This document shows, in pieces, positions 1-64,000 of a stretch of DNA of 64,000 nucleotides. The stretch lies in IMG/VR virus record IMGVR_UViG_3300011116_001007. One strand, given 5' to 3'. The notes under the pieces are model-generated. The model searched no databases, had not been told where the DNA came from, and was given only the letters and a program-made list of their open reading frames with translations. The stretch comes from a virus (taxonomy: Duplodnaviria; Caudoviricetes). The number at the start of each line of letters is the position of its first letter. Within the stretch, counting starts at the first letter, position 1. Position numbers and translations under genes: made by a program.

Positions 1-774
1 TACCATTCCTGAAGTTTCGGCGTCATGCTTGCGATGTGCTTGGCGCATCAGCTGCTGGAAACTTTCTCCTACAATCTCGCCATCTAACACAATTCCGCCT
101 GCTGGGATGTCAAGATCAGCAGCTTCTATAGCTTCTGCAATCTGCGGAAAGTTCATGAACTCTTTGCCGTTACGGCTGTACAATGTCGCATTGTTTCTAG
201 TGACCACTGCCAGCACACGCACGCCATCCAGTTTGACTTCCAGGCGTTTGATGCCTTTCATCTTGGCCGGACGATCAGTTGAGTCCTGTGCCAGTTGGCA
301 TGAAAATACTGGAATGCGATATTGTGTTTTGCCCAACACTTTGTTCAGAGTTTTTTCGCTGATGCCACAACGAAGGTCTTTAGAGATCACCGGCGCACAT
401 ACCAGGTTCCATTCGTCACTGTCAAATTGATCACGGATGTCTAGCAGTTGATCTCTGGCTGCATGGCCAGTGTAGCTTCGGGTGCGTAGTGCTTCCAGCA
501 GTCCCCAGAATCGAGGCCACGGATTGGCTTGTCCTGTGCGTCCCGGCTCGGCCGCAGGAAGTTGCTTGACGTAGTAGGTGTAGAAGGGATTGTAGGCCTG
601 GTAGCAGTTGAACAAAAAAGCCTGTGCATCGGCACTGCCCAATTTTGAAGCCATCAGGGCTTTTTCGATAACTTTTTCCTTGTGAATGCGGCTGTCAGAT
701 TCAGCAAGTTCTTTTATCCAACCTGATGACATGACACCCTCATAACGCGGATCATTGGGGTTGTATTCATTCAT
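1..774 (-). CDS. ATP-dependent DNA ligase (T4 gp30-like), 3' part runs off the left edge
   Basis: Not in the ORF track; hand translation from ATG at 774 (MNEYNPNDPRY...) stays open to base 1 and contains EVKLDGVR (motif I, KxDG), YSRNGK and LDGEI (motif III). Confidence 0.93.
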   Translation of the reverse strand, partial: MNEYNPNDPRYEGVMSSGWIKELAESDSRIHKEKVIEKALMASKLGSADAQAFLFNCYQAYNPFYTYYVKQLPAAEPGRTGQANPWPRFWGLLEALRTRSYTGHAARDQLLDIRDQFDSDEWNLVCAPVISKDLRCGISEKTLNKVLGKTQYRIPVFSCQLAQDSTDRPAKMKGIKRLEVKLDGVRVLAVVTRNNATLYSRNGKEFMNFPQIAEAIEAADLDIPAGGIVLDGEIVGESFQQLMRQAHRKHDAETSGMV

Positions 775-777
775 TAT

Positions 778-1236
778 TTACTTCTCTTGTTTCTTGGTCA
801 ATGCACACACAAATAAAAATTGATCGTAGGCTGCTTTTACAGTGGCGTTGGTCAGTAATTTATCTGCTTCTGCTTGCAATGCTCGAACACCTGCTTCCGC
901 AATATCATGTATGCTGGCTCCATTCAGCGTACACAGTTCGTCACCAAACTCCTTGGCCAGTTTTTTCCAGGCTCGTTGTTGAGCAGGCGTGATAGGAGTA
1001 CGAGCTGGCCGCATTTCGCTGGCTTTGTTCAAGGCCTTGCACATGGCATCTTCAGCCACACGACTGGCCGCAATCAAGGCTGCATAGTTGGGATCAATGT
1101 TGTACTGGCGACTCTCTCCACCTGGATAGCACATCACAAGATGATTGCCTTTGGGAAAAGTATAATGATCGTCGTAGTTTTCAGCCACAGGCACATACCT
1201 GCGCCCAACTTTTTCGTATAAGATTTTTTTTACCAT
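778..1236 (-). CDS. hypothetical phage protein
   Basis: 152-aa ORF co-directional and tightly packed with the ligase gene. Confidence 0.75.
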   Translation of the reverse strand: MVKKILYEKVGRRYVPVAENYDDHYTFPKGNHLVMCYPGGESRQYNIDPNYAALIAASRVAEDAMCKALNKASEMRPARTPITPAQQRAWKKLAKEFGDELCTLNGASIHDIAEAGVRALQAEADKLLTNATVKAAYDQFLFVCALTKKQEK

Positions 1237-1574
1237 GAGCTGTTGTAGAACACTCGTAGACCCAGAAACAATTCAGCCTTGGCGTCGCGGATGAATTTGA
1301 GATCGCTGTCATGATACTCATCATCACTGTTGTTGCCAAAGAAGAATCCGCCAGTGGCAGGCAAGGTTTTTTCTCGCACGGCTTGTTCCAGTGCGTCAAG
1401 ATCTTCCCATGTGAGTTCTAGTTCGTCGCCGTTGAATTGTCCCGAATTGCCCTTGGATTCCCACAGCCGATGCATCCAGCCATGCAGGTTAGGATGCTTA
1501 CGCCAGTAAGCAATCTCACGTGGGTTCTCTGCTGCTGGTTTGGCAGCGGTGTACGCATACATGTCTAGTCCCAT
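1230..1574 (-). CDS. hypothetical phage protein (MGLDMY-type)
   Basis: 114-aa ORF with SD AGGAG and its own sigma70 promoter. Confidence 0.8.
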   Translation of the reverse strand: MGLDMYAYTAAKPAAENPREIAYWRKHPNLHGWMHRLWESKGNSGQFNGDELELTWEDLDALEQAVREKTLPATGGFFFGNNSDDEYHDSDLKFIRDAKAELFLGLRVFYNSSW

Positions 1575-1584
1575 TGCAAATCTC

Positions 1585-1764
1585 CTATGACTGTATTTTA
1601 ACGGTATTCACGTTATCTGTCAACTCTTTGATTTTTTCCAAAGTTTCCCGATAGCCTGCATAGTGCAGAGCCATTTCATAACTGCCATCTTGGCAGCTTT
1701 TCCAATGTGCATTGGACTCTAGTATGGCCTTTGCACGGGCCTGTAGTGTTTCAAGTTCCGTCAT
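1585..1764 (-). CDS. small hypothetical protein (59 aa)
   Basis: Hand translation MTELETLQARAKAILESNAHW...; ATGA overlap with the stop of the upstream ORF and fills the gap. Confidence 0.6.
   Translation of the reverse strand: MTELETLQARAKAILESNAHWKSCQDGSYEMALHYAGYRETLEKIKELTDNVNTVKIQS
1595..1623 (-). promoter_or_regulatory. sigma70-type promoter
   Basis: TTGACA-17 nt-TAAAAT on the minus strand upstream of the 1574 start. Confidence 0.75.
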
Positions 1765-1961
1765 TCTTCTTCAACTCCGAAATGTTCTAAAATCTGATTA
1801 TAAACTTCATAATTGCCGTCAGCATATTGTTGACCAATATCAGCACATTTTTGAACAATCAACAGGGCGAACTTTTCCATTTCTTCATTAATGCCCATCG
1901 ACTCAATAACGAAATCATATAGCCCAGCCTGCTCCATAAGTTCTTTAATTCGTTCGTTCAT
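1761..1961 (-). CDS. small hypothetical phage protein (MNERIKEL-type)
   Basis: 66-aa ORF in a coupled run of small genes. Confidence 0.7.
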   Translation of the reverse strand: MNERIKELMEQAGLYDFVIESMGINEEMEKFALLIVQKCADIGQQYADGNYEVYNQILEHFGVEEE

Positions 1962-1964
1962 TCT

Positions 1965-2219
1965 TCAACCCCAATCCTTCTTGTCACCAAACTGTTCGTT
2001 ATCGTTGAAGCCTGCGGTGTATGCTGTGATCTCAGCAGCAGTCATGTCTTTCATTTCCACACGAGGCGTGGTTGAAGTGGCACCTTCAAAGTAGTGCGGA
2101 TTATAACCACGGCTGTAGTAGCTGTCGGCACTGCCGCGATCATAAGGACCACCATGCCGTGGGTCATAGTTAGGTTGGCTAGTGTGATTGCCGTTTACGG
2201 CGTCCATGTATGAGGCCAT
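1965..2219 (-). CDS. hypothetical phage protein (HGGPYDRGSADSYY motif)
   Basis: 84-aa ORF with SD AAGGAG. Confidence 0.75.
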   Translation of the reverse strand: MASYMDAVNGNHTSQPNYDPRHGGPYDRGSADSYYSRGYNPHYFEGATSTTPRVEMKDMTAAEITAYTAGFNDNEQFGDKKDWG

Positions 2220-2395
2220 TATTTTCTCCTTGGCTGAGCAAACGCGCCAGATGTTTCTTCAGCACCTGGAATTTCTTCGCATTCACATTCCCACATGGGG
2301 AATGATTCGTAGTAGCCCGAAAAATACAGCGGCCGCAGCATGGTCTTGCAGAATGGGCATGTTGGCATCACAGTTGGTTCTATTTGTTCAGACAT
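2219..2395 (-). CDS. small zinc-ribbon-like protein (58 aa)
   Basis: Hand translation MSEQIEPTVMPTCPFCKTM...WECECEE; CxxC plus CxC; SD AAGGAG; TAATG overlap with the next gene. Confidence 0.6.
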   Translation of the reverse strand: MSEQIEPTVMPTCPFCKTMLRPLYFSGYYESFPMWECECEEIPGAEETSGAFAQPRRK

Positions 2396-2407
2396 AATCT
2401 TCTCCTT

Positions 2408-2758
2408 TTACTTAAAATAACGATAAGGCAGGCCCAAGGTGTAGCACAAAAACTCGTCATCACCACCGGTGCCTTCGGCTTCGTGTATCCAACGCAAGGC
2501 CATAGCACGATCTTTAGCACCGCAGGCCAGCACGGATTGAATCCGCATCTCAAATGCATGGCAGGCCTCGTGCTCAGCAATCTTGCGCTCACGCTCGTTC
2601 TTGGCAATCACTCCCTGCAGATACTCAAACTCCTGAGTGAAAGTTGCCTCAGTCCAACCCGTGGTATCCACATGACGAGGACGGAAACCGTGAGCATCCT
2701 TGTACATATCCCAAAAGATGCTGTGCAGTTCTTCTTCACGGGTCATTGTATCTTGCAT
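2408..2758 (-). CDS. hypothetical phage protein
   Basis: 116-aa ORF with SD AAGGA and an upstream consensus promoter. Confidence 0.8.
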   Translation of the reverse strand: MQDTMTREEELHSIFWDMYKDAHGFRPRHVDTTGWTEATFTQEFEYLQGVIAKNERERKIAEHEACHAFEMRIQSVLACGAKDRAMALRWIHEAEGTGGDDEFLCYTLGLPYRYFK

Positions 2759-2787
2759 GGTGATTCCTTTTTGCTGTGTATGTGTGT

Positions 2788-2816
2788 ATTATAGCAGAAC
2801 GGTGATTTCTGGTCAA
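2788..2816 (-). promoter_or_regulatory. sigma70-type early promoter
   Basis: TTGACC-17 nt-TATAAT, with TGC before the -10 box. Confidence 0.85.
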
Positions 2817-3157
2817 CCGTTCTGCTTGATGCGAACGTCTGTGTTCAGTGCAGGCGCATATTTTGCAATGAGTTCACGTTCTAACTTATGTGCAACATCT
2901 TTACCACGCACAATGTCAACAATAGTTGACACAATGCTGTCAGCACCTGCGGCACGAATTGCTTCGTACAGGCGCCAAGACTTGTCTTCAGTGCGCGAGC
3001 GATAGATGTGCTTGTTCACACGGCTACGCAAGCTCATGGGCACAGTGCGCTGAGTCTTAGCAGTGATGCCAATGTACGTCTCAAAACCAATATGCAAAGC
3101 ATATACGATATGAGTGCGATCTACTCGCTTTTTACGGGTGACTTTTGTTGCTTCCAT
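2813..3157 (-). CDS. small GIY-YIG-domain nuclease-like protein
   Basis: HIVYAL...TYIGIT, followed by a conserved Arg (SLRSRVNKH) and a downstream Glu/Asn (LERELI...LN), matching the GIY-YIG fold pattern. Confidence 0.7.
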
Positions 3158-3163
3158 ACATGT

Positions 3164-3192
3164 ATTATAGCCGATCTAGCGATTTCGGTCAA
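3164..3192 (-). promoter_or_regulatory. sigma70-type early promoter (leaderless mRNA predicted)
   Basis: TTGACC-17 nt-TATAAT, 6 nt from the ATG at 3157. Confidence 0.85.
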
Positions 3193-3266
3193 CCGTTTTG
3201 CCCTCAAAAAACAGCAATTTTATGTGGGTTTTTAACAACAGTTTGTGTGGGATTTTTACAACACAC

Positions 3267-3364
3267 AATATTATCGGAATATTATCGGAATATTATCGGA
3301 ATATTATCGGAATATTATCAGAATATTATCTCAATATTATCTCAATATTATCGGAGATAATATT
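3267..3364. repeat. tandem array of eight 11-bp units AATATTATC(GG/AG/TC) ending in an inverted copy
   Basis: Units start at 3267, 3278, 3289, 3300, 3311, 3322, 3333 and 3344; AATATTATC-GGA-GATAATATT at 3344-3364 is a perfect inverted repeat. Confidence 0.95.
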
Positions 3365-3621
3365 TAGGCTGAGCCATTAGTAAGTAATTCAATTATGATA
3401 TTATCTTTGAATCTAGATAATCTAGTTTGAAATTGATAACAGTTTTCGGTTATCTCAGTTAAATCAGTACTCCACAACATGTTACGACGCAGTAACTCTG
3501 CCCAATTAGATAACTGATCTTTTTCGTACTGAATATCCAAGGCATGGTTTCGTGGTTTTGCAACTTTGTAACGATTCCATTCGTTGAGCAATTCCCTCGC
3601 AGTTGCTTTGGGATCCGTCAT
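3364..3621 (-). CDS. hypothetical protein
   Basis: 85-aa ORF with SD AAGGAG. Confidence 0.7.
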   Translation of the reverse strand: MTDPKATARELLNEWNRYKVAKPRNHALDIQYEKDQLSNWAELLRRNMLWSTDLTEITENCYQFQTRLSRFKDNIIIELLTNGSA

Positions 3622-3673
3622 GCCAATCTCCTTGTATTGTAATTATATATCAGTATCAGCTGGCCAGTGCTCA

Positions 3674-3699
3674 TAAAAATAGGCCCCGAAGGGCCTATT
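3674..3699 (-). terminator. intrinsic terminator of the porin gene
   Basis: AATAGGCCC-TTCG-GGGCCTATT followed by a T-run on the minus strand; C(UUCG)G tetraloop. Confidence 0.9.
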
Positions 3700-3717
3700 G
3701 CGTTTTGACAAACTAGA

Positions 3718-4626
3718 TTAGAAATTGTATTCTACGCCAGCGCCAAATTGTGTAACATCAGACGCAGAACCTGCTGCGTCAATGTTGCTCCAACGAGCAT
3801 GCAAGGTCAATGCCTTGCTCATGGCATAAGCAGCACCTACTGCTTTGCCAGTGGTACCGTTATTGGTTTCACCGTAGCTGGCCAACAAACTTAATTGTGG
3901 GCTGACTGCTTGATTTACGCCAATGCTTTTGCCTGTGGTGCTGACACCAACAACTTTGTCTTCACTGTACATGCCATAGATGGCAGTCTTGCTTGCGGCC
4001 ACGGTGTATTTTACACCACCGATGGTACTGGTACTGGTGGTACCATTATCATACATTGCCACGGTGGCTGCAAGAGCTCCGTTGCTGTAGTTGATGCTGC
4101 CAGCTTGAACATTAGAAACGTTAGCAGTTTCGCTGTTGCTCAGTTGATAAGTTCCTGTCAGGCCCATTACAGGTGCTGTGGTTACAAAAATAGCATTTTG
4201 CACACGTGAACCTTGTGCGGCATGGATACTGGGTGCAATGGTACCATAGGTATTTTCCATAACATCAAAGTTATCCAATGCACGAGTCACAGCGTGTTTG
4301 TCACGACCCAGGCCCACAGTGCCCAGTTTGTTGCTGAGGTTAAACAAAGTGGTACGGTCGCCCAATGTGGTAGCACCTGGGGCATCAGCACCAACGCCTG
4401 TTTCAACAATGGCAGCGGCTGTGAAGCCATTGCCTACGTCAGCGGTGGCCTTAATTCCAATGCGGCTGGTGTCATTGGTCAAACGGGTTAGTGCATCAGC
4501 AGTGCCCAATTTGTACGATTCTTCGTACACTCGAGCTTTGCCATACACACTGACTTGAGGGGCAGATTGTGCCAAAACGGCCGAAGTGGCTGCTGCCAAG
4601 GCCAATACTGTTACTAATTTCTTCAT
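3718..4626 (-). CDS. outer-membrane porin (Gram-negative general porin, betaproteobacterial type)
   Basis: Sec signal peptide (MKKLVTVLALAAA...VLA), VSVYG, SRIGIK, amphipathic beta-strands and a C-terminal GVEYNF BAM-type signal. Confidence 0.9.
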   Translation of the reverse strand: MKKLVTVLALAAATSAVLAQSAPQVSVYGKARVYEESYKLGTADALTRLTNDTSRIGIKATADVGNGFTAAAIVETGVGADAPGATTLGDRTTLFNLSNKLGTVGLGRDKHAVTRALDNFDVMENTYGTIAPSIHAAQGSRVQNAIFVTTAPVMGLTGTYQLSNSETANVSNVQAGSINYSNGALAATVAMYDNGTTSTSTIGGVKYTVAASKTAIYGMYSEDKVVGVSTTGKSIGVNQAVSPQLSLLASYGETNNGTTGKAVGAAYAMSKALTLHARWSNIDAAGSASDVTQFGAGVEYNF

Positions 4627-4654
4627 GAAGTCTCCTTAAATTTTGAAGTAGCTA

Positions 4655-4684
4655 ATTGTAGCATGATTGATATCGAAATGTCAA
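4655..4684 (-). promoter_or_regulatory. sigma70-type promoter of the porin gene
   Basis: TTGACA-18 nt-TACAAT; a TAAATA late-type motif lies just upstream near 4700. Confidence 0.7.
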
Positions 4685-4768
4685 CTGCCACAGAATAATA
4701 TTTAAGCTCATATGCTCAGACTCCGGTATTTTCCCGGGGTTTTAGGTGTTTATTACATGTATCTGGCT

Positions 4769-6871
4769 CTAGCAATCTGGTTGAACTGGAATTACTGCAG
4801 GTGACGGTGTGATTGGCGGATCTGCTGGTATATGATTGGCTGAAAACAATCCTGCAGATTGATACGAATCTTGATTGCGGGCTTCGCGCATGGAACCGAT
4901 CATGGCTTGCCCCCCTACGATGGTGGTGTCTGCTACATCTTCCAAGAATTCAGCTGCTTGGCCAGAATCTGTTAACGCAGCATAAGATGGCAAGTTTTGC
5001 ACAAATGCCATCACACTTGATTGTTCGCCGGCCAACAGATTAAAATAATCTATGCCGGCGCGAGTCTGAAAGGCTTTTTCTGAACTCAACGAACTGGCAA
5101 TGCTATTCCAGGCAGTGTTCATTGTGGTGGTCTGTGTGGCCCAGGCAGTGACCACCCCATCCAGGGCAGTGTTGGCCAATGGTATTAGAGTTTGTAATGC
5201 TAGGTCGCCACCGTAGTATGGAAATGCATTGGCATAAGTTCCCGAACCAGCACCCACTGGTACTGTCACACTCACCGCAGGATTGCCGTAGGTACTGTTG
5301 CATACATTTTGTATTCGTTGATAAAGATCTAACAATGTGTTGTAACTGGCAGACCCCGATATGGCAGTCAACGCGGTACTGGCAGTATTGAGATATGTAG
5401 CAAGGCCATTGTAATCAATCGCAGTGCCTAGCACATCATTCACAGTGATAGTTCCGTTGGGACCAGTGCCATTGGCTATACTGGTATCAAAGAATGCAGT
5501 CACTGATGCAGGCACCGGAGTAGTCAACGCTGTGATATCAGGCAATCCTGACATGTTGCTCTGCCCACCTAATGTGGTTGGCAACCAATAACTGGTATTG
5601 TTGATATCAATGTCTGCAGGAACATCTTGTTGTGCTCGATAAAACTTTGGGCAACTATCACCATTGGCAACTAAATCGTTGGCCAAATAAGGCTGAGCCG
5701 GATCCCAAGGACGATCAACATATCCTTTTACGGCTTCAGCAAGTGCTGGCAAATCGGTGGCTGCTATGTTGGGTATCTGCTGAAATGCCACTTGTATGGC
5801 CTTGTTGGCCACTGCATCACCCGGCGGTATGATTTTTCCTAATTCATCACACCCCGATGCAGTAGGCAAATAAGAATTGACTATGGGTTGTACTGCAGAA
5901 TTCAAACTGCCATTGGCATTGAACACTGGCACTGGTCCAGTCGGACTGGGAGTTTGTAAAGTGAGATAACTCAGCGGAAATATTTTTTTAGGATCTAACA
6001 AATCACTAAGTGAATTGATATTGGGTGTGGTCACATCCAATATACTCAATATCTGTGCAAGGTCATCGCCTGACACCATGGTCATGGCATTGTATGCTTG
6101 CAGTTGCAACTGATCAAATTCATTGTTGGTAATACCATCAGGGTTGAACAAACCAACACGATTATCGCTCACAAGATTTTGAATGTCAGTAGCAGTCAAC
6201 CCCACTGCGATCAATGCATTTTGTACAGCCGGCACAGTGACATTGGAAATTCTTGCCACGGCACTGATTTGTTGTAGCAGTCCAGCTGGTGTACCATACA
6301 ATTCTAAATTATTCAAATTGGTCAATTGCCCTTGCCTGGCTAGATCTGTTCCAAACCCACTCAGACCTGAATTAACCGTGGCAATGTCAGCCGTGGTCAA
6401 ACTGTCCATGCTGCTGAAGCCAGGACCAAGATACGTCGGAGCATTCACTGCGGTATTGATGTAGCTGTTGGTTGTACTAATAAATGCTTGTACTGCCATA
6501 AACCCTTGTGCGAATCTGCCACTGTCACCATATCCCAGATAGTAATTGGCAGTTTGTGAAACCAACCCAGTTAGTCCTGACGGATTGGCCACCGGAGTCA
6601 ATGTGGTATATGCAGCTGGTATGCTATTGCCCAGTGCGGCACATCCTGTTCCTGTTCCGCGTATGGTTTCTAGACTGGTGAGTGTGGCAGCTGAACACCA
6701 GACAGTGCCTGCTGCATTGTTGATAGCACTGTTGATTGCTGAGATTATACTAAACGAATTGTACTGTGATATTGCAGCAGCCAATGCTGTAGGTAATGTT
6801 TTCAATCCTTGATTGTTTAACAAGGCTGCAGATGCAGTGAGTTGTAACGGAGTTAGAATGCTGGTGGCCAT
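4769..6871 (-). CDS. virion structural protein (baseplate/spike-associated), possible carbohydrate-binding module
   Basis: About 700 aa, Ala/Thr/Asn-rich, next to PAAR; WDPAQPYLANDLV...FYRA...YW resembles a CBM5/12-type module. Start placed at MATSILTP. Confidence 0.65.
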   Translation of the reverse strand: MATSILTPLQLTASAALLNNQGLKTLPTALAAAISQYNSFSIISAINSAINNAAGTVWCSAATLTSLETIRGTGTGCAALGNSIPAAYTTLTPVANPSGLTGLVSQTANYYLGYGDSGRFAQGFMAVQAFISTTNSYINTAVNAPTYLGPGFSSMDSLTTADIATVNSGLSGFGTDLARQGQLTNLNNLELYGTPAGLLQQISAVARISNVTVPAVQNALIAVGLTATDIQNLVSDNRVGLFNPDGITNNEFDQLQLQAYNAMTMVSGDDLAQILSILDVTTPNINSLSDLLDPKKIFPLSYLTLQTPSPTGPVPVFNANGSLNSAVQPIVNSYLPTASGCDELGKIIPPGDAVANKAIQVAFQQIPNIAATDLPALAEAVKGYVDRPWDPAQPYLANDLVANGDSCPKFYRAQQDVPADIDINNTSYWLPTTLGGQSNMSGLPDITALTTPVPASVTAFFDTSIANGTGPNGTITVNDVLGTAIDYNGLATYLNTASTALTAISGSASYNTLLDLYQRIQNVCNSTYGNPAVSVTVPVGAGSGTYANAFPYYGGDLALQTLIPLANTALDGVVTAWATQTTTMNTAWNSIASSLSSEKAFQTRAGIDYFNLLAGEQSSVMAFVQNLPSYAALTDSGQAAEFLEDVADTTIVGGQAMIGSMREARNQDSYQSAGLFSANHIPADPPITPSPAVIPVQPDC

Positions 6872-6872
6872 G

Positions 6873-7139
6873 TTAACCAATCTTTACATTTTCGCTGCCA
6901 CCAGTTCTAGCATGTCCGCAGGTGTCTGCATTGCCGGTTACATTGATTGGACGACCACCGGCTTTGACACTGCCAACGCCGCCAGCTGTGACAGGGATAT
7001 GCACAGGTTTTGAACTATGAGGGCTAACTGGGCTGCCGTCTACAGATACTGCCTGATTGTTAACTCGCACAGAACTGACTCCACTGGTAATTGTTCCCCC
7101 GGCGGAATCACTATCTCCTACACGCTGTACTGCTGGCAT
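6873..7139 (-). CDS. PAAR spike-tip protein (T4 gp5.4-like)
   Basis: MPAVQRVGD...SVRVNNQAV...H...V..GGRP...GN...CGH pattern. Confidence 0.9.
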   Translation of the reverse strand: MPAVQRVGDSDSAGGTITSGVSSVRVNNQAVSVDGSPVSPHSSKPVHIPVTAGGVGSVKAGGRPINVTGNADTCGHARTGGSENVKIG

Positions 7140-7140
7140 A

Positions 7141-7449
7141 TTATCCTAGTATGATTTTCTTGTCCGGCACTTTGATACCGGTGGTTGCTTCGATGTACTT
7201 CATTTTGACTGGGTCATCGGTCAGTGCATAAAGACTTACGCTGGCAGTATTTAGCCGTAGTTTTTCGTCGGGATCGGCTGTGAACAAACTGGGTACAAGT
7301 CCCATGCCTTGTGGACCAGGCGCCACACTGACTGGGTGCTCAATGCTGATCCAATCATCAGATGATGTGTCTGACACTTTGGCAATGAGTTCTTCTCCTG
7401 AGTTTAATTTAAAGGTATAAACTTGACCTGTACTGACGGATAATTTCAT
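7141..7449 (-). CDS. hypothetical protein, possible small beta-barrel (Sm/SH3-like)
   Basis: TFKLNSGEELIAKV N-terminus is typical of small beta-barrel folds; the fold is inference only. Confidence 0.65.
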   Translation of the reverse strand: MKLSVSTGQVYTFKLNSGEELIAKVSDTSSDDWISIEHPVSVAPGPQGMGLVPSLFTADPDEKLRLNTASVSLYALTDDPVKMKYIEATTGIKVPDKKIILG

Positions 7450-7450
7450 T

Positions 7451-8110
7451 TTAAACTTTCTGTATAACGTATTGATAATTTATTACGCCAATGCGAATAT
7501 GTTTTTGAAACATGTTCACAAATGCGTCAATGGACATTTTAGGGTGATCCAATATGTCCGGAGATTCATTCCACAAATAATCGTCGAATATCATATATCC
7601 GTTGCTTTTGAGCAGGCCAAAGGCCATCACAGCGTCAGCTAACACAGCATCTGAACAATGGCTTCCGTCCACATACACTAGATCAAATTCTCTCTGATCC
7701 ACAATTAGTTTTGCCAGGCCATGATAACTCATCACAGGCATGACTTCTACTGTTTGTGTAGGTAACTTGGCAAGATCAGTATTGTGACGATGTATGTCTT
7801 GAATGATGCGTTGCTCAGGTAAGTGATCATGTGTGTAAGCATTCAATGGTGTGTTTCCAAAAGGATCTATACAAGTGATGGTACCGTCGTGTGCCAGCAT
7901 GTTTTGCAGCATCCAGCAGGTACTACGACCTTCGTGGGATCCAATTTCCAATATGGATTTCAATGGTGCTTCCATATGACCCAAAACAAACTCAAAGTTT
8001 ACCACTCCATTTGAGAACCAATCGGCGGTGAAAAAATGTTTGGTGTCAAAGTCAGGAATGTTTTCTTTGAACCAATCTATACTATCAGGTAAGACGTTTT
8101 CTGAGTTCAT
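7451..8110 (-). CDS. class I SAM-dependent methyltransferase (Methyltransf_24-like)
   Basis: LEIGSHEGRS, CIDPF, FDLVYVDGSH and IFDDY motifs. Confidence 0.85.
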   Translation of the reverse strand: MNSENVLPDSIDWFKENIPDFDTKHFFTADWFSNGVVNFEFVLGHMEAPLKSILEIGSHEGRSTCWMLQNMLAHDGTITCIDPFGNTPLNAYTHDHLPEQRIIQDIHRHNTDLAKLPTQTVEVMPVMSYHGLAKLIVDQREFDLVYVDGSHCSDAVLADAVMAFGLLKSNGYMIFDDYLWNESPDILDHPKMSIDAFVNMFQKHIRIGVINYQYVIQKV

Positions 8111-8306
8111 TGAACCCTCCTACTAGTTCTTCATCCAAGAAGATCTGTGGCACGGTGCGAGCATTTGGTACTGCTTCTAATAGTTGTTCACGTGTCCAAT
8201 CTTGGCTCACGTTGCGTTCTTCAAATTCAATGTTGCGTGATGCCAACAGTGCTTTGGCTTGATCGCAGTAAGGGCATTGGTCTTTGGACCACACTATTGC
8301 TTTCAT
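8085..8306 (-). CDS. grx: glutaredoxin
   Basis: MKAIVWSKDQCPYC active site, TVPQIF and GG; start refined to 8306. Confidence 0.95.
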   Translation of the reverse strand: MKAIVWSKDQCPYCDQAKALLASRNIEFEERNVSQDWTREQLLEAVPNARTVPQIFLDEELVGGFNELRKRLT

Positions 8307-8313
8307 ATTTTCC

Positions 8314-9417
8314 TTAAAGGTCGGGTAATTGATCGTAGTCAATGCTGTCACTCATGACTCCAATAACATAGTTAGTTGATTCGTTCTCTTGCAGTGCAGT
8401 TTGTTTCTTGCTGGTGTCCACATGTTTGTTGAACCACGGAATAGGTGTGCTCTTGGGTGCATTGCTTTGATACTTGATACCAATTTCTTTCAATGCTGCC
8501 ACTGCGGTGTAGTCTACAAAGTCTTTGAGCACGGCTGCATTCAATCCAATCACTGGGCCTTTGTTGAACAAGTAGTCGGCCCAGGCTTTTTCTTCGCGGA
8601 TCACATCCATGTACAATTGATAAACTTCGGCTTCGCACTCTTGTTTGATTGCTGCAAAACGATTGTCTTCTTTAATCACCTGATTGATGATATATGCTGT
8701 CCAGCCTTTGTGTAACAGTTCGTCTTGAAGAATCAAGCTGATGATATTGCCATTGCCAATGAAGATCTTGTTTTCAACCATGGCCAAACTGGTGGCAAAT
8801 GATACCATGAATCTGAATGCTTCCAATGCATAGCTGGCATGCAGTGCCATCCAAATAGCTTTGATGTGTGATTCTTCACTCACTGTTTTAGGATTGATTT
8901 CTTTGAAACAATTTAATTCATGTAGTTTGTCATAGTAGTTGCCCACACTCGACGCCATGTCAATGATTTCTTGTGTGTCATGTATGGTGTTGAACACATC
9001 CTTGGGCACATTGTAGATGTTACGGATGATATGACTATAACTCTTACTATGTATATTTGTTTCAAAGAATGTCCAGTTGTAGACTAGTGCTTCTAGCTCA
9101 GGCAAACTGATAACAGGCATGAATACCTGCGTTGGTCCCCGGCCTTGCAAACTGTCCAATGCAGTTTGTCTCAGCAGGTTACTGGTAAAAATATGTTTGA
9201 CTGCATCACTGGCATCTTTAAAATCATTTGCATCTTTACTCAGGCTGATCTCTTCTGGTTGCCAAAAGAATCCCCGTGCTGTTTCTTCAAATTTGGCAAT
9301 CTTGGAATATTTTACTTCTTCAAAACGTTGAATGGTCACTGGACCTGCTGGGTCCAAAAACATCTTGCGATTGAGATAGTCTGTTTTGGTTGTTAAATTG
9401 TATTGTGCTTGACTCAT
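8314..9417 (-). CDS. nrdB: ribonucleotide reductase class Ia beta subunit
   Basis: FFWQPEEI, LDSLQG, ETNIHSKSY, LEAFRF, DELLH di-iron ligands and C-terminal QENESTNY. Confidence 0.97.
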   Translation of the reverse strand: MSQAQYNLTTKTDYLNRKMFLDPAGPVTIQRFEEVKYSKIAKFEETARGFFWQPEEISLSKDANDFKDASDAVKHIFTSNLLRQTALDSLQGRGPTQVFMPVISLPELEALVYNWTFFETNIHSKSYSHIIRNIYNVPKDVFNTIHDTQEIIDMASSVGNYYDKLHELNCFKEINPKTVSEESHIKAIWMALHASYALEAFRFMVSFATSLAMVENKIFIGNGNIISLILQDELLHKGWTAYIINQVIKEDNRFAAIKQECEAEVYQLYMDVIREEKAWADYLFNKGPVIGLNAAVLKDFVDYTAVAALKEIGIKYQSNAPKSTPIPWFNKHVDTSKKQTALQENESTNYVIGVMSDSIDYDQLPDL

Positions 9418-11735
9418 AATTTGCATGCCTCGCAATCTTCTTCACTGTCAAAATCTATTGGTTCCAACATAGTGGGTGCTATCTCGTCGGGAGATTTACT
9501 ACCTTGTTTGTTGATCAAACTGTAGTAGAAAGTTTTAAGACCCCAGGCATGTGCTTGCATCAAATTTTTTGCAATCAATGTGATTGGTACTTTACGATCT
9601 GCAAAGTGTGCTGGGTTATAAAAAGTATTTGTGCTGATGCTTTGGTCAACATAGGCTGCCAGTACTGCTGCGGTTTTTAAATAACCATCACAGTCTTTTT
9701 GTTCCCACATCAACTGATACCGGTTCTTTAGTTTGTGATATTCAGGAACCACTTGTGTTAGACTACCAGCTTTGGATTCTTTCACACTGATTAGACTCAT
9801 GGGCATCTCGATACCATTGGTACTGTTGATAACCACACTGCTGCTCTCCACTGGTGCAATGGCCATTTGTGTGGCATTGCGAACACCATGCGTTTTCATG
9901 TTGGTGCGTAGTGTTTCCCAATCCAATTCGGGTGCAAAACTTGTTAATTCGTTAACACCTTCGGCCCGTAGTTCCCAAGGAAACACTCCTTGCCCATATC
10001 GCGTGTGTTCACTGCCTAAACAAGCGCCACGTTCTTGTGCCAGTTCTACTGAGGCTTCTGTGAGATAGAATGCCAAGTGTTCCATCCAAGATTTAACTTC
10101 AGCTAGTGAATCTTTTTCGCCATATTTGAGACCGCGTTTGGCATGCCAGTATGCTAAGTTAGTGACGCCAATGCCTAGAGGACGAATTTCATCGTTGCTT
10201 AGTTTAGACTGGATGGAAAGAAAGTCCTGGTAATCCAGTATATTGTTAAGACTCCGATGTAGAATGCGACAAGCACGGCGCATATCTTCTGGATTACGGA
10301 ATGCTCCCCAGTTGATACTTCCGAGAGTACAGAGAGCGATACGTCCTTCCGGATCGTCAAGTCTCTTAAAAGATTTAGTAGGTAATAGGATTTCACAGCA
10401 TAAGTTACTCTGGTAAATTGTATGATACTCTGGGTCAAACGGACCTTGGTCCATCACATTGTCAATGAACACTAGATATATACGTCCAGTGTCTGTTCGT
10501 TCTTTGAGAATACCACTCTTGAACACTTCCTCAGCAGCCATCGTCTTTTTACGTAGGCCTTTCTGCTTTTCGTATTTAACATACAGTTCTTCAAACAGTG
10601 CAGTGTTTTTATAAAATGCTTCATACAAGTCAGGTACTTCGTTGGGGTCAAAGAATGTTATGTTTTCTTTGTTCTTGAAACGTCTCCAGAAGAAGGCGGA
10701 GAGGACCACTCCATAGTCCATGTGTCGAACGCGGGTCTCTTCTGTACCTTGGTTGTTCTTGAGTACGATAAGATCATCAAACTGATGATGCCAAATAGGA
10801 TAAAACACAGTAGCACTAGCATTGCGAATACCTCCTTGACTACAACTTCTCAAGTCACCGAACCATTTCTTTAAGAAAGGTATCATACCAGTGTGCATGA
10901 TTTCACCACCGCGAATAGGTGATCCTAGTGGACGTAAGCGTCCGATCTCTAGTCCAATGCCAGCACGTTTGCTAGCATACTTTGCCATCATCTCTCCCGA
11001 AGCAAAGATACTGTCCAAATCATCGTCACTGCGAATAAGCACACAACTACTAAATTGCTTGGTTGGAGTTCCCAGGCCAGCCAGCACAGGGGTAGCCAAT
11101 GTAAAAAGACCATCACTGGCAGCATTGTAGTATTCTTTGATGTAGCGCATTCTCGCTGAGTTCGGTTCTTCTTTGTGAAATACAGTAGCGGCCGCAACCA
11201 TATATCGAATTTGTGGAGTTTCATAAGTTTCCTTTGTGGCACGATTTTTGACCAAATATTTTTCAATCAGTTGTTCAATGGCAGCATAACTCAAGGTCTC
11301 GTCTTTGCTATGGTCGATGATATCATGCATGCGATTCCAATCATCCTCTGAATACCATTCCAACAGTTCAGGAGTGTAGAGACCAGTTGCAACATTCTTT
11401 TTCACAATGTCATACAAGTGAGGAGGTTGATAGTTGCCATAAACATCTTTACGCAACATACTGAGTCGTTGTTTGCCTGCCACATACTGATAGTTGGTGT
11501 GTCCCACATCAGGATTTGATTCTACGTCGATCAGATCCACAATGGCTCTGAGCGTGACCCCATCAATTTCTCGTGTGCTTATGCCATCATAAAAATGCAT
11601 TTGGGCTTTGATTTCCACCATGCTTTGACTGACGTCTGCTATGCCTGAACATACTTTGGCTATCTGTGCCTGCCATTTTTCCAATGCCAATGGCTCTCGC
11701 GTGCCATCACGCTTTTGTACTGTTGTAATTTTCAT
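9414..11735 (-). CDS. nrdA: ribonucleotide reductase class Ia alpha subunit with N-terminal ATP cone
   Basis: VQKRDG ATP-cone start, SSCVL, SNLCCEI, RPLGIG, LKTFYY and C-terminal CEAC. Confidence 0.97.
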   Translation of the reverse strand: MKITTVQKRDGTREPLALEKWQAQIAKVCSGIADVSQSMVEIKAQMHFYDGISTREIDGVTLRAIVDLIDVESNPDVGHTNYQYVAGKQRLSMLRKDVYGNYQPPHLYDIVKKNVATGLYTPELLEWYSEDDWNRMHDIIDHSKDETLSYAAIEQLIEKYLVKNRATKETYETPQIRYMVAAATVFHKEEPNSARMRYIKEYYNAASDGLFTLATPVLAGLGTPTKQFSSCVLIRSDDDLDSIFASGEMMAKYASKRAGIGLEIGRLRPLGSPIRGGEIMHTGMIPFLKKWFGDLRSCSQGGIRNASATVFYPIWHHQFDDLIVLKNNQGTEETRVRHMDYGVVLSAFFWRRFKNKENITFFDPNEVPDLYEAFYKNTALFEELYVKYEKQKGLRKKTMAAEEVFKSGILKERTDTGRIYLVFIDNVMDQGPFDPEYHTIYQSNLCCEILLPTKSFKRLDDPEGRIALCTLGSINWGAFRNPEDMRRACRILHRSLNNILDYQDFLSIQSKLSNDEIRPLGIGVTNLAYWHAKRGLKYGEKDSLAEVKSWMEHLAFYLTEASVELAQERGACLGSEHTRYGQGVFPWELRAEGVNELTSFAPELDWETLRTNMKTHGVRNATQMAIAPVESSSVVINSTNGIEMPMSLISVKESKAGSLTQVVPEYHKLKNRYQLMWEQKDCDGYLKTAAVLAAYVDQSISTNTFYNPAHFADRKVPITLIAKNLMQAHAWGLKTFYYSLINKQGSKSPDEIAPTMLEPIDFDSEEDCEACKL

Positions 11736-11737
11736 CG

Positions 11738-12166
11738 CTACCTTGTTTGTTGTTGTACTTGTTGTTGAGTCAAGCTGTGCTGGACTTGATACAGTCCTGG
11801 ATCAATATTTAACACTCGAGACTGGTCCCAATTCAATATATATTTCCCATTGGCGATCAGGACTAAATTATCGGTTCCGGTGTCGGTTAACACAGCATCT
11901 TGCAATTCTGGATGATCTATCATAGCTATAGTATACAGTATTCCTAGTCCGCGAGCAACCGGACAATACATATTATCGCTCAATAATTGCCACGGATCAG
12001 GCCAGTCTGACTGGTCATCCCAGTGCAGATGATATGCTGACCAAGGTGCCCGAAACCACCATTGATTGACAGTTTCCGCTGCGGCCTGTGCAGACTGAGA
12101 TTGAACAGTGAGCCTGAGTTGCTGCCAGCTTTCAAGCCGCTGTGCAAAAGTTGAGAACCACATCAA
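11738..12166 (-). CDS. hypothetical protein
   Basis: 142-aa ORF coupled to the tail-fibre gene (ATGA overlap). Confidence 0.75.
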   Translation of the reverse strand: MMWFSTFAQRLESWQQLRLTVQSQSAQAAAETVNQWWFRAPWSAYHLHWDDQSDWPDPWQLLSDNMYCPVARGLGILYTIAMIDHPELQDAVLTDTGTDNLVLIANGKYILNWDQSRVLNIDPGLYQVQHSLTQQQVQQQTR

Positions 12167-13932
12167 TTTAAATGTGTCACGCTGTATTTGATGTTGCCAG
12201 TATATCCAGAGTTGGTTGATGAGTAACTCACTGTGATGTTGCCACCGGCTGAGGCCTCTGCAGCAGTCAATGTAATACCAGTGATACCATTTTCGATATA
12301 TTCATCTGTATAACCAAACCCGCCACCTGACCCATATACCACAGTGAGTTGACCGTTTCTGGCAAAAATATCTCTTGTGATGGTGTAATCCACCTTGAAT
12401 GATTTCATAATACTGGTATCTACTATGAACAAGGTGGCTGTGGAGTTGTTGGTCAAGGTATCGTTGATACCGTTGTCTCTGGCCCAGGTTCCTTGAGCCA
12501 ACTGATTGGCTATGCTGTTGCTGACTGCATTGCTGACATAATACGTGATACCACGATTGTTCATGCTCATGGCAGTACTGTTGGTGTTGTTCAATGCAAT
12601 TCTAGCATACACTGTACTGTTGGCAGTGGTACGTGTGAACATGTCGCCCACACTGATGTTGTTGTCACCAGAAATCAAAATTATGTTGCTGGCCGGAGAA
12701 CCAATACCGGCAAAATGATTTCCTACATCATAAAATGTATTGTATGCGCTGGCGTTCAACGAACAAGCACTAAACACCACGCCTTCTGCGTAGATGTTGT
12801 CAAATGTATTTTGTACCACACGCACTCCGGTGGGATTGGTGCTAAAATACACGCCTTGATACAGCGTATCAAATGTGCTGTTGCTGTATGTGATACCTTG
12901 AACAGTTGCATTGGTGTAGGTAGCGTATGTACAGCCAGTGAATTTACAAGTGTCCATGATGATATTTTCACAGGCCGGCGAAGTACCGGCATAATTCACT
13001 GCACGAGTTCCAGCAGTGGCAACAGTCAGAGTACTGGTAGTTCCTGGCCCCGAAAATGTAACTCCGGTAGCTGAGCATTGTTGTGCATTTTGCCATAAGA
13101 ATGGATCGTTGGCCTGATCAGTTGCAAACGACATGTCTCGCACAGTGATATATTGTGGTGTGGTGGCACCATTGGCTCCCACGCTGACGCCTGTCTGTTG
13201 CAAACTGTCTGCGGTACTCACAACACAGGTGGGCAATGTTGTTGCAGCACCGGTGGTAATATTGCCCCAATAATACTGGCCACCGGTGGTTGTGCTGCCA
13301 AGACCGGTGCCTATGGGCACATCAAAGTTTGCCCGATAAAAACTGCCCGAGTCACTGACCAGCACGCCAGCAGAATATGCAACAGCGTTGGTCCATGGCA
13401 GTACAGAAAATTTAATAATGCTGGAGTTGGAACCTTCGCCATACAACAATGCATACGGCGGAACAGCAATGGTATCTGTCACAATGTATGTGCCAGCTGG
13501 AAAAAACAAACTACGGCGAATAGCTGTGTTGGATTCACGGCAATACAGTTGATAAAGAGCACGATTGATAGCAGCAGTATCATCAGTGACTCCGTCGCCT
13601 ATGGCACCAAAATCAGTGATCACTGCATAACTGTCAAGACGTTCTTGAATGCTTTGTGATATTGGCAAACTGGCACTGGGCCCAGTTTGTGCTGTGTATC
13701 CAGCAGCGGCACCTTGATAAGTGTAGGCTGTGGTAAAAGACAACACGTCGGAAAATTCTGTCAGTACTTCAGTATTTCCCACAATAGGGGCACCATCTTC
13801 AATGGTGCCATTTCCAATAAACAATCGACGTTCGTCAGTGGCCCAGCCAAATTCTGCACCGGCCAGCGGTTGTGGTAGGTCTTCTGTTAGACCTTTTCGT
13901 TGGGTAATTCTTGAAATTTGTACAATTGCCAC
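12163..13932 (-). CDS. tail fibre/tailspike-like protein with pectate-lyase-3-type beta-helix
   Basis: N-terminal MAIVQISRITQRKG...GAEFGW...LFIGNG anchor; DFGAIGDGVTDDTAAINRAL and LFFPAGTY motifs; Asn/Thr-rich beta-helix repeats; GTG start. Confidence 0.85.
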   Translation of the reverse strand: MAIVQISRITQRKGLTEDLPQPLAGAEFGWATDERRLFIGNGTIEDGAPIVGNTEVLTEFSDVLSFTTAYTYQGAAAGYTAQTGPSASLPISQSIQERLDSYAVITDFGAIGDGVTDDTAAINRALYQLYCRESNTAIRRSLFFPAGTYIVTDTIAVPPYALLYGEGSNSSIIKFSVLPWTNAVAYSAGVLVSDSGSFYRANFDVPIGTGLGSTTTGGQYYWGNITTGAATTLPTCVVSTADSLQQTGVSVGANGATTPQYITVRDMSFATDQANDPFLWQNAQQCSATGVTFSGPGTTSTLTVATAGTRAVNYAGTSPACENIIMDTCKFTGCTYATYTNATVQGITYSNSTFDTLYQGVYFSTNPTGVRVVQNTFDNIYAEGVVFSACSLNASAYNTFYDVGNHFAGIGSPASNIILISGDNNISVGDMFTRTTANSTVYARIALNNTNSTAMSMNNRGITYYVSNAVSNSIANQLAQGTWARDNGINDTLTNNSTATLFIVDTSIMKSFKVDYTITRDIFARNGQLTVVYGSGGGFGYTDEYIENGITGITLTAAEASAGGNITVSYSSTNSGYTGNIKYSVTHLN

Positions 13933-13933
13933 G

Positions 13934-13962
13934 ATGTGATTCCTTGAGGTATCACATATTTA
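13934..13962 (-). promoter_or_regulatory. late promoter (CTAAATA) plus SD-sequestering hairpin
   Basis: Minus strand CTAAATATGTGATACCTCAAGGAATCACATCGTG; ATGTGAT/ATCACAT inverted repeat encloses the AAGGA SD. Confidence 0.7.
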
Positions 13963-13982
13963 GCCCAGAAGGACCAGGGCAA

Positions 13983-14699
13983 CTATATGTGTTTGGTGTA
14001 GTATTCTTCTACTTTGCGCCACCACTGATCACAATATCGATTGTATTCTGTGCCCTCTAACACAAATTCTTGATATTGTGGTCGGCTGATGAGATTATGA
14101 TCAGCGTCAAGATCAGGTTTTACACACATCAGGATCACGCCCTTGCGTATTTTTGTGCCATGTAGTTCGTTGTGTGCTTCTGCATAGGCGCATAGTTGCA
14201 CAAAATAATCGTCAATCCATTCGCGTTTTTTGGGCTTGTTGGTCTGCTTGTAATCCAATATTGATTCTTCATTTAAATGCAGCCCAGCGCCGTCAGTTGT
14301 GCCTGCGTAGATCTTTGGAAAATACAGTGGAACTTCGATGCCCCAAAATTCATTCACATTTTTCAATCCCTTGGCAATCACAGTTTTGGCCATTTCGTGG
14401 CTTGGCCAACTGAATGGATTTGAGCCACGTTCTTTTATGGCACCTGTTTTGACATAATCTTCAAGATAGGTGTGCATGCGTGTGCCACGATTGGCAGCTT
14501 CTGTGGTAATTTGTTGAGCTTTTTCTGCACCCACAGCACGTCGCCAATTGTGTAAGGCTGCCTTGCTGGCTTCACTCTTGGTCTTGTCAAGAATAGTGGT
14601 CACTGATGGCAAGTTATTGCCATCTGGTGTGGCATAGAATCTTTTGCCTTCTATTGTGACTCGGGGTATGGGTTGATAGTTAAATTTTGGATTGTACAT
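13983..14699 (-). CDS. PD-(D/E)XK exonuclease (phage exonuclease/MGME1-like)
   Basis: LPSVTTIL, RGTRMH, YAGTTDG...ILDYKQT and QLCAYA motifs. Confidence 0.88.
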   Translation of the reverse strand: MYNPKFNYQPIPRVTIEGKRFYATPDGNNLPSVTTILDKTKSEASKAALHNWRRAVGAEKAQQITTEAANRGTRMHTYLEDYVKTGAIKERGSNPFSWPSHEMAKTVIAKGLKNVNEFWGIEVPLYFPKIYAGTTDGAGLHLNEESILDYKQTNKPKKREWIDDYFVQLCAYAEAHNELHGTKIRKGVILMCVKPDLDADHNLISRPQYQEFVLEGTEYNRYCDQWWRKVEEYYTKHI

Positions 14700-15345
14700 T
14701 GGTTGGTTCAGTTATCCAGTTGTGTAATGTTTGTGCAATTAATTCGTGACCCAATTCGCTTGGGTGGCCACAACTACGCAAGTATTGATTGTATTGATTT
14801 GGTGGCTCTTTAAGATAGTGCGCTTGATCGTGGTACCCAAACAGTTGCACACAAGATTTATGGTATATCTTGGTAGTGTCGATACCTGGTAATTGCAAAT
14901 CAATATCAGACCACCCAACAATGTAATAATCCTGGATGTTGTACTGTCGACATATGGCTTGTGTGCTCAATATATTTTTGTGCAGATTAAAATTAAGATT
15001 AGGTATTGATGTAAAATGTCTTTCCCAACTATGAACAAGTTTACCTGGTTGCCCAGACTTTATATCAATGGTACGTGCAGGGGTTGGGTAATCATGGGTA
15101 ATCACACATTCTCTTGCTGGCGTTGTTACTAAAAAAACTGCTATTGAATTTTCCACAGGTATGTCGGTACGTTTGACATACTCAAGCAGTTGCAACACTG
15201 ATCTGCTGTTGCTGGATCCAGATACACCTAAATTGGAAAAATTGGTTGTGGGTAATTTTGCTGCCAGGCGTGATCCAAATGTGTCAGCATCTGACACACC
15301 AATTCCTACAGCCCAACTGCATCCAAAAACTGCTAATGAATTCAC
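14680..15345 (-). CDS. SGNH-hydrolase-like protein
   Basis: FGCSWAVG (block I), NLGVSGSSN (block II) and HPSELGH (block V); GTG start overlapping the iscA stop. Confidence 0.7.
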   Translation of the reverse strand: MNSLAVFGCSWAVGIGVSDADTFGSRLAAKLPTTNFSNLGVSGSSNSRSVLQLLEYVKRTDIPVENSIAVFLVTTPARECVITHDYPTPARTIDIKSGQPGKLVHSWERHFTSIPNLNFNLHKNILSTQAICRQYNIQDYYIVGWSDIDLQLPGIDTTKIYHKSCVQLFGYHDQAHYLKEPPNQYNQYLRSCGHPSELGHELIAQTLHNWITEPTNVQSKI

Positions 15346-15668
15346 ACTCTGAAACTTTCTCCGCAACCACATCGATCACGCTCATTGGGATTGCGGAATT
15401 CAAAACCTTCGTTGAGTCCTTGGCGTACATAATCTATAGTCATGCCCGAAAGATACACTTCATGTTTTTTGTCCACTATCACAGCAAAATTGGGTTGGGC
15501 ATAGTTGATCACAGTGTCGAGGTCCGATGGGTACGCATCTATGTATTCTAACACATAAGCTAGTCCTGAGCAACCTGTAGTTTTTACACCCAGTCGTATG
15601 CCTGCACCACCACGTTGTTTCAATAGTCGTTGGATTTTGTTACCAGCAGTTTCAGTGAACAAGATCAT
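15342..15668 (-). CDS. iscA: A-type Fe-S carrier IscA
   Basis: IRLGVKTTGCSGLAY, GMTIDY, GFEFRNPN and CGCGESF. Confidence 0.95.
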   Translation of the reverse strand: MILFTETAGNKIQRLLKQRGGAGIRLGVKTTGCSGLAYVLEYIDAYPSDLDTVINYAQPNFAVIVDKKHEVYLSGMTIDYVRQGLNEGFEFRNPNERDRCGCGESFRV

Positions 15669-16038
15669 GCCGGCTACGATAATCTGCTACTGCCGCTTTG
15701 ATCGCGTCTTCCGCAAGTATTGAACAATGAATCTTAACTGGAGGGAGGGCAAGCTCAGAAGCAATTTCGCTATTTTTGATCGCCGCTGCCTGCTCAAGTG
15801 TGCGTCCTTTGACCCATTCAGTAACCAGCGAACTTGACGCAATCGCTGAGCCGCAACCATACGTTTTAAACTTGGCATCTTGGATGATTCCATCTACTAC
15901 CTTTATCTGCAATTTCATCACATCACCGCAAGCAGGTGCGCCTACCATACCAGTTCCGATGCTGTTATCGTTTTTGTCAAAGCTGCCTACGTTGCGTGGA
16001 TTTTCATAATGATCGATTACTTGATTTGAATAAGCCAT
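15652..16038 (-). CDS. iscU: Fe-S cluster scaffold IscU
   Basis: DHYENPRNVG, GAPACGDVM, GCGSAIASSS and LPPVKIHCS. Confidence 0.97.
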   Translation of the reverse strand: MAYSNQVIDHYENPRNVGSFDKNDNSIGTGMVGAPACGDVMKLQIKVVDGIIQDAKFKTYGCGSAIASSSLVTEWVKGRTLEQAAAIKNSEIASELALPPVKIHCSILAEDAIKAAVADYRSRHDLVH

Positions 16039-16110
16039 AATTACCTCCGAGAATTTTTATCTTAACAAACTGATTATACTATATTTATGTTGATTTTAGT
16101 TGCTTTTTGA

Positions 16111-16674
16111 TTAAGTGCTTTTTCTTAAATGTGGTTGAGTAACTGTTATGAAGGGATGATTTTCTATATCCCATTGCTGAATGGTTTGAATACAATCTTT
16201 GTAATTGATAATTATATCCCGGTAAGAATACGGGCTTTGTTGTGGTAACTTTATATCACGAACTGGATTTAAATCAAGTGCTGAAAATACATGATCATGA
16301 TTGCCAACAAAGTCCTCAAAACAAAAATGTTGTATTTTTGCATATGGTCTAGAAAAATCATGTGATTTTTCATACCAGCGATTAAACATGTAGGTATGAT
16401 ATAAATCTGATCCCCGATGGCAATCTACTAGGAATGCATCCGGCGTGATTTCATATTTTGTCCATTGCTCTGTGCGCTGGCCTATTAACTGTGATAATAT
16501 TGCTGCTGTTTTGTCTCGTCGAGCCAACAATATCAAACAGGTATTGTGGTAATCAAGTTCATACCACGGATTATGGGTTAGTATTGTATTTGTATTTGGG
16601 CTTGCACTGCGTAATAGTGCATGTAGGTAATGACTTCCAGTTCGCGGCGGCGAGCTTACTAAAAAAGTTTTCAT
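16111..16674 (-). CDS. sulfotransferase-like protein
   Basis: N-terminal SSPPRTGSHYL resembles the 5'-PSB PAPS-binding loop; RRD and FEDF motifs; AT-rich. Confidence 0.55.
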   Translation of the reverse strand: MKTFLVSSPPRTGSHYLHALLRSASPNTNTILTHNPWYELDYHNTCLILLARRDKTAAILSQLIGQRTEQWTKYEITPDAFLVDCHRGSDLYHTYMFNRWYEKSHDFSRPYAKIQHFCFEDFVGNHDHVFSALDLNPVRDIKLPQQSPYSYRDIIINYKDCIQTIQQWDIENHPFITVTQPHLRKST

Positions 16675-16691
16675 CGCCCTGCCCAGTTTGA

Positions 16692-17042
16692 TTACATTGG
16701 GCGTTTCATTGCTGACTTGGCAGCGGCTGCAACAATGTCTTGAGCACGATTCACTGGCATGGCCGGATCAGTTTCTTCGCCGCCTTTGAATGTGATCACA
16801 CCAGAGTTGGGATCCAGTGGTTCCAGCATGTTGCTCAGTGGAGGTTGTGCAATCAAGTCGCCAAGATTTTGTCTGTTTACGTTGATGTTCAGACTTTGGG
16901 CCAAACTTACAAATGCATCTTGACTGATCTCTTTTCGGGCGTTGGTATCATTTGAACGGCCAGCCAAAAAAGAAACCAGTCCCATCAATTGATTTGGACT
17001 TGGAGTTGCCGATGCTGAGTCGTCAACTTCAAATATACGCAT
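16692..17042 (-). CDS. hypothetical protein, putative head protein
   Basis: 116 aa; MRIFE N-terminus; downstream of the TAAATA at about 18023. Confidence 0.7.
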   Translation of the reverse strand: MRIFEVDDSASATPSPNQLMGLVSFLAGRSNDTNARKEISQDAFVSLAQSLNINVNRQNLGDLIAQPPLSNMLEPLDPNSGVITFKGGEETDPAMPVNRAQDIVAAAAKSAMKRPM

Positions 17043-17998
17043 TATCTACGTGCTCGGCCTAATGCTGCTCCAACTGGGGGTTCGGCAGCAGCTTCGAGAT
17101 CACCTTCGCCCGGAGGTGGTGCGTCCAGGCCTACATCGCCAGCAGCGGCACCCATGTCTGCGCCAGCTGCGGCCATGTCACCAGCAGCAGCGCCAGCATT
17201 GGCAATGGCGCTCATGTCTGGTCCGCCTGTGCCTGTTACCACGCCCAGTGCAGCTTCCAATTGTTGCTTGGCACCTTGCAGATTTTGCAGCAAGCCAGCC
17301 AATGCGCCAGTGGCGTCAGTGTTGAATTGCATGGCTTGATCTACACCAACTTGATTCTTGATGCTTTCAACCAAGGCAGGCAGGTCTTTGAATTGCAATT
17401 CACTGACTTCTTCTACCATGTCTTGCATTTTGTCCACTAGGTCTTGAGCAGCCAATACCACTTGAGCCTGTTGAATCTCAGACTCTTTCAAAATGCGATA
17501 TTCTCTACGCAAACGGCTTTCAGCCATGGCCATCATAGCGCCAGCTACCAGTGCCTTCTCGGCAGCCGAAAGTGTTTGTCCAGATTCACTTTTCTTCATT
17601 GCAGCAGCCACTTTGGGATCTTGAGCAGTTGCTGGCGGCGCTGTTGGTGTTTGTCCTGGTTGTGGTGCTTGCTGGATGGTTTGTCCAGGAGCAGCACCAG
17701 TGGTGCCTGGTCCATTGTTGGGTGCGCCGCCGCCGCCGCCGGGAACAACTTCTTCACGCAGGCGACTGGCCAAGGCTTGTTCCATCATGACCAGTTTCAA
17801 ATAGTGTGGATTTTGTTCACTGGTATGGCGTGCAGTGGTGCTACGATGTTCACCCAATACGCCACGTACTTTGTTCAGCATTATTCGTGTTTGACGTGAG
17901 TTCAAACGGTCAAATTTGATGCGTGAACCAAAATAACTTTCGAATACTTTGGCAATTTGTTTTGATGGCTTAGGAGCCGCTAGTTCTTGCAGTTTCAT
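17042..17998 (-). CDS. putative prohead core/internal head protein
   Basis: MKLQEL start; LREE, MAES and LKES sites; Gly/Ala/Pro-rich acidic tail; late promoter CTAAATA upstream. Confidence 0.65.
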   Translation of the reverse strand: MKLQELAAPKPSKQIAKVFESYFGSRIKFDRLNSRQTRIMLNKVRGVLGEHRSTTARHTSEQNPHYLKLVMMEQALASRLREEVVPGGGGGAPNNGPGTTGAAPGQTIQQAPQPGQTPTAPPATAQDPKVAAAMKKSESGQTLSAAEKALVAGAMMAMAESRLRREYRILKESEIQQAQVVLAAQDLVDKMQDMVEEVSELQFKDLPALVESIKNQVGVDQAMQFNTDATGALAGLLQNLQGAKQQLEAALGVVTGTGGPDMSAIANAGAAAGDMAAAGADMGAAAGDVGLDAPPPGEGDLEAAAEPPVGAALGRARR

Positions 17999-18449
17999 TA
18001 TGGAATCCTCTAATCTGTAGATATTTAGCCGAATTTATACATTTTTCCAATTCGGCGGTCACTGATGCAAGCATATCTATCTTGGGTTGCATCTTAGTAT
18101 TTACTATTTCGTAAAACGATTCATGGCCGCTGACTTCGGCTGTTTTTCGGCTGCAAAAGATGTCTGTTTTGAGCACCTGTTGCCTACGATCCAGTATCAT
18201 TATGTTGTTGGACAAGTTGTATCGTTGAAATTTATCTGCCACACACCAGCTGAGTGCAATGCGTTTGGTGGAAAAACAATGTATAGCACTGTGCCAGTCA
18301 CTGACCAAGAATCCATCGGCGGTTTGAGTTATGTCGTACTTGCCAAACACAAAGTAGTTGGCACCGTCGTCGTCACTCACAATGGTGTTGGCGGAACTTT
18401 TTTTCAACTCTTTTGTTAGCAAAAGTTCAAACTTTTTTTCATTCATCAT
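17970..18449 (-). CDS. hypothetical protein
   Basis: Start refined to MMNEKKF at 18449 (ATGA overlap with the upstream stop). Confidence 0.7.
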   Translation of the reverse strand: MMNEKKFELLLTKELKKSSANTIVSDDDGANYFVFGKYDITQTADGFLVSDWHSAIHCFSTKRIALSWCVADKFQRYNLSNNIMILDRRQQVLKTDIFCSRKTAEVSGHESFYEIVNTKMQPKIDMLASVTAELEKCINSAKYLQIRGFHNETARTSGS

Positions 18450-18712
18450 AGAGTTTTGAAGTATTGTGCAGCCAACCAGCCCACAGTGGCCACTAGCACA
18501 CCAATTATACCTATGCCCCAATTGACTATTTGATCGTTGCGTTTGGTTGTCATGGTTTCCATCATGCCTCTAAGATCGCCCATGACCTTGTGCAGGCCTA
18601 CCAGGCGCTCTTCCAAGGTATCCAGCTTGGTCTCCAGCAATCTATAACGTTCTGCACATAGTTCCACGTGAGCTTCGAGACTTTTCTTTTCAATATCAGT
18701 TGTGTCCACCAT
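18446..18712 (-). CDS. coiled-coil protein with C-terminal transmembrane helix (XhlA/holin-like)
   Basis: Heptad-like N-terminal region and hydrophobic WGIGIIGVLVATVGWLAA; late promoter upstream. Confidence 0.55.
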   Translation of the reverse strand: MVDTTDIEKKSLEAHVELCAERYRLLETKLDTLEERLVGLHKVMGDLRGMMETMTTKRNDQIVNWGIGIIGVLVATVGWLAAQYFKTL

Positions 18713-18714
18713 GA

Positions 18715-19146
18715 TTACTCCAATGATGTATTTAGTGGTAGGAACCAGATATTCTGATCTGAGCCCACTGTGGTAATGGTGGATTTCAGTTCAGGTTGTT
18801 CGGTGAGATTTGTCATCATGGGCACATCTTCACAACCTTGTACCAGTCCTGCTAGTGGATCCGGGTGGCCATCTATTGCATATACTGAAGGAGATTCCAC
18901 ACGAAATTCAAATTCCCACGCACCAGTGCGATACACAGGTGTGGTGATATCCAATGGTTGTGTACGCAAGCCTATGATCTGCAATAGTGTTTCCCAGTTG
19001 CGTTGTTGATTACGGCTGTGATGCCATTCTGACTGATTGGTTATTTTTTGCCCTATGCGGTCTTCAAACGGGATTTCACCTGGTCTAAAATGGCCAGTGG
19101 TACCTGTATAACTGCAATCAAAAAGTGTGCGACATTGTATTCTCAT
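18715..19146 (-). CDS. hypothetical protein
   Basis: Start refined to MRIQCRTLFD, 8 nt after TAAATA. Confidence 0.7.
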   Translation of the reverse strand: MRIQCRTLFDCSYTGTTGHFRPGEIPFEDRIGQKITNQSEWHHSRNQQRNWETLLQIIGLRTQPLDITTPVYRTGAWEFEFRVESPSVYAIDGHPDPLAGLVQGCEDVPMMTNLTEQPELKSTITTVGSDQNIWFLPLNTSLE

Positions 19147-19163
19147 TAGATAGATATTTAAGG

Positions 19164-19200
19164 CCAAAAAGAAACCCCGGATTTTTTACCTCCGGGGTTG
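19164..19200 (-). terminator. intrinsic terminator
   Basis: AACCCCGGA...TCCGGGGTT stem followed by TCTTTTT on the minus strand. Confidence 0.75.
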
Positions 19201-19219
19201 CGGCTATCGCTGACCTGGA

Positions 19220-19627
19220 TTACAGGCTAGTGAAGCTGGCTGTGTTGCTCACGTTGGCAGTTGGGATACCAATGTTCAAACCACCAGTTGCGTTGGCCAC
19301 TTGAGCAGCAGCAACCAAGGTAGCTGTGGTGTAAGCACCATTTGGATAGATTGCCAAGCTGATTGTACCAGCTGTAGCGCCAGCTTGATAAATTGCAATG
19401 GTACCAGTTTGTTGAATAGATTGCAACACATTGTTCAAATAACCATTGACGTTACCGGCATTGGTCAAAGCAGCGTTGGCTGTCAATGTGAAGAAGTCTA
19501 GTTTAGGACCTTGGATCTGAACTGGACCTTGAGCAGCTACGTTGGCTGTTCCTGCGATGGAACCGTTTGCCACGTCCAGTGCAAATACTGGTTGTGTAGT
19601 TCCGTTTACTTTTGTAAATACTGCCAT
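19220..19627 (-). CDS. small virion structural protein (abundant late protein)
   Basis: Ala/Thr/Asn-rich 135 aa; perfect TATAAATA upstream, 5' hairpin, SD AAGGA and its own terminator. Confidence 0.7.
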   Translation of the reverse strand: MAVFTKVNGTTQPVFALDVANGSIAGTANVAAQGPVQIQGPKLDFFTLTANAALTNAGNVNGYLNNVLQSIQQTGTIAIYQAGATAGTISLAIYPNGAYTTATLVAAAQVANATGGLNIGIPTANVSNTASFTSL

Positions 19628-19688
19628 GATAAATTTCCTTTAAGTTAGTGGGTTGTTGCCCTACTTTTATTTATACAATTGGCAAAAA

Positions 19689-21707
19689 TCACTGGGGTTG
19701 AGGATTGTTTTTTGCTTTGTTTCTGGCGGTAAAATCAAATCTATTCACTGCTTTGCCATAGCCTGCAGGGGTTGCAAACACCCATCCTTCATTGCCGGGC
19801 ACCTGTGCATCTAGTTTTCCTAACATATCCAGTTTTAAGTCATGCAACATTTCAAACAACAAGAATGCCGCAGCCAACCCCTGTTCATTGCTGGTAGGAC
19901 TACTCAGGTACTGTGCAATGTTGCCAACTTTTTGTGGTGTTTGTGTTTGTTCCAACCAGGCTAAGAATCCAGGCACAAGGTCACGAAAATCACCTGTGTA
20001 GGCAGCGTGTCTTGGATCTACTCTTTTGTTTATGTAGTCTATGGCCAACTTGGCCAAGTCAGTGATCTTCATTGCACGTAGTTCACCAGGATTGAGCAAA
20101 GTATCTATAGCCTGACGATTTTGTCGTAGCAGTGTTTTGATCTGGTTGTACATGGGACTGTTCTTGGGTACAGGTTTTGCGGTGATTGGTTCTATCAGCA
20201 ACAATCCTTCCACAGGATTAAATTTGACTCCGCTGAGTGGTTGTTTGGCAGCACCTGCATCTGCATACATAGTGTGTACAGCCACACCTATGTTGCTGTT
20301 GGCAATTTGTTGTCCTAATTTGCTGTCCGCCGGAATACGATATGTCACAGTGTTGGGTCTAAATATCAGTAGTCCAGCAGACTTATAAACTGCGCCGGGT
20401 ACAATTTCTTCTTCTGTTGCTGGCAACGGGTTATTGGTGTTGGCCCAGTACATCAGATCTCCTTTGACATATCCACGGAAGTTTGTAGGAGTGGCTGCTT
20501 CAAGATATGGCCAAATAGCGTTGTATGTTGGCAGTAAAGTTTTGACTCTATCTGCTTTGTTGCCTTTGGCAACAGCATTAGCATCTCGTCGAGACATATC
20601 GTCAGCAATGGCATCTGTGCTGGTAAACAATCCATCGTAACCAGCTGCTGAAAAACCCGAATCATCTGTAAGCACAAACTCACCAGTTGCGGGCTTGCGA
20701 CCAAACACCACAGCAGGTTTTCCATCCCATTTTACGGATCCTGTTTGAGAATTTTTATAAAACCCATCAGCTATGGCCAATGCTTGGTCTACTCCAGCAC
20801 TGCCCTTGCGGAAAATATAATCTTCCAGGTGTTCGATGCCTTTGGCTTTTCCGCCTACAGCAGCAGGTTCTTGTTCGTAAAGTTGGTAAGATTTTTTAGT
20901 TTCAACCAAGGCCACGTATCCGCGATTCACAATGCGATCTCTTAATCTAGCTAGGAAATATGCGTCGCTTTCTTTCACAGATAAGTCGGGTTCTTGCAAG
21001 CCTTCGCCGGCTAGATAACCACGGAAGTCTTGAAGCTTGGCATCACGGTTGGGATCTTTGGCCAATGCAGCATAGATTGATTCTACATTCTTTAGATTGG
21101 CACGAGTAGCACCGCGTCCCAATAGCACCTGGGCCACATAATCAGGATCCAGGCCACCTTGTACCAGTTGATTTGTGGTTCTAGAGAACATGCCATTGGC
21201 GCCTACTTTGAGTCCCAGTTGTTTGGCTATGCTGCTCATTAGCACGTTTCGATTCATGCCTTTGTAAGCTGAGTCTGTGCCACCGCCATAAAAGAACTGT
21301 CCCCAATCCAAGTTGGGAAAGAACATAAAGTCAGTTTGCACAAATCCACGATTGGCATCACCGGCAATGGGTGTTTTTAAATGTACTTCCCCGCCCTTCT
21401 TGACCCATTCTCTAGGATCCAGTCCTTGGCTTTGTACAAATTGAGAAAGTATTCCAGCCAATTGTTCTTTTGAAACTTCATTCAGATCCACAGCAAGATC
21501 CAAGTCTCCTGATGAGGGGGCTTTGCCAGTTGACCCCAACCAACGCAATGGTATGCCATCGTCATCTTTGTCGGTGCTGAAATCTAAACCAGTAACTTGT
21601 TCTATCCATTGGACCGTTGCTGGTACATCTTGTCGATTGATACGCTGTGTAAGCGGTTCTTTGTTGGGCCCTTTGAATACATTTCCGCCTTCTAATAGAT
21701 ATCTCAT
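19689..21707 (-). CDS. fusion of Pol-beta-superfamily nucleotidyltransferase and ligase-like (KxDG) nucleotidyltransferase domain
   Basis: N-domain LGSTG...GDLDLAVD and VQTDF; C-domain SVKWDG, KGDLMY, NEGWVF and GKAVNR. Confidence 0.75.
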   Translation of the reverse strand: MRYLLEGGNVFKGPNKEPLTQRINRQDVPATVQWIEQVTGLDFSTDKDDDGIPLRWLGSTGKAPSSGDLDLAVDLNEVSKEQLAGILSQFVQSQGLDPREWVKKGGEVHLKTPIAGDANRGFVQTDFMFFPNLDWGQFFYGGGTDSAYKGMNRNVLMSSIAKQLGLKVGANGMFSRTTNQLVQGGLDPDYVAQVLLGRGATRANLKNVESIYAALAKDPNRDAKLQDFRGYLAGEGLQEPDLSVKESDAYFLARLRDRIVNRGYVALVETKKSYQLYEQEPAAVGGKAKGIEHLEDYIFRKGSAGVDQALAIADGFYKNSQTGSVKWDGKPAVVFGRKPATGEFVLTDDSGFSAAGYDGLFTSTDAIADDMSRRDANAVAKGNKADRVKTLLPTYNAIWPYLEAATPTNFRGYVKGDLMYWANTNNPLPATEEEIVPGAVYKSAGLLIFRPNTVTYRIPADSKLGQQIANSNIGVAVHTMYADAGAAKQPLSGVKFNPVEGLLLIEPITAKPVPKNSPMYNQIKTLLRQNRQAIDTLLNPGELRAMKITDLAKLAIDYINKRVDPRHAAYTGDFRDLVPGFLAWLEQTQTPQKVGNIAQYLSSPTSNEQGLAAAFLLFEMLHDLKLDMLGKLDAQVPGNEGWVFATPAGYGKAVNRFDFTARNKAKNNPQPQ

Positions 21708-22189
21708 GGTGCTGTGCCTGCTTGCTGTTTAGGGTGAGTTTGCATCAAAACTCCTGCTTCATATGCAGCTTGTGCAATTGTTCGAAATTCAGCCAATTCT
21801 CTAGTGTCAACTTTTTCCACATCAAGATTACCCAACTGACGTATACCAGCATACAATTGATTCATTATGGTATCAGCTTGATTGATGTAGACTGGAGTAT
21901 AAGCGCCATTGTCATCTGTTTGAGATACCATTTGGCTTAAATTTGTAAAATCCATACCGCCAAGAAATTGATTTTGTGCCACTATTGAGTTCAATGCTTT
22001 TTTCAATGAAGTTTTAGATTGCGGACTGAGTTGTGCAGTGTCAGTGACTGCATCTGCTGCCAGGGCCTGAGACACCTGCCGAGACCACTGCCGTTGCATG
22101 TTTTGTGCAGCCTGGTTAACCATCAATGACGTGTTTGGCGCAGCATCTTCATTGACGCGAGATTTTCTAGTCAGTTCATGAATTTGCAT
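21704..22189 (-). CDS. putative internal head protein
   Basis: MQIHELTRKSRVNE-D N-terminus; coupled to the downstream fusion gene. Confidence 0.65.
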   Translation of the reverse strand: MQIHELTRKSRVNEDAAPNTSLMVNQAAQNMQRQWSRQVSQALAADAVTDTAQLSPQSKTSLKKALNSIVAQNQFLGGMDFTNLSQMVSQTDDNGAYTPVYINQADTIMNQLYAGIRQLGNLDVEKVDTRELAEFRTIAQAAYEAGVLMQTHPKQQAGTAP

Positions 22190-22424
22190 CTGTTTTCCTT
22201 ACTGATCGAGAAAATTTACCAGCGTTTTTTGTTCGTATGGCATTGAGGAATTTTCTAGTGAGGTTTTCTGCTGTTTCAGCATCAAATTCTGATTCAATCT
22301 GCTCCAGCAATCTGATGGCATTGGCTATCACGTTGCTCGCGCGATTTTCTATTACCAACCGACGATCTCGCTCGATGTACAGACTGTCCAGTTCTTCTAG
22401 TATGCTGCGGGTTTTCTTTTGCAT
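22176..22424 (-). CDS. hypothetical late protein
   Basis: 82 aa, downstream of CTAAATA at about 22447-22453. Confidence 0.7.
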   Translation of the reverse strand: MQKKTRSILEELDSLYIERDRRLVIENRASNVIANAIRLLEQIESEFDAETAENLTRKFLNAIRTKNAGKFSRSVRKTDANS

Positions 22425-22444
22425 GTAAATCAGTGACCTTTGGA

Positions 22445-22475
22445 TTATTTAGCGATTTCTGGATGTGAATAAATA
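22445..22475. promoter_or_regulatory. back-to-back late promoters (TAAATA on both strands)
   Basis: TATTTAG at about 22446 and ATAAATA at about 22468, between divergent genes. Confidence 0.7.
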
Positions 22476-22496
22476 TCTATAACAAGGATACCACCA

Positions 22497-23501
22497 ATGA
22501 CCAGCAGCATCAACCCGCAAAATATCGACGCCAACTACCCGGTTGCCGGCGTGCCCAACAACACTCAAGGATTCCGTGACAACTTCACTAATATCCAAAC
22601 CAATTTTACCTACGCCAAAAACGAAATAACTGATCTGGAAAACAAAGCTGTGCTCAAGAGTGCATTGGACGGCACTACCTTGGACAACAACATGGGCGAT
22701 CAATTGATCTATTCTGCGCTGATCCGAGATTTTTCTGGCAGCATTGTGCAAAACACCGTGACGTCTGGTGCTGTTGCATTGGATTATTCGTCTGGGCATT
22801 ATCAAACGGTCAGCACCACTGGTAGTATAACATTGGGATTCTCTAACTTTCCAACATCGGGTACTGTGGGCATGATGCGAGTGCAGGTCAACATTACCAA
22901 TACTGCCTATACCATGACTCTTCCAGCCGCAGTCACGCTGGGGCTTACTGGCATACAAGGCATCAGCGCCAATGTGATCACATTTGGTGCCACTGGATAT
23001 TATGAATTTGGATTTGTTACCAGTGATGGCGGTACTACTATTACTGTGTTTGATTTGAATAGACCTCTAAGTTATTTTACCAACACTGTGAATGTGGCAG
23101 CTACCACTGCCAGCACCAGCACCACAACCGGTGCATTGATTGTGGCAGGCGGCGCCGGCATTGTTGGAAATGTGTACAGTGGTAACATACGTACAGGTGG
23201 GTTGGTATCTGCAACTGGTAATATTACTGGTGGTAATGTAATCTCAAGTGGTGTGGTGTCATCTGTTGGAAATATCAGATTGCTTGCTGCAACTGCTGTA
23301 CCTGCTGGCGGCACAGCAGGTGCTGGATTGTTGATGTCTAGTACTGCTAATCTTGGCGTGTTTTTTGGATCTGGTGCTCCAACATTGACGGCGGCACAAG
23401 GCAGTCTCTATTTGAGAACTGACGGGTCAAGCACCAGCACACGAATGTATGTGAACACCAGCGGCAGTACCACTTGGACTGCTGTGACCACTGTTGCTTA
23501 A
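22497..23501 (+). CDS. short tail-fibre-like virion protein
   Basis: YPVAG...TQGFRDNF N-terminus, Thr/Gly-rich beta repeats, C-terminal GSGAP...GSLYLRTDG...MYV module. Confidence 0.75.
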   Translation: MTSSINPQNIDANYPVAGVPNNTQGFRDNFTNIQTNFTYAKNEITDLENKAVLKSALDGTTLDNNMGDQLIYSALIRDFSGSIVQNTVTSGAVALDYSSGHYQTVSTTGSITLGFSNFPTSGTVGMMRVQVNITNTAYTMTLPAAVTLGLTGIQGISANVITFGATGYYEFGFVTSDGGTTITVFDLNRPLSYFTNTVNVAATTASTSTTTGALIVAGGAGIVGNVYSGNIRTGGLVSATGNITGGNVISSGVVSSVGNIRLLAATAVPAGGTAGAGLLMSSTANLGVFFGSGAPTLTAAQGSLYLRTDGSSTSTRMYVNTSGSTTWTAVTTVA

Positions 23502-23529
23502 TTTGACTTGATCTGCTCCGGTAGTTCTT

Positions 23530-24525
23530 TTAGTTTTGCATTTTGAACATCTGCTGAAACAGTTCTGGGAATACAGCACGCCAATCTGTGCCTCGTCGTT
23601 GATCAATAGAATCCAAGGTAGCAATTATTTTAGATTTTCTGTTGTCTGTATCTTTAAGAGCGAACACCCCATTTGTTAATTGTTGTCGGTGTTCTATAGG
23701 ATCTGTAAATCGCGTGGTGTGGAAATTTGTTTGCAGCCACTCTTCTAACTGTTTAAGATTGTCGGAATTTAGTATGCCAACTGAGGTATTGGTAGCAAAC
23801 ATACAATTGTGCGGCGCATTATCAATATACCATTGCAAATTATCTGTCACCTGAGCCCACTTTGCAGGGAACCGTTGGTATTCAAATCTTTCACCAACAT
23901 CATCAATACTAAAATCAAGTTGCACTAACTTAAATTGCTCCCACAAATTCAACAACTCTTTATTTGGTAATATAGTCCCATTGGTGTTGTAATTTAAGTG
24001 TACTTGATCTTTGTGCTCAATTGCATGTAACAATTTCACATGTTCTTTACTCAGCAACGGTTCACCGCCATTGAAATGTATAAATTGTATGCTGCTCAAG
24101 TCGATGGTTTTCCAAAACTGATTGGCCGTTGATTTTTGTAATTCTATAGGTAGCCCAAGTTCTTGTTTCCACACACTACTGTTATTCGGCCCGCATATTA
24201 CACAGGCCAAATTACATGTATCGCCAGTCCAGTAATCCATACGAATTAGCTCAACCTTGTTGTTGTTAAGATTGTGGTCTTTATACCAAGAGTTGCTGCC
24301 TTGCCGTCGGCTTGTTAGTCCAGCAGCTTCGGCATCTTTACAATTACTACACGCTGTTGGTAACTGTCCAGTAGATATCTCATTGCGAAGACCAACAAGG
24401 TATTTGTTGTTTAAAAAATCAATTACTTCAGCTGAGCGTACAGGAGATATACAACAAGGCGAAATTGCTAATGCATTTTGCTGAGCCACAATGTTTATAT
24501 TTTTATAAATGTCAATGCATGTCAT
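23530..24525 (-). CDS. radical SAM protein with N-terminal SPASM/twitch-like Cys cluster
   Basis: CNLACVIC, FNGGEP, NTNGT and SIDD; N-terminal PCC...CSNC. Confidence 0.9.
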   Translation of the reverse strand: MTCIDIYKNINIVAQQNALAISPCCISPVRSAEVIDFLNNKYLVGLRNEISTGQLPTACSNCKDAEAAGLTSRRQGSNSWYKDHNLNNNKVELIRMDYWTGDTCNLACVICGPNNSSVWKQELGLPIELQKSTANQFWKTIDLSSIQFIHFNGGEPLLSKEHVKLLHAIEHKDQVHLNYNTNGTILPNKELLNLWEQFKLVQLDFSIDDVGERFEYQRFPAKWAQVTDNLQWYIDNAPHNCMFATNTSVGILNSDNLKQLEEWLQTNFHTTRFTDPIEHRQQLTNGVFALKDTDNRKSKIIATLDSIDQRRGTDWRAVFPELFQQMFKMQN

Positions 24526-25973
24526 TATGACGTTTTAATAGTTTTCAGCAATTGATTGAGTTTGGTGCTTTCTACTACACCAACCACTTTGGCAACGTCT
24601 CCGTGATTGACCACTGGTTTGTCCCAGGCGTGTGTGCCACCTACAGGCGCTTGCCAAGCAGCATTGTCGCTGGCAACAACCTGACTCTTGGCCTTGATTG
24701 AGTCCATGATTGATGTTTGCGGTTTGTTATAACCAGTTCCTTCGTCGCCGCCCTCGTCTGTGATACGCATGGTCTCAATGTTGTATTCCAAATCAATCTT
24801 TTGTCCCACACCAGTCGAACTACGACTTTTCATGCATTGTATCTGATACTTGCCACGTTCTTTCATTGATCTGCTGGTAAAGATACCAAACACATTGTCT
24901 GCTGTGTTGATCTTTGAAATACCGCCTGCAATGTGACTGTGATCAAATTCTACTTCTTCCACTGCGCTGCGATTCAATTGACTTGCAGTTACCATTAATA
25001 TTTGCAGTTCTTTGGCCAAGTTACGTAGTTCTTCACTCACATACTTGTCTTTGATAAACTGGTCATTGGGATTGACTTTGACGCTGATTGGCATCAGCAA
25101 GTCTAGGTAATCAATCATCACAAAGTCTACCCGTTTGCCTGTTTGTATTTGATACTCTTTCAAGTACGATCTAATGTCATTGATGTTGCTTTGTGCTGGC
25201 AAACCTTTCACTTGGTAGTTGCCCGACTTCTTGGCCATCATTTTGACTTTGAGCTCTGTGGTATCGATGTCTCTGCGTATGTCTTTGGTGCTCATGTTTG
25301 TGAGCATGGCATCTGTTCTCAAGCTGGTCAAGTCTTCACTCAATTCCAAGGTAACATACACTCCGCTCAATCCTTGCTGCAACCAATTGAGTGCAATGTT
25401 CATCATGACCAAGCTCTTGCCTGATCCTGATCCTCCGGCAAAGATGTTCAGTTCACCACGACTGAATCCACCGTACAACAATCGATCCAGTTGTGGCCAG
25501 CCTGTGCTGACTTGCCCACCCGAGTTAAAATACTTGTTGATACGTTCGCTGGGATTGGCAAAATAGTCTGTGCCCATGTCCTTGGTCAAGCTGATCTGCA
25601 CTGCATCTTTGATCAGTTTTTCCACAGGACCATATTCACCTTTTTCCAACAGGTCTGCTGCTGCCAAGATCGCACGTTCTAGTTCTTGTCTGCGTGTGAA
25701 TGCTTCAAATTCTTCCATGAACCATTCATAGTGCCCTTCATTCAAATCAGGCACTGATTGTAATTTGATTCCAGTGGTGGCCGAGATCTGCGTGATATCT
25801 GGCAGAGTTTTGTGTTTTTCACTGTGTTCTTTAATAAACGCAGCCGCTGGTCTAAGATTTCGATCAAAGTTTTCTGGATTGTAAATGTTCTGCACACGCA
25901 CATAGCTGGCAGCATCCTCCAGCATCATTTCCAGGAATAATTTCTGTATATCAATTCCGTATTCTTTTAACAA
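24525..25973 (-). CDS. replicative DnaB-like helicase (T4 gp41-like)
   Basis: GGSGSGKS Walker A, TLEL, MIDYLD, TASQLNR and KSRS. Confidence 0.93.
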   Translation of the reverse strand: MLKEYGIDIQKLFLEMMLEDAASYVRVQNIYNPENFDRNLRPAAAFIKEHSEKHKTLPDITQISATTGIKLQSVPDLNEGHYEWFMEEFEAFTRRQELERAILAAADLLEKGEYGPVEKLIKDAVQISLTKDMGTDYFANPSERINKYFNSGGQVSTGWPQLDRLLYGGFSRGELNIFAGGSGSGKSLVMMNIALNWLQQGLSGVYVTLELSEDLTSLRTDAMLTNMSTKDIRRDIDTTELKVKMMAKKSGNYQVKGLPAQSNINDIRSYLKEYQIQTGKRVDFVMIDYLDLLMPISVKVNPNDQFIKDKYVSEELRNLAKELQILMVTASQLNRSAVEEVEFDHSHIAGGISKINTADNVFGIFTSRSMKERGKYQIQCMKSRSSTGVGQKIDLEYNIETMRITDEGGDEGTGYNKPQTSIMDSIKAKSQVVASDNAAWQAPVGGTHAWDKPVVNHGDVAKVVGVVESTKLNQLLKTIKTS

Positions 25974-26680
25974 GATTTTTTCCTTACAATATGATCAATG
26001 CACTCGTTAGCAAACAAACTTTGTACAGCGTCATCGCTGATGTGAAAGTACGGTCTAGTATTGGACCCATTAAGATGCCCGGCGTTTTTATGGGTGGTTC
26101 GATGATTCCACAGATTTGTCATTAATGCTTGCTCTTGATAATCGTTGGCAAGATTTTTTATATAGTTAGAATTTGTTAGCTGTCCAATATTATCAAGAAA
26201 TCCACCAGTACTATAGCAAAATGGTATTTTGTTTGTTGCACAGGTAGTCAGACACAACACCAAGTACATGTAATTTTTTATCATCTCCATGTTTATTGAG
26301 GCTGCAGAGGCTAACCAATGATCAGTTGTTTTTATTTTTTCTTTGTTTTCAAAATAACAAGTAGTAGTATAACGTTTTTTGATATAATCTGCAATATCTA
26401 GGTCACTAAAGGATCGAGGCAGCACAGCGGTGTCATTGTCAAATTCATATCGAAGCGGATTGGTAAAAGAAAATATTACAAAATCAGGATTTAACTTCAT
26501 TCCTTGCATCATTTGCAATGAAATCAATGCATTGCTGCTGCCCCCGTAGGCTAGATTAGAAATTTTAAAATTCGGCGAGTAATTTGATATTTTCTCTGAC
26601 CAATGCAATCCTGGAAAGTCAGGGTCGGTCACACAAAAACTATCACCACAAATAAGAATGTGAACTTCATCGTTTGACAA
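25967..26680 (-). CDS. SGNH-hydrolase-like protein
   Basis: CGDSF, NLAYGGSSN and PYFH; AT-rich; lies between primase and helicase. Confidence 0.65.
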   Translation of the reverse strand: MSNDEVHILICGDSFCVTDPDFPGLHWSEKISNYSPNFKISNLAYGGSSNALISLQMMQGMKLNPDFVIFSFTNPLRYEFDNDTAVLPRSFSDLDIADYIKKRYTTTCYFENKEKIKTTDHWLASAASINMEMIKNYMYLVLCLTTCATNKIPFCYSTGGFLDNIGQLTNSNYIKNLANDYQEQALMTNLWNHRTTHKNAGHLNGSNTRPYFHISDDAVQSLFANECIDHIVRKKSC

Positions 26681-27641
26681 TTTGTTTTTTCCTCATTTCT
26701 ATTTTGATTCGACTAGTGTTTCTGTTTTCAAATATAGTTAGCATGGTTGCCAACTGACCATAACGAACCACACTGTCGTTGACATCTTTGACATCATCTG
26801 GCCACGGCGGCATACTCACCGCCCATCCCAGTTCTACTGCACGATCTACCAGTTCCATACCTGCCAAGTCCTGATCAGGTACCACGGTTATTTCTTTGCC
26901 TAAACTACGGATCAACCGTGCCTGCTCATCTGATATGGTGTTATGCATCACTGCCAAGCCACCAATGCACAGTGCATCAAATATGCCTTCAACAACAATT
27001 GCATTGGTCCAATTGTCGTGCTGCAAATCTGTTCCAAACACATATCCAGGTTGGCTGTCAGTGATGTACTTGGGTCGCCGGTTATCCAAGAATCTTTGTG
27101 AGTACCCCACTATGCGATCATTGTGTGTGAATGGAATAATTACACTGGGACGATTTTTCCAAGACCTTTCTTCGTGAAGCTGTACCATCACAGGATAGTC
27201 ATCGGGCACTTTTCTTGAACGAAGATACTCTCGACGTTCATATGAATCATCCAATAACTCACTCATTGGCGGCAATTCTCTTTCTTCAAACTCTATGCCA
27301 GACAGCACATTAAACATACGTTGTCGGTCATCCAGGATGCCATGCACACTGCGATGTCTTAGACTTTCTAAGTTTAATATGTCGATCTCAGCATCGGGCA
27401 CACCTAACCAGCCCAAGAGCCTGCGGGCCTTAAAACTCACTGTACGGCCAAGGATAAAGCTAGCGGTGTAGTTGCAGTTGAAGCAGTGATAACTCCAACC
27501 CGATTCTGTGGGTTTGAGACCTCCTCGACCACGTTTATCTGCTGTACCAGCATTGTGTTGACAACACACAGCATTGAAACTTACCCAACCTGATGGTGTG
27601 GCTTTTCGTTTTGCTGGCAAATATTGTAGGATGTCTAGCAT
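26667..27641 (-). CDS. DNA primase (T4 gp61-like)
   Basis: Zn-binding CC...HCFNC, PKY, VEGIFDA and PDQD TOPRIM motifs. Confidence 0.9.
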   Translation of the reverse strand: MLDILQYLPAKRKATPSGWVSFNAVCCQHNAGTADKRGRGGLKPTESGWSYHCFNCNYTASFILGRTVSFKARRLLGWLGVPDAEIDILNLESLRHRSVHGILDDRQRMFNVLSGIEFEERELPPMSELLDDSYERREYLRSRKVPDDYPVMVQLHEERSWKNRPSVIIPFTHNDRIVGYSQRFLDNRRPKYITDSQPGYVFGTDLQHDNWTNAIVVEGIFDALCIGGLAVMHNTISDEQARLIRSLGKEITVVPDQDLAGMELVDRAVELGWAVSMPPWPDDVKDVNDSVVRYGQLATMLTIFENRNTSRIKIEMRKKQIVKR

Positions 27642-27647
27642 CCGTGT

Positions 27648-27676
27648 AGTTTAACAGATTTGTGTTGTAATAGCAA
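27648..27676 (-). promoter_or_regulatory. sigma70-type promoter of primase (leaderless predicted)
   Basis: TTGCTA-17 nt-TAAACT, 6 nt from the ATG. Confidence 0.6.
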
Positions 27677-27679
27677 CGA

Positions 27680-28750
27680 TTATCGGTACTGTACGTTCTG
27701 TATCAGGCCATTTGAGAATACTACTGTGGCAGCCAACGATCCTTGGAACTGCAACGGAAGGTACCCTGATCCACCATTGGTCACTGTGACCGATCCAACC
27801 GTACCACCATCGCTGGCAGTGGCCACTGCTTCGGCGCCTGCACCATTGCCCAGAATTTGCACATATGGTGCAGCCACGTAATATTGTCCTAAATTAGTCA
27901 GGCTAATTCCTGTTACCACTCCGTCAACCACAGTGGCAGTACCACTAGCACCATAGCCAATGCTGTTGTTCATGGCCAATCTCAACAGCGGATGAAATCC
28001 CACAATGTTGAAGTAATCACTTACTGTGGCATCCAAATATTGTCGTGCTTCTGACACATCTGTCCATACTGCTTCGTAGTTTTCGGCCGCTTGCACTTTG
28101 ACTGTGCCTGTGTAATGTACTAGGTCAAACTTGATTGTGGTAAATGCAGTTTGATTGGTGTTGATATAACTGCTGTAGAATTCAGTTGCCTGAATGCTGT
28201 TGATGGGTTGCGGGGTCAGTGCCCAATCAGGGAATGCTGTGGGTGCTGCACCTACGTATTGATTTTTGCCATACAAATCAGGCACAGTACAATCTGCACT
28301 GGGAATAAAACTAGGGAATACACTGTCCACAATATTGCAATCAGCCCTGGCAGAACTGTCAGCGCCAGTGTATGCTGCCTGAACATAGTCACCGGCAGCC
28401 CGTTGTATGCTGTAGCTGGCAGGTTGTGCTTGAATATTGATAGTATCCGAGCTGTCTAGCACCACTTTGACTCGTCCTGTGCTTGCACTTAAGGTCTCCA
28501 TATCTTTGGCCAACAGCAGTTGACCTCCAGCTTGATCAATCAGTCGGAACACAAATGTGCTGCCAGTGATGTTCACAGGTTTCTGATCTTGATTTATAAA
28601 CTCAAACAACAGCACATTGTCAACACCTTTGTTAATGGTTAGGGTTCTTGCGTACACAGGGTCGTACCTCGCAGTAAAGTATCCTCCACTGGTGTCTACT
28701 AGTAGCACTCGTGTGATTTGTTGGTAAAGATAAACGGTGGTAGAATACAT
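27680..28750 (-). CDS. virion structural protein (baseplate/tail-associated)
   Basis: C-terminal G-x-G-A-x-A...V-T-N-G-G-S-G-Y repeats typical of myovirus tail/baseplate proteins; late promoter 7 nt upstream. Confidence 0.7.
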   Translation of the reverse strand: MYSTTVYLYQQITRVLLVDTSGGYFTARYDPVYARTLTINKGVDNVLLFEFINQDQKPVNITGSTFVFRLIDQAGGQLLLAKDMETLSASTGRVKVVLDSSDTINIQAQPASYSIQRAAGDYVQAAYTGADSSARADCNIVDSVFPSFIPSADCTVPDLYGKNQYVGAAPTAFPDWALTPQPINSIQATEFYSSYINTNQTAFTTIKFDLVHYTGTVKVQAAENYEAVWTDVSEARQYLDATVSDYFNIVGFHPLLRLAMNNSIGYGASGTATVVDGVVTGISLTNLGQYYVAAPYVQILGNGAGAEAVATASDGGTVGSVTVTNGGSGYLPLQFQGSLAATVVFSNGLIQNVQYR

Positions 28751-28757
28751 ATCCTAT

Positions 28758-28787
28758 TATTTATCCAAAAAATATTGACCATAAATA
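28758..28787. promoter_or_regulatory. back-to-back late promoters
   Basis: TATTTA at 28758-28763 (minus) and TAAATA at 28782-28787 (plus). Confidence 0.7.
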
Positions 28788-28793
28788 CCCGCG

Positions 28794-29171
28794 ATGGGCA
28801 ATAATGTTTTCGAAAAATTAACTGAGAAATATCCATTTATCAGCTTGTGCATGTATGCCAATGCTGAATATGTGGGTGTGATACAGAACAAAGATGATGT
28901 GGTCACCACCATCTACGACTTTGGTGCAGTGGCAGATCAAGCTGACAAACTGAATTACCTGGAGTTGGCATCTGTTTGGTGGTGGGAAAGCAATAGATCC
29001 ATTCCCATAAACATATTTCTGCGTAAAGATTGGGAACAATTTCGCTACACATTACGCACGTTTGTCAACAAAGACCTAGAAATCTTGCATGGCCCTGCTT
29101 GCAGTTTGTTGGACATAGCCCGCAAAAAAAGCAAACGAAAAAGTATTATGCTGGTTCGCCGACTTGAGTAA
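28794..29171 (+). CDS. hypothetical late protein
   Basis: 125 aa with basic C-terminus; TAAATA 6 nt upstream. Confidence 0.75.
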   Translation: MGNNVFEKLTEKYPFISLCMYANAEYVGVIQNKDDVVTTIYDFGAVADQADKLNYLELASVWWWESNRSIPINIFLRKDWEQFRYTLRTFVNKDLEILHGPACSLLDIARKKSKRKSIMLVRRLE

Positions 29172-29724
29172 GTAGATTCATGTGTAGTGCAACCAAGGCT
29201 GCGTAACCAAGTGCATGAGCTTTCTTAAACACATATCCCCGACCAAGATCACCATCCCATACTGAGTCAAACACCTCTGACCACGGCTTATTCTGCAGGT
29301 GTGCCTTGCCTGGACGTATCACAGATATGAATGCTGCCATTCTAGGAATTGAGTTGGGCTGCATGGTCCTTAGTAGTTCAGTGTAATTTCCCACGTGAAC
29401 CAGTTGGCTTGCCCAGGCTGGATCTGTCCACAATTTTGCCCATGGTGGCTCTGCTGTCGACATCAGTTCGTAGTGTGCAGGATCTTTTACCAGTCCGTAC
29501 ACACTCATGTTCAACAAGTCAATCTTGAAGTAGCCACGTGATTCGGCTGTTTCGTAATCCAAGGCAGCGCATCCTAACACAGGATCCAGTGGAATGTCAG
29601 TCACATACACACCCGAATTGTGTTTTCTTGCTGTGCCTTGATACAGTTGCCGTGCAGGTGTGTGCTGTATCAGCTTCAGCACATGTTCTCTGTCGGCAAA
29701 ATCAATGTCAATATCTGCACTCAT
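29146..29724 (-). CDS. miniature C-family (DnaE/Pol III alpha-like) polymerase core
   Basis: DIDIDF, RKHNSGVYV, GYFKIDLL, SVIRPG and GYVFKKAHALGY are collinear with DnaE PDFDVDF, GKHAGGVVI, GLVKFDFL, LFRPG and GYGFNKSHSAAY. Confidence 0.85.
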   Translation of the reverse strand: MSADIDIDFADREHVLKLIQHTPARQLYQGTARKHNSGVYVTDIPLDPVLGCAALDYETAESRGYFKIDLLNMSVYGLVKDPAHYELMSTAEPPWAKLWTDPAWASQLVHVGNYTELLRTMQPNSIPRMAAFISVIRPGKAHLQNKPWSEVFDSVWDGDLGRGYVFKKAHALGYAALVALHMNLLTQVGEPA

Positions 29725-30500
29725 ATCAAATTCAATTTTTTTATTGTTGGTAATAATATTTTTTCAGCAAACGATCGATGTGCATCTGCTTGATAGTGAC
29801 CTATTCCTGGCCGATCAATAAAATCAAAAGGAACAAATCCTTGTTGATTGCTCCAGCTACAAAATCCAAAGTTATCAAGATCAATAAATCGAGGATCATT
29901 TACTATCTCATTTCGAAAGAAATCTAACAAATAGTCAGAATCTAACTTTTCTGGAGTTACACAATTAAACACTAAAAAATTAATATCAAGTCGATCCAAT
30001 AATGATTTCAACATGATTAGATCACAAAATAAATTTATACGCTCAGCATACGGACTATAAAAATAAGCTCGCCCCTCGGTATATTTTTTGTAGAACTTTT
30101 CTTCTAACAGATGTGGATTCTTAGCATCCTGGAAAAATCCTTGCAGTAGTGTTTCTCTCCAGTTCAGTTGATTACTAAACACATGAGTGCCAAAATTGCT
30201 TTCTTCAGATTTCAATGGCTGGCTATTGTCTATCCATAACTCTGATCTAATCTCAAAAGTTAGCCCAATCAACGCAATTGTTTTTTGTTGAGGATTTAAC
30301 TGTCTTTGTTGAATCATGTCATGAACCGTGGTCCTGATAATTCTACGATTGCAACTGCCAGATATAGCACGATTCATAACATATCCGGGCAGATGTTCAT
30401 TGACTACATAATCATATGTTTTGTCCTGCATTGTGGGACGATATTTCGGATTACTGTAACTGTCTCCATTGCAATAGATCATCGTATGCGATGTACTCAT
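29721..30500 (-). CDS. SGNH-hydrolase-like protein
   Basis: NGDSYS, NRAISGSCN and GHYQADAH; AT-rich. Confidence 0.65.
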   Translation of the reverse strand: MSTSHTMIYCNGDSYSNPKYRPTMQDKTYDYVVNEHLPGYVMNRAISGSCNRRIIRTTVHDMIQQRQLNPQQKTIALIGLTFEIRSELWIDNSQPLKSEESNFGTHVFSNQLNWRETLLQGFFQDAKNPHLLEEKFYKKYTEGRAYFYSPYAERINLFCDLIMLKSLLDRLDINFLVFNCVTPEKLDSDYLLDFFRNEIVNDPRFIDLDNFGFCSWSNQQGFVPFDFIDRPGIGHYQADAHRSFAEKILLPTIKKLNLI

Positions 30501-30501
30501 T

Positions 30502-31176
30502 TTACCATCCTGCCTGTTTCAACATTTCCTGTGCGTACTCGTGATCTGTGGGATATGTTTGAAATTTTTTCTGCCAAACGTCTGAATCAATATACATCCA
30601 AATCATGGCCACTTGTTCCGTACCTAGCTCACTCAAAAACTTTTGCCCAGACTCTGAACTGTAAATCACCCAAGGGCTGATTCGTCCAGTGGTTATGGCA
30701 TGGCATATCACATTGGCATTGCCATAACGCAAACAATCATGTGCAGGGTTATTGGTTTTTTCAGCCCAGTCCAATCCGTATTCCATGGCTCGTGCTAGCG
30801 CATCATCCACTGCTTCCAGTGTGAGATAATTTACCAAGTATTCAGTATACACTTGATCGCTGCACCAACGATCAATTTTTTTTTGTTGTTTCAGCAGCCA
30901 GGCCATGAATCGTTCAGGATTGATCACGCGAGTGTTCACACAGTAATGACCAAACTTCACAAACGCACGATAGTAGGATGACGTTTCAAAATCTTCAAAT
31001 GTTTTGTTCTTGGCTGAACCTTGCATGGTTTCGTAAAACCTCACATAGGCCTGCAATGCCAGTTGTACTCCTCTATCGCCGCGTTGCAGCCTGCGACGTT
31101 TGGGTTCGCACATGTGTACTTCTATACTGCTTTCTCTTGAGAAAGTTTTTTCACAGTATCCGCAAGTGAATGTCAT
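30502..31176 (-). CDS. hypothetical protein with N-terminal C2H2/C2HC zinc finger
   Basis: CGYC...F...S...HMC N-terminus. Confidence 0.7.
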   Translation of the reverse strand: MTFTCGYCEKTFSRESSIEVHMCEPKRRRLQRGDRGVQLALQAYVRFYETMQGSAKNKTFEDFETSSYYRAFVKFGHYCVNTRVINPERFMAWLLKQQKKIDRWCSDQVYTEYLVNYLTLEAVDDALARAMEYGLDWAEKTNNPAHDCLRYGNANVICHAITTGRISPWVIYSSESGQKFLSELGTEQVAMIWMYIDSDVWQKKFQTYPTDHEYAQEMLKQAGW

Positions 31177-31619
31177 TTTTTGTCGTTGCCACTGGCTCGG
31201 TTGTAACTATCTATTTCTTTTTGTGTGACCAGCTGTGCCATCACGTCAATCTCATCATCTTTGTATGTGGGAAAGATTGCCATCAACGCTCGTCGCTTGG
31301 CACTGAGTCCTGCTTCTTTTTTCTTGGGCGCTATCCAGTTGTGCCTCATCACTCCCATGCCGGGGCTGGCAGCAGTTGCACACAGCCATTGTAGTTTGGT
31401 ATGCTTGGCTATGTCAAAGAAGTTTTTGTTCAAATAGTGATTGGTACTCTGCACGTAGTATTCTTGTAGTTGTCTGCTGCCGCCAACTGCACTGCCCCAA
31501 CGTATCATGAGATAGGTACTGAATTTCTTTCGTTCCTCTGAGGTAAGCTCATCATAAAATGCACGATTCTTTGCATCCAGTTGCCGCATCTCGTTGTTGA
31601 TGTTTAGTTTATCGCTCAT
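31173..31619 (-). CDS. probable clamp-loader small subunit (T4 gp62-like)
   Basis: FSTYLMIRWGS...N...QWL...A..PG...WI..KK pattern resembles gp62 (YSKFMVENALS...N...[20 protein letters not shown]); replication context. Confidence 0.5.
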   Translation of the reverse strand: MSDKLNINNEMRQLDAKNRAFYDELTSEERKKFSTYLMIRWGSAVGGSRQLQEYYVQSTNHYLNKNFFDIAKHTKLQWLCATAASPGMGVMRHNWIAPKKKEAGLSAKRRALMAIFPTYKDDEIDVMAQLVTQKEIDSYNRASGNDKK

Positions 31620-31915
31620 GTTGCTTTGGTTGTTTTGGTCAGATGATAGATCATTATAGCATTTTCCAAGGCATCGTGTAAAGTGGGATTGGTTTTGGCT
31701 TCTCTGCGAATGTCACCCCACAGTTTGGCCTCCTGCAAGGCTTCATGTCGTTGTCTCATTCCTGCTCTGATGTCATGGTCTCTACGTTCTTCAAATGTTT
31801 CGTAGTCATATCCTATTTCTGTTCGTGTGCTGGGATCAGCACCAGATTCGCGAGAATACACTGTGTTGCCAACACGTTCGTAAACAAGGGTTGCGCCAGG
31901 CTTTAGTTGTCCCAT
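31616..31915 (-). CDS. hypothetical protein
   Basis: 99-aa ORF, coupled on both sides. Confidence 0.75.
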   Translation of the reverse strand: MGQLKPGATLVYERVGNTVYSRESGADPSTRTEIGYDYETFEERRDHDIRAGMRQRHEALQEAKLWGDIRREAKTNPTLHDALENAIMIYHLTKTTKAT

Positions 31916-32415
31916 TACCAGGCCTTGTTATAGTCTACTATCTCGCAGTTGCGACTGATGTCTTTGACAAAATACACACAGTCAGGCTCTGCGTCATCAT
32001 TCAACGGCACAGCCAACAGCTGGCCATTTTTTAGTTTGGGTGCAAACCAGTTGACTTCGTGATACACATCCAATATTTCAATGTCAGGAAAGCTGGGTCT
32101 GAAACTGGTCAACGGATTGAATTGAAACACCTTGAAACCACGGTCATTTATACTGGTAAGTGGCAGCACTTCAAGATCGCCCACATCGGGTTCACCAATT
32201 AGTATCTGCCAGTCCATGGGCATTTTTATAGTGGCATCGCCTATTCGCAGCACCAAGGCAGGGGCGTTAAAACTTTCCAAGAATATAAGTGGAATAAAAT
32301 GATAATCTGGATCTTTGGGGTCTGAGTTGTCCAAGATGGCGAATCTCATATCATCTACTTCATCGGGCAAGTGATCTAAGTCATAAAAGCTATTGTCTAA
32401 GGTTAATATACGCAT
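31915..32415 (-). CDS. hypothetical protein, possible degenerate Hint-like fold
   Basis: 166 aa, beta-rich; own sigma70 promoter; fold is inference. Confidence 0.7.
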   Translation of the reverse strand: MRILTLDNSFYDLDHLPDEVDDMRFAILDNSDPKDPDYHFIPLIFLESFNAPALVLRIGDATIKMPMDWQILIGEPDVGDLEVLPLTSINDRGFKVFQFNPLTSFRPSFPDIEILDVYHEVNWFAPKLKNGQLLAVPLNDDAEPDCVYFVKDISRNCEIVDYNKAW

Positions 32416-32423
32416 GATGCCTA

Positions 32424-32452
32424 AGTATACAAGATTGTTATGGATTTGTCAA
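32424..32452 (-). promoter_or_regulatory. sigma70-type promoter
   Basis: TTGACA-17 nt-TATACT, 8 nt from the ATG at 32415. Confidence 0.85.
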
Positions 32453-33204
32453 GTCTTTGACAGTTTTATTATTTCCGCATGCACAGCATCTGCTACTTTT
32501 TGCTGAGTGGCCTGATCTGTGTGAAAAGGTCGATCGTCATTGTAATCTGGGTGCATGACATAAGTATCACCTACCATCTTGCCTTGCATTTGATAATCAA
32601 ACATGGCACGACCCAGTGACAGTTTCATGTCTATTGGAACAATTCCTGATTTTTCTGCTTGATGATGCCAATGCGCCAGAATCCAAGAGTCAACTTCTTG
32701 ATACAATGCTTCGTTAAAAAAATATTTAAAATGGTATTCAATGGCTCGGTGTTGATCTTTGGTAATTATCAAAGTAGGACTGGTTTCAAGTCCTTGTGGC
32801 ACTGTACTCAGTATGGGTGCGTCATTGTCGGGAGTTTGTACTCCATTGGAGGATGTGCAAATTGGGTTGTGGCCAACATAAGTGGTGTAGGAACTTTCAT
32901 CATCCGTGAATGGATATATGAAATTTTTCAATCCTTTTTCAACTTGAAAATTGTCATTTACTAACAAGTTCAACCGGCTGCTCCAGGTGCTGTGGTACAA
33001 TAAAAATCTACATCCGATTTCAACTGCTTCTCGCATTTGCCAGGCAATGCCAAGATTGTCCATAGAAGACCTTGCCAAACACAATACCGAATATCCATAT
33101 TGATCTTGCAATATTTGGCTGTAATGATCTCTAGCATTGCTGGTTGCCGAACTAAAACTGTCACCACACACTATTATATCAAATTTCATTTTATCTTCAT
33201 CCAT
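32449..33204 (-). CDS. SGNH-hydrolase-like protein
   Basis: CGDSFS, CLARSSMDN and RPFH. Confidence 0.6.
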   Translation of the reverse strand: MDEDKMKFDIIVCGDSFSSATSNARDHYSQILQDQYGYSVLCLARSSMDNLGIAWQMREAVEIGCRFLLYHSTWSSRLNLLVNDNFQVEKGLKNFIYPFTDDESSYTTYVGHNPICTSSNGVQTPDNDAPILSTVPQGLETSPTLIITKDQHRAIEYHFKYFFNEALYQEVDSWILAHWHHQAEKSGIVPIDMKLSLGRAMFDYQMQGKMVGDTYVMHPDYNDDRPFHTDQATQQKVADAVHAEIIKLSKT

Positions 33205-34655
33205 TCCAGTTTCTCAGCAGTAAATGGATAATTGGCTTCTTTGTAAAACACCTTGCGTTTGTTTAGGTGTCTGCGAGCAAATTTGCACGTACTAGTAATA
33301 TCCCATATCTGCACATGATCTTTGTCTTCGGCTTTGCGGATGCCGCGCCCGATGCTTTGTATCACTCGCACAAAACTCTTGCCAGGTTCAATCAGCACCA
33401 GATTAAAGATCCGCGGAATGTTGATGCCCACAGCAGCCACACCATATGTGGCCACGATGATCTTGCCGTCGCTCACAGCAATCTCATCATATTCTTCCTG
33501 ACGTACTTTGGCTTTAGTGGCTCCAGAAACAAACACGGCATGTTCACCCAGTCGTTCCACAAGCTGTCGACCACATTCAGTTCGATCTACCAAGACCAAA
33601 GTATTGCCTGTTTCGTTAACTTGTTGTATCAACGTTGCCATGGTATCCAGGCGGCCAGATTCTTCAAGAAGATATTTTAGTTCCGCTTGATAGTCAGCGT
33701 ATTCCACATGATCTACCAATTGCACTATGTTCACATGACAATTGGCTAAAACACCAGCGTCCTGCAATGTGCTTGCAGACAGTCTGCTGATAACTGGGCC
33801 TAGGCTGACCAGCAAGGCCTGACTTTCAAACAGTTCTTTGGGCACTGTTCCAGTCAAGCCCCAGCGAATTGGCACTCTAGCCATTACACCTGTGAGTAAA
33901 GTTTTTAGTGCATCTGCTTTGGCCATGTGTACTTCATCCACTATCACACACACCACACCTTCAATGAACTCTTGAATGGTGCAATCGCCTACGCCGTTCT
34001 TGGTGTTCTTCATAAGATTGTTTAGACTTTGCCAGGTGCAGATGGTGTGTGTTCGACCGTATTCTTTTCTGTCTCCGAAATACACACCCACATCCAGGTC
34101 CATGTTGATGTAGTCTTTTTCTGTTTGTGTAACCAGACTCTTGTTGGGCACAATCACTATGCTACGACCATATGCACTGACTGCGTCGCTGAGTGCTGCT
34201 GTCATTATGGTTTTGCCTGCACCCGTGGCCACTTCTTGTATGCATTGTGGATTGGTCAAGAAGTTGTTGATGATCTCCACCTGGTAGTCACGCAACAAGA
34301 TTGGTTGGCCTGCTGCAGGATGGTTCTCAGGCCATGCTTTGTTTGCATAACTTTGTTCCGTTACCTGAGCAAACTCAAATGTAGTTGAGTATTCTCTGCG
34401 GTCGTCCAGTTCAATGTCGTAATCAAATCGTTCCAACAAAGGAATAATATCCGGCAACAAATTGATATATGTGCTGCCGCCCAGTTGGAAGTAAGATACC
34501 TTGCCATCCCAGCGACCCAGCCGTACTGCCGGCAAATATCTTGCATACGGAATATCATATTTGAATGACTTGACCAAGGCTTTGCGAGCATCAAGATCAA
34601 GTCCTTCAATTTTGATGTTCACTTCGTCATTGATTTGTATTGTTGCTAGTTTCAT
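33186..34655 (-). CDS. uvsW: SF2 helicase UvsW
   Basis: LRDYQ, ATGAGKT, VDEVH, GLTGT, VGINIP and QSIGRGIR. Confidence 0.92.
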   Translation of the reverse strand: MKLATIQINDEVNIKIEGLDLDARKALVKSFKYDIPYARYLPAVRLGRWDGKVSYFQLGGSTYINLLPDIIPLLERFDYDIELDDRREYSTTFEFAQVTEQSYANKAWPENHPAAGQPILLRDYQVEIINNFLTNPQCIQEVATGAGKTIMTAALSDAVSAYGRSIVIVPNKSLVTQTEKDYINMDLDVGVYFGDRKEYGRTHTICTWQSLNNLMKNTKNGVGDCTIQEFIEGVVCVIVDEVHMAKADALKTLLTGVMARVPIRWGLTGTVPKELFESQALLVSLGPVISRLSASTLQDAGVLANCHVNIVQLVDHVEYADYQAELKYLLEESGRLDTMATLIQQVNETGNTLVLVDRTECGRQLVERLGEHAVFVSGATKAKVRQEEYDEIAVSDGKIIVATYGVAAVGINIPRIFNLVLIEPGKSFVRVIQSIGRGIRKAEDKDHVQIWDITSTCKFARRHLNKRKVFYKEANYPFTAEKLEWMKIK

Positions 34656-35518
34656 TGTATTTTTATTTCACGCACAAACTGTTGGGTGCTTATTTGTTGA
34701 ATCAAGTGTGTTTGATCTACAGACGATTCTAGATCTGCCACAGGAAAATAAAGTGGTTGTGCTTGTATATTATACACACTTGTGATTCCTTTTGCAAGAA
34801 AAAAATCACTGTGTTGCTCAATATAGTTTTGTATTTGTAGATAGTTTTCTGTACTGTCTCGATCATAAAATGCTATCTTAAAATCGGCACTGTAATGACT
34901 GAATGGTCGAAATGCTTGGTCGCTTATGTATGTGTCATTATCAAATGTTAAGTCTTCAACTGTTTTGCCTATCTCACAATAGTTAAGATATACTGTACCA
35001 AATTTAATAGTGGTCTCCCCATATTCGCGTTGTAGTTCAGCCGACAAGTAATGTGTTTTAGGCAAGCCATACCAAGTACACACTATACGCTGAGTATTTG
35101 ACTTTGTAGCATGCTCGCATCTATGTACTGCTAAATTTAAATCAGCCAATGCTGTCCTAACATCATTTGGTGCTGTCATCCAATAATCTGATGTTTGTTG
35201 GTCTAACAACCCATGATATTTTTCAAATATATTATGCAGGTAGTTGAGACAGTCTTGTGTGTATTCAAACTCACGATCAATTATGCGTTTGTGGTTGTTT
35301 ATGATATCAATACAGTTTTGTATCATGTTTACCGCACGAGATCTTTCTTTGGCCGGATCATTAAATCCGTAAAATCTGTCCGGATGATCCAATGGATATT
35401 GATGCCTTTGTTGCATCCGTTCAAGCCATAATTCTGCTAACGCAGTTGATCTAATACGGAATTTTAATTCCATACTGCCACTGTGGCCTAGCAAAATAAT
35501 AAGATGTTTATTAACCAT
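34652..35518 (-). CDS. hypothetical protein
   Basis: 288-aa AT-rich ORF with a promoter 5 nt upstream. Confidence 0.75.
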   Translation of the reverse strand: MVNKHLIILLGHSGSMELKFRIRSTALAELWLERMQQRHQYPLDHPDRFYGFNDPAKERSRAVNMIQNCIDIINNHKRIIDREFEYTQDCLNYLHNIFEKYHGLLDQQTSDYWMTAPNDVRTALADLNLAVHRCEHATKSNTQRIVCTWYGLPKTHYLSAELQREYGETTIKFGTVYLNYCEIGKTVEDLTFDNDTYISDQAFRPFSHYSADFKIAFYDRDSTENYLQIQNYIEQHSDFFLAKGITSVYNIQAQPLYFPVADLESSVDQTHLIQQISTQQFVREIKIQ

Positions 35519-35523
35519 GTTTC

Positions 35524-35552
35524 AGTATATACTTATTGCAAAAAAAAGTCAA
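35524..35552 (-). promoter_or_regulatory. sigma70-type promoter overlapping the terminator U-tract (leaderless predicted)
   Basis: TTGACT-17 nt-TATACT-GAAAC-ATG. Confidence 0.8.
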
Positions 35553-35576
35553 AAAAACAGGCACCTAAGTGCCTGT
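35551..35576 (-). terminator. intrinsic terminator of the AAA ATPase transcript
   Basis: ACAGGCAC-TTAG-GTGCCTGT followed by TTTTTT. Confidence 0.9.
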
Positions 35577-35581
35577 ATAAA

Positions 35582-35609
35582 GTTCGGGCGGAGCCAACCG
35601 TACCCAAAC
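35582..35609 (-). ncRNA. candidate regulatory RNA hairpin carrying an anti-SD apex
   Basis: GUUUGGG-UA-CGG-UUGGCU-CCG-CCCGAAC; a U-G wobble favours the minus strand; GGUUGGCUCC is complementary to GGAGCCAACC in the RBS at 36796-36805. Confidence 0.55.
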
Positions 35610-35612
35610 GTT

Positions 35613-35762
35613 TTAAAAAATCATATTCAACAGTTCGGCAAAATTCCAAGCACTCAAGAATACCCAGAACCACCCGAATGCGTTTTGCTGGCGTTCAAAA
35701 CTGCCCATGGCTAGCCACCCATTCAGCAACATAAACAACACTGACACTGCCATGGCACTCAT
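35613..35762 (-). CDS. small membrane peptide (49 aa, two hydrophobic segments)
   Basis: MSAMAVSVLFMLLNGWLAMGSFERQQNAFGWFWVFLSAWNFAELLNMIF; starts 5 nt after the AAA gene stop. Confidence 0.55.
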   Translation of the reverse strand: MSAMAVSVLFMLLNGWLAMGSFERQQNAFGWFWVFLSAWNFAELLNMIF

Positions 35763-35767
35763 GGTTA

Positions 35768-36793
35768 TTAGGCCGCTTTCATGCAAGTGGTTTCTGCTAG
35801 ACGTTTCCAATTGCCTGTGCTGAGTTTACGCAAGTCAGCAATCTTCAATGCCATACGCAAGCTCATTTCGCGCAGGCGATTTTGATTGGCATTCATGAAG
35901 TCAATGATCTCGTCTTGCATGCAAGGCTCAAAATCATAGTCTTGGAACAACACGCCGTCTTTGGCAATCTGCTTGATACGCAAGATTTTGTCTTGCATGG
36001 TATCCAGCGTCAAGTCCAAGTAGTGGCAACGACTTTGCAGTGCATCCAAGTGATCGCGCAGTTTCTGCGATTTCATTGTTTCAAACTTCAAGTTGGTGAT
36101 AAAGATCACACTGCCTTTGAAGTCGAATTGATCTGGGATGCCTTCACGACGCAAGGTGCTAGACTCACTCAGCCAGGAAATTTTACGTTTCTTGCCTGAG
36201 TCAAGAGCACCTTTCAGCAAGTTCAATGCCACGTCATCAACGAGAATACTGTCGCAGTCATCAAATACCAATACGCAATTATCATCGCTGTATTTGTACA
36301 AGGTTTGATACAGGCCAATGGGAGTGGCTGAACCTTTGACAACTTCTGCTCGCAGTCGTTTACCTGCCAGTTTATCAAACAGCGTGGCTTTTTCAATTTC
36401 TTGTTCCACGCCATAGCTCTTGCCCACGCCCGGGGGACCCGACACAATCATTGCACGGATGTCGCCACCAATTGCGGCTTTGGTCATTTCTGTAAGAATT
36501 TCAAAACGCTCACGGATACGATCCATGGCTTGTTCTTCAGTTTCTTTGGCTTGTGCCGGCACTGCGGCAATTTGCGGTTGTGCTGTCACACTGTCTCCTG
36601 ATACCATCTCATAGTCAGAGATAGCGTTTACTTTGATACGAATGGTGCTGGGGCAGTTGGCGAATGTGCCGTCATTTTGCACAGTCACATAGCCGCCTTT
36701 GGCACCGGTTTGAAAACCTGACACTAGAGCAAAGCTCTGATTTTTTACAGTTTTGCCGCGGTACTCGCCGCGAATAATACGAATAGCACTCAT
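35768..36793 (-). CDS. AAA+ ATPase with small N-terminal domain
   Basis: GPPGVGKS Walker A, LVFDDCD Walker B, FITN sensor 1 and LQSRC arginine finger. Confidence 0.9.
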   Translation of the reverse strand: MSAIRIIRGEYRGKTVKNQSFALVSGFQTGAKGGYVTVQNDGTFANCPSTIRIKVNAISDYEMVSGDSVTAQPQIAAVPAQAKETEEQAMDRIRERFEILTEMTKAAIGGDIRAMIVSGPPGVGKSYGVEQEIEKATLFDKLAGKRLRAEVVKGSATPIGLYQTLYKYSDDNCVLVFDDCDSILVDDVALNLLKGALDSGKKRKISWLSESSTLRREGIPDQFDFKGSVIFITNLKFETMKSQKLRDHLDALQSRCHYLDLTLDTMQDKILRIKQIAKDGVLFQDYDFEPCMQDEIIDFMNANQNRLREMSLRMALKIADLRKLSTGNWKRLAETTCMKAA

Positions 36794-36839
36794 TTGGTTG
36801 GCTCCTATTTGTGCGGTTAAAATTACTTACTAAGCTTCT

Positions 36840-36868
36840 ATTATAGCAAAGTACTCATTACTGGTCAA
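36840..36868 (-). promoter_or_regulatory. sigma70-type early promoter
   Basis: TTGACC-17 nt-TATAAT. Confidence 0.85.
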
Positions 36869-36956
36869 CCACTAGATTGTGGCTTTTTTGCAACAAAAAT
36901 CAGCCGTTTTCTGCGACATTTTTCAGCAGTTTTGGCGTTTTTTGTTGTTATGCTGT

Positions 36957-36985
36957 AGTTTAGCATGGTCTGAGTTACTGGTCAA
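36957..36985 (-). promoter_or_regulatory. second tandem sigma70-type promoter
   Basis: TTGACC-17 nt-TAAACT; shares TTGACCAGTAA with the 36840 promoter. Confidence 0.7.
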
Positions 36986-37020
36986 CTGGGCAAATAATAC
37001 CCATACTTACAATAAGGTTA

Positions 37021-37761
37021 TTATTTCCATAATTGTGTAATTGTTGCATCAGATATTTGATGCGGTTTGGGAGATCCGTGAAATATCACCACAGAAGTAT
37101 CAGGTGCAATTTTGACTCCGCTGCCGGGAGATTTGTGTTGTCGACGCTGAAAATTATAACCACCATCCAAGCACTGCCATCTAAAACTTTCAAACATTCG
37201 ATCTTCAAAAAATCTACGCTGATTGATATCAATGACTTTTGTGATATAATCTTGGTCACCTGGATTGGTTTTGGTCACTTGTTTAATGTCACCTTGTGAA
37301 AACTGTTCCCATATCCAAGAAAAATGACTGACATTCCACCACATGACACTGCTGTTGAATCCTGCGTGGTGTGGATTTTGTAGGTATCTAAAATCTCTTA
37401 TGGCCCAAAAATATCGTGTGTCAAGATTCAATATCCACGACAAGTCACGTACTACCACTGTGTCCAGATCCAGGTAGAGCAAATTACCAGAATGATGCTC
37501 AGGATTGAACATCTGCATTTTGTACCACCAGGACTGTTTGGGTCCTGCAATCCCAGGCCATTCGGTCAAGATGTGTTTGATCATGTGAGGCGGTACAGAT
37601 CTATCGTGTTCGGTGTACACATGAAAACGAATGCCACCAGGCAACACTCTGGTCAACATGTTGTACAAGTTTTCTACATAGCGCCAGTCATATCCGGTGC
37701 TGTGAATCACACAGGCACAATCAATCATAGACTCAGGGCGGATGCGATTCTTTTTAGCCAT
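37021..37761 (-). CDS. glycosyltransferase (GT-A, GT8-like)
   Basis: WWYKM, LYLDLD (DxD), NSSVM, GDQDY and FHGSPKP. Confidence 0.8.
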   Translation of the reverse strand: MAKKNRIRPESMIDCACVIHSTGYDWRYVENLYNMLTRVLPGGIRFHVYTEHDRSVPPHMIKHILTEWPGIAGPKQSWWYKMQMFNPEHHSGNLLYLDLDTVVVRDLSWILNLDTRYFWAIRDFRYLQNPHHAGFNSSVMWWNVSHFSWIWEQFSQGDIKQVTKTNPGDQDYITKVIDINQRRFFEDRMFESFRWQCLDGGYNFQRRQHKSPGSGVKIAPDTSVVIFHGSPKPHQISDATITQLWK

Positions 37762-38579
37762 AGGCCCGTTCTCAATTCTTCTACAGTGTATTCGGTATGA
37801 CAAATTTCTATCAACCACTGTTGTCGATCTATATCATATGATTTTTCTATATCGGCCCAGTCTATAGATACTGGCGCTGCCAGGCTGGATTCATGAACCA
37901 CGGGCCTACTGCCAGCAATGGCTGCTTGAATACCTGGTCCTGAGTTGTAATTGACCACAGCATGACATGCATAATTCATATCAAATCCGTCGTAAGTATT
38001 AGGCACTGGTCTTGGTGTTTCCATGTGTATCCCAGCAGGCAACTGCGGCAAATTCAATCTTGATCTAGGATGTGATCGTACCATGATCGGACGGTCACTT
38101 GCAGCTTGAATTTTACTTATGCAATCTAGCACCCAAGATTCTTGACTTGCAAGTTCTTGCACTTGCAAACTGCGACTGTGCTGTGCAGCTATCACAATGT
38201 TTGGATTGGGCTTGTGGTTGGTCAACAATTTAATACCCAGTTTGGCCGGGCGATCCAGATCTAAATTTTGCGTGTGTCCATAGTAGCCTTGTGCAGTCAC
38301 ATGATTGACTGAGACTTTCCAGGTCAATCCACGATGCAATGCACCAACTTCCACAATGATCACCGGACGGTTTGATTGACGATAATGCTCATACACTTGC
38401 TGATTGGCTCGCATGCGCCCATTCCATAGCACAGACCAAATAATTGCAGCGTCTGTGTCCCAGGAGTTTTCCACAGCGGTCAATCCATTGGCATGCAATG
38501 CTGCCAGTATGGCTGACATTACTGGAGGACTGTTCCCCGCTGATTGAGAGGGAAAATAAGATAGGGTTTTTATGCTCAC
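37725..38579 (-). CDS. KpsS/KpsC-like capsule-synthesis (PF05159-type) glycosyltransferase
   Basis: VRSHPR and HAVVNYNSGPGIQAAIAG; GTG start inferred. Confidence 0.65.
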   Translation of the reverse strand: MSIKTLSYFPSQSAGNSPPVMSAILAALHANGLTAVENSWDTDAAIIWSVLWNGRMRANQQVYEHYRQSNRPVIIVEVGALHRGLTWKVSVNHVTAQGYYGHTQNLDLDRPAKLGIKLLTNHKPNPNIVIAAQHSRSLQVQELASQESWVLDCISKIQAASDRPIMVRSHPRSRLNLPQLPAGIHMETPRPVPNTYDGFDMNYACHAVVNYNSGPGIQAAIAGSRPVVHESSLAAPVSIDWADIEKSYDIDRQQWLIEICHTEYTVEELRTGLWLKRIASALSL

Positions 38580-38585
38580 TAAATA
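38580..38585 (+). promoter_or_regulatory. late promoter TAAATA, 4 nt before ATG
   Basis: CTAAATA-TCTG-ATG; drives the plus-strand glycan operon. Confidence 0.7.
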
Positions 38586-38589
38586 TCTG

Positions 38590-39393
38590 ATGAAATACTG
38601 TGTAGTTACCACTTTTAATGCCGCTGGTTACGAAAAATACGGTAAGCGCATGATCCAAACGTTCTTACGCACCTGGCCCAAAGATGTACAACTAGTGGTA
38701 TATGCTGAAAAATGTACAGTTCGAGAACATGCTTCTAATCTGTTGATACACGATCTTGACTCAGCCAGTCCCGAATTGGTAGCATTTAAAAACACCTGGG
38801 GCAATGTTCCCAAAGCCAATGGTGATGTCAGTGCCGATCCTGCTCGGGCCCGACGTAAAGATGCTGGTAAAGGATTCAAATGGGATGCAGTTCGATTTGC
38901 TCACAAAGTGTACAGCATTTTCCACTGTGCAAAAAACACTCCCTGCGATTGGTTGCTGTGGATGGATGCTGACACCATTTGCCATAGTGCTATCACACAG
39001 TCTGACCTTGACAGGCTGTGTTTTAGTTTGGTTGATTTGTGTTTTTTAGGGCGCGCTCGCAAATATACCGAATGTGGATTGTACGCAATGAAATTAGCAA
39101 GTCCTGCTGTTGGCACATTTTTACAAAAATTTCAAGAAATGTATGATCATGCCGAAACTGGAATTTTTACCCTAGAAGAATGGCATGATAGTTTTGTGTT
39201 TGATGCTGTGCGAAAACAATGTAACTTGATTGAATTGGACTGGAGCGGTCATTTGATCTCTGGCGAAGGACATCCGTTGATCAATAGCGATTGGGGTGCA
39301 TATTTAGATCATCTCAAAGGTGACAGAAAAGATCAAGGACGCAGCAGGCGATCAGACTTAAAAGTCAAAAGAACTGAAGCATACTGGCAATGA
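38590..39393 (+). CDS. nucleotide-diphospho-sugar transferase-like glycosyltransferase
   Basis: VVTTF, AVRFAHKV, WLLWMDAD (DxD), WHDS and DHLKG. Confidence 0.75.
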   Translation: MKYCVVTTFNAAGYEKYGKRMIQTFLRTWPKDVQLVVYAEKCTVREHASNLLIHDLDSASPELVAFKNTWGNVPKANGDVSADPARARRKDAGKGFKWDAVRFAHKVYSIFHCAKNTPCDWLLWMDADTICHSAITQSDLDRLCFSLVDLCFLGRARKYTECGLYAMKLASPAVGTFLQKFQEMYDHAETGIFTLEEWHDSFVFDAVRKQCNLIELDWSGHLISGEGHPLINSDWGAYLDHLKGDRKDQGRSRRSDLKVKRTEAYWQ

Positions 39394-40202
39394 ACTGGAT
39401 CTGTCTAAGTAAAAATGGCGAAGATGAGTACATTGATATGTTTGCTCGTGGCGCAGGCATGGAACCTACCCCGCTGGAAACTTGGAACTACGAAGATAGT
39501 ACTGAGCCGCTGGTGTTGCGTGGTATCATGAAACACAAGATAATCAAACGCTGCTGGCAAGACAAGCGATTTTTTTGGTACATGGATTCAGGTTATCTGG
39601 GCAATCGCCCCAGCATCAAAAACCCATACGGATGGAAGCACTGGCATCGCATAGTGCCCAATGACCTACAACATGATCAGATCATACCGCGGCCAGCTGA
39701 TAGATTGCAACGATTGGAACTGTACATGCGACCATATCATCAACACAGTCGCAACATATTGATTGTGGCACCTGACCACAAACCTTGTGCGTTTTACGGG
39801 TTTGAATTGGATGACTGGTTGACCAACGTCAAGAATGAACTGCAAATGTACACTGACCGACCAGTAAAGATTCGAGAGCGGCCGGCCAGCAGAATGGATC
39901 GCAAAACTCAACGTGCAGAAGATTGGTTGGCCGACGTGCATGCTGTGGTCACATTCAACAGCACAGCGGCCACAGAAGCTATCTTAGCAGGCGTGCCAGT
40001 GTTTACCACAGCACCTTGCAATGCTGCCAACCCAATGAGCAATCACGATCTTTCCAAAATTGAAGAGCCGTGGTTTCCTACAGATGATCAACGCCATGCT
40101 TGGCTTTGCCATCTTGCATATGGGCAATTCCATATAGATGAATTTAAAAATGGTATGGCATATCGCATACTGAAACAAACACAGGAGATGCTACATGTAT
40201 GA
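39390..40202 (+). CDS. KpsS/KpsC-like capsule-synthesis glycosyltransferase
   Basis: MDSGY, IRERP and HAVVTFNSTAATEAILAGVPV. Confidence 0.7.
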   Translation: MNWICLSKNGEDEYIDMFARGAGMEPTPLETWNYEDSTEPLVLRGIMKHKIIKRCWQDKRFFWYMDSGYLGNRPSIKNPYGWKHWHRIVPNDLQHDQIIPRPADRLQRLELYMRPYHQHSRNILIVAPDHKPCAFYGFELDDWLTNVKNELQMYTDRPVKIRERPASRMDRKTQRAEDWLADVHAVVTFNSTAATEAILAGVPVFTTAPCNAANPMSNHDLSKIEEPWFPTDDQRHAWLCHLAYGQFHIDEFKNGMAYRILKQTQEMLHV

Positions 40203-40845
40203 AGAATTAGGATGGTGGTTCCCGGACGCCGAAGATCATTTTCCCAAGATGCTGAAAAAGAATATCAGCAAAGGTGGACCAGCAGAATATCAGCAACCAG
40301 TGCGTTTACGCAGCTTGACACATGTTAAAAAATTCAATGTGGCCTTAGATGTGGGTGCCAATGTGGGATTGTGGAGCAGAGATCTTGTTAAGAAATTTGA
40401 CAAAGTTATTGCATTTGAACCAGTGGGAATATTTAGAGAATGTCTAGAAAAAAACGTAAACGGGCCTAACTTTTTTATCAGCCCCATGGCTCTGGGCGAT
40501 CAAGATACCAAAGCACAAATGACCATAACTGAAGGCAATACTGGGCATACACACATAGATCCAACCAGCATTGGCTCAGGTGATACCACAGTGGTCAAAC
40601 TAGACAATCTAGGCATAGACAATGTTGATTATATCAAAATGGATTGCGAAGGTTTTGAATATCGTGTGATACAAGGTGCTGAACAAACCATCAAGCGATG
40701 CCGTCCAGTGATTGTGGTAGAACAAAAACCGCACGACATGTACAGCAAAGACTATGGACAATTTGCAGCTATTGAATTGCTGGAATCGTTTGGTATGACC
40801 AAATTGGATCAAGTCAAAGACGACTGGATCATGGGATGGAAATAG
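40195..40845 (+). CDS. FkbM-family methyltransferase
   Basis: ALDVGANVG, AFEP, LDNL, IKMDCEGFEYRVIQGA and PVIVVE. Confidence 0.92.
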   Translation: MYEELGWWFPDAEDHFPKMLKKNISKGGPAEYQQPVRLRSLTHVKKFNVALDVGANVGLWSRDLVKKFDKVIAFEPVGIFRECLEKNVNGPNFFISPMALGDQDTKAQMTITEGNTGHTHIDPTSIGSGDTTVVKLDNLGIDNVDYIKMDCEGFEYRVIQGAEQTIKRCRPVIVVEQKPHDMYSKDYGQFAAIELLESFGMTKLDQVKDDWIMGWK

Positions 40846-41462
40846 AAAATCCTGACAAAGGTGCTGCGGATTCTGCAGCCTGGGATCGCAAATGGTCTCA
40901 TGATCGCTATGTGACCAAACGCCGTGCTAGTTTTGAAATCGTTGATGCATACTTGAATCAACCTGTTGGTAGATTGTTGGACATAGGCTGCGGATTTGCA
41001 TATGACAGCAGATGGTTCAATCAAAAGTACGGCACAGAACTTTGGCTATTAGATGGAGATGCCAGTACCAACGCTACCAAGCCAGAGTCGGCCAGCTATG
41101 GCAACTGGAACACCACCAGCAGTGAATTAAAGTTCTATCACACTTTTGAGTTCTTGGATGCAAAACTAAAAGATCTAGGCACAAAGAATTATCGCCTGGT
41201 TGATGCCAACAATATTTCTATACCCAATGACGTAAAGTTTGATGTCATAACCAGTTGGCTCAGCTGCGGACATCATTATCCAGTAAATACTTACAAGGAG
41301 TTGATGCGAAAACATTCACATGCCAACACTAGGATTGTGTTGGACATACGATGCAAAGGCTCTGAAACCAATTTTGTCGGCGTGGATGGATTTGAAATTG
41401 TCAATGTGATATCCAACGCGGGTGGCAAGAAAAGAGCAACTGTGGAGATAAGATTGTTATGA
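40836..41462 (+). CDS. class I SAM-dependent methyltransferase
   Basis: LLDIGCG, LLDG and FDVITSWLS. Confidence 0.8.
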   Translation: MEIENPDKGAADSAAWDRKWSHDRYVTKRRASFEIVDAYLNQPVGRLLDIGCGFAYDSRWFNQKYGTELWLLDGDASTNATKPESASYGNWNTTSSELKFYHTFEFLDAKLKDLGTKNYRLVDANNISIPNDVKFDVITSWLSCGHHYPVNTYKELMRKHSHANTRIVLDIRCKGSETNFVGVDGFEIVNVISNAGGKKRATVEIRLL

Positions 41463-42130
41463 GTCCATACTACGAAGAATCTGTCAGACTAGGTACTGAG
41501 TTCCAACGGAACAACAAGAACTGGGCTGGATACGATGTGGTCAAATATCAAAAAAAAATTAAGCACTTGGTAGATCGTTACAAAGCCAAAACTATATTGG
41601 ATTACGGTTGCGGCAAAGGACTACAATATCAGGAAAAATTACCATATGGCCAACTGCCCGGTGATCCAATTCCGTTGGACCAATGGAAAACATTTGACGA
41701 ATATCTTGGCGTTACAGTATATCCCTATGATCCATGTGTACCTGAACACAATCAATTGCCTGATCCCAAAATCAAATTTGATGGTGTAATCTGCACACAA
41801 GTGCTCAACAGCATACCCGACGATGACATGCCATGGGTGCGGGATCTATTGCAACAGCATTCAGCTAAATTTTGTTTCATCGGAATAAACTTTCAACGTG
41901 AGGCCAAAAGCAAAAAAACCATGTATGATCCCGAGTATTTCCGCTTGCCGCGCACAAGAGAATTCTTCCGCAGCTACTACAACAACTGGTCCGGCAGTGA
42001 TTTGTTCTGGTGGTGGAAGGATCGCCCTTACTATGCAGAATGGGCAGATGATCAATTGTCGGGACAATGGCAAGACGTTCCTTCAGAGTTTGAAGGCAAA
42101 TATAAGTATATAGAGGTCAATCACAGATGA
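41459..42130 (+). CDS. class I SAM-dependent methyltransferase
   Basis: ILDYGCGKG, YDP and FDGVICTQVL. Confidence 0.8.
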   Translation: MSPYYEESVRLGTEFQRNNKNWAGYDVVKYQKKIKHLVDRYKAKTILDYGCGKGLQYQEKLPYGQLPGDPIPLDQWKTFDEYLGVTVYPYDPCVPEHNQLPDPKIKFDGVICTQVLNSIPDDDMPWVRDLLQQHSAKFCFIGINFQREAKSKKTMYDPEYFRLPRTREFFRSYYNNWSGSDLFWWWKDRPYYAEWADDQLSGQWQDVPSEFEGKYKYIEVNHR

Positions 42131-42687
42131 TAATCAATCAAGACTACAAAGATCAATTAGCTACCATGCATGGTCAAGGCAGATTCAGAAGAGGTAGCAA
42201 AATACTATCCACCATAACTCCGTTCCTTAAACAATATCAACCCACAAGCGTATTGGATTTTGGATGTGGGCATGGAGAACTAATTCGGAGTATTGCCGAG
42301 GCATACCCGGGTACAACAGTGGATGGATATGATCCAGGATCAGCTACACACAGTGAAATACCAGCAGAGTCATTTGATGCTGTGGTCAGCGCGGATGTAT
42401 TTGAGCATATCGAGCCCGAGCATCTGGATCAAACATTGCAGTTGATTGGTCAAAAGATGCAGCGTGTGGGCTGGTTCCGTATTGCATGTTACCCAGCCAA
42501 AAAGGTGTTATTAGATGGGCGCAATGCTCATCTCATAGTGGAACAACCTGCGTGGTGGCGAGAAAAGCTGTTGAAAAACATGTCCATTGAAATTGTGCAT
42601 GAAGATATCAGCGTGTTTGACAAAAGTTACAAATGGCCACATGTCAAAGGTTGCAACTACGACGTAACTGTGCTGCGAGTCAAATAA
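42127..42687 (+). CDS. class I SAM-dependent methyltransferase
   Basis: VLDFGCGHG, GYDPG and FDAVVSADVFEHI. Confidence 0.88.
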   Translation: MIINQDYKDQLATMHGQGRFRRGSKILSTITPFLKQYQPTSVLDFGCGHGELIRSIAEAYPGTTVDGYDPGSATHSEIPAESFDAVVSADVFEHIEPEHLDQTLQLIGQKMQRVGWFRIACYPAKKVLLDGRNAHLIVEQPAWWREKLLKNMSIEIVHEDISVFDKSYKWPHVKGCNYDVTVLRVK

Positions 42688-43604
42688 GGCAAGAACTTTT
42701 GATAGATGCGGCCTTTTCTAGCATCTTCATCGCTCCAGTGTGCCGCTGCCAGATCATAGATCCATTGTTGCCGATCAAACTGTTCAGGTGATTCAATCTT
42801 GGCCATGTCCTTGTTGGCCACTGCCCAACTCACACAGCTGATATCATCCACAAAAATAGGTATTCCAGCACAGGCCGCTGCCACACTGGCACTGCTGTTG
42901 AAAAATACCGCAGCATGTGCTCTCAGAAGATTGTCAGTAAGTTTGGCAGCCAATGGCTCTAGCACCTGCACACCCAAACGAGTTTGATAGTGTTTGGTTC
43001 TAAACTGTAAAAAATCTGTAGGTTTGTAAGCACCCGGATGCGGGCGTACCAAGATAGTACGGTCTGTGTATTTTCTTATTTCATCAATTTTTTGTTGTAG
43101 CCACACCAATGGATCTAGGGCTTTCATAGCAAACCCTCCATCACGTTGCATACAGATCAATATGTGGCCGCCAGGATTGTTTTGTAGAGGTGCTAGTGAG
43201 ATTCTCAGTGCTTGACTGATCTCTTGCCATTTAGTGCTGTCGCTGTTGTGATTGGCGTATTCGGCTCGATCATAGAACGGCCCATCCAAACTGTAACGCA
43301 AGTAACTGCTGGCATTGTCTAGATATTTCCAACAACTGGCATCAATGCACATGGTATGATTGTTCTGACGTCGTTGTTGAGCTATGATTTCTTTACGTAG
43401 TGCTATGTTGGCACCACCAGTGTTGGTAGTGGCCCAGCCCAACATCACTGCCAGGCGACTGGGGGTGTACCTGTGAGCAGTTTCTAATAGAACTGTATGC
43501 CCGCTGTTGGTCACACCAGCTGCAAAGCTCTCAAGACATTGTGTTTTTCTTGTGTGCTTTTGAAAGTTGGCCACACTGGAAACGTAAACTACTACATCAA
43601 CCAT
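42657..43604 (-). CDS. KpsS/KpsC-like capsule-synthesis glycosyltransferase
   Basis: ILICMQ, VRPHP and HAAVFFNSSASVAAACAGIPIF. Confidence 0.7.
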   Translation of the reverse strand: MVDVVVYVSSVANFQKHTRKTQCLESFAAGVTNSGHTVLLETAHRYTPSRLAVMLGWATTNTGGANIALRKEIIAQQRRQNNHTMCIDASCWKYLDNASSYLRYSLDGPFYDRAEYANHNSDSTKWQEISQALRISLAPLQNNPGGHILICMQRDGGFAMKALDPLVWLQQKIDEIRKYTDRTILVRPHPGAYKPTDFLQFRTKHYQTRLGVQVLEPLAAKLTDNLLRAHAAVFFNSSASVAAACAGIPIFVDDISCVSWAVANKDMAKIESPEQFDRQQWIYDLAAAHWSDEDARKGRIYQKFLPYLTRSTVTS

Positions 43605-44568
43605 CGTTGAGTATTCTCCAAGCAGTACCGTCACGCATTTCCGCTTCAGTAAACTGACAGTAGGCCAGGTGTCTTGCCCAAGCAGAGATCTCGTCGAGAC
43701 TGGGACGTTTGATTGTTTCTATTTCAGCAATACTGGTACTGCAAACTGCTGCTGCTGCATTAGGTCCTAGTGTGATTGCAGGTTTGCCAAACAAGATGGC
43801 TTCGCCTGCTGCAATACTGCTGTAGGTGATCAGGCAGTACACGTCTTGACTCAAGGCCATCTCTATGGTATCATCGTTTATACGAGTGCTACGTCCTTGC
43901 TTGCGACGAATAACCACTTCGCGATCAGTATGAGCACTAATTTCTGCTAGTGTTTGATTGAGCCAAGTTTCCAAATCAATATCATACAAATTTAATAGTT
44001 TTTGGCTAGGCGGCGCCAGTAGTATTTTACTGCCTTCGGCACGTACTTTTTTCAAACTGATACCAGTTCGATCCAGTCGGTCTGACGGTCGTTCTCTCAC
44101 AGGGCCAAAGTTCTGCACATCGTTGCGTGTGATGCGATGATAGTTTTTCTTTTTTCCGTTGCCAAAATAACCAGTGTCGATGTAATAAAAATCTCTGCCA
44201 TTGGCACGGCAAGTGTCCATTTGTTTGCGTTTGGTTATTCCGCGCAGCACTACAGGTGTCTGTGTATTTTCTTCTTTTGCCCAGGTGCTGATTTGGCCGC
44301 CAGCGCCCTGAACAAAACTTTGTAATGTGGGATCATACATATGACCTTTCCTTTCATATCTGTACTCGCTGTCCAACGCCACTATGCGATCAACTGGCAA
44401 TTCTGCAATTTGCTGCATGAGACTTTGCTGTGTTACTCCGTAATACAATCCTGCAGGATCCACACGATATTTCAATATGTCATCAAACAGTTTTCTTATT
44501 TCTGGAACAACCATGTCTAATGCATGGGCGTCTGGCAGCGGCAGTGATTCCAATTCTTCTTGATCCAT
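43597..44568 (-). CDS. KpsS/KpsC-like capsule-synthesis glycosyltransferase
   Basis: IDTGY, IRRKQ and CLITYSSIAAGEAILFGKPAI. Confidence 0.7.
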   Translation of the reverse strand: MDQEELESLPLPDAHALDMVVPEIRKLFDDILKYRVDPAGLYYGVTQQSLMQQIAELPVDRIVALDSEYRYERKGHMYDPTLQSFVQGAGGQISTWAKEENTQTPVVLRGITKRKQMDTCRANGRDFYYIDTGYFGNGKKKNYHRITRNDVQNFGPVRERPSDRLDRTGISLKKVRAEGSKILLAPPSQKLLNLYDIDLETWLNQTLAEISAHTDREVVIRRKQGRSTRINDDTIEMALSQDVYCLITYSSIAAGEAILFGKPAITLGPNAAAAVCSTSIAEIETIKRPSLDEISAWARHLAYCQFTEAEMRDGTAWRILNDG

Positions 44569-45254
44569 TATTGATCTGTCCTTTGCTGGCAATGTTCTGT
44601 GAGGGCACGTTCTGCATGCCAGTGTTCATTCATCGGAGTATGTTTGAATTCATCAAAGCATGGTGTGCCCAGTGTGTAATGCAACAGTTTGGCATTGGGA
44701 TTGGCACCGTATTCGTCTGGCAACCAGTTCCATTCGGGAGGCAGCTCTCCCAGTCGGCTGTCCTCTATCCAAGAGAATCGATGCAAGAAAGCACCTGTTG
44801 ATTTTTGTACAAATTCAGGATTCAGCTGTCTGTTGCGTATGGCATTGCAATTCCATAATATCACACTAGACCAGTTTTTGCGTGGATAATCTTCGTTTGG
44901 GCTGCCTAGATATTTTTCTTTCATTCGCGTCTTGTAGTCGTGTTTGACTACCATGGCATCTTTGGTGTACTGTCTGAGATCCCAGAGTTCAGCAATATCC
45001 CCACGCACAATCATGTCGCCATCAATGAAGATTGCCCAGCCTTGATATTCCATCAAATACGGTACTAGAAATCTTGTGTAGATAAAATGGTTTGACCCGT
45101 CGGTGTGTGTTTCAGCATAGTCTCGGAACAAATTCAGCGCCACCGGTACAATGGCCACTGGGCGACTGCTGTTGCGTATGATTGAATTCACACAGGTATG
45201 ATAAGCTATGGCTTCTCTAGGATCGTATCCTACAAAAATAGGAATTGGTTTCAT
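44568..45254 (-). CDS. glycosyltransferase (GT-A, GT8-like)
   Basis: IFVGYD, YTRFLVP, FIDGDM, KNWSS, EWN and LHYTLGTP. Confidence 0.82.
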   Translation of the reverse strand: MKPIPIFVGYDPREAIAYHTCVNSIIRNSSRPVAIVPVALNLFRDYAETHTDGSNHFIYTRFLVPYLMEYQGWAIFIDGDMIVRGDIAELWDLRQYTKDAMVVKHDYKTRMKEKYLGSPNEDYPRKNWSSVILWNCNAIRNRQLNPEFVQKSTGAFLHRFSWIEDSRLGELPPEWNWLPDEYGANPNAKLLHYTLGTPCFDEFKHTPMNEHWHAERALTEHCQQRTDQ

Positions 45255-45589
45255 AATCTTGTGATGTCCTCTTCTACACAATTGTCTCCGTACTGTATTT
45301 CGATCAATCGCAGTGGTTGGTCAGTCTCATTGCACAGTTGGTGCCATTCGTTTAGACCAATCCAGCTGTGTTGATGTTTTGTCAATTGATCTTTGATGTC
45401 TCGATCAGTGCTGGAATCCAGTGTGTATACTGTGGCTTCGCCCTCGGCCACAAACCAAAATTCTGCTCGTTGGGCATGACGTTGCATGCTCAAACATGTT
45501 TTGGGCATGACTGTGAGTTCTTTGACTTTGGTGTGTGTGCCCACTTCGTGCAGCACATGATAATATCCCCAGGTTCTTTCAGTTTTCAT
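45251..45589 (-). CDS. cupin, mannose-6-phosphate isomerase type II C-terminal-like
   Basis: RTWGYY, LSMQRH..RAEFW.V..G, WHQL and IEIQYG...EEDI.R. Confidence 0.85.
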   Translation of the reverse strand: MKTERTWGYYHVLHEVGTHTKVKELTVMPKTCLSMQRHAQRAEFWFVAEGEATVYTLDSSTDRDIKDQLTKHQHSWIGLNEWHQLCNETDQPLRLIEIQYGDNCVEEDITRL

Positions 45590-45594
45590 GAAGA

Positions 45595-45602
45595 TATTTA
45601 TA
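45595..45602 (-). promoter_or_regulatory. late promoter TATAAATA
   Basis: Exact T4 late consensus, 5 nt before the cupin ATG. Confidence 0.8.
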
Positions 45603-45610
45603 GGCGTAGA

Positions 45611-46063
45611 TTACACCTGGATATCTTCCATGCCTGCAGTTCTTAGACGGACCACATGCCCCATCTGCCATTGCTTGGTATCTAGGCCTTTCATGATGCC
45701 CAGCCAGCGATTGCGTAGGTATGCCACTTCATTGATGATGGTTTCGTAATCAATCACTTCATCTTCGCCTTCCACATACTTTTCTGCATCTCTACTGGTC
45801 AAGGCACGGGCATAGCCTTCTAGATACTTTTGAAAATGCTTCCTGCGTATTTTACGTAGTTGTATGTTGAGATAGTTCAACACAGCTTCAATTTCTTGCA
45901 GCTGGTTGAACCGTTGTTCGGTAATGCCCGGCAGCGCAGTGATGTTTTTTTCTACTACTCCGCCAATCTTGCAGTCTTTCTTGGCATCCTCAAGCTCACG
46001 CTCGTAGTGACTGATAAAGTCTGGAATAGCAGTCAAGCTGGCTGTTACGCGACTGTACCACAT
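45611..46063 (-). CDS. uvsY: recombination mediator UvsY
   Basis: FQKYLEGY...SRDAEKYVEGE...KGLDTKQWQM; downstream of uvsX. Confidence 0.8.
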   Translation of the reverse strand: MWYSRVTASLTAIPDFISHYERELEDAKKDCKIGGVVEKNITALPGITEQRFNQLQEIEAVLNYLNIQLRKIRRKHFQKYLEGYARALTSRDAEKYVEGEDEVIDYETIINEVAYLRNRWLGIMKGLDTKQWQMGHVVRLRTAGMEDIQV

Positions 46064-46329
46064 TAATTTTCCCAGTCGTCTTCGTGATAATCCTCTTCTT
46101 CTTCAACTTCGTCCTCTTCTGCATAATCCTTGTCGTCGTCAAGGTAAACTGTGAGAGCACGTTTGATATCGGGTTCACCTTTGAAAGTGTCTTTGATATC
46201 ATCAACATCACAGTCGTTGTCAATCAAGATGGCCACCACTGTTTCGGCTGCTTCATCTCGATCCACTGTGTTTACGTAACGTTTGAGTTCGCTCCAGATC
46301 TCACTGGCCACTGCTACTGCTTCATTCAT
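46063..46329 (-). CDS. small acidic hypothetical protein
   Basis: 88 aa with a D/E-rich C-terminus, between uvsX and uvsY. Confidence 0.75.
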   Translation of the reverse strand: MNEAVAVASEIWSELKRYVNTVDRDEAAETVVAILIDNDCDVDDIKDTFKGEPDIKRALTVYLDDDKDYAEEDEVEEEEDYHEDDWEN

Positions 46330-47381
46330 TCTGCTGTCTCCTCGATGGTACTTACCTCTTCTTTATGATTTCCAAAGTCTTTCATTGCACGATCCAAACA
46401 GCCTTCCTCGTTGGCTTCCCACTTCTTGCGGAACTTCTTGATGATCTCACCATCGCTGGTCACAAACACCAGGCTGTTGCCTTCTTTCTTTAGCAGACTG
46501 CGTTTTTCCATGAGATCTACCATGCCGCTGTAAGGACTCATACCTGTTTCATAAGGAATCTTGACCTGTACACCTTCAAAGGGTTTTGAGTAACGTGTTT
46601 TCATAACCTTACAGGCAGCACGGATGCCCATGACGTCTGTGATCTTGTTGCCATCCTCGTCCTCTTTGAGTTTGAGTTTTTTCATGGCCACAACAATTGA
46701 ACTGGCGTAGATGAATCCTTGTCCACCAGAGATTTTATCATCTGGGTCAAACATATCTTGCGAAGCGTATGTGTGATTGGTACACACCAGGCCCACATTG
46801 TAACTGCCAAACATGTTGACACAATTACGTACAAGACTGGTAAGTGCTTTGGGCTTACGACCCAGATCACCTTTCATCTCGCCTGCATCAAACTGATTCA
46901 CGTCAGTGGGGGTAAGCAACATGCCCAGGCTGTCAATCACAAACATCACTTTGGGACGCTCACCATCGGGTAAGGCCTTGTAGTCGCTCATGAATGTGCT
47001 GATTGTTTTGGCCACATCGTCGATCATGGCCATGCTCAATTTGAGCAATTTGTCTTGGCCGGTATCCACACCCAGTGCCTTGAGCCAGTCTTCGTCTAGT
47101 GCATTTTCGCTGTCAATCAACACCACATAGATACCCTGTGCTTGGGCGTTCTTGATGATGTTACCTGAACAGATATAACTTTTGCCTGCGCCGGATTCAC
47201 CAGCAAACACAGTGACCTTGCCTAGAGGAATACCTCGATTGAAGTCACCAGATATTAAATAATTTAAGGCATAGTTGCCTGTACTGATCCAGTCTGTGGG
47301 ATCGTTGAAGCCGATTGAAAGACCTTCAATGCTTTTGGTTATTTCCTTGCGGAACTTGCTTACGTCAAATGGTTTTGCCAT
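46326..47381 (-). CDS. uvsX: RecA-like recombinase UvsX
   Basis: ISTG, GESGAGKS, IDSENAL, VIDSLG, CTNH and SGGQG...YASS. Confidence 0.95.
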   Translation of the reverse strand: MAKPFDVSKFRKEITKSIEGLSIGFNDPTDWISTGNYALNYLISGDFNRGIPLGKVTVFAGESGAGKSYICSGNIIKNAQAQGIYVVLIDSENALDEDWLKALGVDTGQDKLLKLSMAMIDDVAKTISTFMSDYKALPDGERPKVMFVIDSLGMLLTPTDVNQFDAGEMKGDLGRKPKALTSLVRNCVNMFGSYNVGLVCTNHTYASQDMFDPDDKISGGQGFIYASSIVVAMKKLKLKEDEDGNKITDVMGIRAACKVMKTRYSKPFEGVQVKIPYETGMSPYSGMVDLMEKRSLLKKEGNSLVFVTSDGEIIKKFRKKWEANEEGCLDRAMKDFGNHKEEVSTIEETAE

Positions 47382-47394
47382 GGTGTTTCCTTAG

Positions 47395-48357
47395 TTAATT
47401 TGTATGTAATTTTATATATGCTGTGTAATATGTTGACAATAATGTTTGATTAAAATCATCATATCCTAACCAACTATACAATTCTTTCATCTGTGTTAAA
47501 AATTTATCTTTATCAAAATATGTGTTATCAACATCTACATTAAAAATTGGTGCAGAAATTTTGTGCCACGGATAGAACAATTTTATCTCATTTATTATGT
47601 CATCACTTATTGTAACACATTTTGCAATTTTGTCAATATTATAATGGTTTTTTTCAAATATTTCCCAATCTGGCCAATCGTCGCCTTTGAGGAAATTGTA
47701 TTTCTCTCTGCACTCATTGCCACATATAGACGACATGGTTGGGACTGTTTTATTTGTGGTTTTTTTTAAAAATGCAATTGAAAGAAATTTTTCAAAATTA
47801 ATCAGTCGTACTATTTTAGAATTTGGCCAATAAGAAAGATAGTTCATCAACCCAGAAGAAGTACGATTCTCAGCAAAAAAATCCAAGTTTTTATCTATCA
47901 ATTTGCTTATTCTTTGCTGTACTTTATCACTGGCCTTATCAAATTTGCTTATTCTTTGCTGCACTCTATCACTAGCCTTATCAACATCAACAATGACCCG
48001 CTGAGTGTGTGCATTGTGTATTTTGTCAAATGCCACAAGTTGGCTGTCTATGAATACCCGTTGGGTATTCGTAGCTGCAATTGTATCTTTTCCTGTGCGG
48101 ATGCTGGCAAAACCATAAAATTCATCTGTGTCACATTCATATGATAACCATTCCGTCATTGCATCTTTTGCTGGCAATGTCTCTAACACTTTTTTTAATC
48201 TGTAGTCATAATCAGCCGGATGTTCTAATAGATAATTGCATGCAGCAACATCTAGCGGAACACAGTGCTTGCTTAACGCTAGGCAATTCATAATAAACTT
48301 GCCGCCAGAGTACCGAGGGTACCACACAATAATTAAATTATCAGCATTAAAATCCAT
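47395..48357 (-). CDS. hypothetical AT-rich protein (possible sulfotransferase-like N-terminus; WPD motif)
   Basis: YPRYSGGKF N-terminus; internal 14-aa duplication; KGDDWPDW motif. Confidence 0.65.
   Translation of the reverse strand: MDFNADNLIIVWYPRYSGGKFIMNCLALSKHCVPLDVAACNYLLEHPADYDYRLKKVLETLPAKDAMTEWLSYECDTDEFYGFASIRTGKDTIAATNTQRVFIDSQLVAFDKIHNAHTQRVIVDVDKASDRVQQRISKFDKASDKVQQRISKLIDKNLDFFAENRTSSGLMNYLSYWPNSKIVRLINFEKFLSIAFLKKTTNKTVPTMSSICGNECREKYNFLKGDDWPDWEIFEKNHYNIDKIAKCVTISDDIINEIKLFYPWHKISAPIFNVDVDNTYFDKDKFLTQMKELYSWLGYDDFNQTLLSTYYTAYIKLHTN
47900..47983. repeat. 42-bp tandem duplication (2 copies, 3 mismatches)
   Basis: Encodes DKASD(R/K)VQQRISK twice. Confidence 0.9.
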
Positions 48358-48361
48358 TGTC

Positions 48362-49249
48362 TCATTTCATTGTCAATGTAGGATTATAACCAAACACTTC
48401 TATACATTCTTTTTTGATGTGGTCTGGCAAATTTACAAAATCTTTTTCATATTCGCAGTCTGGCCAACTTGGATCTCGGACTTGTTCATAAAATGTTATC
48501 CACTTGGTCAATGGTCCGGTGCTTGAAAGTTTTGTAACTCTAGCCTTCCGAGATATAAAATTTTTTGAGCTTTTAGGCAAAATATTGTTTATCAAATTTT
48601 TGTGATTTTTATAAAAATAATTTCCGTACAATTCGTATTCTGACAAACGATAGTTGGGATTCCTATCAGGACTCACATCTGCATCAATTAGTAAACTGCT
48701 AGACATTATGTCAATCCAGGATTTTTTATGTTTATTTTCTATTTCATCTCTGAGGTTTTTTAAAATCTCAGTAGAAAAAATCATGACTTCGGATACAAAC
48801 GACTCATCTTCATTATATTCAAAATTTAAATCCAATAGAAATTTATTAAAATTGTTGTAGAAAAATTTTGCTTCGGGCAAGATGACTGTTGTATAGACAT
48901 CAACAGTGTTCTGATGTATAAATTTTGTAGGGCCTGTGAATAACACATCTCCGTCAACTATTAATGCATTTCCATCAATATACTTGTCGACATGTAGTTT
49001 AAAAAACTGTTGTTTGTACCAATTGTGATTGTATAAATTCCTATATTGAAATTTAGGATCTAGTAGGTTCCAAAAATCACGATCTTTGATAGTGGTGCAA
49101 CCGTCTTTTTTTATTGTTGTATTTGTTACAATGTTTATTGAAAGTATTGTATCAATCACATGAGTTCTAATAGAATCCAAACACTCGTCAAGATATGGTG
49201 CATATTCAGCACAGGAAAATAAAAAAATGTGAATTCCGTCGCCGCCCAT
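48362..49249 (-). CDS. glycosyltransferase-like protein (GT-A) with C-terminal WPD module
   Basis: WYKQQFFKL, VDGDV (DxD) and SEYELYGNY; C-terminal RDPSWPDC. Confidence 0.65.
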   Translation of the reverse strand: MGGDGIHIFLFSCAEYAPYLDECLDSIRTHVIDTILSINIVTNTTIKKDGCTTIKDRDFWNLLDPKFQYRNLYNHNWYKQQFFKLHVDKYIDGNALIVDGDVLFTGPTKFIHQNTVDVYTTVILPEAKFFYNNFNKFLLDLNFEYNEDESFVSEVMIFSTEILKNLRDEIENKHKKSWIDIMSSSLLIDADVSPDRNPNYRLSEYELYGNYFYKNHKNLINNILPKSSKNFISRKARVTKLSSTGPLTKWITFYEQVRDPSWPDCEYEKDFVNLPDHIKKECIEVFGYNPTLTMK

Positions 49250-49264
49250 AATAATTTAGAGTTT

Positions 49265-49291
49265 ACAATGGGGAGAAATTCTCCCCATTGC
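49265..49291 (-). terminator. probable hairpin terminator after gene 32
   Basis: CAATGGG...CCCATTG inverted repeat directly after the SSB stop; weak U-tract. Confidence 0.5.
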
Positions 49292-49295
49292 GTTA

Positions 49296-50285
49296 TTACT
49301 TGTTCTGGCGACTACGGATCATGGCCAAGATGTCCTGTGTTTTGCTGTCACCAGCAGGTTTGGCCACCGGAGCAGATGCCTCTGCTGGTTCGTCATCAAA
49401 GTTGTCTGCTGGTGCTGCTTTGCTTGGTGCTGCCACCCGCAATGCAGGCTTGGCAACGTCTTCGTCTGCGTCTGCAGGTGCTGCTGCACCGCCAGGAGCA
49501 TTCACACCAGCAGGGCGGAAGTATTGGCCCCAACGCTCTGTGTCGTAAGGCTGTCCATCTACTGATGCTTCAAACATTTCTTTCATGACCTTGAGTTCCA
49601 CATCTGTGGGTTTCTTGGGCAAGAATGAGCTCAAGTCAAACAAGCCATGTGCTTCCACTGCTGCTTGTTCTGCGTCAGTCAGTGCTGACTCTTTTCTAGC
49701 CCACTTGCTGCTGTTGTAGTCAGCAAAGCCACCTTTTTGTGTTTTGCTGATACGGAAGTCCAGACCGCGCATCATGTCAGTTGGCAATTCTTCCAACTCA
49801 GGATCCATCAACGCACCCTTGATCAAGGTGAACAGTTGAGGTCCAATGATGAAACGTCGGATGGGATTGTCCGGTGTCTTGTCGTCTGCAATGGGATTCT
49901 CACGAACAAATCCTTGAAAGATGTAACTGCGTTTCTTCCAGTACTTACGACCCATGTCCTCAAGGCTCTTGTCCTTGAACCAGGTACGCACTTCTGCCAA
50001 GATTGGACAAGTTTCGCCCCACATCTCAACACAAGGTACTTGTACCATGACTTGTTTTGAGTCCATCTCTCCTTTGATGCCATTGAATGGCAGTCGGATC
50101 ATGGCTCGTTCTGCCCAGAAGAATGTGTTTTTTGTGTTGCCGTCGGGCAAAAAGCGCAAAGTGGCTGATTGACCTTCTTCCATGTTCCAATGCGGGTAAA
50201 TGGATTTGTCACCGCCTCCGGTGGATTGCCCACCTTTGTTTTCTGCTGCCTGTAGTCGTGCTCGAATTTCTGCTAAAGATGCCAT
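49296..50285 (-). CDS. single-stranded DNA-binding protein (T4 gp32-like)
   Basis: LRFLPD, CPIL, YWKKRSY, NPIRRFII, GLDFRI and YNSSKW; acidic/flexible tail. Confidence 0.9.
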   Translation of the reverse strand: MASLAEIRARLQAAENKGGQSTGGGDKSIYPHWNMEEGQSATLRFLPDGNTKNTFFWAERAMIRLPFNGIKGEMDSKQVMVQVPCVEMWGETCPILAEVRTWFKDKSLEDMGRKYWKKRSYIFQGFVRENPIADDKTPDNPIRRFIIGPQLFTLIKGALMDPELEELPTDMMRGLDFRISKTQKGGFADYNSSKWARKESALTDAEQAAVEAHGLFDLSSFLPKKPTDVELKVMKEMFEASVDGQPYDTERWGQYFRPAGVNAPGGAAAPADADEDVAKPALRVAAPSKAAPADNFDDEPAEASAPVAKPAGDSKTQDILAMIRSRQNK

Positions 50286-50303
50286 AGTTTTTTCTCCTAT
50301 AAA

Positions 50304-50353
50304 GTTGCCTATGTATGTTGCCTATCTAATGTTAGTTAGATCTAATGTTGCCT
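50304..50353 (-). repeat. AGGCAAC x3 and AACATTAGA x2 in the SSB leader
   Basis: Plus-strand GTTGCCT at 50304, 50317 and 50347; TCTAATGTT at 50325 and 50341. Confidence 0.85.
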
Positions 50354-50386
50354 GTGCCACAAAAGAAAAAGCGCAAACACTGTAGT

Positions 50387-50415
50387 AGTATATGCGCTTT
50401 CTGTCTACGTGTCAA
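50387..50415 (-). promoter_or_regulatory. sigma70-type promoter of SSB
   Basis: TTGACA-17 nt-TATACT; a TAAATA motif lies just upstream at about 50419. Confidence 0.85.
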
Positions 50416-50426
50416 TGTTATTTATG

Positions 50427-53400
50427 TCATTTGATTAAAGCTAATGATTTTATTCTTGCCAAAAGCGCATCACCTTCACGTGATTCGCGAGTGACATCAA
50501 CATTTGTAACAGTGTTGTTGGGCAGCCGTGGTGCTTTATCTAGCGAGCTAAGTGGTGGTTCTTGGTCAAAAACCGGGGGCCCAAGATCGTCTCTGTTGCT
50601 GTAGGAAACTGGGTACGAGTCGTCAGAGCCTGGTATATCTGTATCTGGGTCTATACGGTTAGGCTGAACAACAGGTTGGTCTGAGTGAGGCAAGAAGTAT
50701 CTTGATCTTGAATTGCCTTTGTTAGGTGTATTATTTGGATCAGATCCATCTGTTGGCAGTGGTGGATATCCATCACTGCCCCACCATTTTTTGCCGGGCA
50801 GTTGGCGACTTTGAAAATATGGGCTGGTGAAACCTTTTGCTCTGTTTTGAGCTGGAGCATCAGCTTCGCTTACTTTGGTCTGATTCATGAGGTCAGACCA
50901 GGCATCATCATCTGTATCCGGAACTGATTTCATCATGTCGTCCCAGGAATTTTTATCCAATTCTCCCGGCGGCAATCCCAAATCTACAGGTGGTTTTTCA
51001 ACGCCGTTGGGATTTAGAGAATTTATATAGTTGGCATCATTCATCTTGCGATCATTTGGCTCTTCGTCACGCTGCATAGCAAAAGCATCCGGATTGTTAG
51101 GATTGATCAGCATGTGAGCCAAGGCAGGATCAACATTTGGATTTTTCAACTTTCCAAGACGTGCTGTTTCTGCACTGCTTTGATCTGCATCATCATAATT
51201 GTAGTAGTTGGATCCGCCTTGACCTGAATGTGCTTGGCCTTTGGGCTCTTCGTCTTGGTAGTCGTAACCTTGCTGACCCAAATGTGCTTGGCCTTTAGGC
51301 TCTTCATCCTGGTAGTCCGAACCGCCCTGGCCAGCATGTGCGGCGCCAGGAGTTTTAAACGATGGTGCCACATCTGCAGCCGACGACTTGTCCTGCCCAG
51401 TCATTCTGGCCAGTAGATCATTGGTGGATTTTTGCAACGAAGAACGGTTACCTGCTTTGTACATACCAGCCAGTTTCATCAGTCGTTGAATTTGTGGCAT
51501 ATCAAGGCTTGGTGGGGTGGGAGGCGTTGGCGCAGTTGGTGGGGTGGGAGGCGTTGGCGCAGTTATTCCCATGCCTGCTGCCATCCCGGGCATTGTGGGC
51601 ATTGTGGGCATTGTGGGCATTGTGGGCATTGTGGGCATTCTCATACCAGACATCTGCGGCATTGACCGTGTCTTTGTTTCTTCGGCCAGTTGGATGCCTG
51701 TAGACAAAATGTCTTCGTACATGCCTTGCGACCAGCATTCAGACAAGCCGTGCTCTGGACAGTATTCACCTTCCATGGTGTAGTTGCATTCGGTCAGTGG
51801 CGCTGGTCTGCCATTGAGTCCGCGAGTGCCCACTTGACTCATCACTTGGCCCACAGTTTGACCGTCAGACTGATGTGGCGTATCGACTGGTGCATTGCTC
51901 AAGATGTCTTCAGCAAAGCGATCGCTGATCCATTCATACGGATCGCCTGAGCGAGCTTTTTTAACCCCGTATGGCATGTCATCAAAATAGTAGTCATACA
52001 GTGCATCATACAGGTCTGAACTCATTTCTCCAGTTTGTGCAAAGTCTCTAACGTCACGTTGATATGTGGTCATGATATGTGCCAGTGTGCTGCCAGCATC
52101 ATTGAGCACATTTTCTTTCAGTGGCATGCCTGCCAGGCCACGCATACGTTGCAGGCTTTCAAAGGCAGCAATGTTGTCAGCTTCTGACATACCTCGTTGA
52201 CTTTTTGATTGTTCCCATTGGTCATATACTGTTTCATAGGCACTATATAATGTATCAATTTCGGGTATGCTAAGATCATACTTGTCAGGGAAATCACCTA
52301 TTGCTGACATTGCTTGGTCAACAGAATCATTGAATTTATTGTTTCTAAGTCCGTATTTTGCTATATTGAACCAGGCTGTTTTGATAGGATCACCATAGTG
52401 CCCAACCTTTGCCCAGTTTCCTACTTCTCGTAGACCCAAATCAATTGGTGGATTTTCACCAGCCATTTTTTCATTGTATGCGGCTAATCTTGCGACTTGT
52501 TCTTCATGCGAATCTTCCGCCACGCCTTGCTGCGGTTGAGCATCCATATCTGCTGCAGAACGATCAGGCATCTGTATGCCCAGTTCTTGCATTCTGGCTT
52601 GTATGTCAGTATCGTCCCACACATTGGCACGTGGGTCTTGTGCAGCCAATTCACCGATGCGATCAAACAACACATCGTCGCCGATCAAGTCATACAGTTG
52701 TTCTGTGGCATTGGTACCATCGGGTCCCGCAATCAATTCACCACTCATGAGCTCTTTGAGTCGGGTCATTTGTTCAGGAGTTTCTGGCAGGCTCCAGGTG
52801 CCTTCGGTAACGTTGTTTACCCAGTTTTCAAAAATTTCAGCTTCTTTCATTTCGCGTCCTTGTTGTATTTTTGCCAACAGTGGAAGAGCTTGCTCAATCC
52901 TGTCGTCAATGGTCTGTTCTATGAACAGTGTTTTGATATCTTCTACCAATTGGTCTTGTTCTGTGATGCTGGCCGGATGCCATGATTCAAAATAAGCCGT
53001 GTAGCCACGTGGGCTGCTCAATCGCTTGATGTTTTCTCTCAAGGACTTGTAATAAGTTTGAGCACCTTGTACCACGCTTTGTTTGACACCTTCTACCACA
53101 CGCCCCTGGCTGGCACGATTAAAACGTGCAAGAACCTTGAGCTCATTTATCATTTCACAAATGTGATTGCCGCGCACATCATACGGCTTGCCACCTTGAC
53201 GCACATGTTCCAGCATGGCTCTGCCTCCAGCTAGATTTGTAAATGGCAATCGATGTCGCTCACCGTCTGCTGTTTCTACAAAAATACTTTCCACATAACG
53301 GAAACGTGCGTCATTTTCGCCCAGATTGCGATTGTGTCGGATCATCAATCTTGCTTGGGTGGGCTCGCCGGCATAGCTGATTCTGCGTGTGCCATAGTAG

Positions 53401-53783
53401 CCTTCAAACAGGCCTTCTTTGATGGCGGCCAAGCCTTGCATGGTATACTTGAGCTTGCTTATGTCATCGCCGGTGTAAGTCCAGCGATGGCTGTTGGCAA
53501 ATTGACTCAGTTGCTGTTGAAATTCATACCATTCGTCTTTGTCCGCATCTTCCATGCCGCGACCTAAATTGTTGCCAAACATGGCTTTTAGATCATTTCC
53601 TGAGTCCAGTATGATCACCATGGTTCCGTAGTCTTTGCCGCTGCCGCTGACATAGTCAAATGTGAACACTTTGGCATCACTGCTGTCGCATACTTTTCCC
53701 TGCGAATCGCGCATGTCCGGGTGAAAATCTCGTGTGACCAGTAGGTCATTCAGTTGCTGAGCGATGTTGTTTTCTTGTGCCAT
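50427..53783 (-). CDS. large modular putative head/ejection protein
   Basis: 1118 aa downstream of terminase; late promoter 7 nt upstream; many (L/M/V/I)-x-E sites; low-complexity C-terminal third. Confidence 0.7.
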   Translation of the reverse strand: MAQENNIAQQLNDLLVTRDFHPDMRDSQGKVCDSSDAKVFTFDYVSGSGKDYGTMVIILDSGNDLKAMFGNNLGRGMEDADKDEWYEFQQQLSQFANSHRWTYTGDDISKLKYTMQGLAAIKEGLFEGYYGTRRISYAGEPTQARLMIRHNRNLGENDARFRYVESIFVETADGERHRLPFTNLAGGRAMLEHVRQGGKPYDVRGNHICEMINELKVLARFNRASQGRVVEGVKQSVVQGAQTYYKSLRENIKRLSSPRGYTAYFESWHPASITEQDQLVEDIKTLFIEQTIDDRIEQALPLLAKIQQGREMKEAEIFENWVNNVTEGTWSLPETPEQMTRLKELMSGELIAGPDGTNATEQLYDLIGDDVLFDRIGELAAQDPRANVWDDTDIQARMQELGIQMPDRSAADMDAQPQQGVAEDSHEEQVARLAAYNEKMAGENPPIDLGLREVGNWAKVGHYGDPIKTAWFNIAKYGLRNNKFNDSVDQAMSAIGDFPDKYDLSIPEIDTLYSAYETVYDQWEQSKSQRGMSEADNIAAFESLQRMRGLAGMPLKENVLNDAGSTLAHIMTTYQRDVRDFAQTGEMSSDLYDALYDYYFDDMPYGVKKARSGDPYEWISDRFAEDILSNAPVDTPHQSDGQTVGQVMSQVGTRGLNGRPAPLTECNYTMEGEYCPEHGLSECWSQGMYEDILSTGIQLAEETKTRSMPQMSGMRMPTMPTMPTMPTMPTMPGMAAGMGITAPTPPTPPTAPTPPTPPSLDMPQIQRLMKLAGMYKAGNRSSLQKSTNDLLARMTGQDKSSAADVAPSFKTPGAAHAGQGGSDYQDEEPKGQAHLGQQGYDYQDEEPKGQAHSGQGGSNYYNYDDADQSSAETARLGKLKNPNVDPALAHMLINPNNPDAFAMQRDEEPNDRKMNDANYINSLNPNGVEKPPVDLGLPPGELDKNSWDDMMKSVPDTDDDAWSDLMNQTKVSEADAPAQNRAKGFTSPYFQSRQLPGKKWWGSDGYPPLPTDGSDPNNTPNKGNSRSRYFLPHSDQPVVQPNRIDPDTDIPGSDDSYPVSYSNRDDLGPPVFDQEPPLSSLDKAPRLPNNTVTNVDVTRESREGDALLARIKSLALIK
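51210..51639. repeat. coding tandem repeats: 54-bp x2+, 27-bp x2, 9-bp x5
   Basis: GQxGxDYQDEEPKGQAH units (period 54 nt, e.g. 51228 and 51282); a perfect 27-mer at 51509 and 51536; GGGCATTGT x5 at 51588-51632 (MPT repeats). Confidence 0.9.
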
Positions 53784-53799
53784 GATTGTTTATTTAGTT

Positions 53800-55383
53800 T
53801 CAACGCATGATTGATATAAATGGCATGGGCTCAATTATGGTGTCACCGTGATCTTTGAGATGTGTGTCTAACTCCACGTGATATGTCTGTAACATCACCA
53901 ACATACGCACAGCCAACAACGTGGCCATGACCAAATCATCAGTTTCTCCGGGCTTGGCAGCAAAACTGGTGCCATGCGCCACAAATGTTTTGAGTTCAGT
54001 GATCAGTGGTGAACTGTGGATTTTCATGCGCCCAGACTCAATCAAGATTTTGGCCTTGTTGCAGGCCATGATTTTGCTTTTGTTTGTGGTGGTAAAACCC
54101 TTGCGAATTCTACGCCCAGCTGTGCCTTGCACTGAGTTGTCGCTGAGGAAATAGCCTGGAATATTTTCTTCGCCGTATTCTGCAATGGATATCAACGCTG
54201 CTTCGCCCAGGGTGTTGTTTTCCACACTGTAGTAGATCTTACTGGAATCTTGTACTACAGCATTGATTTCTTTGATGATGTCCACTAGTATTTTGACCTG
54301 AGTGGGCACATCTGTACGATCATGCCGCCATTCAGCCACTTGTATTGTGGTGTCTGCTTCAAATACCTGTATGGCACTGGGGTCGCCGCCGGTACCTAGA
54401 CTGGGATCTAGTGCCACAATGTACATCTTGTCCTTGCTGGGTTCTTTGTACCAGCGTACTTGCCCAGTTTTACGCAAGGGCTCACGTCCTTCAAGATCAA
54501 TCAATTTGGTAGGAGCAATCAGTGTTTCATCATTGATAATGAACTCACAACCCATTTCACGGCGGAAACGATCTTCGCCTAAGGCTGCTCGTTGTTGATC
54601 TGCCCAGGCTTCGTCACGATCTGGATGCTCATTCCAATAACTGCGAAATGCTCTGAATCCGTTGGTGCCCAGCACAGTTTGATTGCCATATTCATCCACT
54701 GTTTTGTTGGCACCTTTCCACAAGAATGCAAACTGATCTTCGTCACTGTTGGGGGTTGATGTAATAATTGCTTTACCGCCTGTGGCCAGTGTGGGCGATA
54801 TACTGGTCCAGAATTCTTTGGCAATGGTTGGGCGAACAAACGCAAACTCGTCACAGTACAGCAGTGAAATACTCATACCACGACCGGTATTTTCAGTAGT
54901 TGTGGCTGAAACAATACGGCTGCCGTTGTCAAACTCCAAACTGCCTTTGTTGTAACTGGTAGCACCGGCACGTATGTGATTGGGGCACAGTTCGTAGGCA
55001 TAGCGTATGCGTTGCATGATCTCTTGAGCGCCTGTGTACTTGTGTGCTGCAATCAACACTGTGGAATCAGGCACAAACATAGCATACCATAGTAGGTAGC
55101 CAGCAGCACTGGTTGATTTGCCTGTTTGTCGAGGCATCATGGAGATTGAATATCTGTAGTTGTGATACGTTTCGATCAGTCGGGTTTGATATTCAAAAGG
55201 AGAATATCGCATTTTGCCGCGTATGGGATGTTGTATGTAGAAAAAATGATCCATAAAGTACAGCGGTCCTGTAACAGGATCAGCACACAACACAAATTCT
55301 GTGATTTCTTCGTCTGAGTAAGTCTCGCGCCGATGAGGCGCCTTGACCAATGCTGTTTCTGAACTATTTTTTAGACCAATCAT
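53800..55383 (-). CDS. terminase large subunit (T4 gp17-like)
   Basis: YQ adenine motif, PRQTGKST, LYCDEFAF, ITSTPN, ALDPSLGTGGD, VENN and DDLVMA. Confidence 0.95.
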   Translation of the reverse strand: MIGLKNSSETALVKAPHRRETYSDEEITEFVLCADPVTGPLYFMDHFFYIQHPIRGKMRYSPFEYQTRLIETYHNYRYSISMMPRQTGKSTSAAGYLLWYAMFVPDSTVLIAAHKYTGAQEIMQRIRYAYELCPNHIRAGATSYNKGSLEFDNGSRIVSATTTENTGRGMSISLLYCDEFAFVRPTIAKEFWTSISPTLATGGKAIITSTPNSDEDQFAFLWKGANKTVDEYGNQTVLGTNGFRAFRSYWNEHPDRDEAWADQQRAALGEDRFRREMGCEFIINDETLIAPTKLIDLEGREPLRKTGQVRWYKEPSKDKMYIVALDPSLGTGGDPSAIQVFEADTTIQVAEWRHDRTDVPTQVKILVDIIKEINAVVQDSSKIYYSVENNTLGEAALISIAEYGEENIPGYFLSDNSVQGTAGRRIRKGFTTTNKSKIMACNKAKILIESGRMKIHSSPLITELKTFVAHGTSFAAKPGETDDLVMATLLAVRMLVMLQTYHVELDTHLKDHGDTIIEPMPFISIMR

Positions 55384-57259
55384 TCAGCATCCTTTCTGCC
55401 AGCATGCTGTGCCCAACAGGTCCAGCATGCATGCGATCTCTAGCATATCCAACTTCTTCTCTTGGTTTTGCCATGTGATCAAGCACATCATATACAAAAC
55501 ACGGAATATCAAGTTCGGCACATATGGCTTTTATTGCCAACTTATTTTTTTTGTAATTCAATCTGGAATTTTCGTCCATGGTATGCCAGTGTTTTAAAAA
55601 ACTATCAATTTCAGTTGTGCTGTGTGATTCACCTTGTGGTAGATAGTTTTCAACAGGCGGATAGCCCACCGCTTTTATCAATTCAAATCTAGCGGGCGGT
55701 GGTGCCAACACAAACACTGCTTTGGGTTTTAGTTTTGGAATCCAATATTCTGCCAGTCTAAAACAAGTGTCAGCTGATGCTCCGCCCCAGGCCATGGTGT
55801 ACGGAACCAATCCCAATTGTTTGCCCACTATCTGTGGCCAAGTGCTGTCAAGCGGTAGTCCTATGCCAATGGTAAAACTACAGCCCAGGGCCAGCATGCA
55901 GTCTTGATCATCAAACTCAGCACAACGAAATCCATAGCTGTTGATATCATATGTGATGGCACCGGGTTCCAACCAGCCATTATTTTTGAAATATTCGTGG
56001 TATTCAGGAACTTCGCAGAGTTTTTCAAAATTTTCTTTGCTGTCTGGCGGCATAAACTCTCGGGTGGTATTGACATAATATGCTTCAGGATTTGTAGAGG
56101 CTCCTGGGTGCCAGGGGGAATTTTTAAATTTTTGTGTCATTGTGTTTTTTTGAAAAGGATTTTGTAAATTATCAACAACGTGCTTGACATTGTCCAACAT
56201 TGATAAATGCCAATTGGTATTCATCAGCAACTGATAATTATGATCTATTGTGCTCTCAATCTGTTTTTGAACTGTCAATTGATCCATGTTGCATAATTTT
56301 TCAACCTGTTCAAAAGCAGCGGCCCATCTTTGTTTGTCATCAATGATGTTATCATAACTTTCATCTATCACATTGCCAAATGTTCGAAATCCCAACTTTT
56401 GCAAGTTGTTTAAAAAGTTGTAGCCGGAAAACACCACAAACAATCTTTTGGCCAACAGTGCTTTGGCTATTTTTTCTGTAAAAAAACTATACTCATTGAA
56501 TGCGTTGGTTTCGGTTATTATGCTATAGGCACACTGATTGTAGATGGTAATTGGAACTATCAGACTTACTTTTAAGTTTTCGCCCAGGTAATTCACGTTG
56601 GTAACCGAGCTCCAAAATGATGACGCAAATTCTACTTCGGGTTCCCAATGGTATTTTGAAACTGTATCCTGGCCTGGCCGAGCACCGTAGGTCATAAGAA
56701 ATTTTTCTCGATTGTTGCTGGCATTCACAGCGTCAAATACAAAATCTCTAAAAGGTCGACTCAGTCCAAGTAATGCATCAAAGTAAAAAGGTTTGTGCTC
56801 ATGATACGTGAGTTCATGCAGTTTGTGATTTAATCTTTGTTGATAAGGTTCAAGTTGATAGTGAAATTGAACGTTGTAGGGCAAAATATTAATTGCAGAA
56901 GTAACGCAAGCAGTTGGATATACTGGCAATATCCAATAGATGTTGGATTGATTGTGTATCTTTAAGATGTCAAGATGATATGCGTGAAATTCATTGTCAA
57001 GCGCAAAAACTGCTTCACTGCAATATTTGGTCTGTTCAATTTCCTGGCAAAATCGTGTGCCGTTGACCATTTGCTCATGATGGTCTTGATCATTTTTTGG
57101 TGGATCAAATTGATTGATACAATTTATAAATGCCAGTTTTCTAACAGCATCTGAGTTCACATACTGATCAATTGATCTAAAAATTTCATACGGTTGAACA
57201 AACTTGCAATGTTCAATTATTTCATCTGTCACTATATTGTTACTGTAGATTGCTAACAT
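55364..57259 (-). CDS. two-domain protein: glycosyltransferase-like N-domain plus SGNH-like C-domain
   Basis: N: SIITET...FTEKIAK...LGFRTF...IDESYD; C: LGCSFTIG, MAWGGAS and HAGPVGH; possible internal start at MTQKFK near 56140. Confidence 0.6.
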   Translation of the reverse strand: MLAIYSNNIVTDEIIEHCKFVQPYEIFRSIDQYVNSDAVRKLAFINCINQFDPPKNDQDHHEQMVNGTRFCQEIEQTKYCSEAVFALDNEFHAYHLDILKIHNQSNIYWILPVYPTACVTSAINILPYNVQFHYQLEPYQQRLNHKLHELTYHEHKPFYFDALLGLSRPFRDFVFDAVNASNNREKFLMTYGARPGQDTVSKYHWEPEVEFASSFWSSVTNVNYLGENLKVSLIVPITIYNQCAYSIITETNAFNEYSFFTEKIAKALLAKRLFVVFSGYNFLNNLQKLGFRTFGNVIDESYDNIIDDKQRWAAAFEQVEKLCNMDQLTVQKQIESTIDHNYQLLMNTNWHLSMLDNVKHVVDNLQNPFQKNTMTQKFKNSPWHPGASTNPEAYYVNTTREFMPPDSKENFEKLCEVPEYHEYFKNNGWLEPGAITYDINSYGFRCAEFDDQDCMLALGCSFTIGIGLPLDSTWPQIVGKQLGLVPYTMAWGGASADTCFRLAEYWIPKLKPKAVFVLAPPPARFELIKAVGYPPVENYLPQGESHSTTEIDSFLKHWHTMDENSRLNYKKNKLAIKAICAELDIPCFVYDVLDHMAKPREEVGYARDRMHAGPVGHSMLAERMLNDWSKK

Positions 57260-57304
57260 AATTTTATTAATTAAAAAACTTGACTTGACTGTCTAGACTG
57301 GTTT

Positions 57305-57871
57305 TCATTTGGCTGTTAGCCACGAATACGAACTTACTCTTAAAGAGTTAGCAGGTACAGGAGTCAGCATACCGTGCCATTGTAATTTTCTATACCCAGT
57401 TGAATCTGCATTGTTTATCATGAGATATCCTGCGTTTGGAACGGCTTCAACTTGATATCTCAGTGCAGCAGGATTGTTGTAATGATAAAATGCAGTGCCC
57501 AAATTGTCACCGATCCAGGTCATCTGAATAGCGCCTGGCAACTCCCCGTCAGTATGTATTCCGCAAATAAATCCTGGTTCATCAACCCACCAGCCTGTGC
57601 CCGAGTATTGCGCTACCGTACAATCCAGTGCTGTTCCAATCTTGGGCCACAGTTCTTCGCAATAGTCATTCCACTGTTGAATCCATTCTATTGCTGCATT
57701 ATCAATCTTGCGACGTTTTTGATGACCTGGTTGTGGCTGCCAGGGCAGTTTGGCCCAATCAGTGTCAAGGACCTGTTGAACCAGTGATGGTGGAAACAGA
57801 TCCATCACGCGGAACAAGTTTAGGTCTTGATCAACAGCAGTTATTTGCATAAGAATGCCAACTCCGGCCAT
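57305..57871 (-). CDS. 2OG-Fe(II) oxygenase-like protein
   Basis: HTD (HxD), a distal WH and R-x-S. Confidence 0.7.
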   Translation of the reverse strand: MAGVGILMQITAVDQDLNLFRVMDLFPPSLVQQVLDTDWAKLPWQPQPGHQKRRKIDNAAIEWIQQWNDYCEELWPKIGTALDCTVAQYSGTGWWVDEPGFICGIHTDGELPGAIQMTWIGDNLGTAFYHYNNPAALRYQVEAVPNAGYLMINNADSTGYRKLQWHGMLTPVPANSLRVSSYSWLTAK

Positions 57872-58989
57872 AGGCGCTGAAACTCGCCAGCTTTGTCTGG
57901 ATGATATTTGGTTTCATTGTTATGCACATGACGCCAAAAGTCTGTGTCAATTTTGCTAATTTTATCCACACTCAATCTATTGTGATAAGTGGTTAGTGCA
58001 TTGTCAAAAAACTGACGTTCAGCAGGTGTAGCAATGTTCATGGCATAGAATCTTTCAATCTCTGCAATTGCTGCTTGAGCAACTGCTGCACCGTGCAAGA
58101 ATGGATCAAGGTATTCAGGTTGAAACAAGTTTTGCCATAGCACTGTGGTTTTAGTTTGTTCGGCAAATTGTCTTAGTTCACAAATACGTGTGGCATTGTA
58201 CATGTTGTACACTGCATGTATACCACCCCAATGGCCTTGTGTGGTCATCAAGTGTTTGATCTTGGCAAGATTTTCTTTGATCAACGACCAACTGGCTCCG
58301 TGACGCACATACTCCAGTTGTTCACCAGTGTTATCAAAACTCATTGACCAGCCCACCCGGTTTCGTTTGGATAATTTTTGAAATATTTTGTTTTTGTCTA
58401 GATCCACATTCAAGTTTGTGATTAGTGTGACAATGGCATCCTGGGGTATGACATCTAGTAGCCGATCATTTTCTGGCAACAACAGTGGTTCTCCACCAAC
58501 CAAGGCCACCTCGTGTATGTGTTCATAGTGCTGTTCAATAAAGTCGCAGACTGAATCGTAGTAGGGACGAGCACCAGATTTGAATGGAATTCCTTTGATA
58601 CTGGCCCATTTTGAACTGCATGATTCGCCGCAATAATTACAACTTAGATTGCATGTGGTGTTCCAACGTACATCTACTATCACAGGATAATGATATTGGT
58701 TGCCAGCAGTGGCATAATCAAAATTGGGATTCACGTTGTTGTGCCATTGCCGTTCAGAGTCTGCTCCAAAGCGTTCAGCTCGAACACAATTGGAACAATA
58801 GTCGTGCGGCTGACCTTGTGCCAAACTGGCACGTATTTCTGTCATGAGATTGCTGTTCAGTATCTGCTCAATGGTCTGGCTGTTCAAATTGCCCAGCATG
58901 TTGGGATTGCCGGCACAACAAGTTTTAACATTGCCTTGAGGATTGATATGCAAGCCGCGCCAGGGTGCAGCACAGTAGAAATTGGTCAT
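57841..58989 (-). CDS. radical SAM protein with N-terminal SPASM-like domain
   Basis: FYCAAPW...CC...CSNC; CNLSCNYC; VGGEP; TN; SFD; TAAATA 4 nt upstream. Confidence 0.9.
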   Translation of the reverse strand: MTNFYCAAPWRGLHINPQGNVKTCCAGNPNMLGNLNSQTIEQILNSNLMTEIRASLAQGQPHDYCSNCVRAERFGADSERQWHNNVNPNFDYATAGNQYHYPVIVDVRWNTTCNLSCNYCGESCSSKWASIKGIPFKSGARPYYDSVCDFIEQHYEHIHEVALVGGEPLLLPENDRLLDVIPQDAIVTLITNLNVDLDKNKIFQKLSKRNRVGWSMSFDNTGEQLEYVRHGASWSLIKENLAKIKHLMTTQGHWGGIHAVYNMYNATRICELRQFAEQTKTTVLWQNLFQPEYLDPFLHGAAVAQAAIAEIERFYAMNIATPAERQFFDNALTTYHNRLSVDKISKIDTDFWRHVHNNETKYHPDKAGEFQRLWPELAFLCK

Positions 58990-59022
58990 GCAGTATTTAC
59001 GACATGCCTGTTTGGACAGATT

Positions 59023-59838
59023 TTAATCGTCTGCTGCGCCGCATTTGGCACGTTTGGCTCGGGTCAGTGCACCAAAATCCACAGCCCATTCTGTTCCGGG
59101 GTTGAGTTCGCGAGCATTGGCTGGGAAAGCAAACTGCACTCCTGCCATGGTTTGAATTTGACTGACAGGCAATCTAAACTTGGTCAGGTCATTGCCTAAG
59201 TTGGGATATGGTGCAGTGTGTGGGAAAGTCCAACCGGCGATTTCGTGTGTTTGATTGTTGATCACAATCTTGTAAAAGCCATGTGGTACAACCACACCCC
59301 GACCAATCTTCTTGTCAGATGCATCGTAAAAACTGCCTGCAATGACAGTATATGCTTGATTGTGCTGCGCTGCCCAGCCACGCACTGATGTTTCTAGCAA
59401 TTTCCAAATGCCGCGATTCAAGCTGCCAGCTTGTGGACTCATGTTGGTCATCAAGAAACTTTCAAACTCCACCTGTTGATCCCAGCTTAGATCGCCATCG
59501 GGTGCCATGTGCCCTTTGTCAAATCCTGTACCAGCATAATCATCCGGAGTGGCTCCATTTGAGATTAATTGATCTACTGCAAATGCATTGGTACGTGCTA
59601 CACAACCCAGTGCGTTGGGTGGTGTGAGTGTGTATGCCACATAGTTGGGAATTTTGGCCTGTGCGTCATAGGCCACAAGATATGCCTGCCGGCAGATGGG
59701 TTGTAACTGGTGTGCAGTTTTTGCAAATCCATATGGTTGATGCACTTTACACATGGGCAATGGATTGGGAGCTCGTTGCGTCCAAGCCTGTGCTAAATTA
59801 ACGGCTGTGAGTAACAGCACAAACAAAAGTTTTTTCAT
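59023..59838 (-). CDS. secreted DNA/RNA non-specific endonuclease (NucA/Serratia type)
   Basis: Signal peptide MKKLLFVLLLTAVNLAQA; DKGHMAP, TNMSPQ, LNRGIWKLLE and VPHGFYKIV; TATAAATA 4 nt upstream. Confidence 0.92.
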   Translation of the reverse strand: MKKLLFVLLLTAVNLAQAWTQRAPNPLPMCKVHQPYGFAKTAHQLQPICRQAYLVAYDAQAKIPNYVAYTLTPPNALGCVARTNAFAVDQLISNGATPDDYAGTGFDKGHMAPDGDLSWDQQVEFESFLMTNMSPQAGSLNRGIWKLLETSVRGWAAQHNQAYTVIAGSFYDASDKKIGRGVVVPHGFYKIVINNQTHEIAGWTFPHTAPYPNLGNDLTKFRLPVSQIQTMAGVQFAFPANARELNPGTEWAVDFGALTRAKRAKCGAADD

Positions 59839-59850
59839 TGGGTATTTATA

Positions 59851-60456
59851 TTAAGCTATTTGATATATGCCACAAAGATCAAAGTGACTGCCGGTATTGG
59901 TAGCATTAACCGGTGTGTTGTATTTCCAGGCTAGGTCTGTGGTACTGCCAGAATAATACAAGTTATGAATTGTGGTACTAGTATCTATATCTGTAATACC
60001 GGCTATGTGAAAATTTGCCGGGCTACCTGTGCCTGACGTTTGATGCAGGGTACCGTTGGCCATGCGTATGGTCTGAGCTGAAGGAAATGGCAGAGTAATT
60101 CGATAACCCAAAGTACCAAAGTTGGTGCAGGTTGCAAAATCCACATACACTTGAAAATAACACAGAGGACCCATCAGCGTGTATGATGCTGTGGCTGTTG
60201 CACCAGCGGTGGTACCTGATACGTCTGTAAACTGCGGATCGAATGCTGTGGGAGACGAAACTCCAGAACCAAATGCCACCAAGGTCAGGTTACCATTGGT
60301 GTTGCCCACGTAAAGATTGTCAGTGATTTGATCGACTACAAGTTCACCAGGTCTAGCAACCCCATTGTAATTTTGCACAGTGATTTGTGCATTGTCCTTC
60401 ATTGCCGCACGAGATATGCCGGTAATGTTTGCGTATGGTGGGGGTGGATTGGCCAT
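59851..60456 (-). CDS. small tail-fibre/receptor-binding-like virion protein
   Basis: ARPGELVVD...LYVG anchor-like N-terminus; beta-rich C-terminal domain ending in IYQIA. Confidence 0.65.
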   Translation of the reverse strand: MANPPPPYANITGISRAAMKDNAQITVQNYNGVARPGELVVDQITDNLYVGNTNGNLTLVAFGSGVSSPTAFDPQFTDVSGTTAGATATASYTLMGPLCYFQVYVDFATCTNFGTLGYRITLPFPSAQTIRMANGTLHQTSGTGSPANFHIAGITDIDTSTTIHNLYYSGSTTDLAWKYNTPVNATNTGSHFDLCGIYQIA

Positions 60457-60459
60457 GAT

Positions 60460-60486
60460 CTAAATATTCCTCGTTGGAGTATTTAG
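60460..60486 (-). promoter_or_regulatory. late promoter embedded in an inverted repeat enclosing the SD
   Basis: CTAAATA-CTCCAACGAGGAA-TATTTAG-ATC-ATG. Confidence 0.75.
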
Positions 60487-60494
60487 CTGTAGAT

Positions 60495-60875
60495 TCAATA
60501 ACCTTTGAATGCTTTTATGGGACTGACTTTGTCCACAAAGTCTGGTTCAGTGCTGGTAGGAGTAGAAACCAATTTTTTTCCGCCAGGTGTGTTGGTCATG
60601 GCCAATGCTTGGTCAATCACCGATTCTATGCTGTTGTTCATACCGATCACAACGCCATGCTCGCCAAATGCAGTTTCTGCGCTCCATTCGGGAAAATCTT
60701 TGCTGAGTCCATCCTTGCCGGCATCACTTCGTGCTCGTGCCAGGGCCACACCAAATCTGTAATTGCGATAAGGGTCCGCGGCACTGAGTCCAGGAATCAC
60801 ATAGGTATATCGCATGGGGTCTGCGTCCTCGGGTGGCAGATTCTTTTGCTCGGTCACGAACTCTCGGGCTCTCAT
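60495..60875 (-). CDS. putative internal head protein, paralog A
   Basis: MRAREFVTE N-terminus; C-terminal SPIKAFKGY. Confidence 0.7.
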   Translation of the reverse strand: MRAREFVTEQKNLPPEDADPMRYTYVIPGLSAADPYRNYRFGVALARARSDAGKDGLSKDFPEWSAETAFGEHGVVIGMNNSIESVIDQALAMTNTPGGKKLVSTPTSTEPDFVDKVSPIKAFKGY

Positions 60876-61243
60876 CTGTATCCTCGGAATGCTTTTACCG
60901 GACTGACAGTATTGGTGCTGGGTATTTCCAAACTGCGGAGATCGCCGTGGTTGAGATCACTCACATCTGACCCAATGGCTTTGTAGGCCATTTTCAACAT
61001 GTCATGTTCTTCTTTGGTGTAAGGCGCGGCAATGTTCCAGCGTCCAACCCAAGATTCTCCATCAATATCAGGAACAAAAGTTCCATCGGTACTGGCTGTG
61101 GCCATCATGATGCGATTTAGTTCATACACACGATCAGCATGACCTGGATCAACAAATTTGTGCAGGCCCACACTAGCATAACTTTTTGTTTTGCTTAGGC
61201 GGCCAATTTGCTGACCTTCAGAAATAAATTCATTGGCACGCAT
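60872..61243 (-). CDS. putative internal head protein, paralog B
   Basis: MRANEFISE N-terminus; C-terminal SPVKAFRGY. Confidence 0.7.
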   Translation of the reverse strand: MRANEFISEGQQIGRLSKTKSYASVGLHKFVDPGHADRVYELNRIMMATASTDGTFVPDIDGESWVGRWNIAAPYTKEEHDMLKMAYKAIGSDVSDLNHGDLRSLEIPSTNTVSPVKAFRGYR

Positions 61244-61245
61244 GA

Positions 61246-61572
61246 TCAGGTGCCAGTGACCCCTGCTGTGGCCGATGTTGCGCTGCCAATGGCAGTGGCA
61301 GTAAAACCACCTGCGCCTGTTAGGATGTTGAGATAGTTGCCTGCACCCACATAATATTCTTGACTGGAGTTACCAGGCAATGCAATTGCATTGGCATACA
61401 AGTTTCCAGTAGAAGTGCTCATTGCAGCGTTGGTAGGCACGCCATTGGCCTGTATGTAGGTCAATTGCACTGCACTGACTTGGAATGTGACATTGGACAA
61501 TGTGGTGTTGAACTGCACTTTGTCAGTGGTCCACAATACATTTCCTACGGTATTTACAACTTGAATAGCCAT
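61246..61572 (-). CDS. small virion structural protein
   Basis: 108 aa, Thr/Ala/Asn-rich, beta-strand pattern. Confidence 0.7.
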   Translation of the reverse strand: MAIQVVNTVGNVLWTTDKVQFNTTLSNVTFQVSAVQLTYIQANGVPTNAAMSTSTGNLYANAIALPGNSSQEYYVGAGNYLNILTGAGGFTATAIGSATSATAGVTGT

Positions 61573-61748
61573 TATGAGTTATCCTTAGGAACTTCTGTCA
61601 CCACCGGTTGATACAACTGACGTGATTGGTGTAACACACCTGGAATTTCCACAGGTTGTGGTTGCCATCTCGCACTGGCCGGACTGTGCGGATTGTGCTG
61701 TGTGGGTGTGTTGAGATTTTCGTTGTAGGGTTTGTATGACATGGCCAT
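61572..61748 (-). CDS. small hypothetical protein (58 aa)
   Basis: Hand translation MAMSYKPYNENLNTP...; TAATG overlaps at both ends. Confidence 0.6.
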   Translation of the reverse strand: MAMSYKPYNENLNTPTQHNPHSPASARWQPQPVEIPGVLHQSRQLYQPVVTEVPKDNS

Positions 61749-64000
61749 TATCCTTTATAGCGTTTCCACAAATTTTCAGTATCAGTAAAAATACTTTCAT
61801 TTTGTTTTTGTTGTGCCTTCTGCGCCGAGGTATTGCTTGGCACTGCTCTGTTGTTAACTACGGGCATTGCAGGTGGCATTCCGGCCATTTCTCTAATGCG
61901 GCTCAGTTCATCTTGAGCACGCACTGCTGTTACAGGAACTGTGCTTTGACCATTGCCGGCTACATCGTGCTTGGGTTTGTTTACACCGCCGCTGTATCCA
62001 AAGTTATCTTGAGCACGTTCAGTGTTGGTAGGATAATTAGGGCTGTTCATGTCTACCACGTTGTCGCCATAAGTTTCGTCTACCATTTCGTCGCAACCGC
62101 AATCGGACATGCCGCAACCAGCACACACTTCTTCGCCGCCGAACGCTGCACCGCCATGACCTTGTTCAGCTTGACGAATTTGGTCAGCAAGATCATCTTC
62201 ACCATGCGACATATTGTCACCGCCGCCTAGTCCAGCCATTTTCAACATCTGTGCCAACTGTGTAGCATCTTCGTCTGTGGCAGTGATTGTGAGGGTTTGG
62301 CCTGCGCTGCCACCTTCGTTGTTCATGCTCATGCTAATGTTCATGCTTTCGTTGATCTGACGTTCAACTGCACGATCAATGCTGTCATAGATGCCTTTGC
62401 CAAAGCTCATGCTGCCTTTGCCAGCTTTGCCTGAGGTGGGTGCTGTGGCTACAGAACCAGCAGTGGTTGATTCTTCAACTTCTTTTTCTTTCTTGGCTAA
62501 AGGCTTGGTTGACTTTTTTTTACCGCCCATTTCATCTTTGCCCAGGCGACCTGCAACAACATCGCCTCGTGTTACTTTGTCATAAGGTTTGGCGTTGTTG
62601 GCCAAGTTGCCGTCATTGCCGCTGCTTTGTTTGGGTTTTGAGCGTGCTGATTTTTTTTCAGCCAGTTCCATTTCTTCGCCTGACTGATCTTCGGCATCAG
62701 TTTCTTTTTCGCTAGCCAAATAGTCAGCAATGGTCTGCATGTAGTCGCTGGCCAAGCTGAGTTTTTTCTGAACCCATTCTGGCAAGTTGTCGTTGTCGCC
62801 CAACATCTGTTCCAGTTGTTTGGCATTACGCATCATGGTATGGATCTCATTGCGACCCATTGCGCCTTCTTGATCGTATTCGCCTTGATCTGCTGGATCC
62901 TGGTCGCCTTCGCGTGTCATCAATTTGGATTTGCCAGTGTTGATTTTGGCACCAATCTTTGTGCCTTGGCCAGCACCAACTCGGCGTCGTCCCGCGGGAC
63001 CACTTGGTCCATCTGAACCGGCATGGGCATCATGGCCTGCGCCACTGTAGTTGCCTTTTACTGGAGTATGGCGTGTGACTCCCGGTGTGGAGGTATCAAT
63101 TCTACCACCGGTACTTGACAATTTACGGCCACGATCGTCATCTGACCAATCAATATGGCCGCCGCTTTCGTCCATCCCAGCATTGCGTCCGCGACCGCCA
63201 CCTATGGCTTTTTTCATTGCGTCGGCTGCTACATTGCCTAGCATTTCATCAACTTCTTTCTTGGCGCCGGCAATCTTGTCAGCGAAAGTGATCTTGTCAG
63301 CAGGCGGTGCTAATTTAGCAAACGATTTTTGCTTAGGGGTCATTGGCACACCAGCTTCGGGCAAATTGGGTTGTGTATGTGTTCCGTGTGCGTCTTTGAT
63401 ACTGCCTTTGAGGCTGGTAATTTGATCCCTCTTTGGCAGACCTTTTCTTGGTCCTTTTTCTACAGGATTTCCTGTGCCTGAACGACCAAATCCTTTTTTC
63501 AATGGATCTGTTCTGCTGAACTCGTCGCCAACTCCGCCCATTCTGCGTTTTTGTCCTGGATCATTTTTAGGGCGCGCCTTAATTCCGTAGTCGTCATAGC
63601 CGTAGTCCATATCATCGTAGTCGTCACTGTCACCAGGCTTCTGTGTGTACAGTTTGTCTTTGTGTTCAGGCGCACGCCACTTGGCTGCTTCCTTCACTGG
63701 ATATTCTTTGCCGCCTACATGAATTTTTTCACCTGGTTGAACACCGTCGGCTTTGGCTCGGACCACAGCACCTGAGAAAGCATTGCCTTCGTCGGCCATG
63801 CCCATGCTTTCGTCATACTTGTCATAACGATTGCGAATGTTGTTCATGGTAGTATCGCTAGCGTGATTTCTTCCGGCTTTTTGCAGTGCCTTCATACCTT
63901 GATCACCGTATTTCTTTTTGCCAATAGCAGCTTGGAATGCACTTTCATCCATGTCAGCTTCATTGGTTGTTTTTTTAGTTGGAGGTGCAGCACGTGATGC
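61748..64000 (-). CDS. large modular prohead core/internal protein, 5' end beyond the window
   Basis: The frame stays open upstream of the annotated ATG at 63952 (…PPTKKTTNEADMDES); repeated x-x-E sites (VKE, LPE, VDE, MDE, LAE, VEE, INE, IRE); highly charged and low complexity. Confidence 0.7.
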   Translation of the reverse strand, partial: ASRAAPPTKKTTNEADMDESAFQAAIGKKKYGDQGMKALQKAGRNHASDTTMNNIRNRYDKYDESMGMADEGNAFSGAVVRAKADGVQPGEKIHVGGKEYPVKEAAKWRAPEHKDKLYTQKPGDSDDYDDMDYGYDDYGIKARPKNDPGQKRRMGGVGDEFSRTDPLKKGFGRSGTGNPVEKGPRKGLPKRDQITSLKGSIKDAHGTHTQPNLPEAGVPMTPKQKSFAKLAPPADKITFADKIAGAKKEVDEMLGNVAADAMKKAIGGGRGRNAGMDESGGHIDWSDDDRGRKLSSTGGRIDTSTPGVTRHTPVKGNYSGAGHDAHAGSDGPSGPAGRRRVGAGQGTKIGAKINTGKSKLMTREGDQDPADQGEYDQEGAMGRNEIHTMMRNAKQLEQMLGDNDNLPEWVQKKLSLASDYMQTIADYLASEKETDAEDQSGEEMELAEKKSARSKPKQSSGNDGNLANNAKPYDKVTRGDVVAGRLGKDEMGGKKKSTKPLAKKEKEVEESTTAGSVATAPTSGKAGKGSMSFGKGIYDSIDRAVERQINESMNISMSMNNEGGSAGQTLTITATDEDATQLAQMLKMAGLGGGDNMSHGEDDLADQIRQAEQGHGGAAFGGEEVCAGCGMSDCGCDEMVDETYGDNVVDMNSPNYPTNTERAQDNFGYSGGVNKPKHDVAGNGQSTVPVTAVRAQDELSRIREMAGMPPAMPVVNNRAVPSNTSAQKAQQKQNESIFTDTENLWKRYKG

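Follow-up and report, generated by a model that had tools for sequence, protein, structure and literature searches.

A Terminase-Adjacent, Probable Virion Protein with Variable Cassettes, Encoded by an Uncultured Jumbo Phage, as a Candidate Prohead-Protease Substrate

Known Systems and Their Relation to P0001

The T4 proteins IPI, IPII, IPIII, Alt, gp67 and gp68 carry a short hydrophobic-x-E motif and are cut after the Glu (PMC9026906, PMC8442874), the published rule for the prohead protease gp21 being L/I-X-E (PMC9026906). The T4 internal proteins have a removable terminal targeting peptide, the CTS, with the sequence MKTYQEFIAE (PMC8442874). The core proteins are cut and their fragments exit the head (PMC9026906). 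The protein P0001, encoded in the window analysed here (the whole stretch of 64,000 nucleotides of Caudoviricetes DNA), resembles these proteins in its hydrophobic-x-E motifs, after the Glu of which cutting is predicted, and in a terminal peptide that is a candidate for targeting. Similarly, its clade combines poorly conserved cargo with highly conserved head core genes, and its relatives encode gp21-type proteases and proteins with MRAxEF[IV]xE N-termini like the CTS. The processing of Alt at both of its ends is a further point of resemblance. The T4 cargo, however, is made from separate genes with a single cut beside the N-terminal CTS, whereas P0001 has many modules in one polypeptide, a conserved domain of 410 aa placed first, internal sites and a conserved peptide at the C-terminus instead of the N-terminus. 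The motif of the P0001 family also differs in its additional preference for Q at P5 and G/P at P4, and the predicted fragments of P0001 are acidic, unlike the basic T4 internal proteins.

Multi-site processing is also known for ejection and inner-body proteins of phiKZ-like giant phages, such as SPN3US gp53: a protease related to gp21 cleaves these head proteins at several motifs, and the resulting pieces remain associated with the DNA and reach the host cell (PMC10052503). These phages belong to another lineage, with the motif A/S/G-X-E as opposed to Q-[GP]-[VML]-A-E in the P0001 family; the cleavages in SPN3US remove N-terminal propeptides, with the exception of the self-cleavage of the protease (PMC10052503), and motif-bounded exchange of cassettes has not been described for this group. 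Polyvalent proteins (Iyer et al. 2017, PMC5512222) likewise unite several independent modules in one polypeptide, are predicted to be packaged and proteolytically released, and are encoded, as P0001 is, beside packaging genes. They carry two or more conflict-related domains, identifiable as enzymes or anti-defence modules, and in most cases a built-in processing peptidase (MPTase, assemblin-like), neither of which was found in P0001 by Pfam; the cargo of P0001 is small, unannotated or disordered and, unlike that of polyvalent proteins, is predicted to be cut in trans by the prohead protease.

The closest homologues in cultured phages are PA5oct gp278 and 121Q gp5, which share the N-terminal domain and the position after the large terminase (TerL) and before the SSB/UvsX genes. 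Both are short (428–496 aa) and have no cassette array, Q-G-V-A-E motif or LARIKSLAL tail, so their virion proteomics is uninformative on processing. Demarcation motifs are also known from polymorphic toxins, namely VENN in CdiA and PxxxxDPxGL in Rhs, behind which unrelated modules are swapped between strains. Those motifs mark one terminal toxin, are conserved as DNA and are thought to drive module exchange, whereas the P0001 family has several internal borders per protein and weak DNA conservation.

Gene Locus and Conserved N-Terminal Domain

The gene of P0001 (50427–53783, minus strand), with a stop-free translation of 1118 aa, lies immediately 3' of a packaging gene, starting 16 nt past the stop codon of a T4-type TerL (53800–55383, minus strand; Pfam Terminase_6N and Terminase_6C; phrog_36964, E = 1e-110), and is followed by genes for a gp32-like SSB and UvsX. 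This order is that of gp4–gp7 in 121Q and is similar in PA5oct, where one additional structural gene separates TerL from gp278. The first-pass annotation of this DNA described P0001 as a head polyprotein, but the gene is located outside a head module, beside TerL and replication/recombination genes, and no protease, scaffold or major capsid protein (MCP) gene was found within the 64-kb window. P0001 starts with MAQENNIAQQ and lacks an N-terminal CTS of the MKTYQEFIAE type ending in a gp21 site. The Pfam scan of P0001 returned no family at E ≤ 0.01 and no embedded peptidase, and a megablast search with the gene found no match among cultured phages. Assignments of P0001 as portal, MCP or scaffold were ruled out, those genes sitting elsewhere in the relatives.

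Homologues of the N-terminal domain (aa 1–410; 52554–53783, minus strand) are PA5oct gp278 and 121Q gp5 (phrog_13484), annotated by their depositors as virion protein (ESI-MS/MS) and 'structural protein', respectively. The similarity was detected with hmmscan against phrog_13484 (E = 1.9e-12, aa 123–265) and with tblastn against PA5oct and MIJ3 (E = 3e-12, aa 5–311), with about 25% identity to gp278 and gp5 over aa 5–311. A globular N-terminus of about 310 aa had been proposed at first; comparison with relatives and the AF2 model (mean pLDDT 80) instead gave a conserved folded domain of about 410 aa, common to more than 2400 metagenomic clusters. Searches with this model yielded nothing at E ≤ 0.001 in the PDB (Foldseek), sub-domain matches only in VIA-align wide (best Z 6.8) and TM values of at most 0.36 in the ESM Atlas, where rows for DUF559/TnsA-like proteins were too faint to trust. 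One structural neighbour in BFVD bears the name 'Large polyvalent protein-associated domain-containing protein'.

Candidate Cleavage Sites and Modules of P0001

The eight protease-like motifs that had been listed as segment boundaries were all found again in the translation of the confirmed reading frame, all on the minus strand: QQGVAED (aa 418–424; 52532–52512), RGMSEA (aa 530–535), LKEN (aa 555–558), LTEC (aa 663–666), QGMYED (aa 686–691), LAEE (aa 699–702), VSEA (aa 971–974) and SREG (aa 1101–1104). Judged alone, most of them are unremarkable; P0001 contains 18 copies of [LI]xE, 12 of them within the N-terminal domain, and six of GxxE. High scores in a position matrix trained on the relatives were limited to three sites, with P1 at aa 423, 534 and 690. 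What raises the boundary motifs above chance is that homology blocks of the relatives end there: BLAST block boundaries along P0001 cluster at aa 400–429, 520–549, 660–669 and 680–719, and the blocks break at QQGVAE/D, RGMSE/A, LTE/C, GMYE/D and SRE/G (the slash marks the candidate cut), with a tail block beginning at aa 1095–1100. Comparison with these blocks gave no support for LKE/N (557). The sites sit in loops of the AF2 model, and a P1 Glu with an aliphatic P3 was found in accessible regions, as judged from the logo of the relatives and these loops.

Site 1, QQGVAE/D, closes a P/Q/A-rich linker (52515–52553, minus strand; P1 Glu at aa 423; matrix score 15.6), and at a distance of no more than 9 aa from this site 82 HSPs end. 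It is followed by module B (aa 424–534; 52182–52514, minus strand), an optional helical cassette ending in site 2, RGMSE/A. The first-pass description of a helical domain of about 110 aa agrees with the measured length (111 aa) and with the four to five helices of the model, in which site 2 falls in a loop, but the helical prediction is of low confidence (pLDDT 50–75). As a unit, module B is present, absent or relocated among the relatives, being missing in P0004, behind another cassette in P0008 and elsewhere in P0037 and P0224. Module C (aa 535–665; 51789–52181, minus strand), which ends in PLTE/C, is a widely conserved small helical domain, present in 194 of 318 relatives (homologue counts here and elsewhere are phylogenetically non-independent), and its core (aa 567–632) was modelled with pLDDT 89–97. 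Fold searches with modules B and C gave generic helical bundles only (Z ≤ 9.4), and an atlas feature search with module C gave no usable match. The next 25 residues form a Cys-His mini-module (aa 666–690, CNYTMEGEYCPEHGLSEC; 51714–51788, minus strand) that ends in QGMYE/D, is a separate site-flanked segment (cluster 1) in relatives and has 131 HSP ends at aa 681–697, around its end.

Module D (aa 691–1103; 50475–51713, minus strand) is an acidic low-complexity insert (pI 4.7) that contains LAE/E and VSE/A and ends in SRE/G. The low-complexity unit of about 410 aa noticed earlier was confirmed, with a measured length of 413 aa, a composition rich in P, T, M, G and D, and three tandem DNA repeats: a 9-bp unit (51588–51639, 5.8 copies, 100% matches, PTM repeats), a 27-bp unit (51509–51564, 2.1 copies, 100% matches) and a 54-bp unit (51214–51341, 2.4 copies, 75% matches) encoding 18-aa GQAHxGQGG..YQDEEPK units. 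The module is wholly absent from P0023, P0029–31, P0037 and P0041, several relatives have GMYE directly joined to SRE-G and the tail, and the homology of P0007 resumes at aa 971 (VSE/A). The C-terminal tail (aa 1104–1118, GDALLARIKSLALIK; 50430–50474, minus strand) is a conserved basic amphipathic helix and a candidate capsid-targeting peptide. A tail-like pattern was found in 232 of 283 relatives, and residues L30, R32, K34, L36 and A37 were invariant among 39 diverse tails. The helix LARIKSLALIK of P0001 resembles the C-terminus of the relatives' scaffold, SNVID[LI]KRLAGL (also written IDLKRLAGL); the likeness is confined to this helix and the body of P0001 is not scaffold-like. When the 40-residue C-terminal tail was modelled in complex with the MCP of the relatives, the score was 0.01 (mark 0.32), which speaks neither for nor against such a complex. 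Apart from the tail, the predicted fragments of P0001 are all acidic (pI 4.2–4.9) and do not have the character of small basic mature proteins.

Cassettes and Head Genes of the Relatives

The region behind the N-terminal domain was found to vary in length (400 to 1445 aa) and content among relatives, and the segments, described as modular in the first-pass annotation, are indeed gained, lost, duplicated and relocated as cassettes. About 260 proteins yielded 153 cassette clusters, most of them without a known family and 42% of them basic, family-wide. In one third of the pairs with N-terminal domains at least 90% identical, less than half of the C-region was alignable. The P0001-type protein varies freely, while across the best 120 of at least 8000 matches the MCP of those phages is 97–100% identical.

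The logo of 109 distinct contexts before module C showed Q at P5, G/P at P4, V/M/L at P3, A at P2, E at P1 and G/S/A at P1', the invariance of the P1 Glu being non-independent, as it was set by the selection rule. Outside the training sites, 127 motif matches were counted between the N-terminal domain and module C, compared with 1.9 in shuffles, and the motif density was 5.9 per 1000 aa in the variable interval versus 0.10 in the N-terminal domain, about 60-fold. Indels had been expected to start and end exactly at the motifs. In 297 sharp events, defined by flanking identity of at least 70%, both proteins carried the motif at the right boundary in 29–36% (1.4–2.3% at random positions), but the left boundary carried it in only 11–12%, often lying in the P/A/Q-rich linker; one exact motif-to-motif insertion was found between P0006 and P0016. 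Raw HSP ends compared all-against-all were enriched only 2–3-fold at motif positions, as such ends are noisy where domains have diverged.

The head genes were studied in relatives 51–83% identical to P0001 in the N-terminal domain. Three of these (G001, G002 and G003) encode a Peptidase_S77 (E = 1e-23 to 1e-27; 79–92 bits, above the cut-off; in G001 at L090:10542–11180) adjoining a scaffold and a Gp23-type MCP, and from these relatives we infer the protease, scaffold and MCP of the window's phage. The acidic protein in the gp67/gp68 position of the relatives bears QGMSE/D and GM[MF]E. Additionally, an ORF of G003 (64466–66094, 542 aa) starts with MKAREFITE, resembling the T4 CTS, and contains a second array with five QGV[AT]E sites and with cassettes in common with family members of other phages. 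Individual cassettes retain 36–76% identity on this different carrier gene of another phage, which argues for cassette function. N-termini of the form MR/KAxEF[IV]xE were found in seven ORFs of G003 and in two small ORFs of the window (126 and 123 aa; 60495–61243, minus strand) that begin with MRAREFVTE and MRANEFISE and are T4 CTS-like.

Interpretation of the Array

On balance, P0001 is probably expressed late, as part of the virion of an uncultured jumbo myovirus, and is probably a precursor cut by a gp21-type protease. The source phage would belong to the T4-like group with the Rak2/121Q and PA5oct phages. P0001 would be made as a precursor and incorporated in the prohead. There, a gp21-type (Peptidase S77) prohead protease would cleave on the C-terminal side of the Glu in every Q-[GP]-[VML]-x-E site and, likewise, in the weaker hydrophobic-x-E sites LTE/C, VSE/A and SRE/G. 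The predicted products are the 48-kDa N-terminal domain, the 12.6-kDa helical module B, the 14.5-kDa module C, the 25-residue Cys/His knuckle, a 45-kDa disordered acidic segment and the 15-residue C-terminal helix. The last resembles the scaffold's own C-terminus and is the best candidate for a signal directing the precursor to the prohead core; it would later be removed like the T4 CTS. Since each module has its own cut site, any insertion, deletion or exchange that preserves the sites would leave a working precursor, which would explain the different module sets behind N-terminal domains at least 90% identical. That the precursor is cut, that its tail serves in targeting and where the fragments end up are what we infer from sequence comparison. 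The motif, with its P1 Glu and hydrophobic P3, fits the gp21 rule L/I-X-E (PMC9026906), and its P4 Gly/Pro and P5 Gln exceed the published rule, so another reader of the motif could be involved. Taken as a whole, the first-pass interpretation is partly supported by these comparisons.

The narrowness of the motif (P5 Q, P4 G/P), beyond what the gp21 rule demands, would also suit an uncleaved multidomain virion protein, in which QG[VM]xE would be a conserved inter-domain linker or docking motif and the variable C-terminal modules would work in cis, perhaps as appendages at the surface or for host binding. The LysM and glycine-zipper segments, typical of envelope-contacting proteins, that the Pfam scan returned in the C-regions of ten long relatives point the same way, and the lack of a solved-fold match for the N-terminal domain is likewise compatible with this reading. 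Otherwise the scan gave only sub-threshold SutA-RBD hits, with no recognisable enzyme or anti-defence domain. This alternative is nevertheless considered unlikely, as the P1 Glu and hydrophobic P3 lie in P/A-rich loops, the same motif occurs in the relative's protein at the prohead-core position and in the CTS-led protein, and a mere linker need not persist at both ends of each inserted cassette.

Somewhat less probable again is that P0001 is cut as the precursor reading holds, yet is core- or scaffold-like filler, with fragments expelled or degraded before packaging and a variety due to relaxed drift and repeat slippage. The acidic, low-complexity and repeat-bearing module D, the resemblance of P0001 to the acidic protein in the gp67/gp68 position and the scaffold-like C-terminal helix are what filler would look like; effector domains were not found by Pfam in P0001 and the ten long relatives, and the T4 precedent is one of core-protein fragments leaving the head (PMC9026906). 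Such filler is difficult to reconcile with the conservation of module C, together with the Cys/His knuckle, across 194 of 318 relatives and the confidently folding core of module C, with the compact size of many cassettes (60–130 aa; 42% basic) or with the 36–76% identity of single cassettes on a different carrier gene of another phage. Within the precursor reading, we lean towards module C as a retained internal protein and towards the acidic module D as core-like filler.

Boundary codons had also been proposed as recombination points, for which there is weak support. Identical residues of same-gene motif copies share their codon in 59% of cases (45% expected), but shared tracts do not exceed 11 nt, which led to rejection of the motif being held as long identical DNA in the family, and left boundaries often fall in the linker. 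That the motif is chiefly a DNA recombination signal, with the microhomology GTGGCGGAAGG driving cassette exchange and a secondary role for the protease, is very improbable: the codon usage of the motif is skewed relative to the whole gene (GTG 61% vs 29%, GCG 30% vs 6%, GAA 96% vs 82%), but copies within one gene diverge at numerous synonymous positions, all that the three strong P0001 sites have in common is CAA GGY ... GAA, and the variants PPVAE, GMSE and GMYE preserve the peptide pattern and not the DNA.

Biological Significance

The architecture of P0001 suggests that the capsid is filled with a variety of small proteins in modular fashion. Provided that the sites are cut, the phage would diversify its capsid contents without a new targeting signal for each cargo, since insertion into a carrier that is already targeted, with a protease site on either side, would suffice. 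The family would then represent a large untapped catalogue of small proteins, maybe acting in the first minutes of infection, as well as a naturally occurring design rule by which foreign proteins could be packed into large capsids, and would extend the T4 CTS/gp21 paradigm to uncultured phages of 150–350 kb. A broader and decidedly more tentative proposal is that a widespread lineage of environmental jumbo phages uses cassette arrays, on at least two carriers (one with the C-terminal scaffold-like helix and one with the T4-like N-terminal CTS), as plug-in cargo that is freed by the prohead protease and injected as a fast-evolving arsenal of early-acting peptides for host takeover or anti-defence. 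If this were true, a position between two Q-G-V-A-E sites would be enough for any small protein to be packed, freed and injected with the DNA, and the arrays would be the polyprotein counterpart of the hypervariable internal-protein loci of T-even phages.

Genomic context and family

The ORF at 50427-53783 (-) was found to be stop-free on translation, and its product of 1118 residues (P0001) had been described in the first-pass annotation as a cassette-built head polyprotein. The gene starts 16 nt past the stop codon of a T4-type large terminase (TerL; Terminase_6N/6C, phrog_36964 at E 1e-110) and downstream of it come a gp32-like SSB, two uncharacterized ORFs and a UvsX-like recombinase. The identical order of TerL, structural protein, SSB and recombinase is present in Escherichia phage 121Q (gp4-gp7), and a similar one in Pseudomonas phage PA5oct, with one additional structural gene separating TerL from gp278. 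Both 121Q gp5 (428 aa) and PA5oct gp278 (496 aa; annotated with ESI-MS/MS) align to P0001 residues 5-311, with about 25% identity. Genes for replication and nucleotide metabolism occupy the remainder of the window, and these 64 kb contain no head module. At 53784-53799, ahead of the P0001 ATG, there is no Shine-Dalgarno-like sequence (..TGAAACTAAATAAACAATCATG), and a TAAATA string in this stretch is similar to a portion of the T4 late promoter box. A 631-aa ORF at 55364-57259 (-), without Pfam or PHROG match, overlaps the TerL start; in T4-like phages, a small terminase or structural gene is expected in this position.

An exhaustive HMMER search recovered 2412 clusters (E <= 0.001, counted at the 50% identity level), all of them metagenomic, and no close relative of P0001 was found among cultured phages. 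Nearly all matches span residues 1 to ~388-420, in proteins with total lengths from ~400 to 1445 residues. Pairwise BLAST against 120 relatives resolved five recurring blocks: block A (residues 1-~420), block B (~424-530, in a minority of relatives), block C (~530-690, common), a variable region and a C-terminal block of 19-24 residues (1095/1100-1118).

Cassette boundaries

The eight motifs on which the cassette proposal was based were all located in P0001 where the first-pass annotation had placed them, and its observation was confirmed. By themselves such motifs are weak, GxxE occurring six times in P0001 and [LI]xE 18 times, 12 of these within the N-terminal domain, and the observation gains value only through comparison with relatives. 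The reading as putative protease sites bounding cassettes appears well supported by that comparison. BLAST block edges cluster at residues 400-429, 520-549, 660-669 and 680-719, coinciding with QQGVAE↓D, RGMSE↓A, LTE↓C and GMYE↓D/LAE↓E, respectively, and homology to the relative P0007 restarts at residue 971, at VSE↓A; LKE↓N showed no such correspondence. In several relatives GMYE is joined immediately to SRE-G and the tail, so the 413-residue segment 691-1103 is a motif-bounded insertion.

Raw HSP ends were only 2-3-fold enriched near motif sites, and as the position of such ends is too poorly defined where domains have diverged, the test was narrowed to 297 non-redundant sharp indels (both flanks >=70% identical, gap >=25 residues). 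Both proteins had a motif at the right-hand edge in 29-36% of these indels, compared with 1.4-2.3% at random positions, and at the left-hand edge in 11-12%; many left-hand edges fall in the low-complexity linker behind block A. There are also clear motif-to-motif insertions, such as the 63 residues between QQGLAE↓G and KEGVAE↓A in the relative P0006, missing from P0016.

The boundary codons had also been proposed as recombination points. Codon use at the motifs is indeed skewed (GTG 61% vs. 29% gene-wide; GCG 30% vs. 6%), but at identical residues, motif copies of the same gene use a common codon in only 59% of cases, with 45% expected, and their identical DNA tracts do not exceed ~11 nt. Selection at the peptide level would explain this pattern better than a DNA signal, and microhomology-assisted cassette exchange may occur.

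When the start of module C (residues 535-665) was projected onto 194 relatives, x-[GP]-[VML]-A-E was found nearly always to precede it, regardless of whether the upstream content was a Pro/Ala-rich linker directly from block A or unrelated cassettes. The logo of 109 distinct contexts gave Q at P5, G/P at P4, V/M/L at P3, A at P2, E at P1 (preset by the site-picking rule) and G/S/A at P1'. The position matrix from these sites, run on sequence outside its training set, matched 127 times in the variable stretch that separates A from C, where shuffles predict 1.9 matches. The density there is 5.9 matches per 1000 residues, compared with 0.10 in the N-domain; shared ancestry inflates these counts, but the contrast with the N-domain is nevertheless large. 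Three or four QGVAE copies each, flanked by unrelated segments, occur in the relatives P0006, P0015, P0017 and P0037.

Probable processing and targeting in related phages

Three large IMG/VR relatives were compared: G001 (152 kb), whose N-domain is 83% identical, G002 (340 kb) and G003 (353 kb), which has terminal repeats. All three encode a Peptidase_S77 (T4 gp21) homolog that passes the Pfam cut-off, adjoined by a scaffold-like protein and a Gp23-type major capsid protein (MCP) in T4 order. T4 gp21 cleaves after the Glu of L/I-X-E (PMC9026906), and the family motif shares both this P1 and an aliphatic P3. In the relatives, EEQGMSE↓D and GM[MF]E↓[AN] occur in the acidic protein encoded in the gp67/gp68 position.

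A 542-aa ORF of G003 (64466-66094 (+), locus L096) contains five strong sites, NQGVTE↓G, GQGVAE↓G, EQGVAE↓G, QQGVAE↓G and KKGVTE↓S, against ~0.1 predicted from the N-domain density, and its N-terminal MKAREFITE is closely similar to the T4 capsid targeting sequence (CTS) MKTYQEFIAE (PMC8442874); QGVAE-bounded arrays thus occur on a protein with a targeting peptide. Four of its cassettes match cassettes in P0001-family members of other phages (36-76% identity), and the ORF is thus a further cassette array, built on another carrier protein. N-termini of the form MR/KAxEF[IV]xE are found in seven G003 ORFs and two adjacent window ORFs, at 60495-60875 (-; 126 aa, MRAREFVTE) and 60872-61243 (-; 123 aa, MRANEFISE), the G003 set comprising homologs of this pair and five more. 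The two window ORFs are candidate internal head proteins. Given the S77 homologs and the CTS-like N-termini, the lineage is considered to have the T4 targeting-and-processing system.

A tail-like pattern, most frequently [YF]ES[RK]EGDAxLARIKSLAL[IL][KR], ends 232 of 283 family members, and the G001-G003 scaffold proteins end in SNVID[LI]KRLAGL. Among 881 G003 ORFs, the scaffold alone had the tail-derived pattern in its last 18 residues, although the pattern was partly picked after the scaffold had been seen, and the resemblance is suggestive only. The tail would then be a scaffold-like targeting peptide, removed at SRE↓G.

Structure and composition

The N-domain was modeled as an alpha/beta part followed by helices (mean pLDDT 80), without convincing neighbors among solved structures or in Atlas; its BFVD neighbors were only uncharacterized phage proteins, one named with a large-polyvalent-protein-associated domain. 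Module B was predicted, with low confidence, to be helical, and the module C core (residues 567-632) reached pLDDT 89-97. Sites 423, 534, 557, 665 and 690 lie in predicted loops. DNA is repeated in tandem at three places in module D (691-1103; 9 bp x5.8, 27 bp x2.1 and 54 bp x2.4), and all predicted fragments are acidic apart from the tail.

Other loci

The genes in a block at 39390-42687 (+) run counter to those around them: an ORF with faint similarity to glycosyltransferases, and four ORFs in a row for SAM-dependent methyltransferases, one of FkbM type and three of class I, whose stop and start codons overlap. Of two radical-SAM ORFs, one, at 57841-58989 (-), lies ~2.5 kb upstream of the terminase and bears a SPASM domain at its N-terminus; the other is at 23530-24525 (-). 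A possible depolymerase or tail spike is found among the replication genes: the product of the 589-aa ORF at 12163-13932 (-) has a beta-helix resembling pectate lyase (Pect-lyase_RHGA_epim, E 1e-15) and weakly matches a tail-spike PHROG. One MCP homolog is listed under Haliscomenobacter (Bacteroidota) in NCBI, a weak hint of the host.

Known systems and turnover

The closest systems in mechanism appear to be the T4 internal and core proteins, which are CTS-targeted and gp21-cut and whose poor conservation among T-even phages has been ascribed to a host arms race (PMC9026906), followed by the phiKZ-like ejection proteins, processed at multiple sites (PMC10052503). Polyvalent proteins (Iyer et al., PMC5512222) likewise join many modules in one packaged polypeptide, but contain recognizable enzymes and embedded peptidases, and P0001 has neither by Pfam. 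In the literature searched, no cassette array linked by protease sites was described.

Splitting 257 family proteins at matrix matches yielded 153 cassette clusters, 116 of them singletons, with a median internal cassette length of 82 residues. In one third of the N-domain pairs with >=90% identity, less than half of the C-terminal region was alignable, and turnover of this region appears to be fast. The MCP of these phages (head modules L090, L091 and L092) showed 97-100% identity among the best 120 of at least 8000 matching metagenomic proteins, which suggests a very abundant, recently spread phage lineage.
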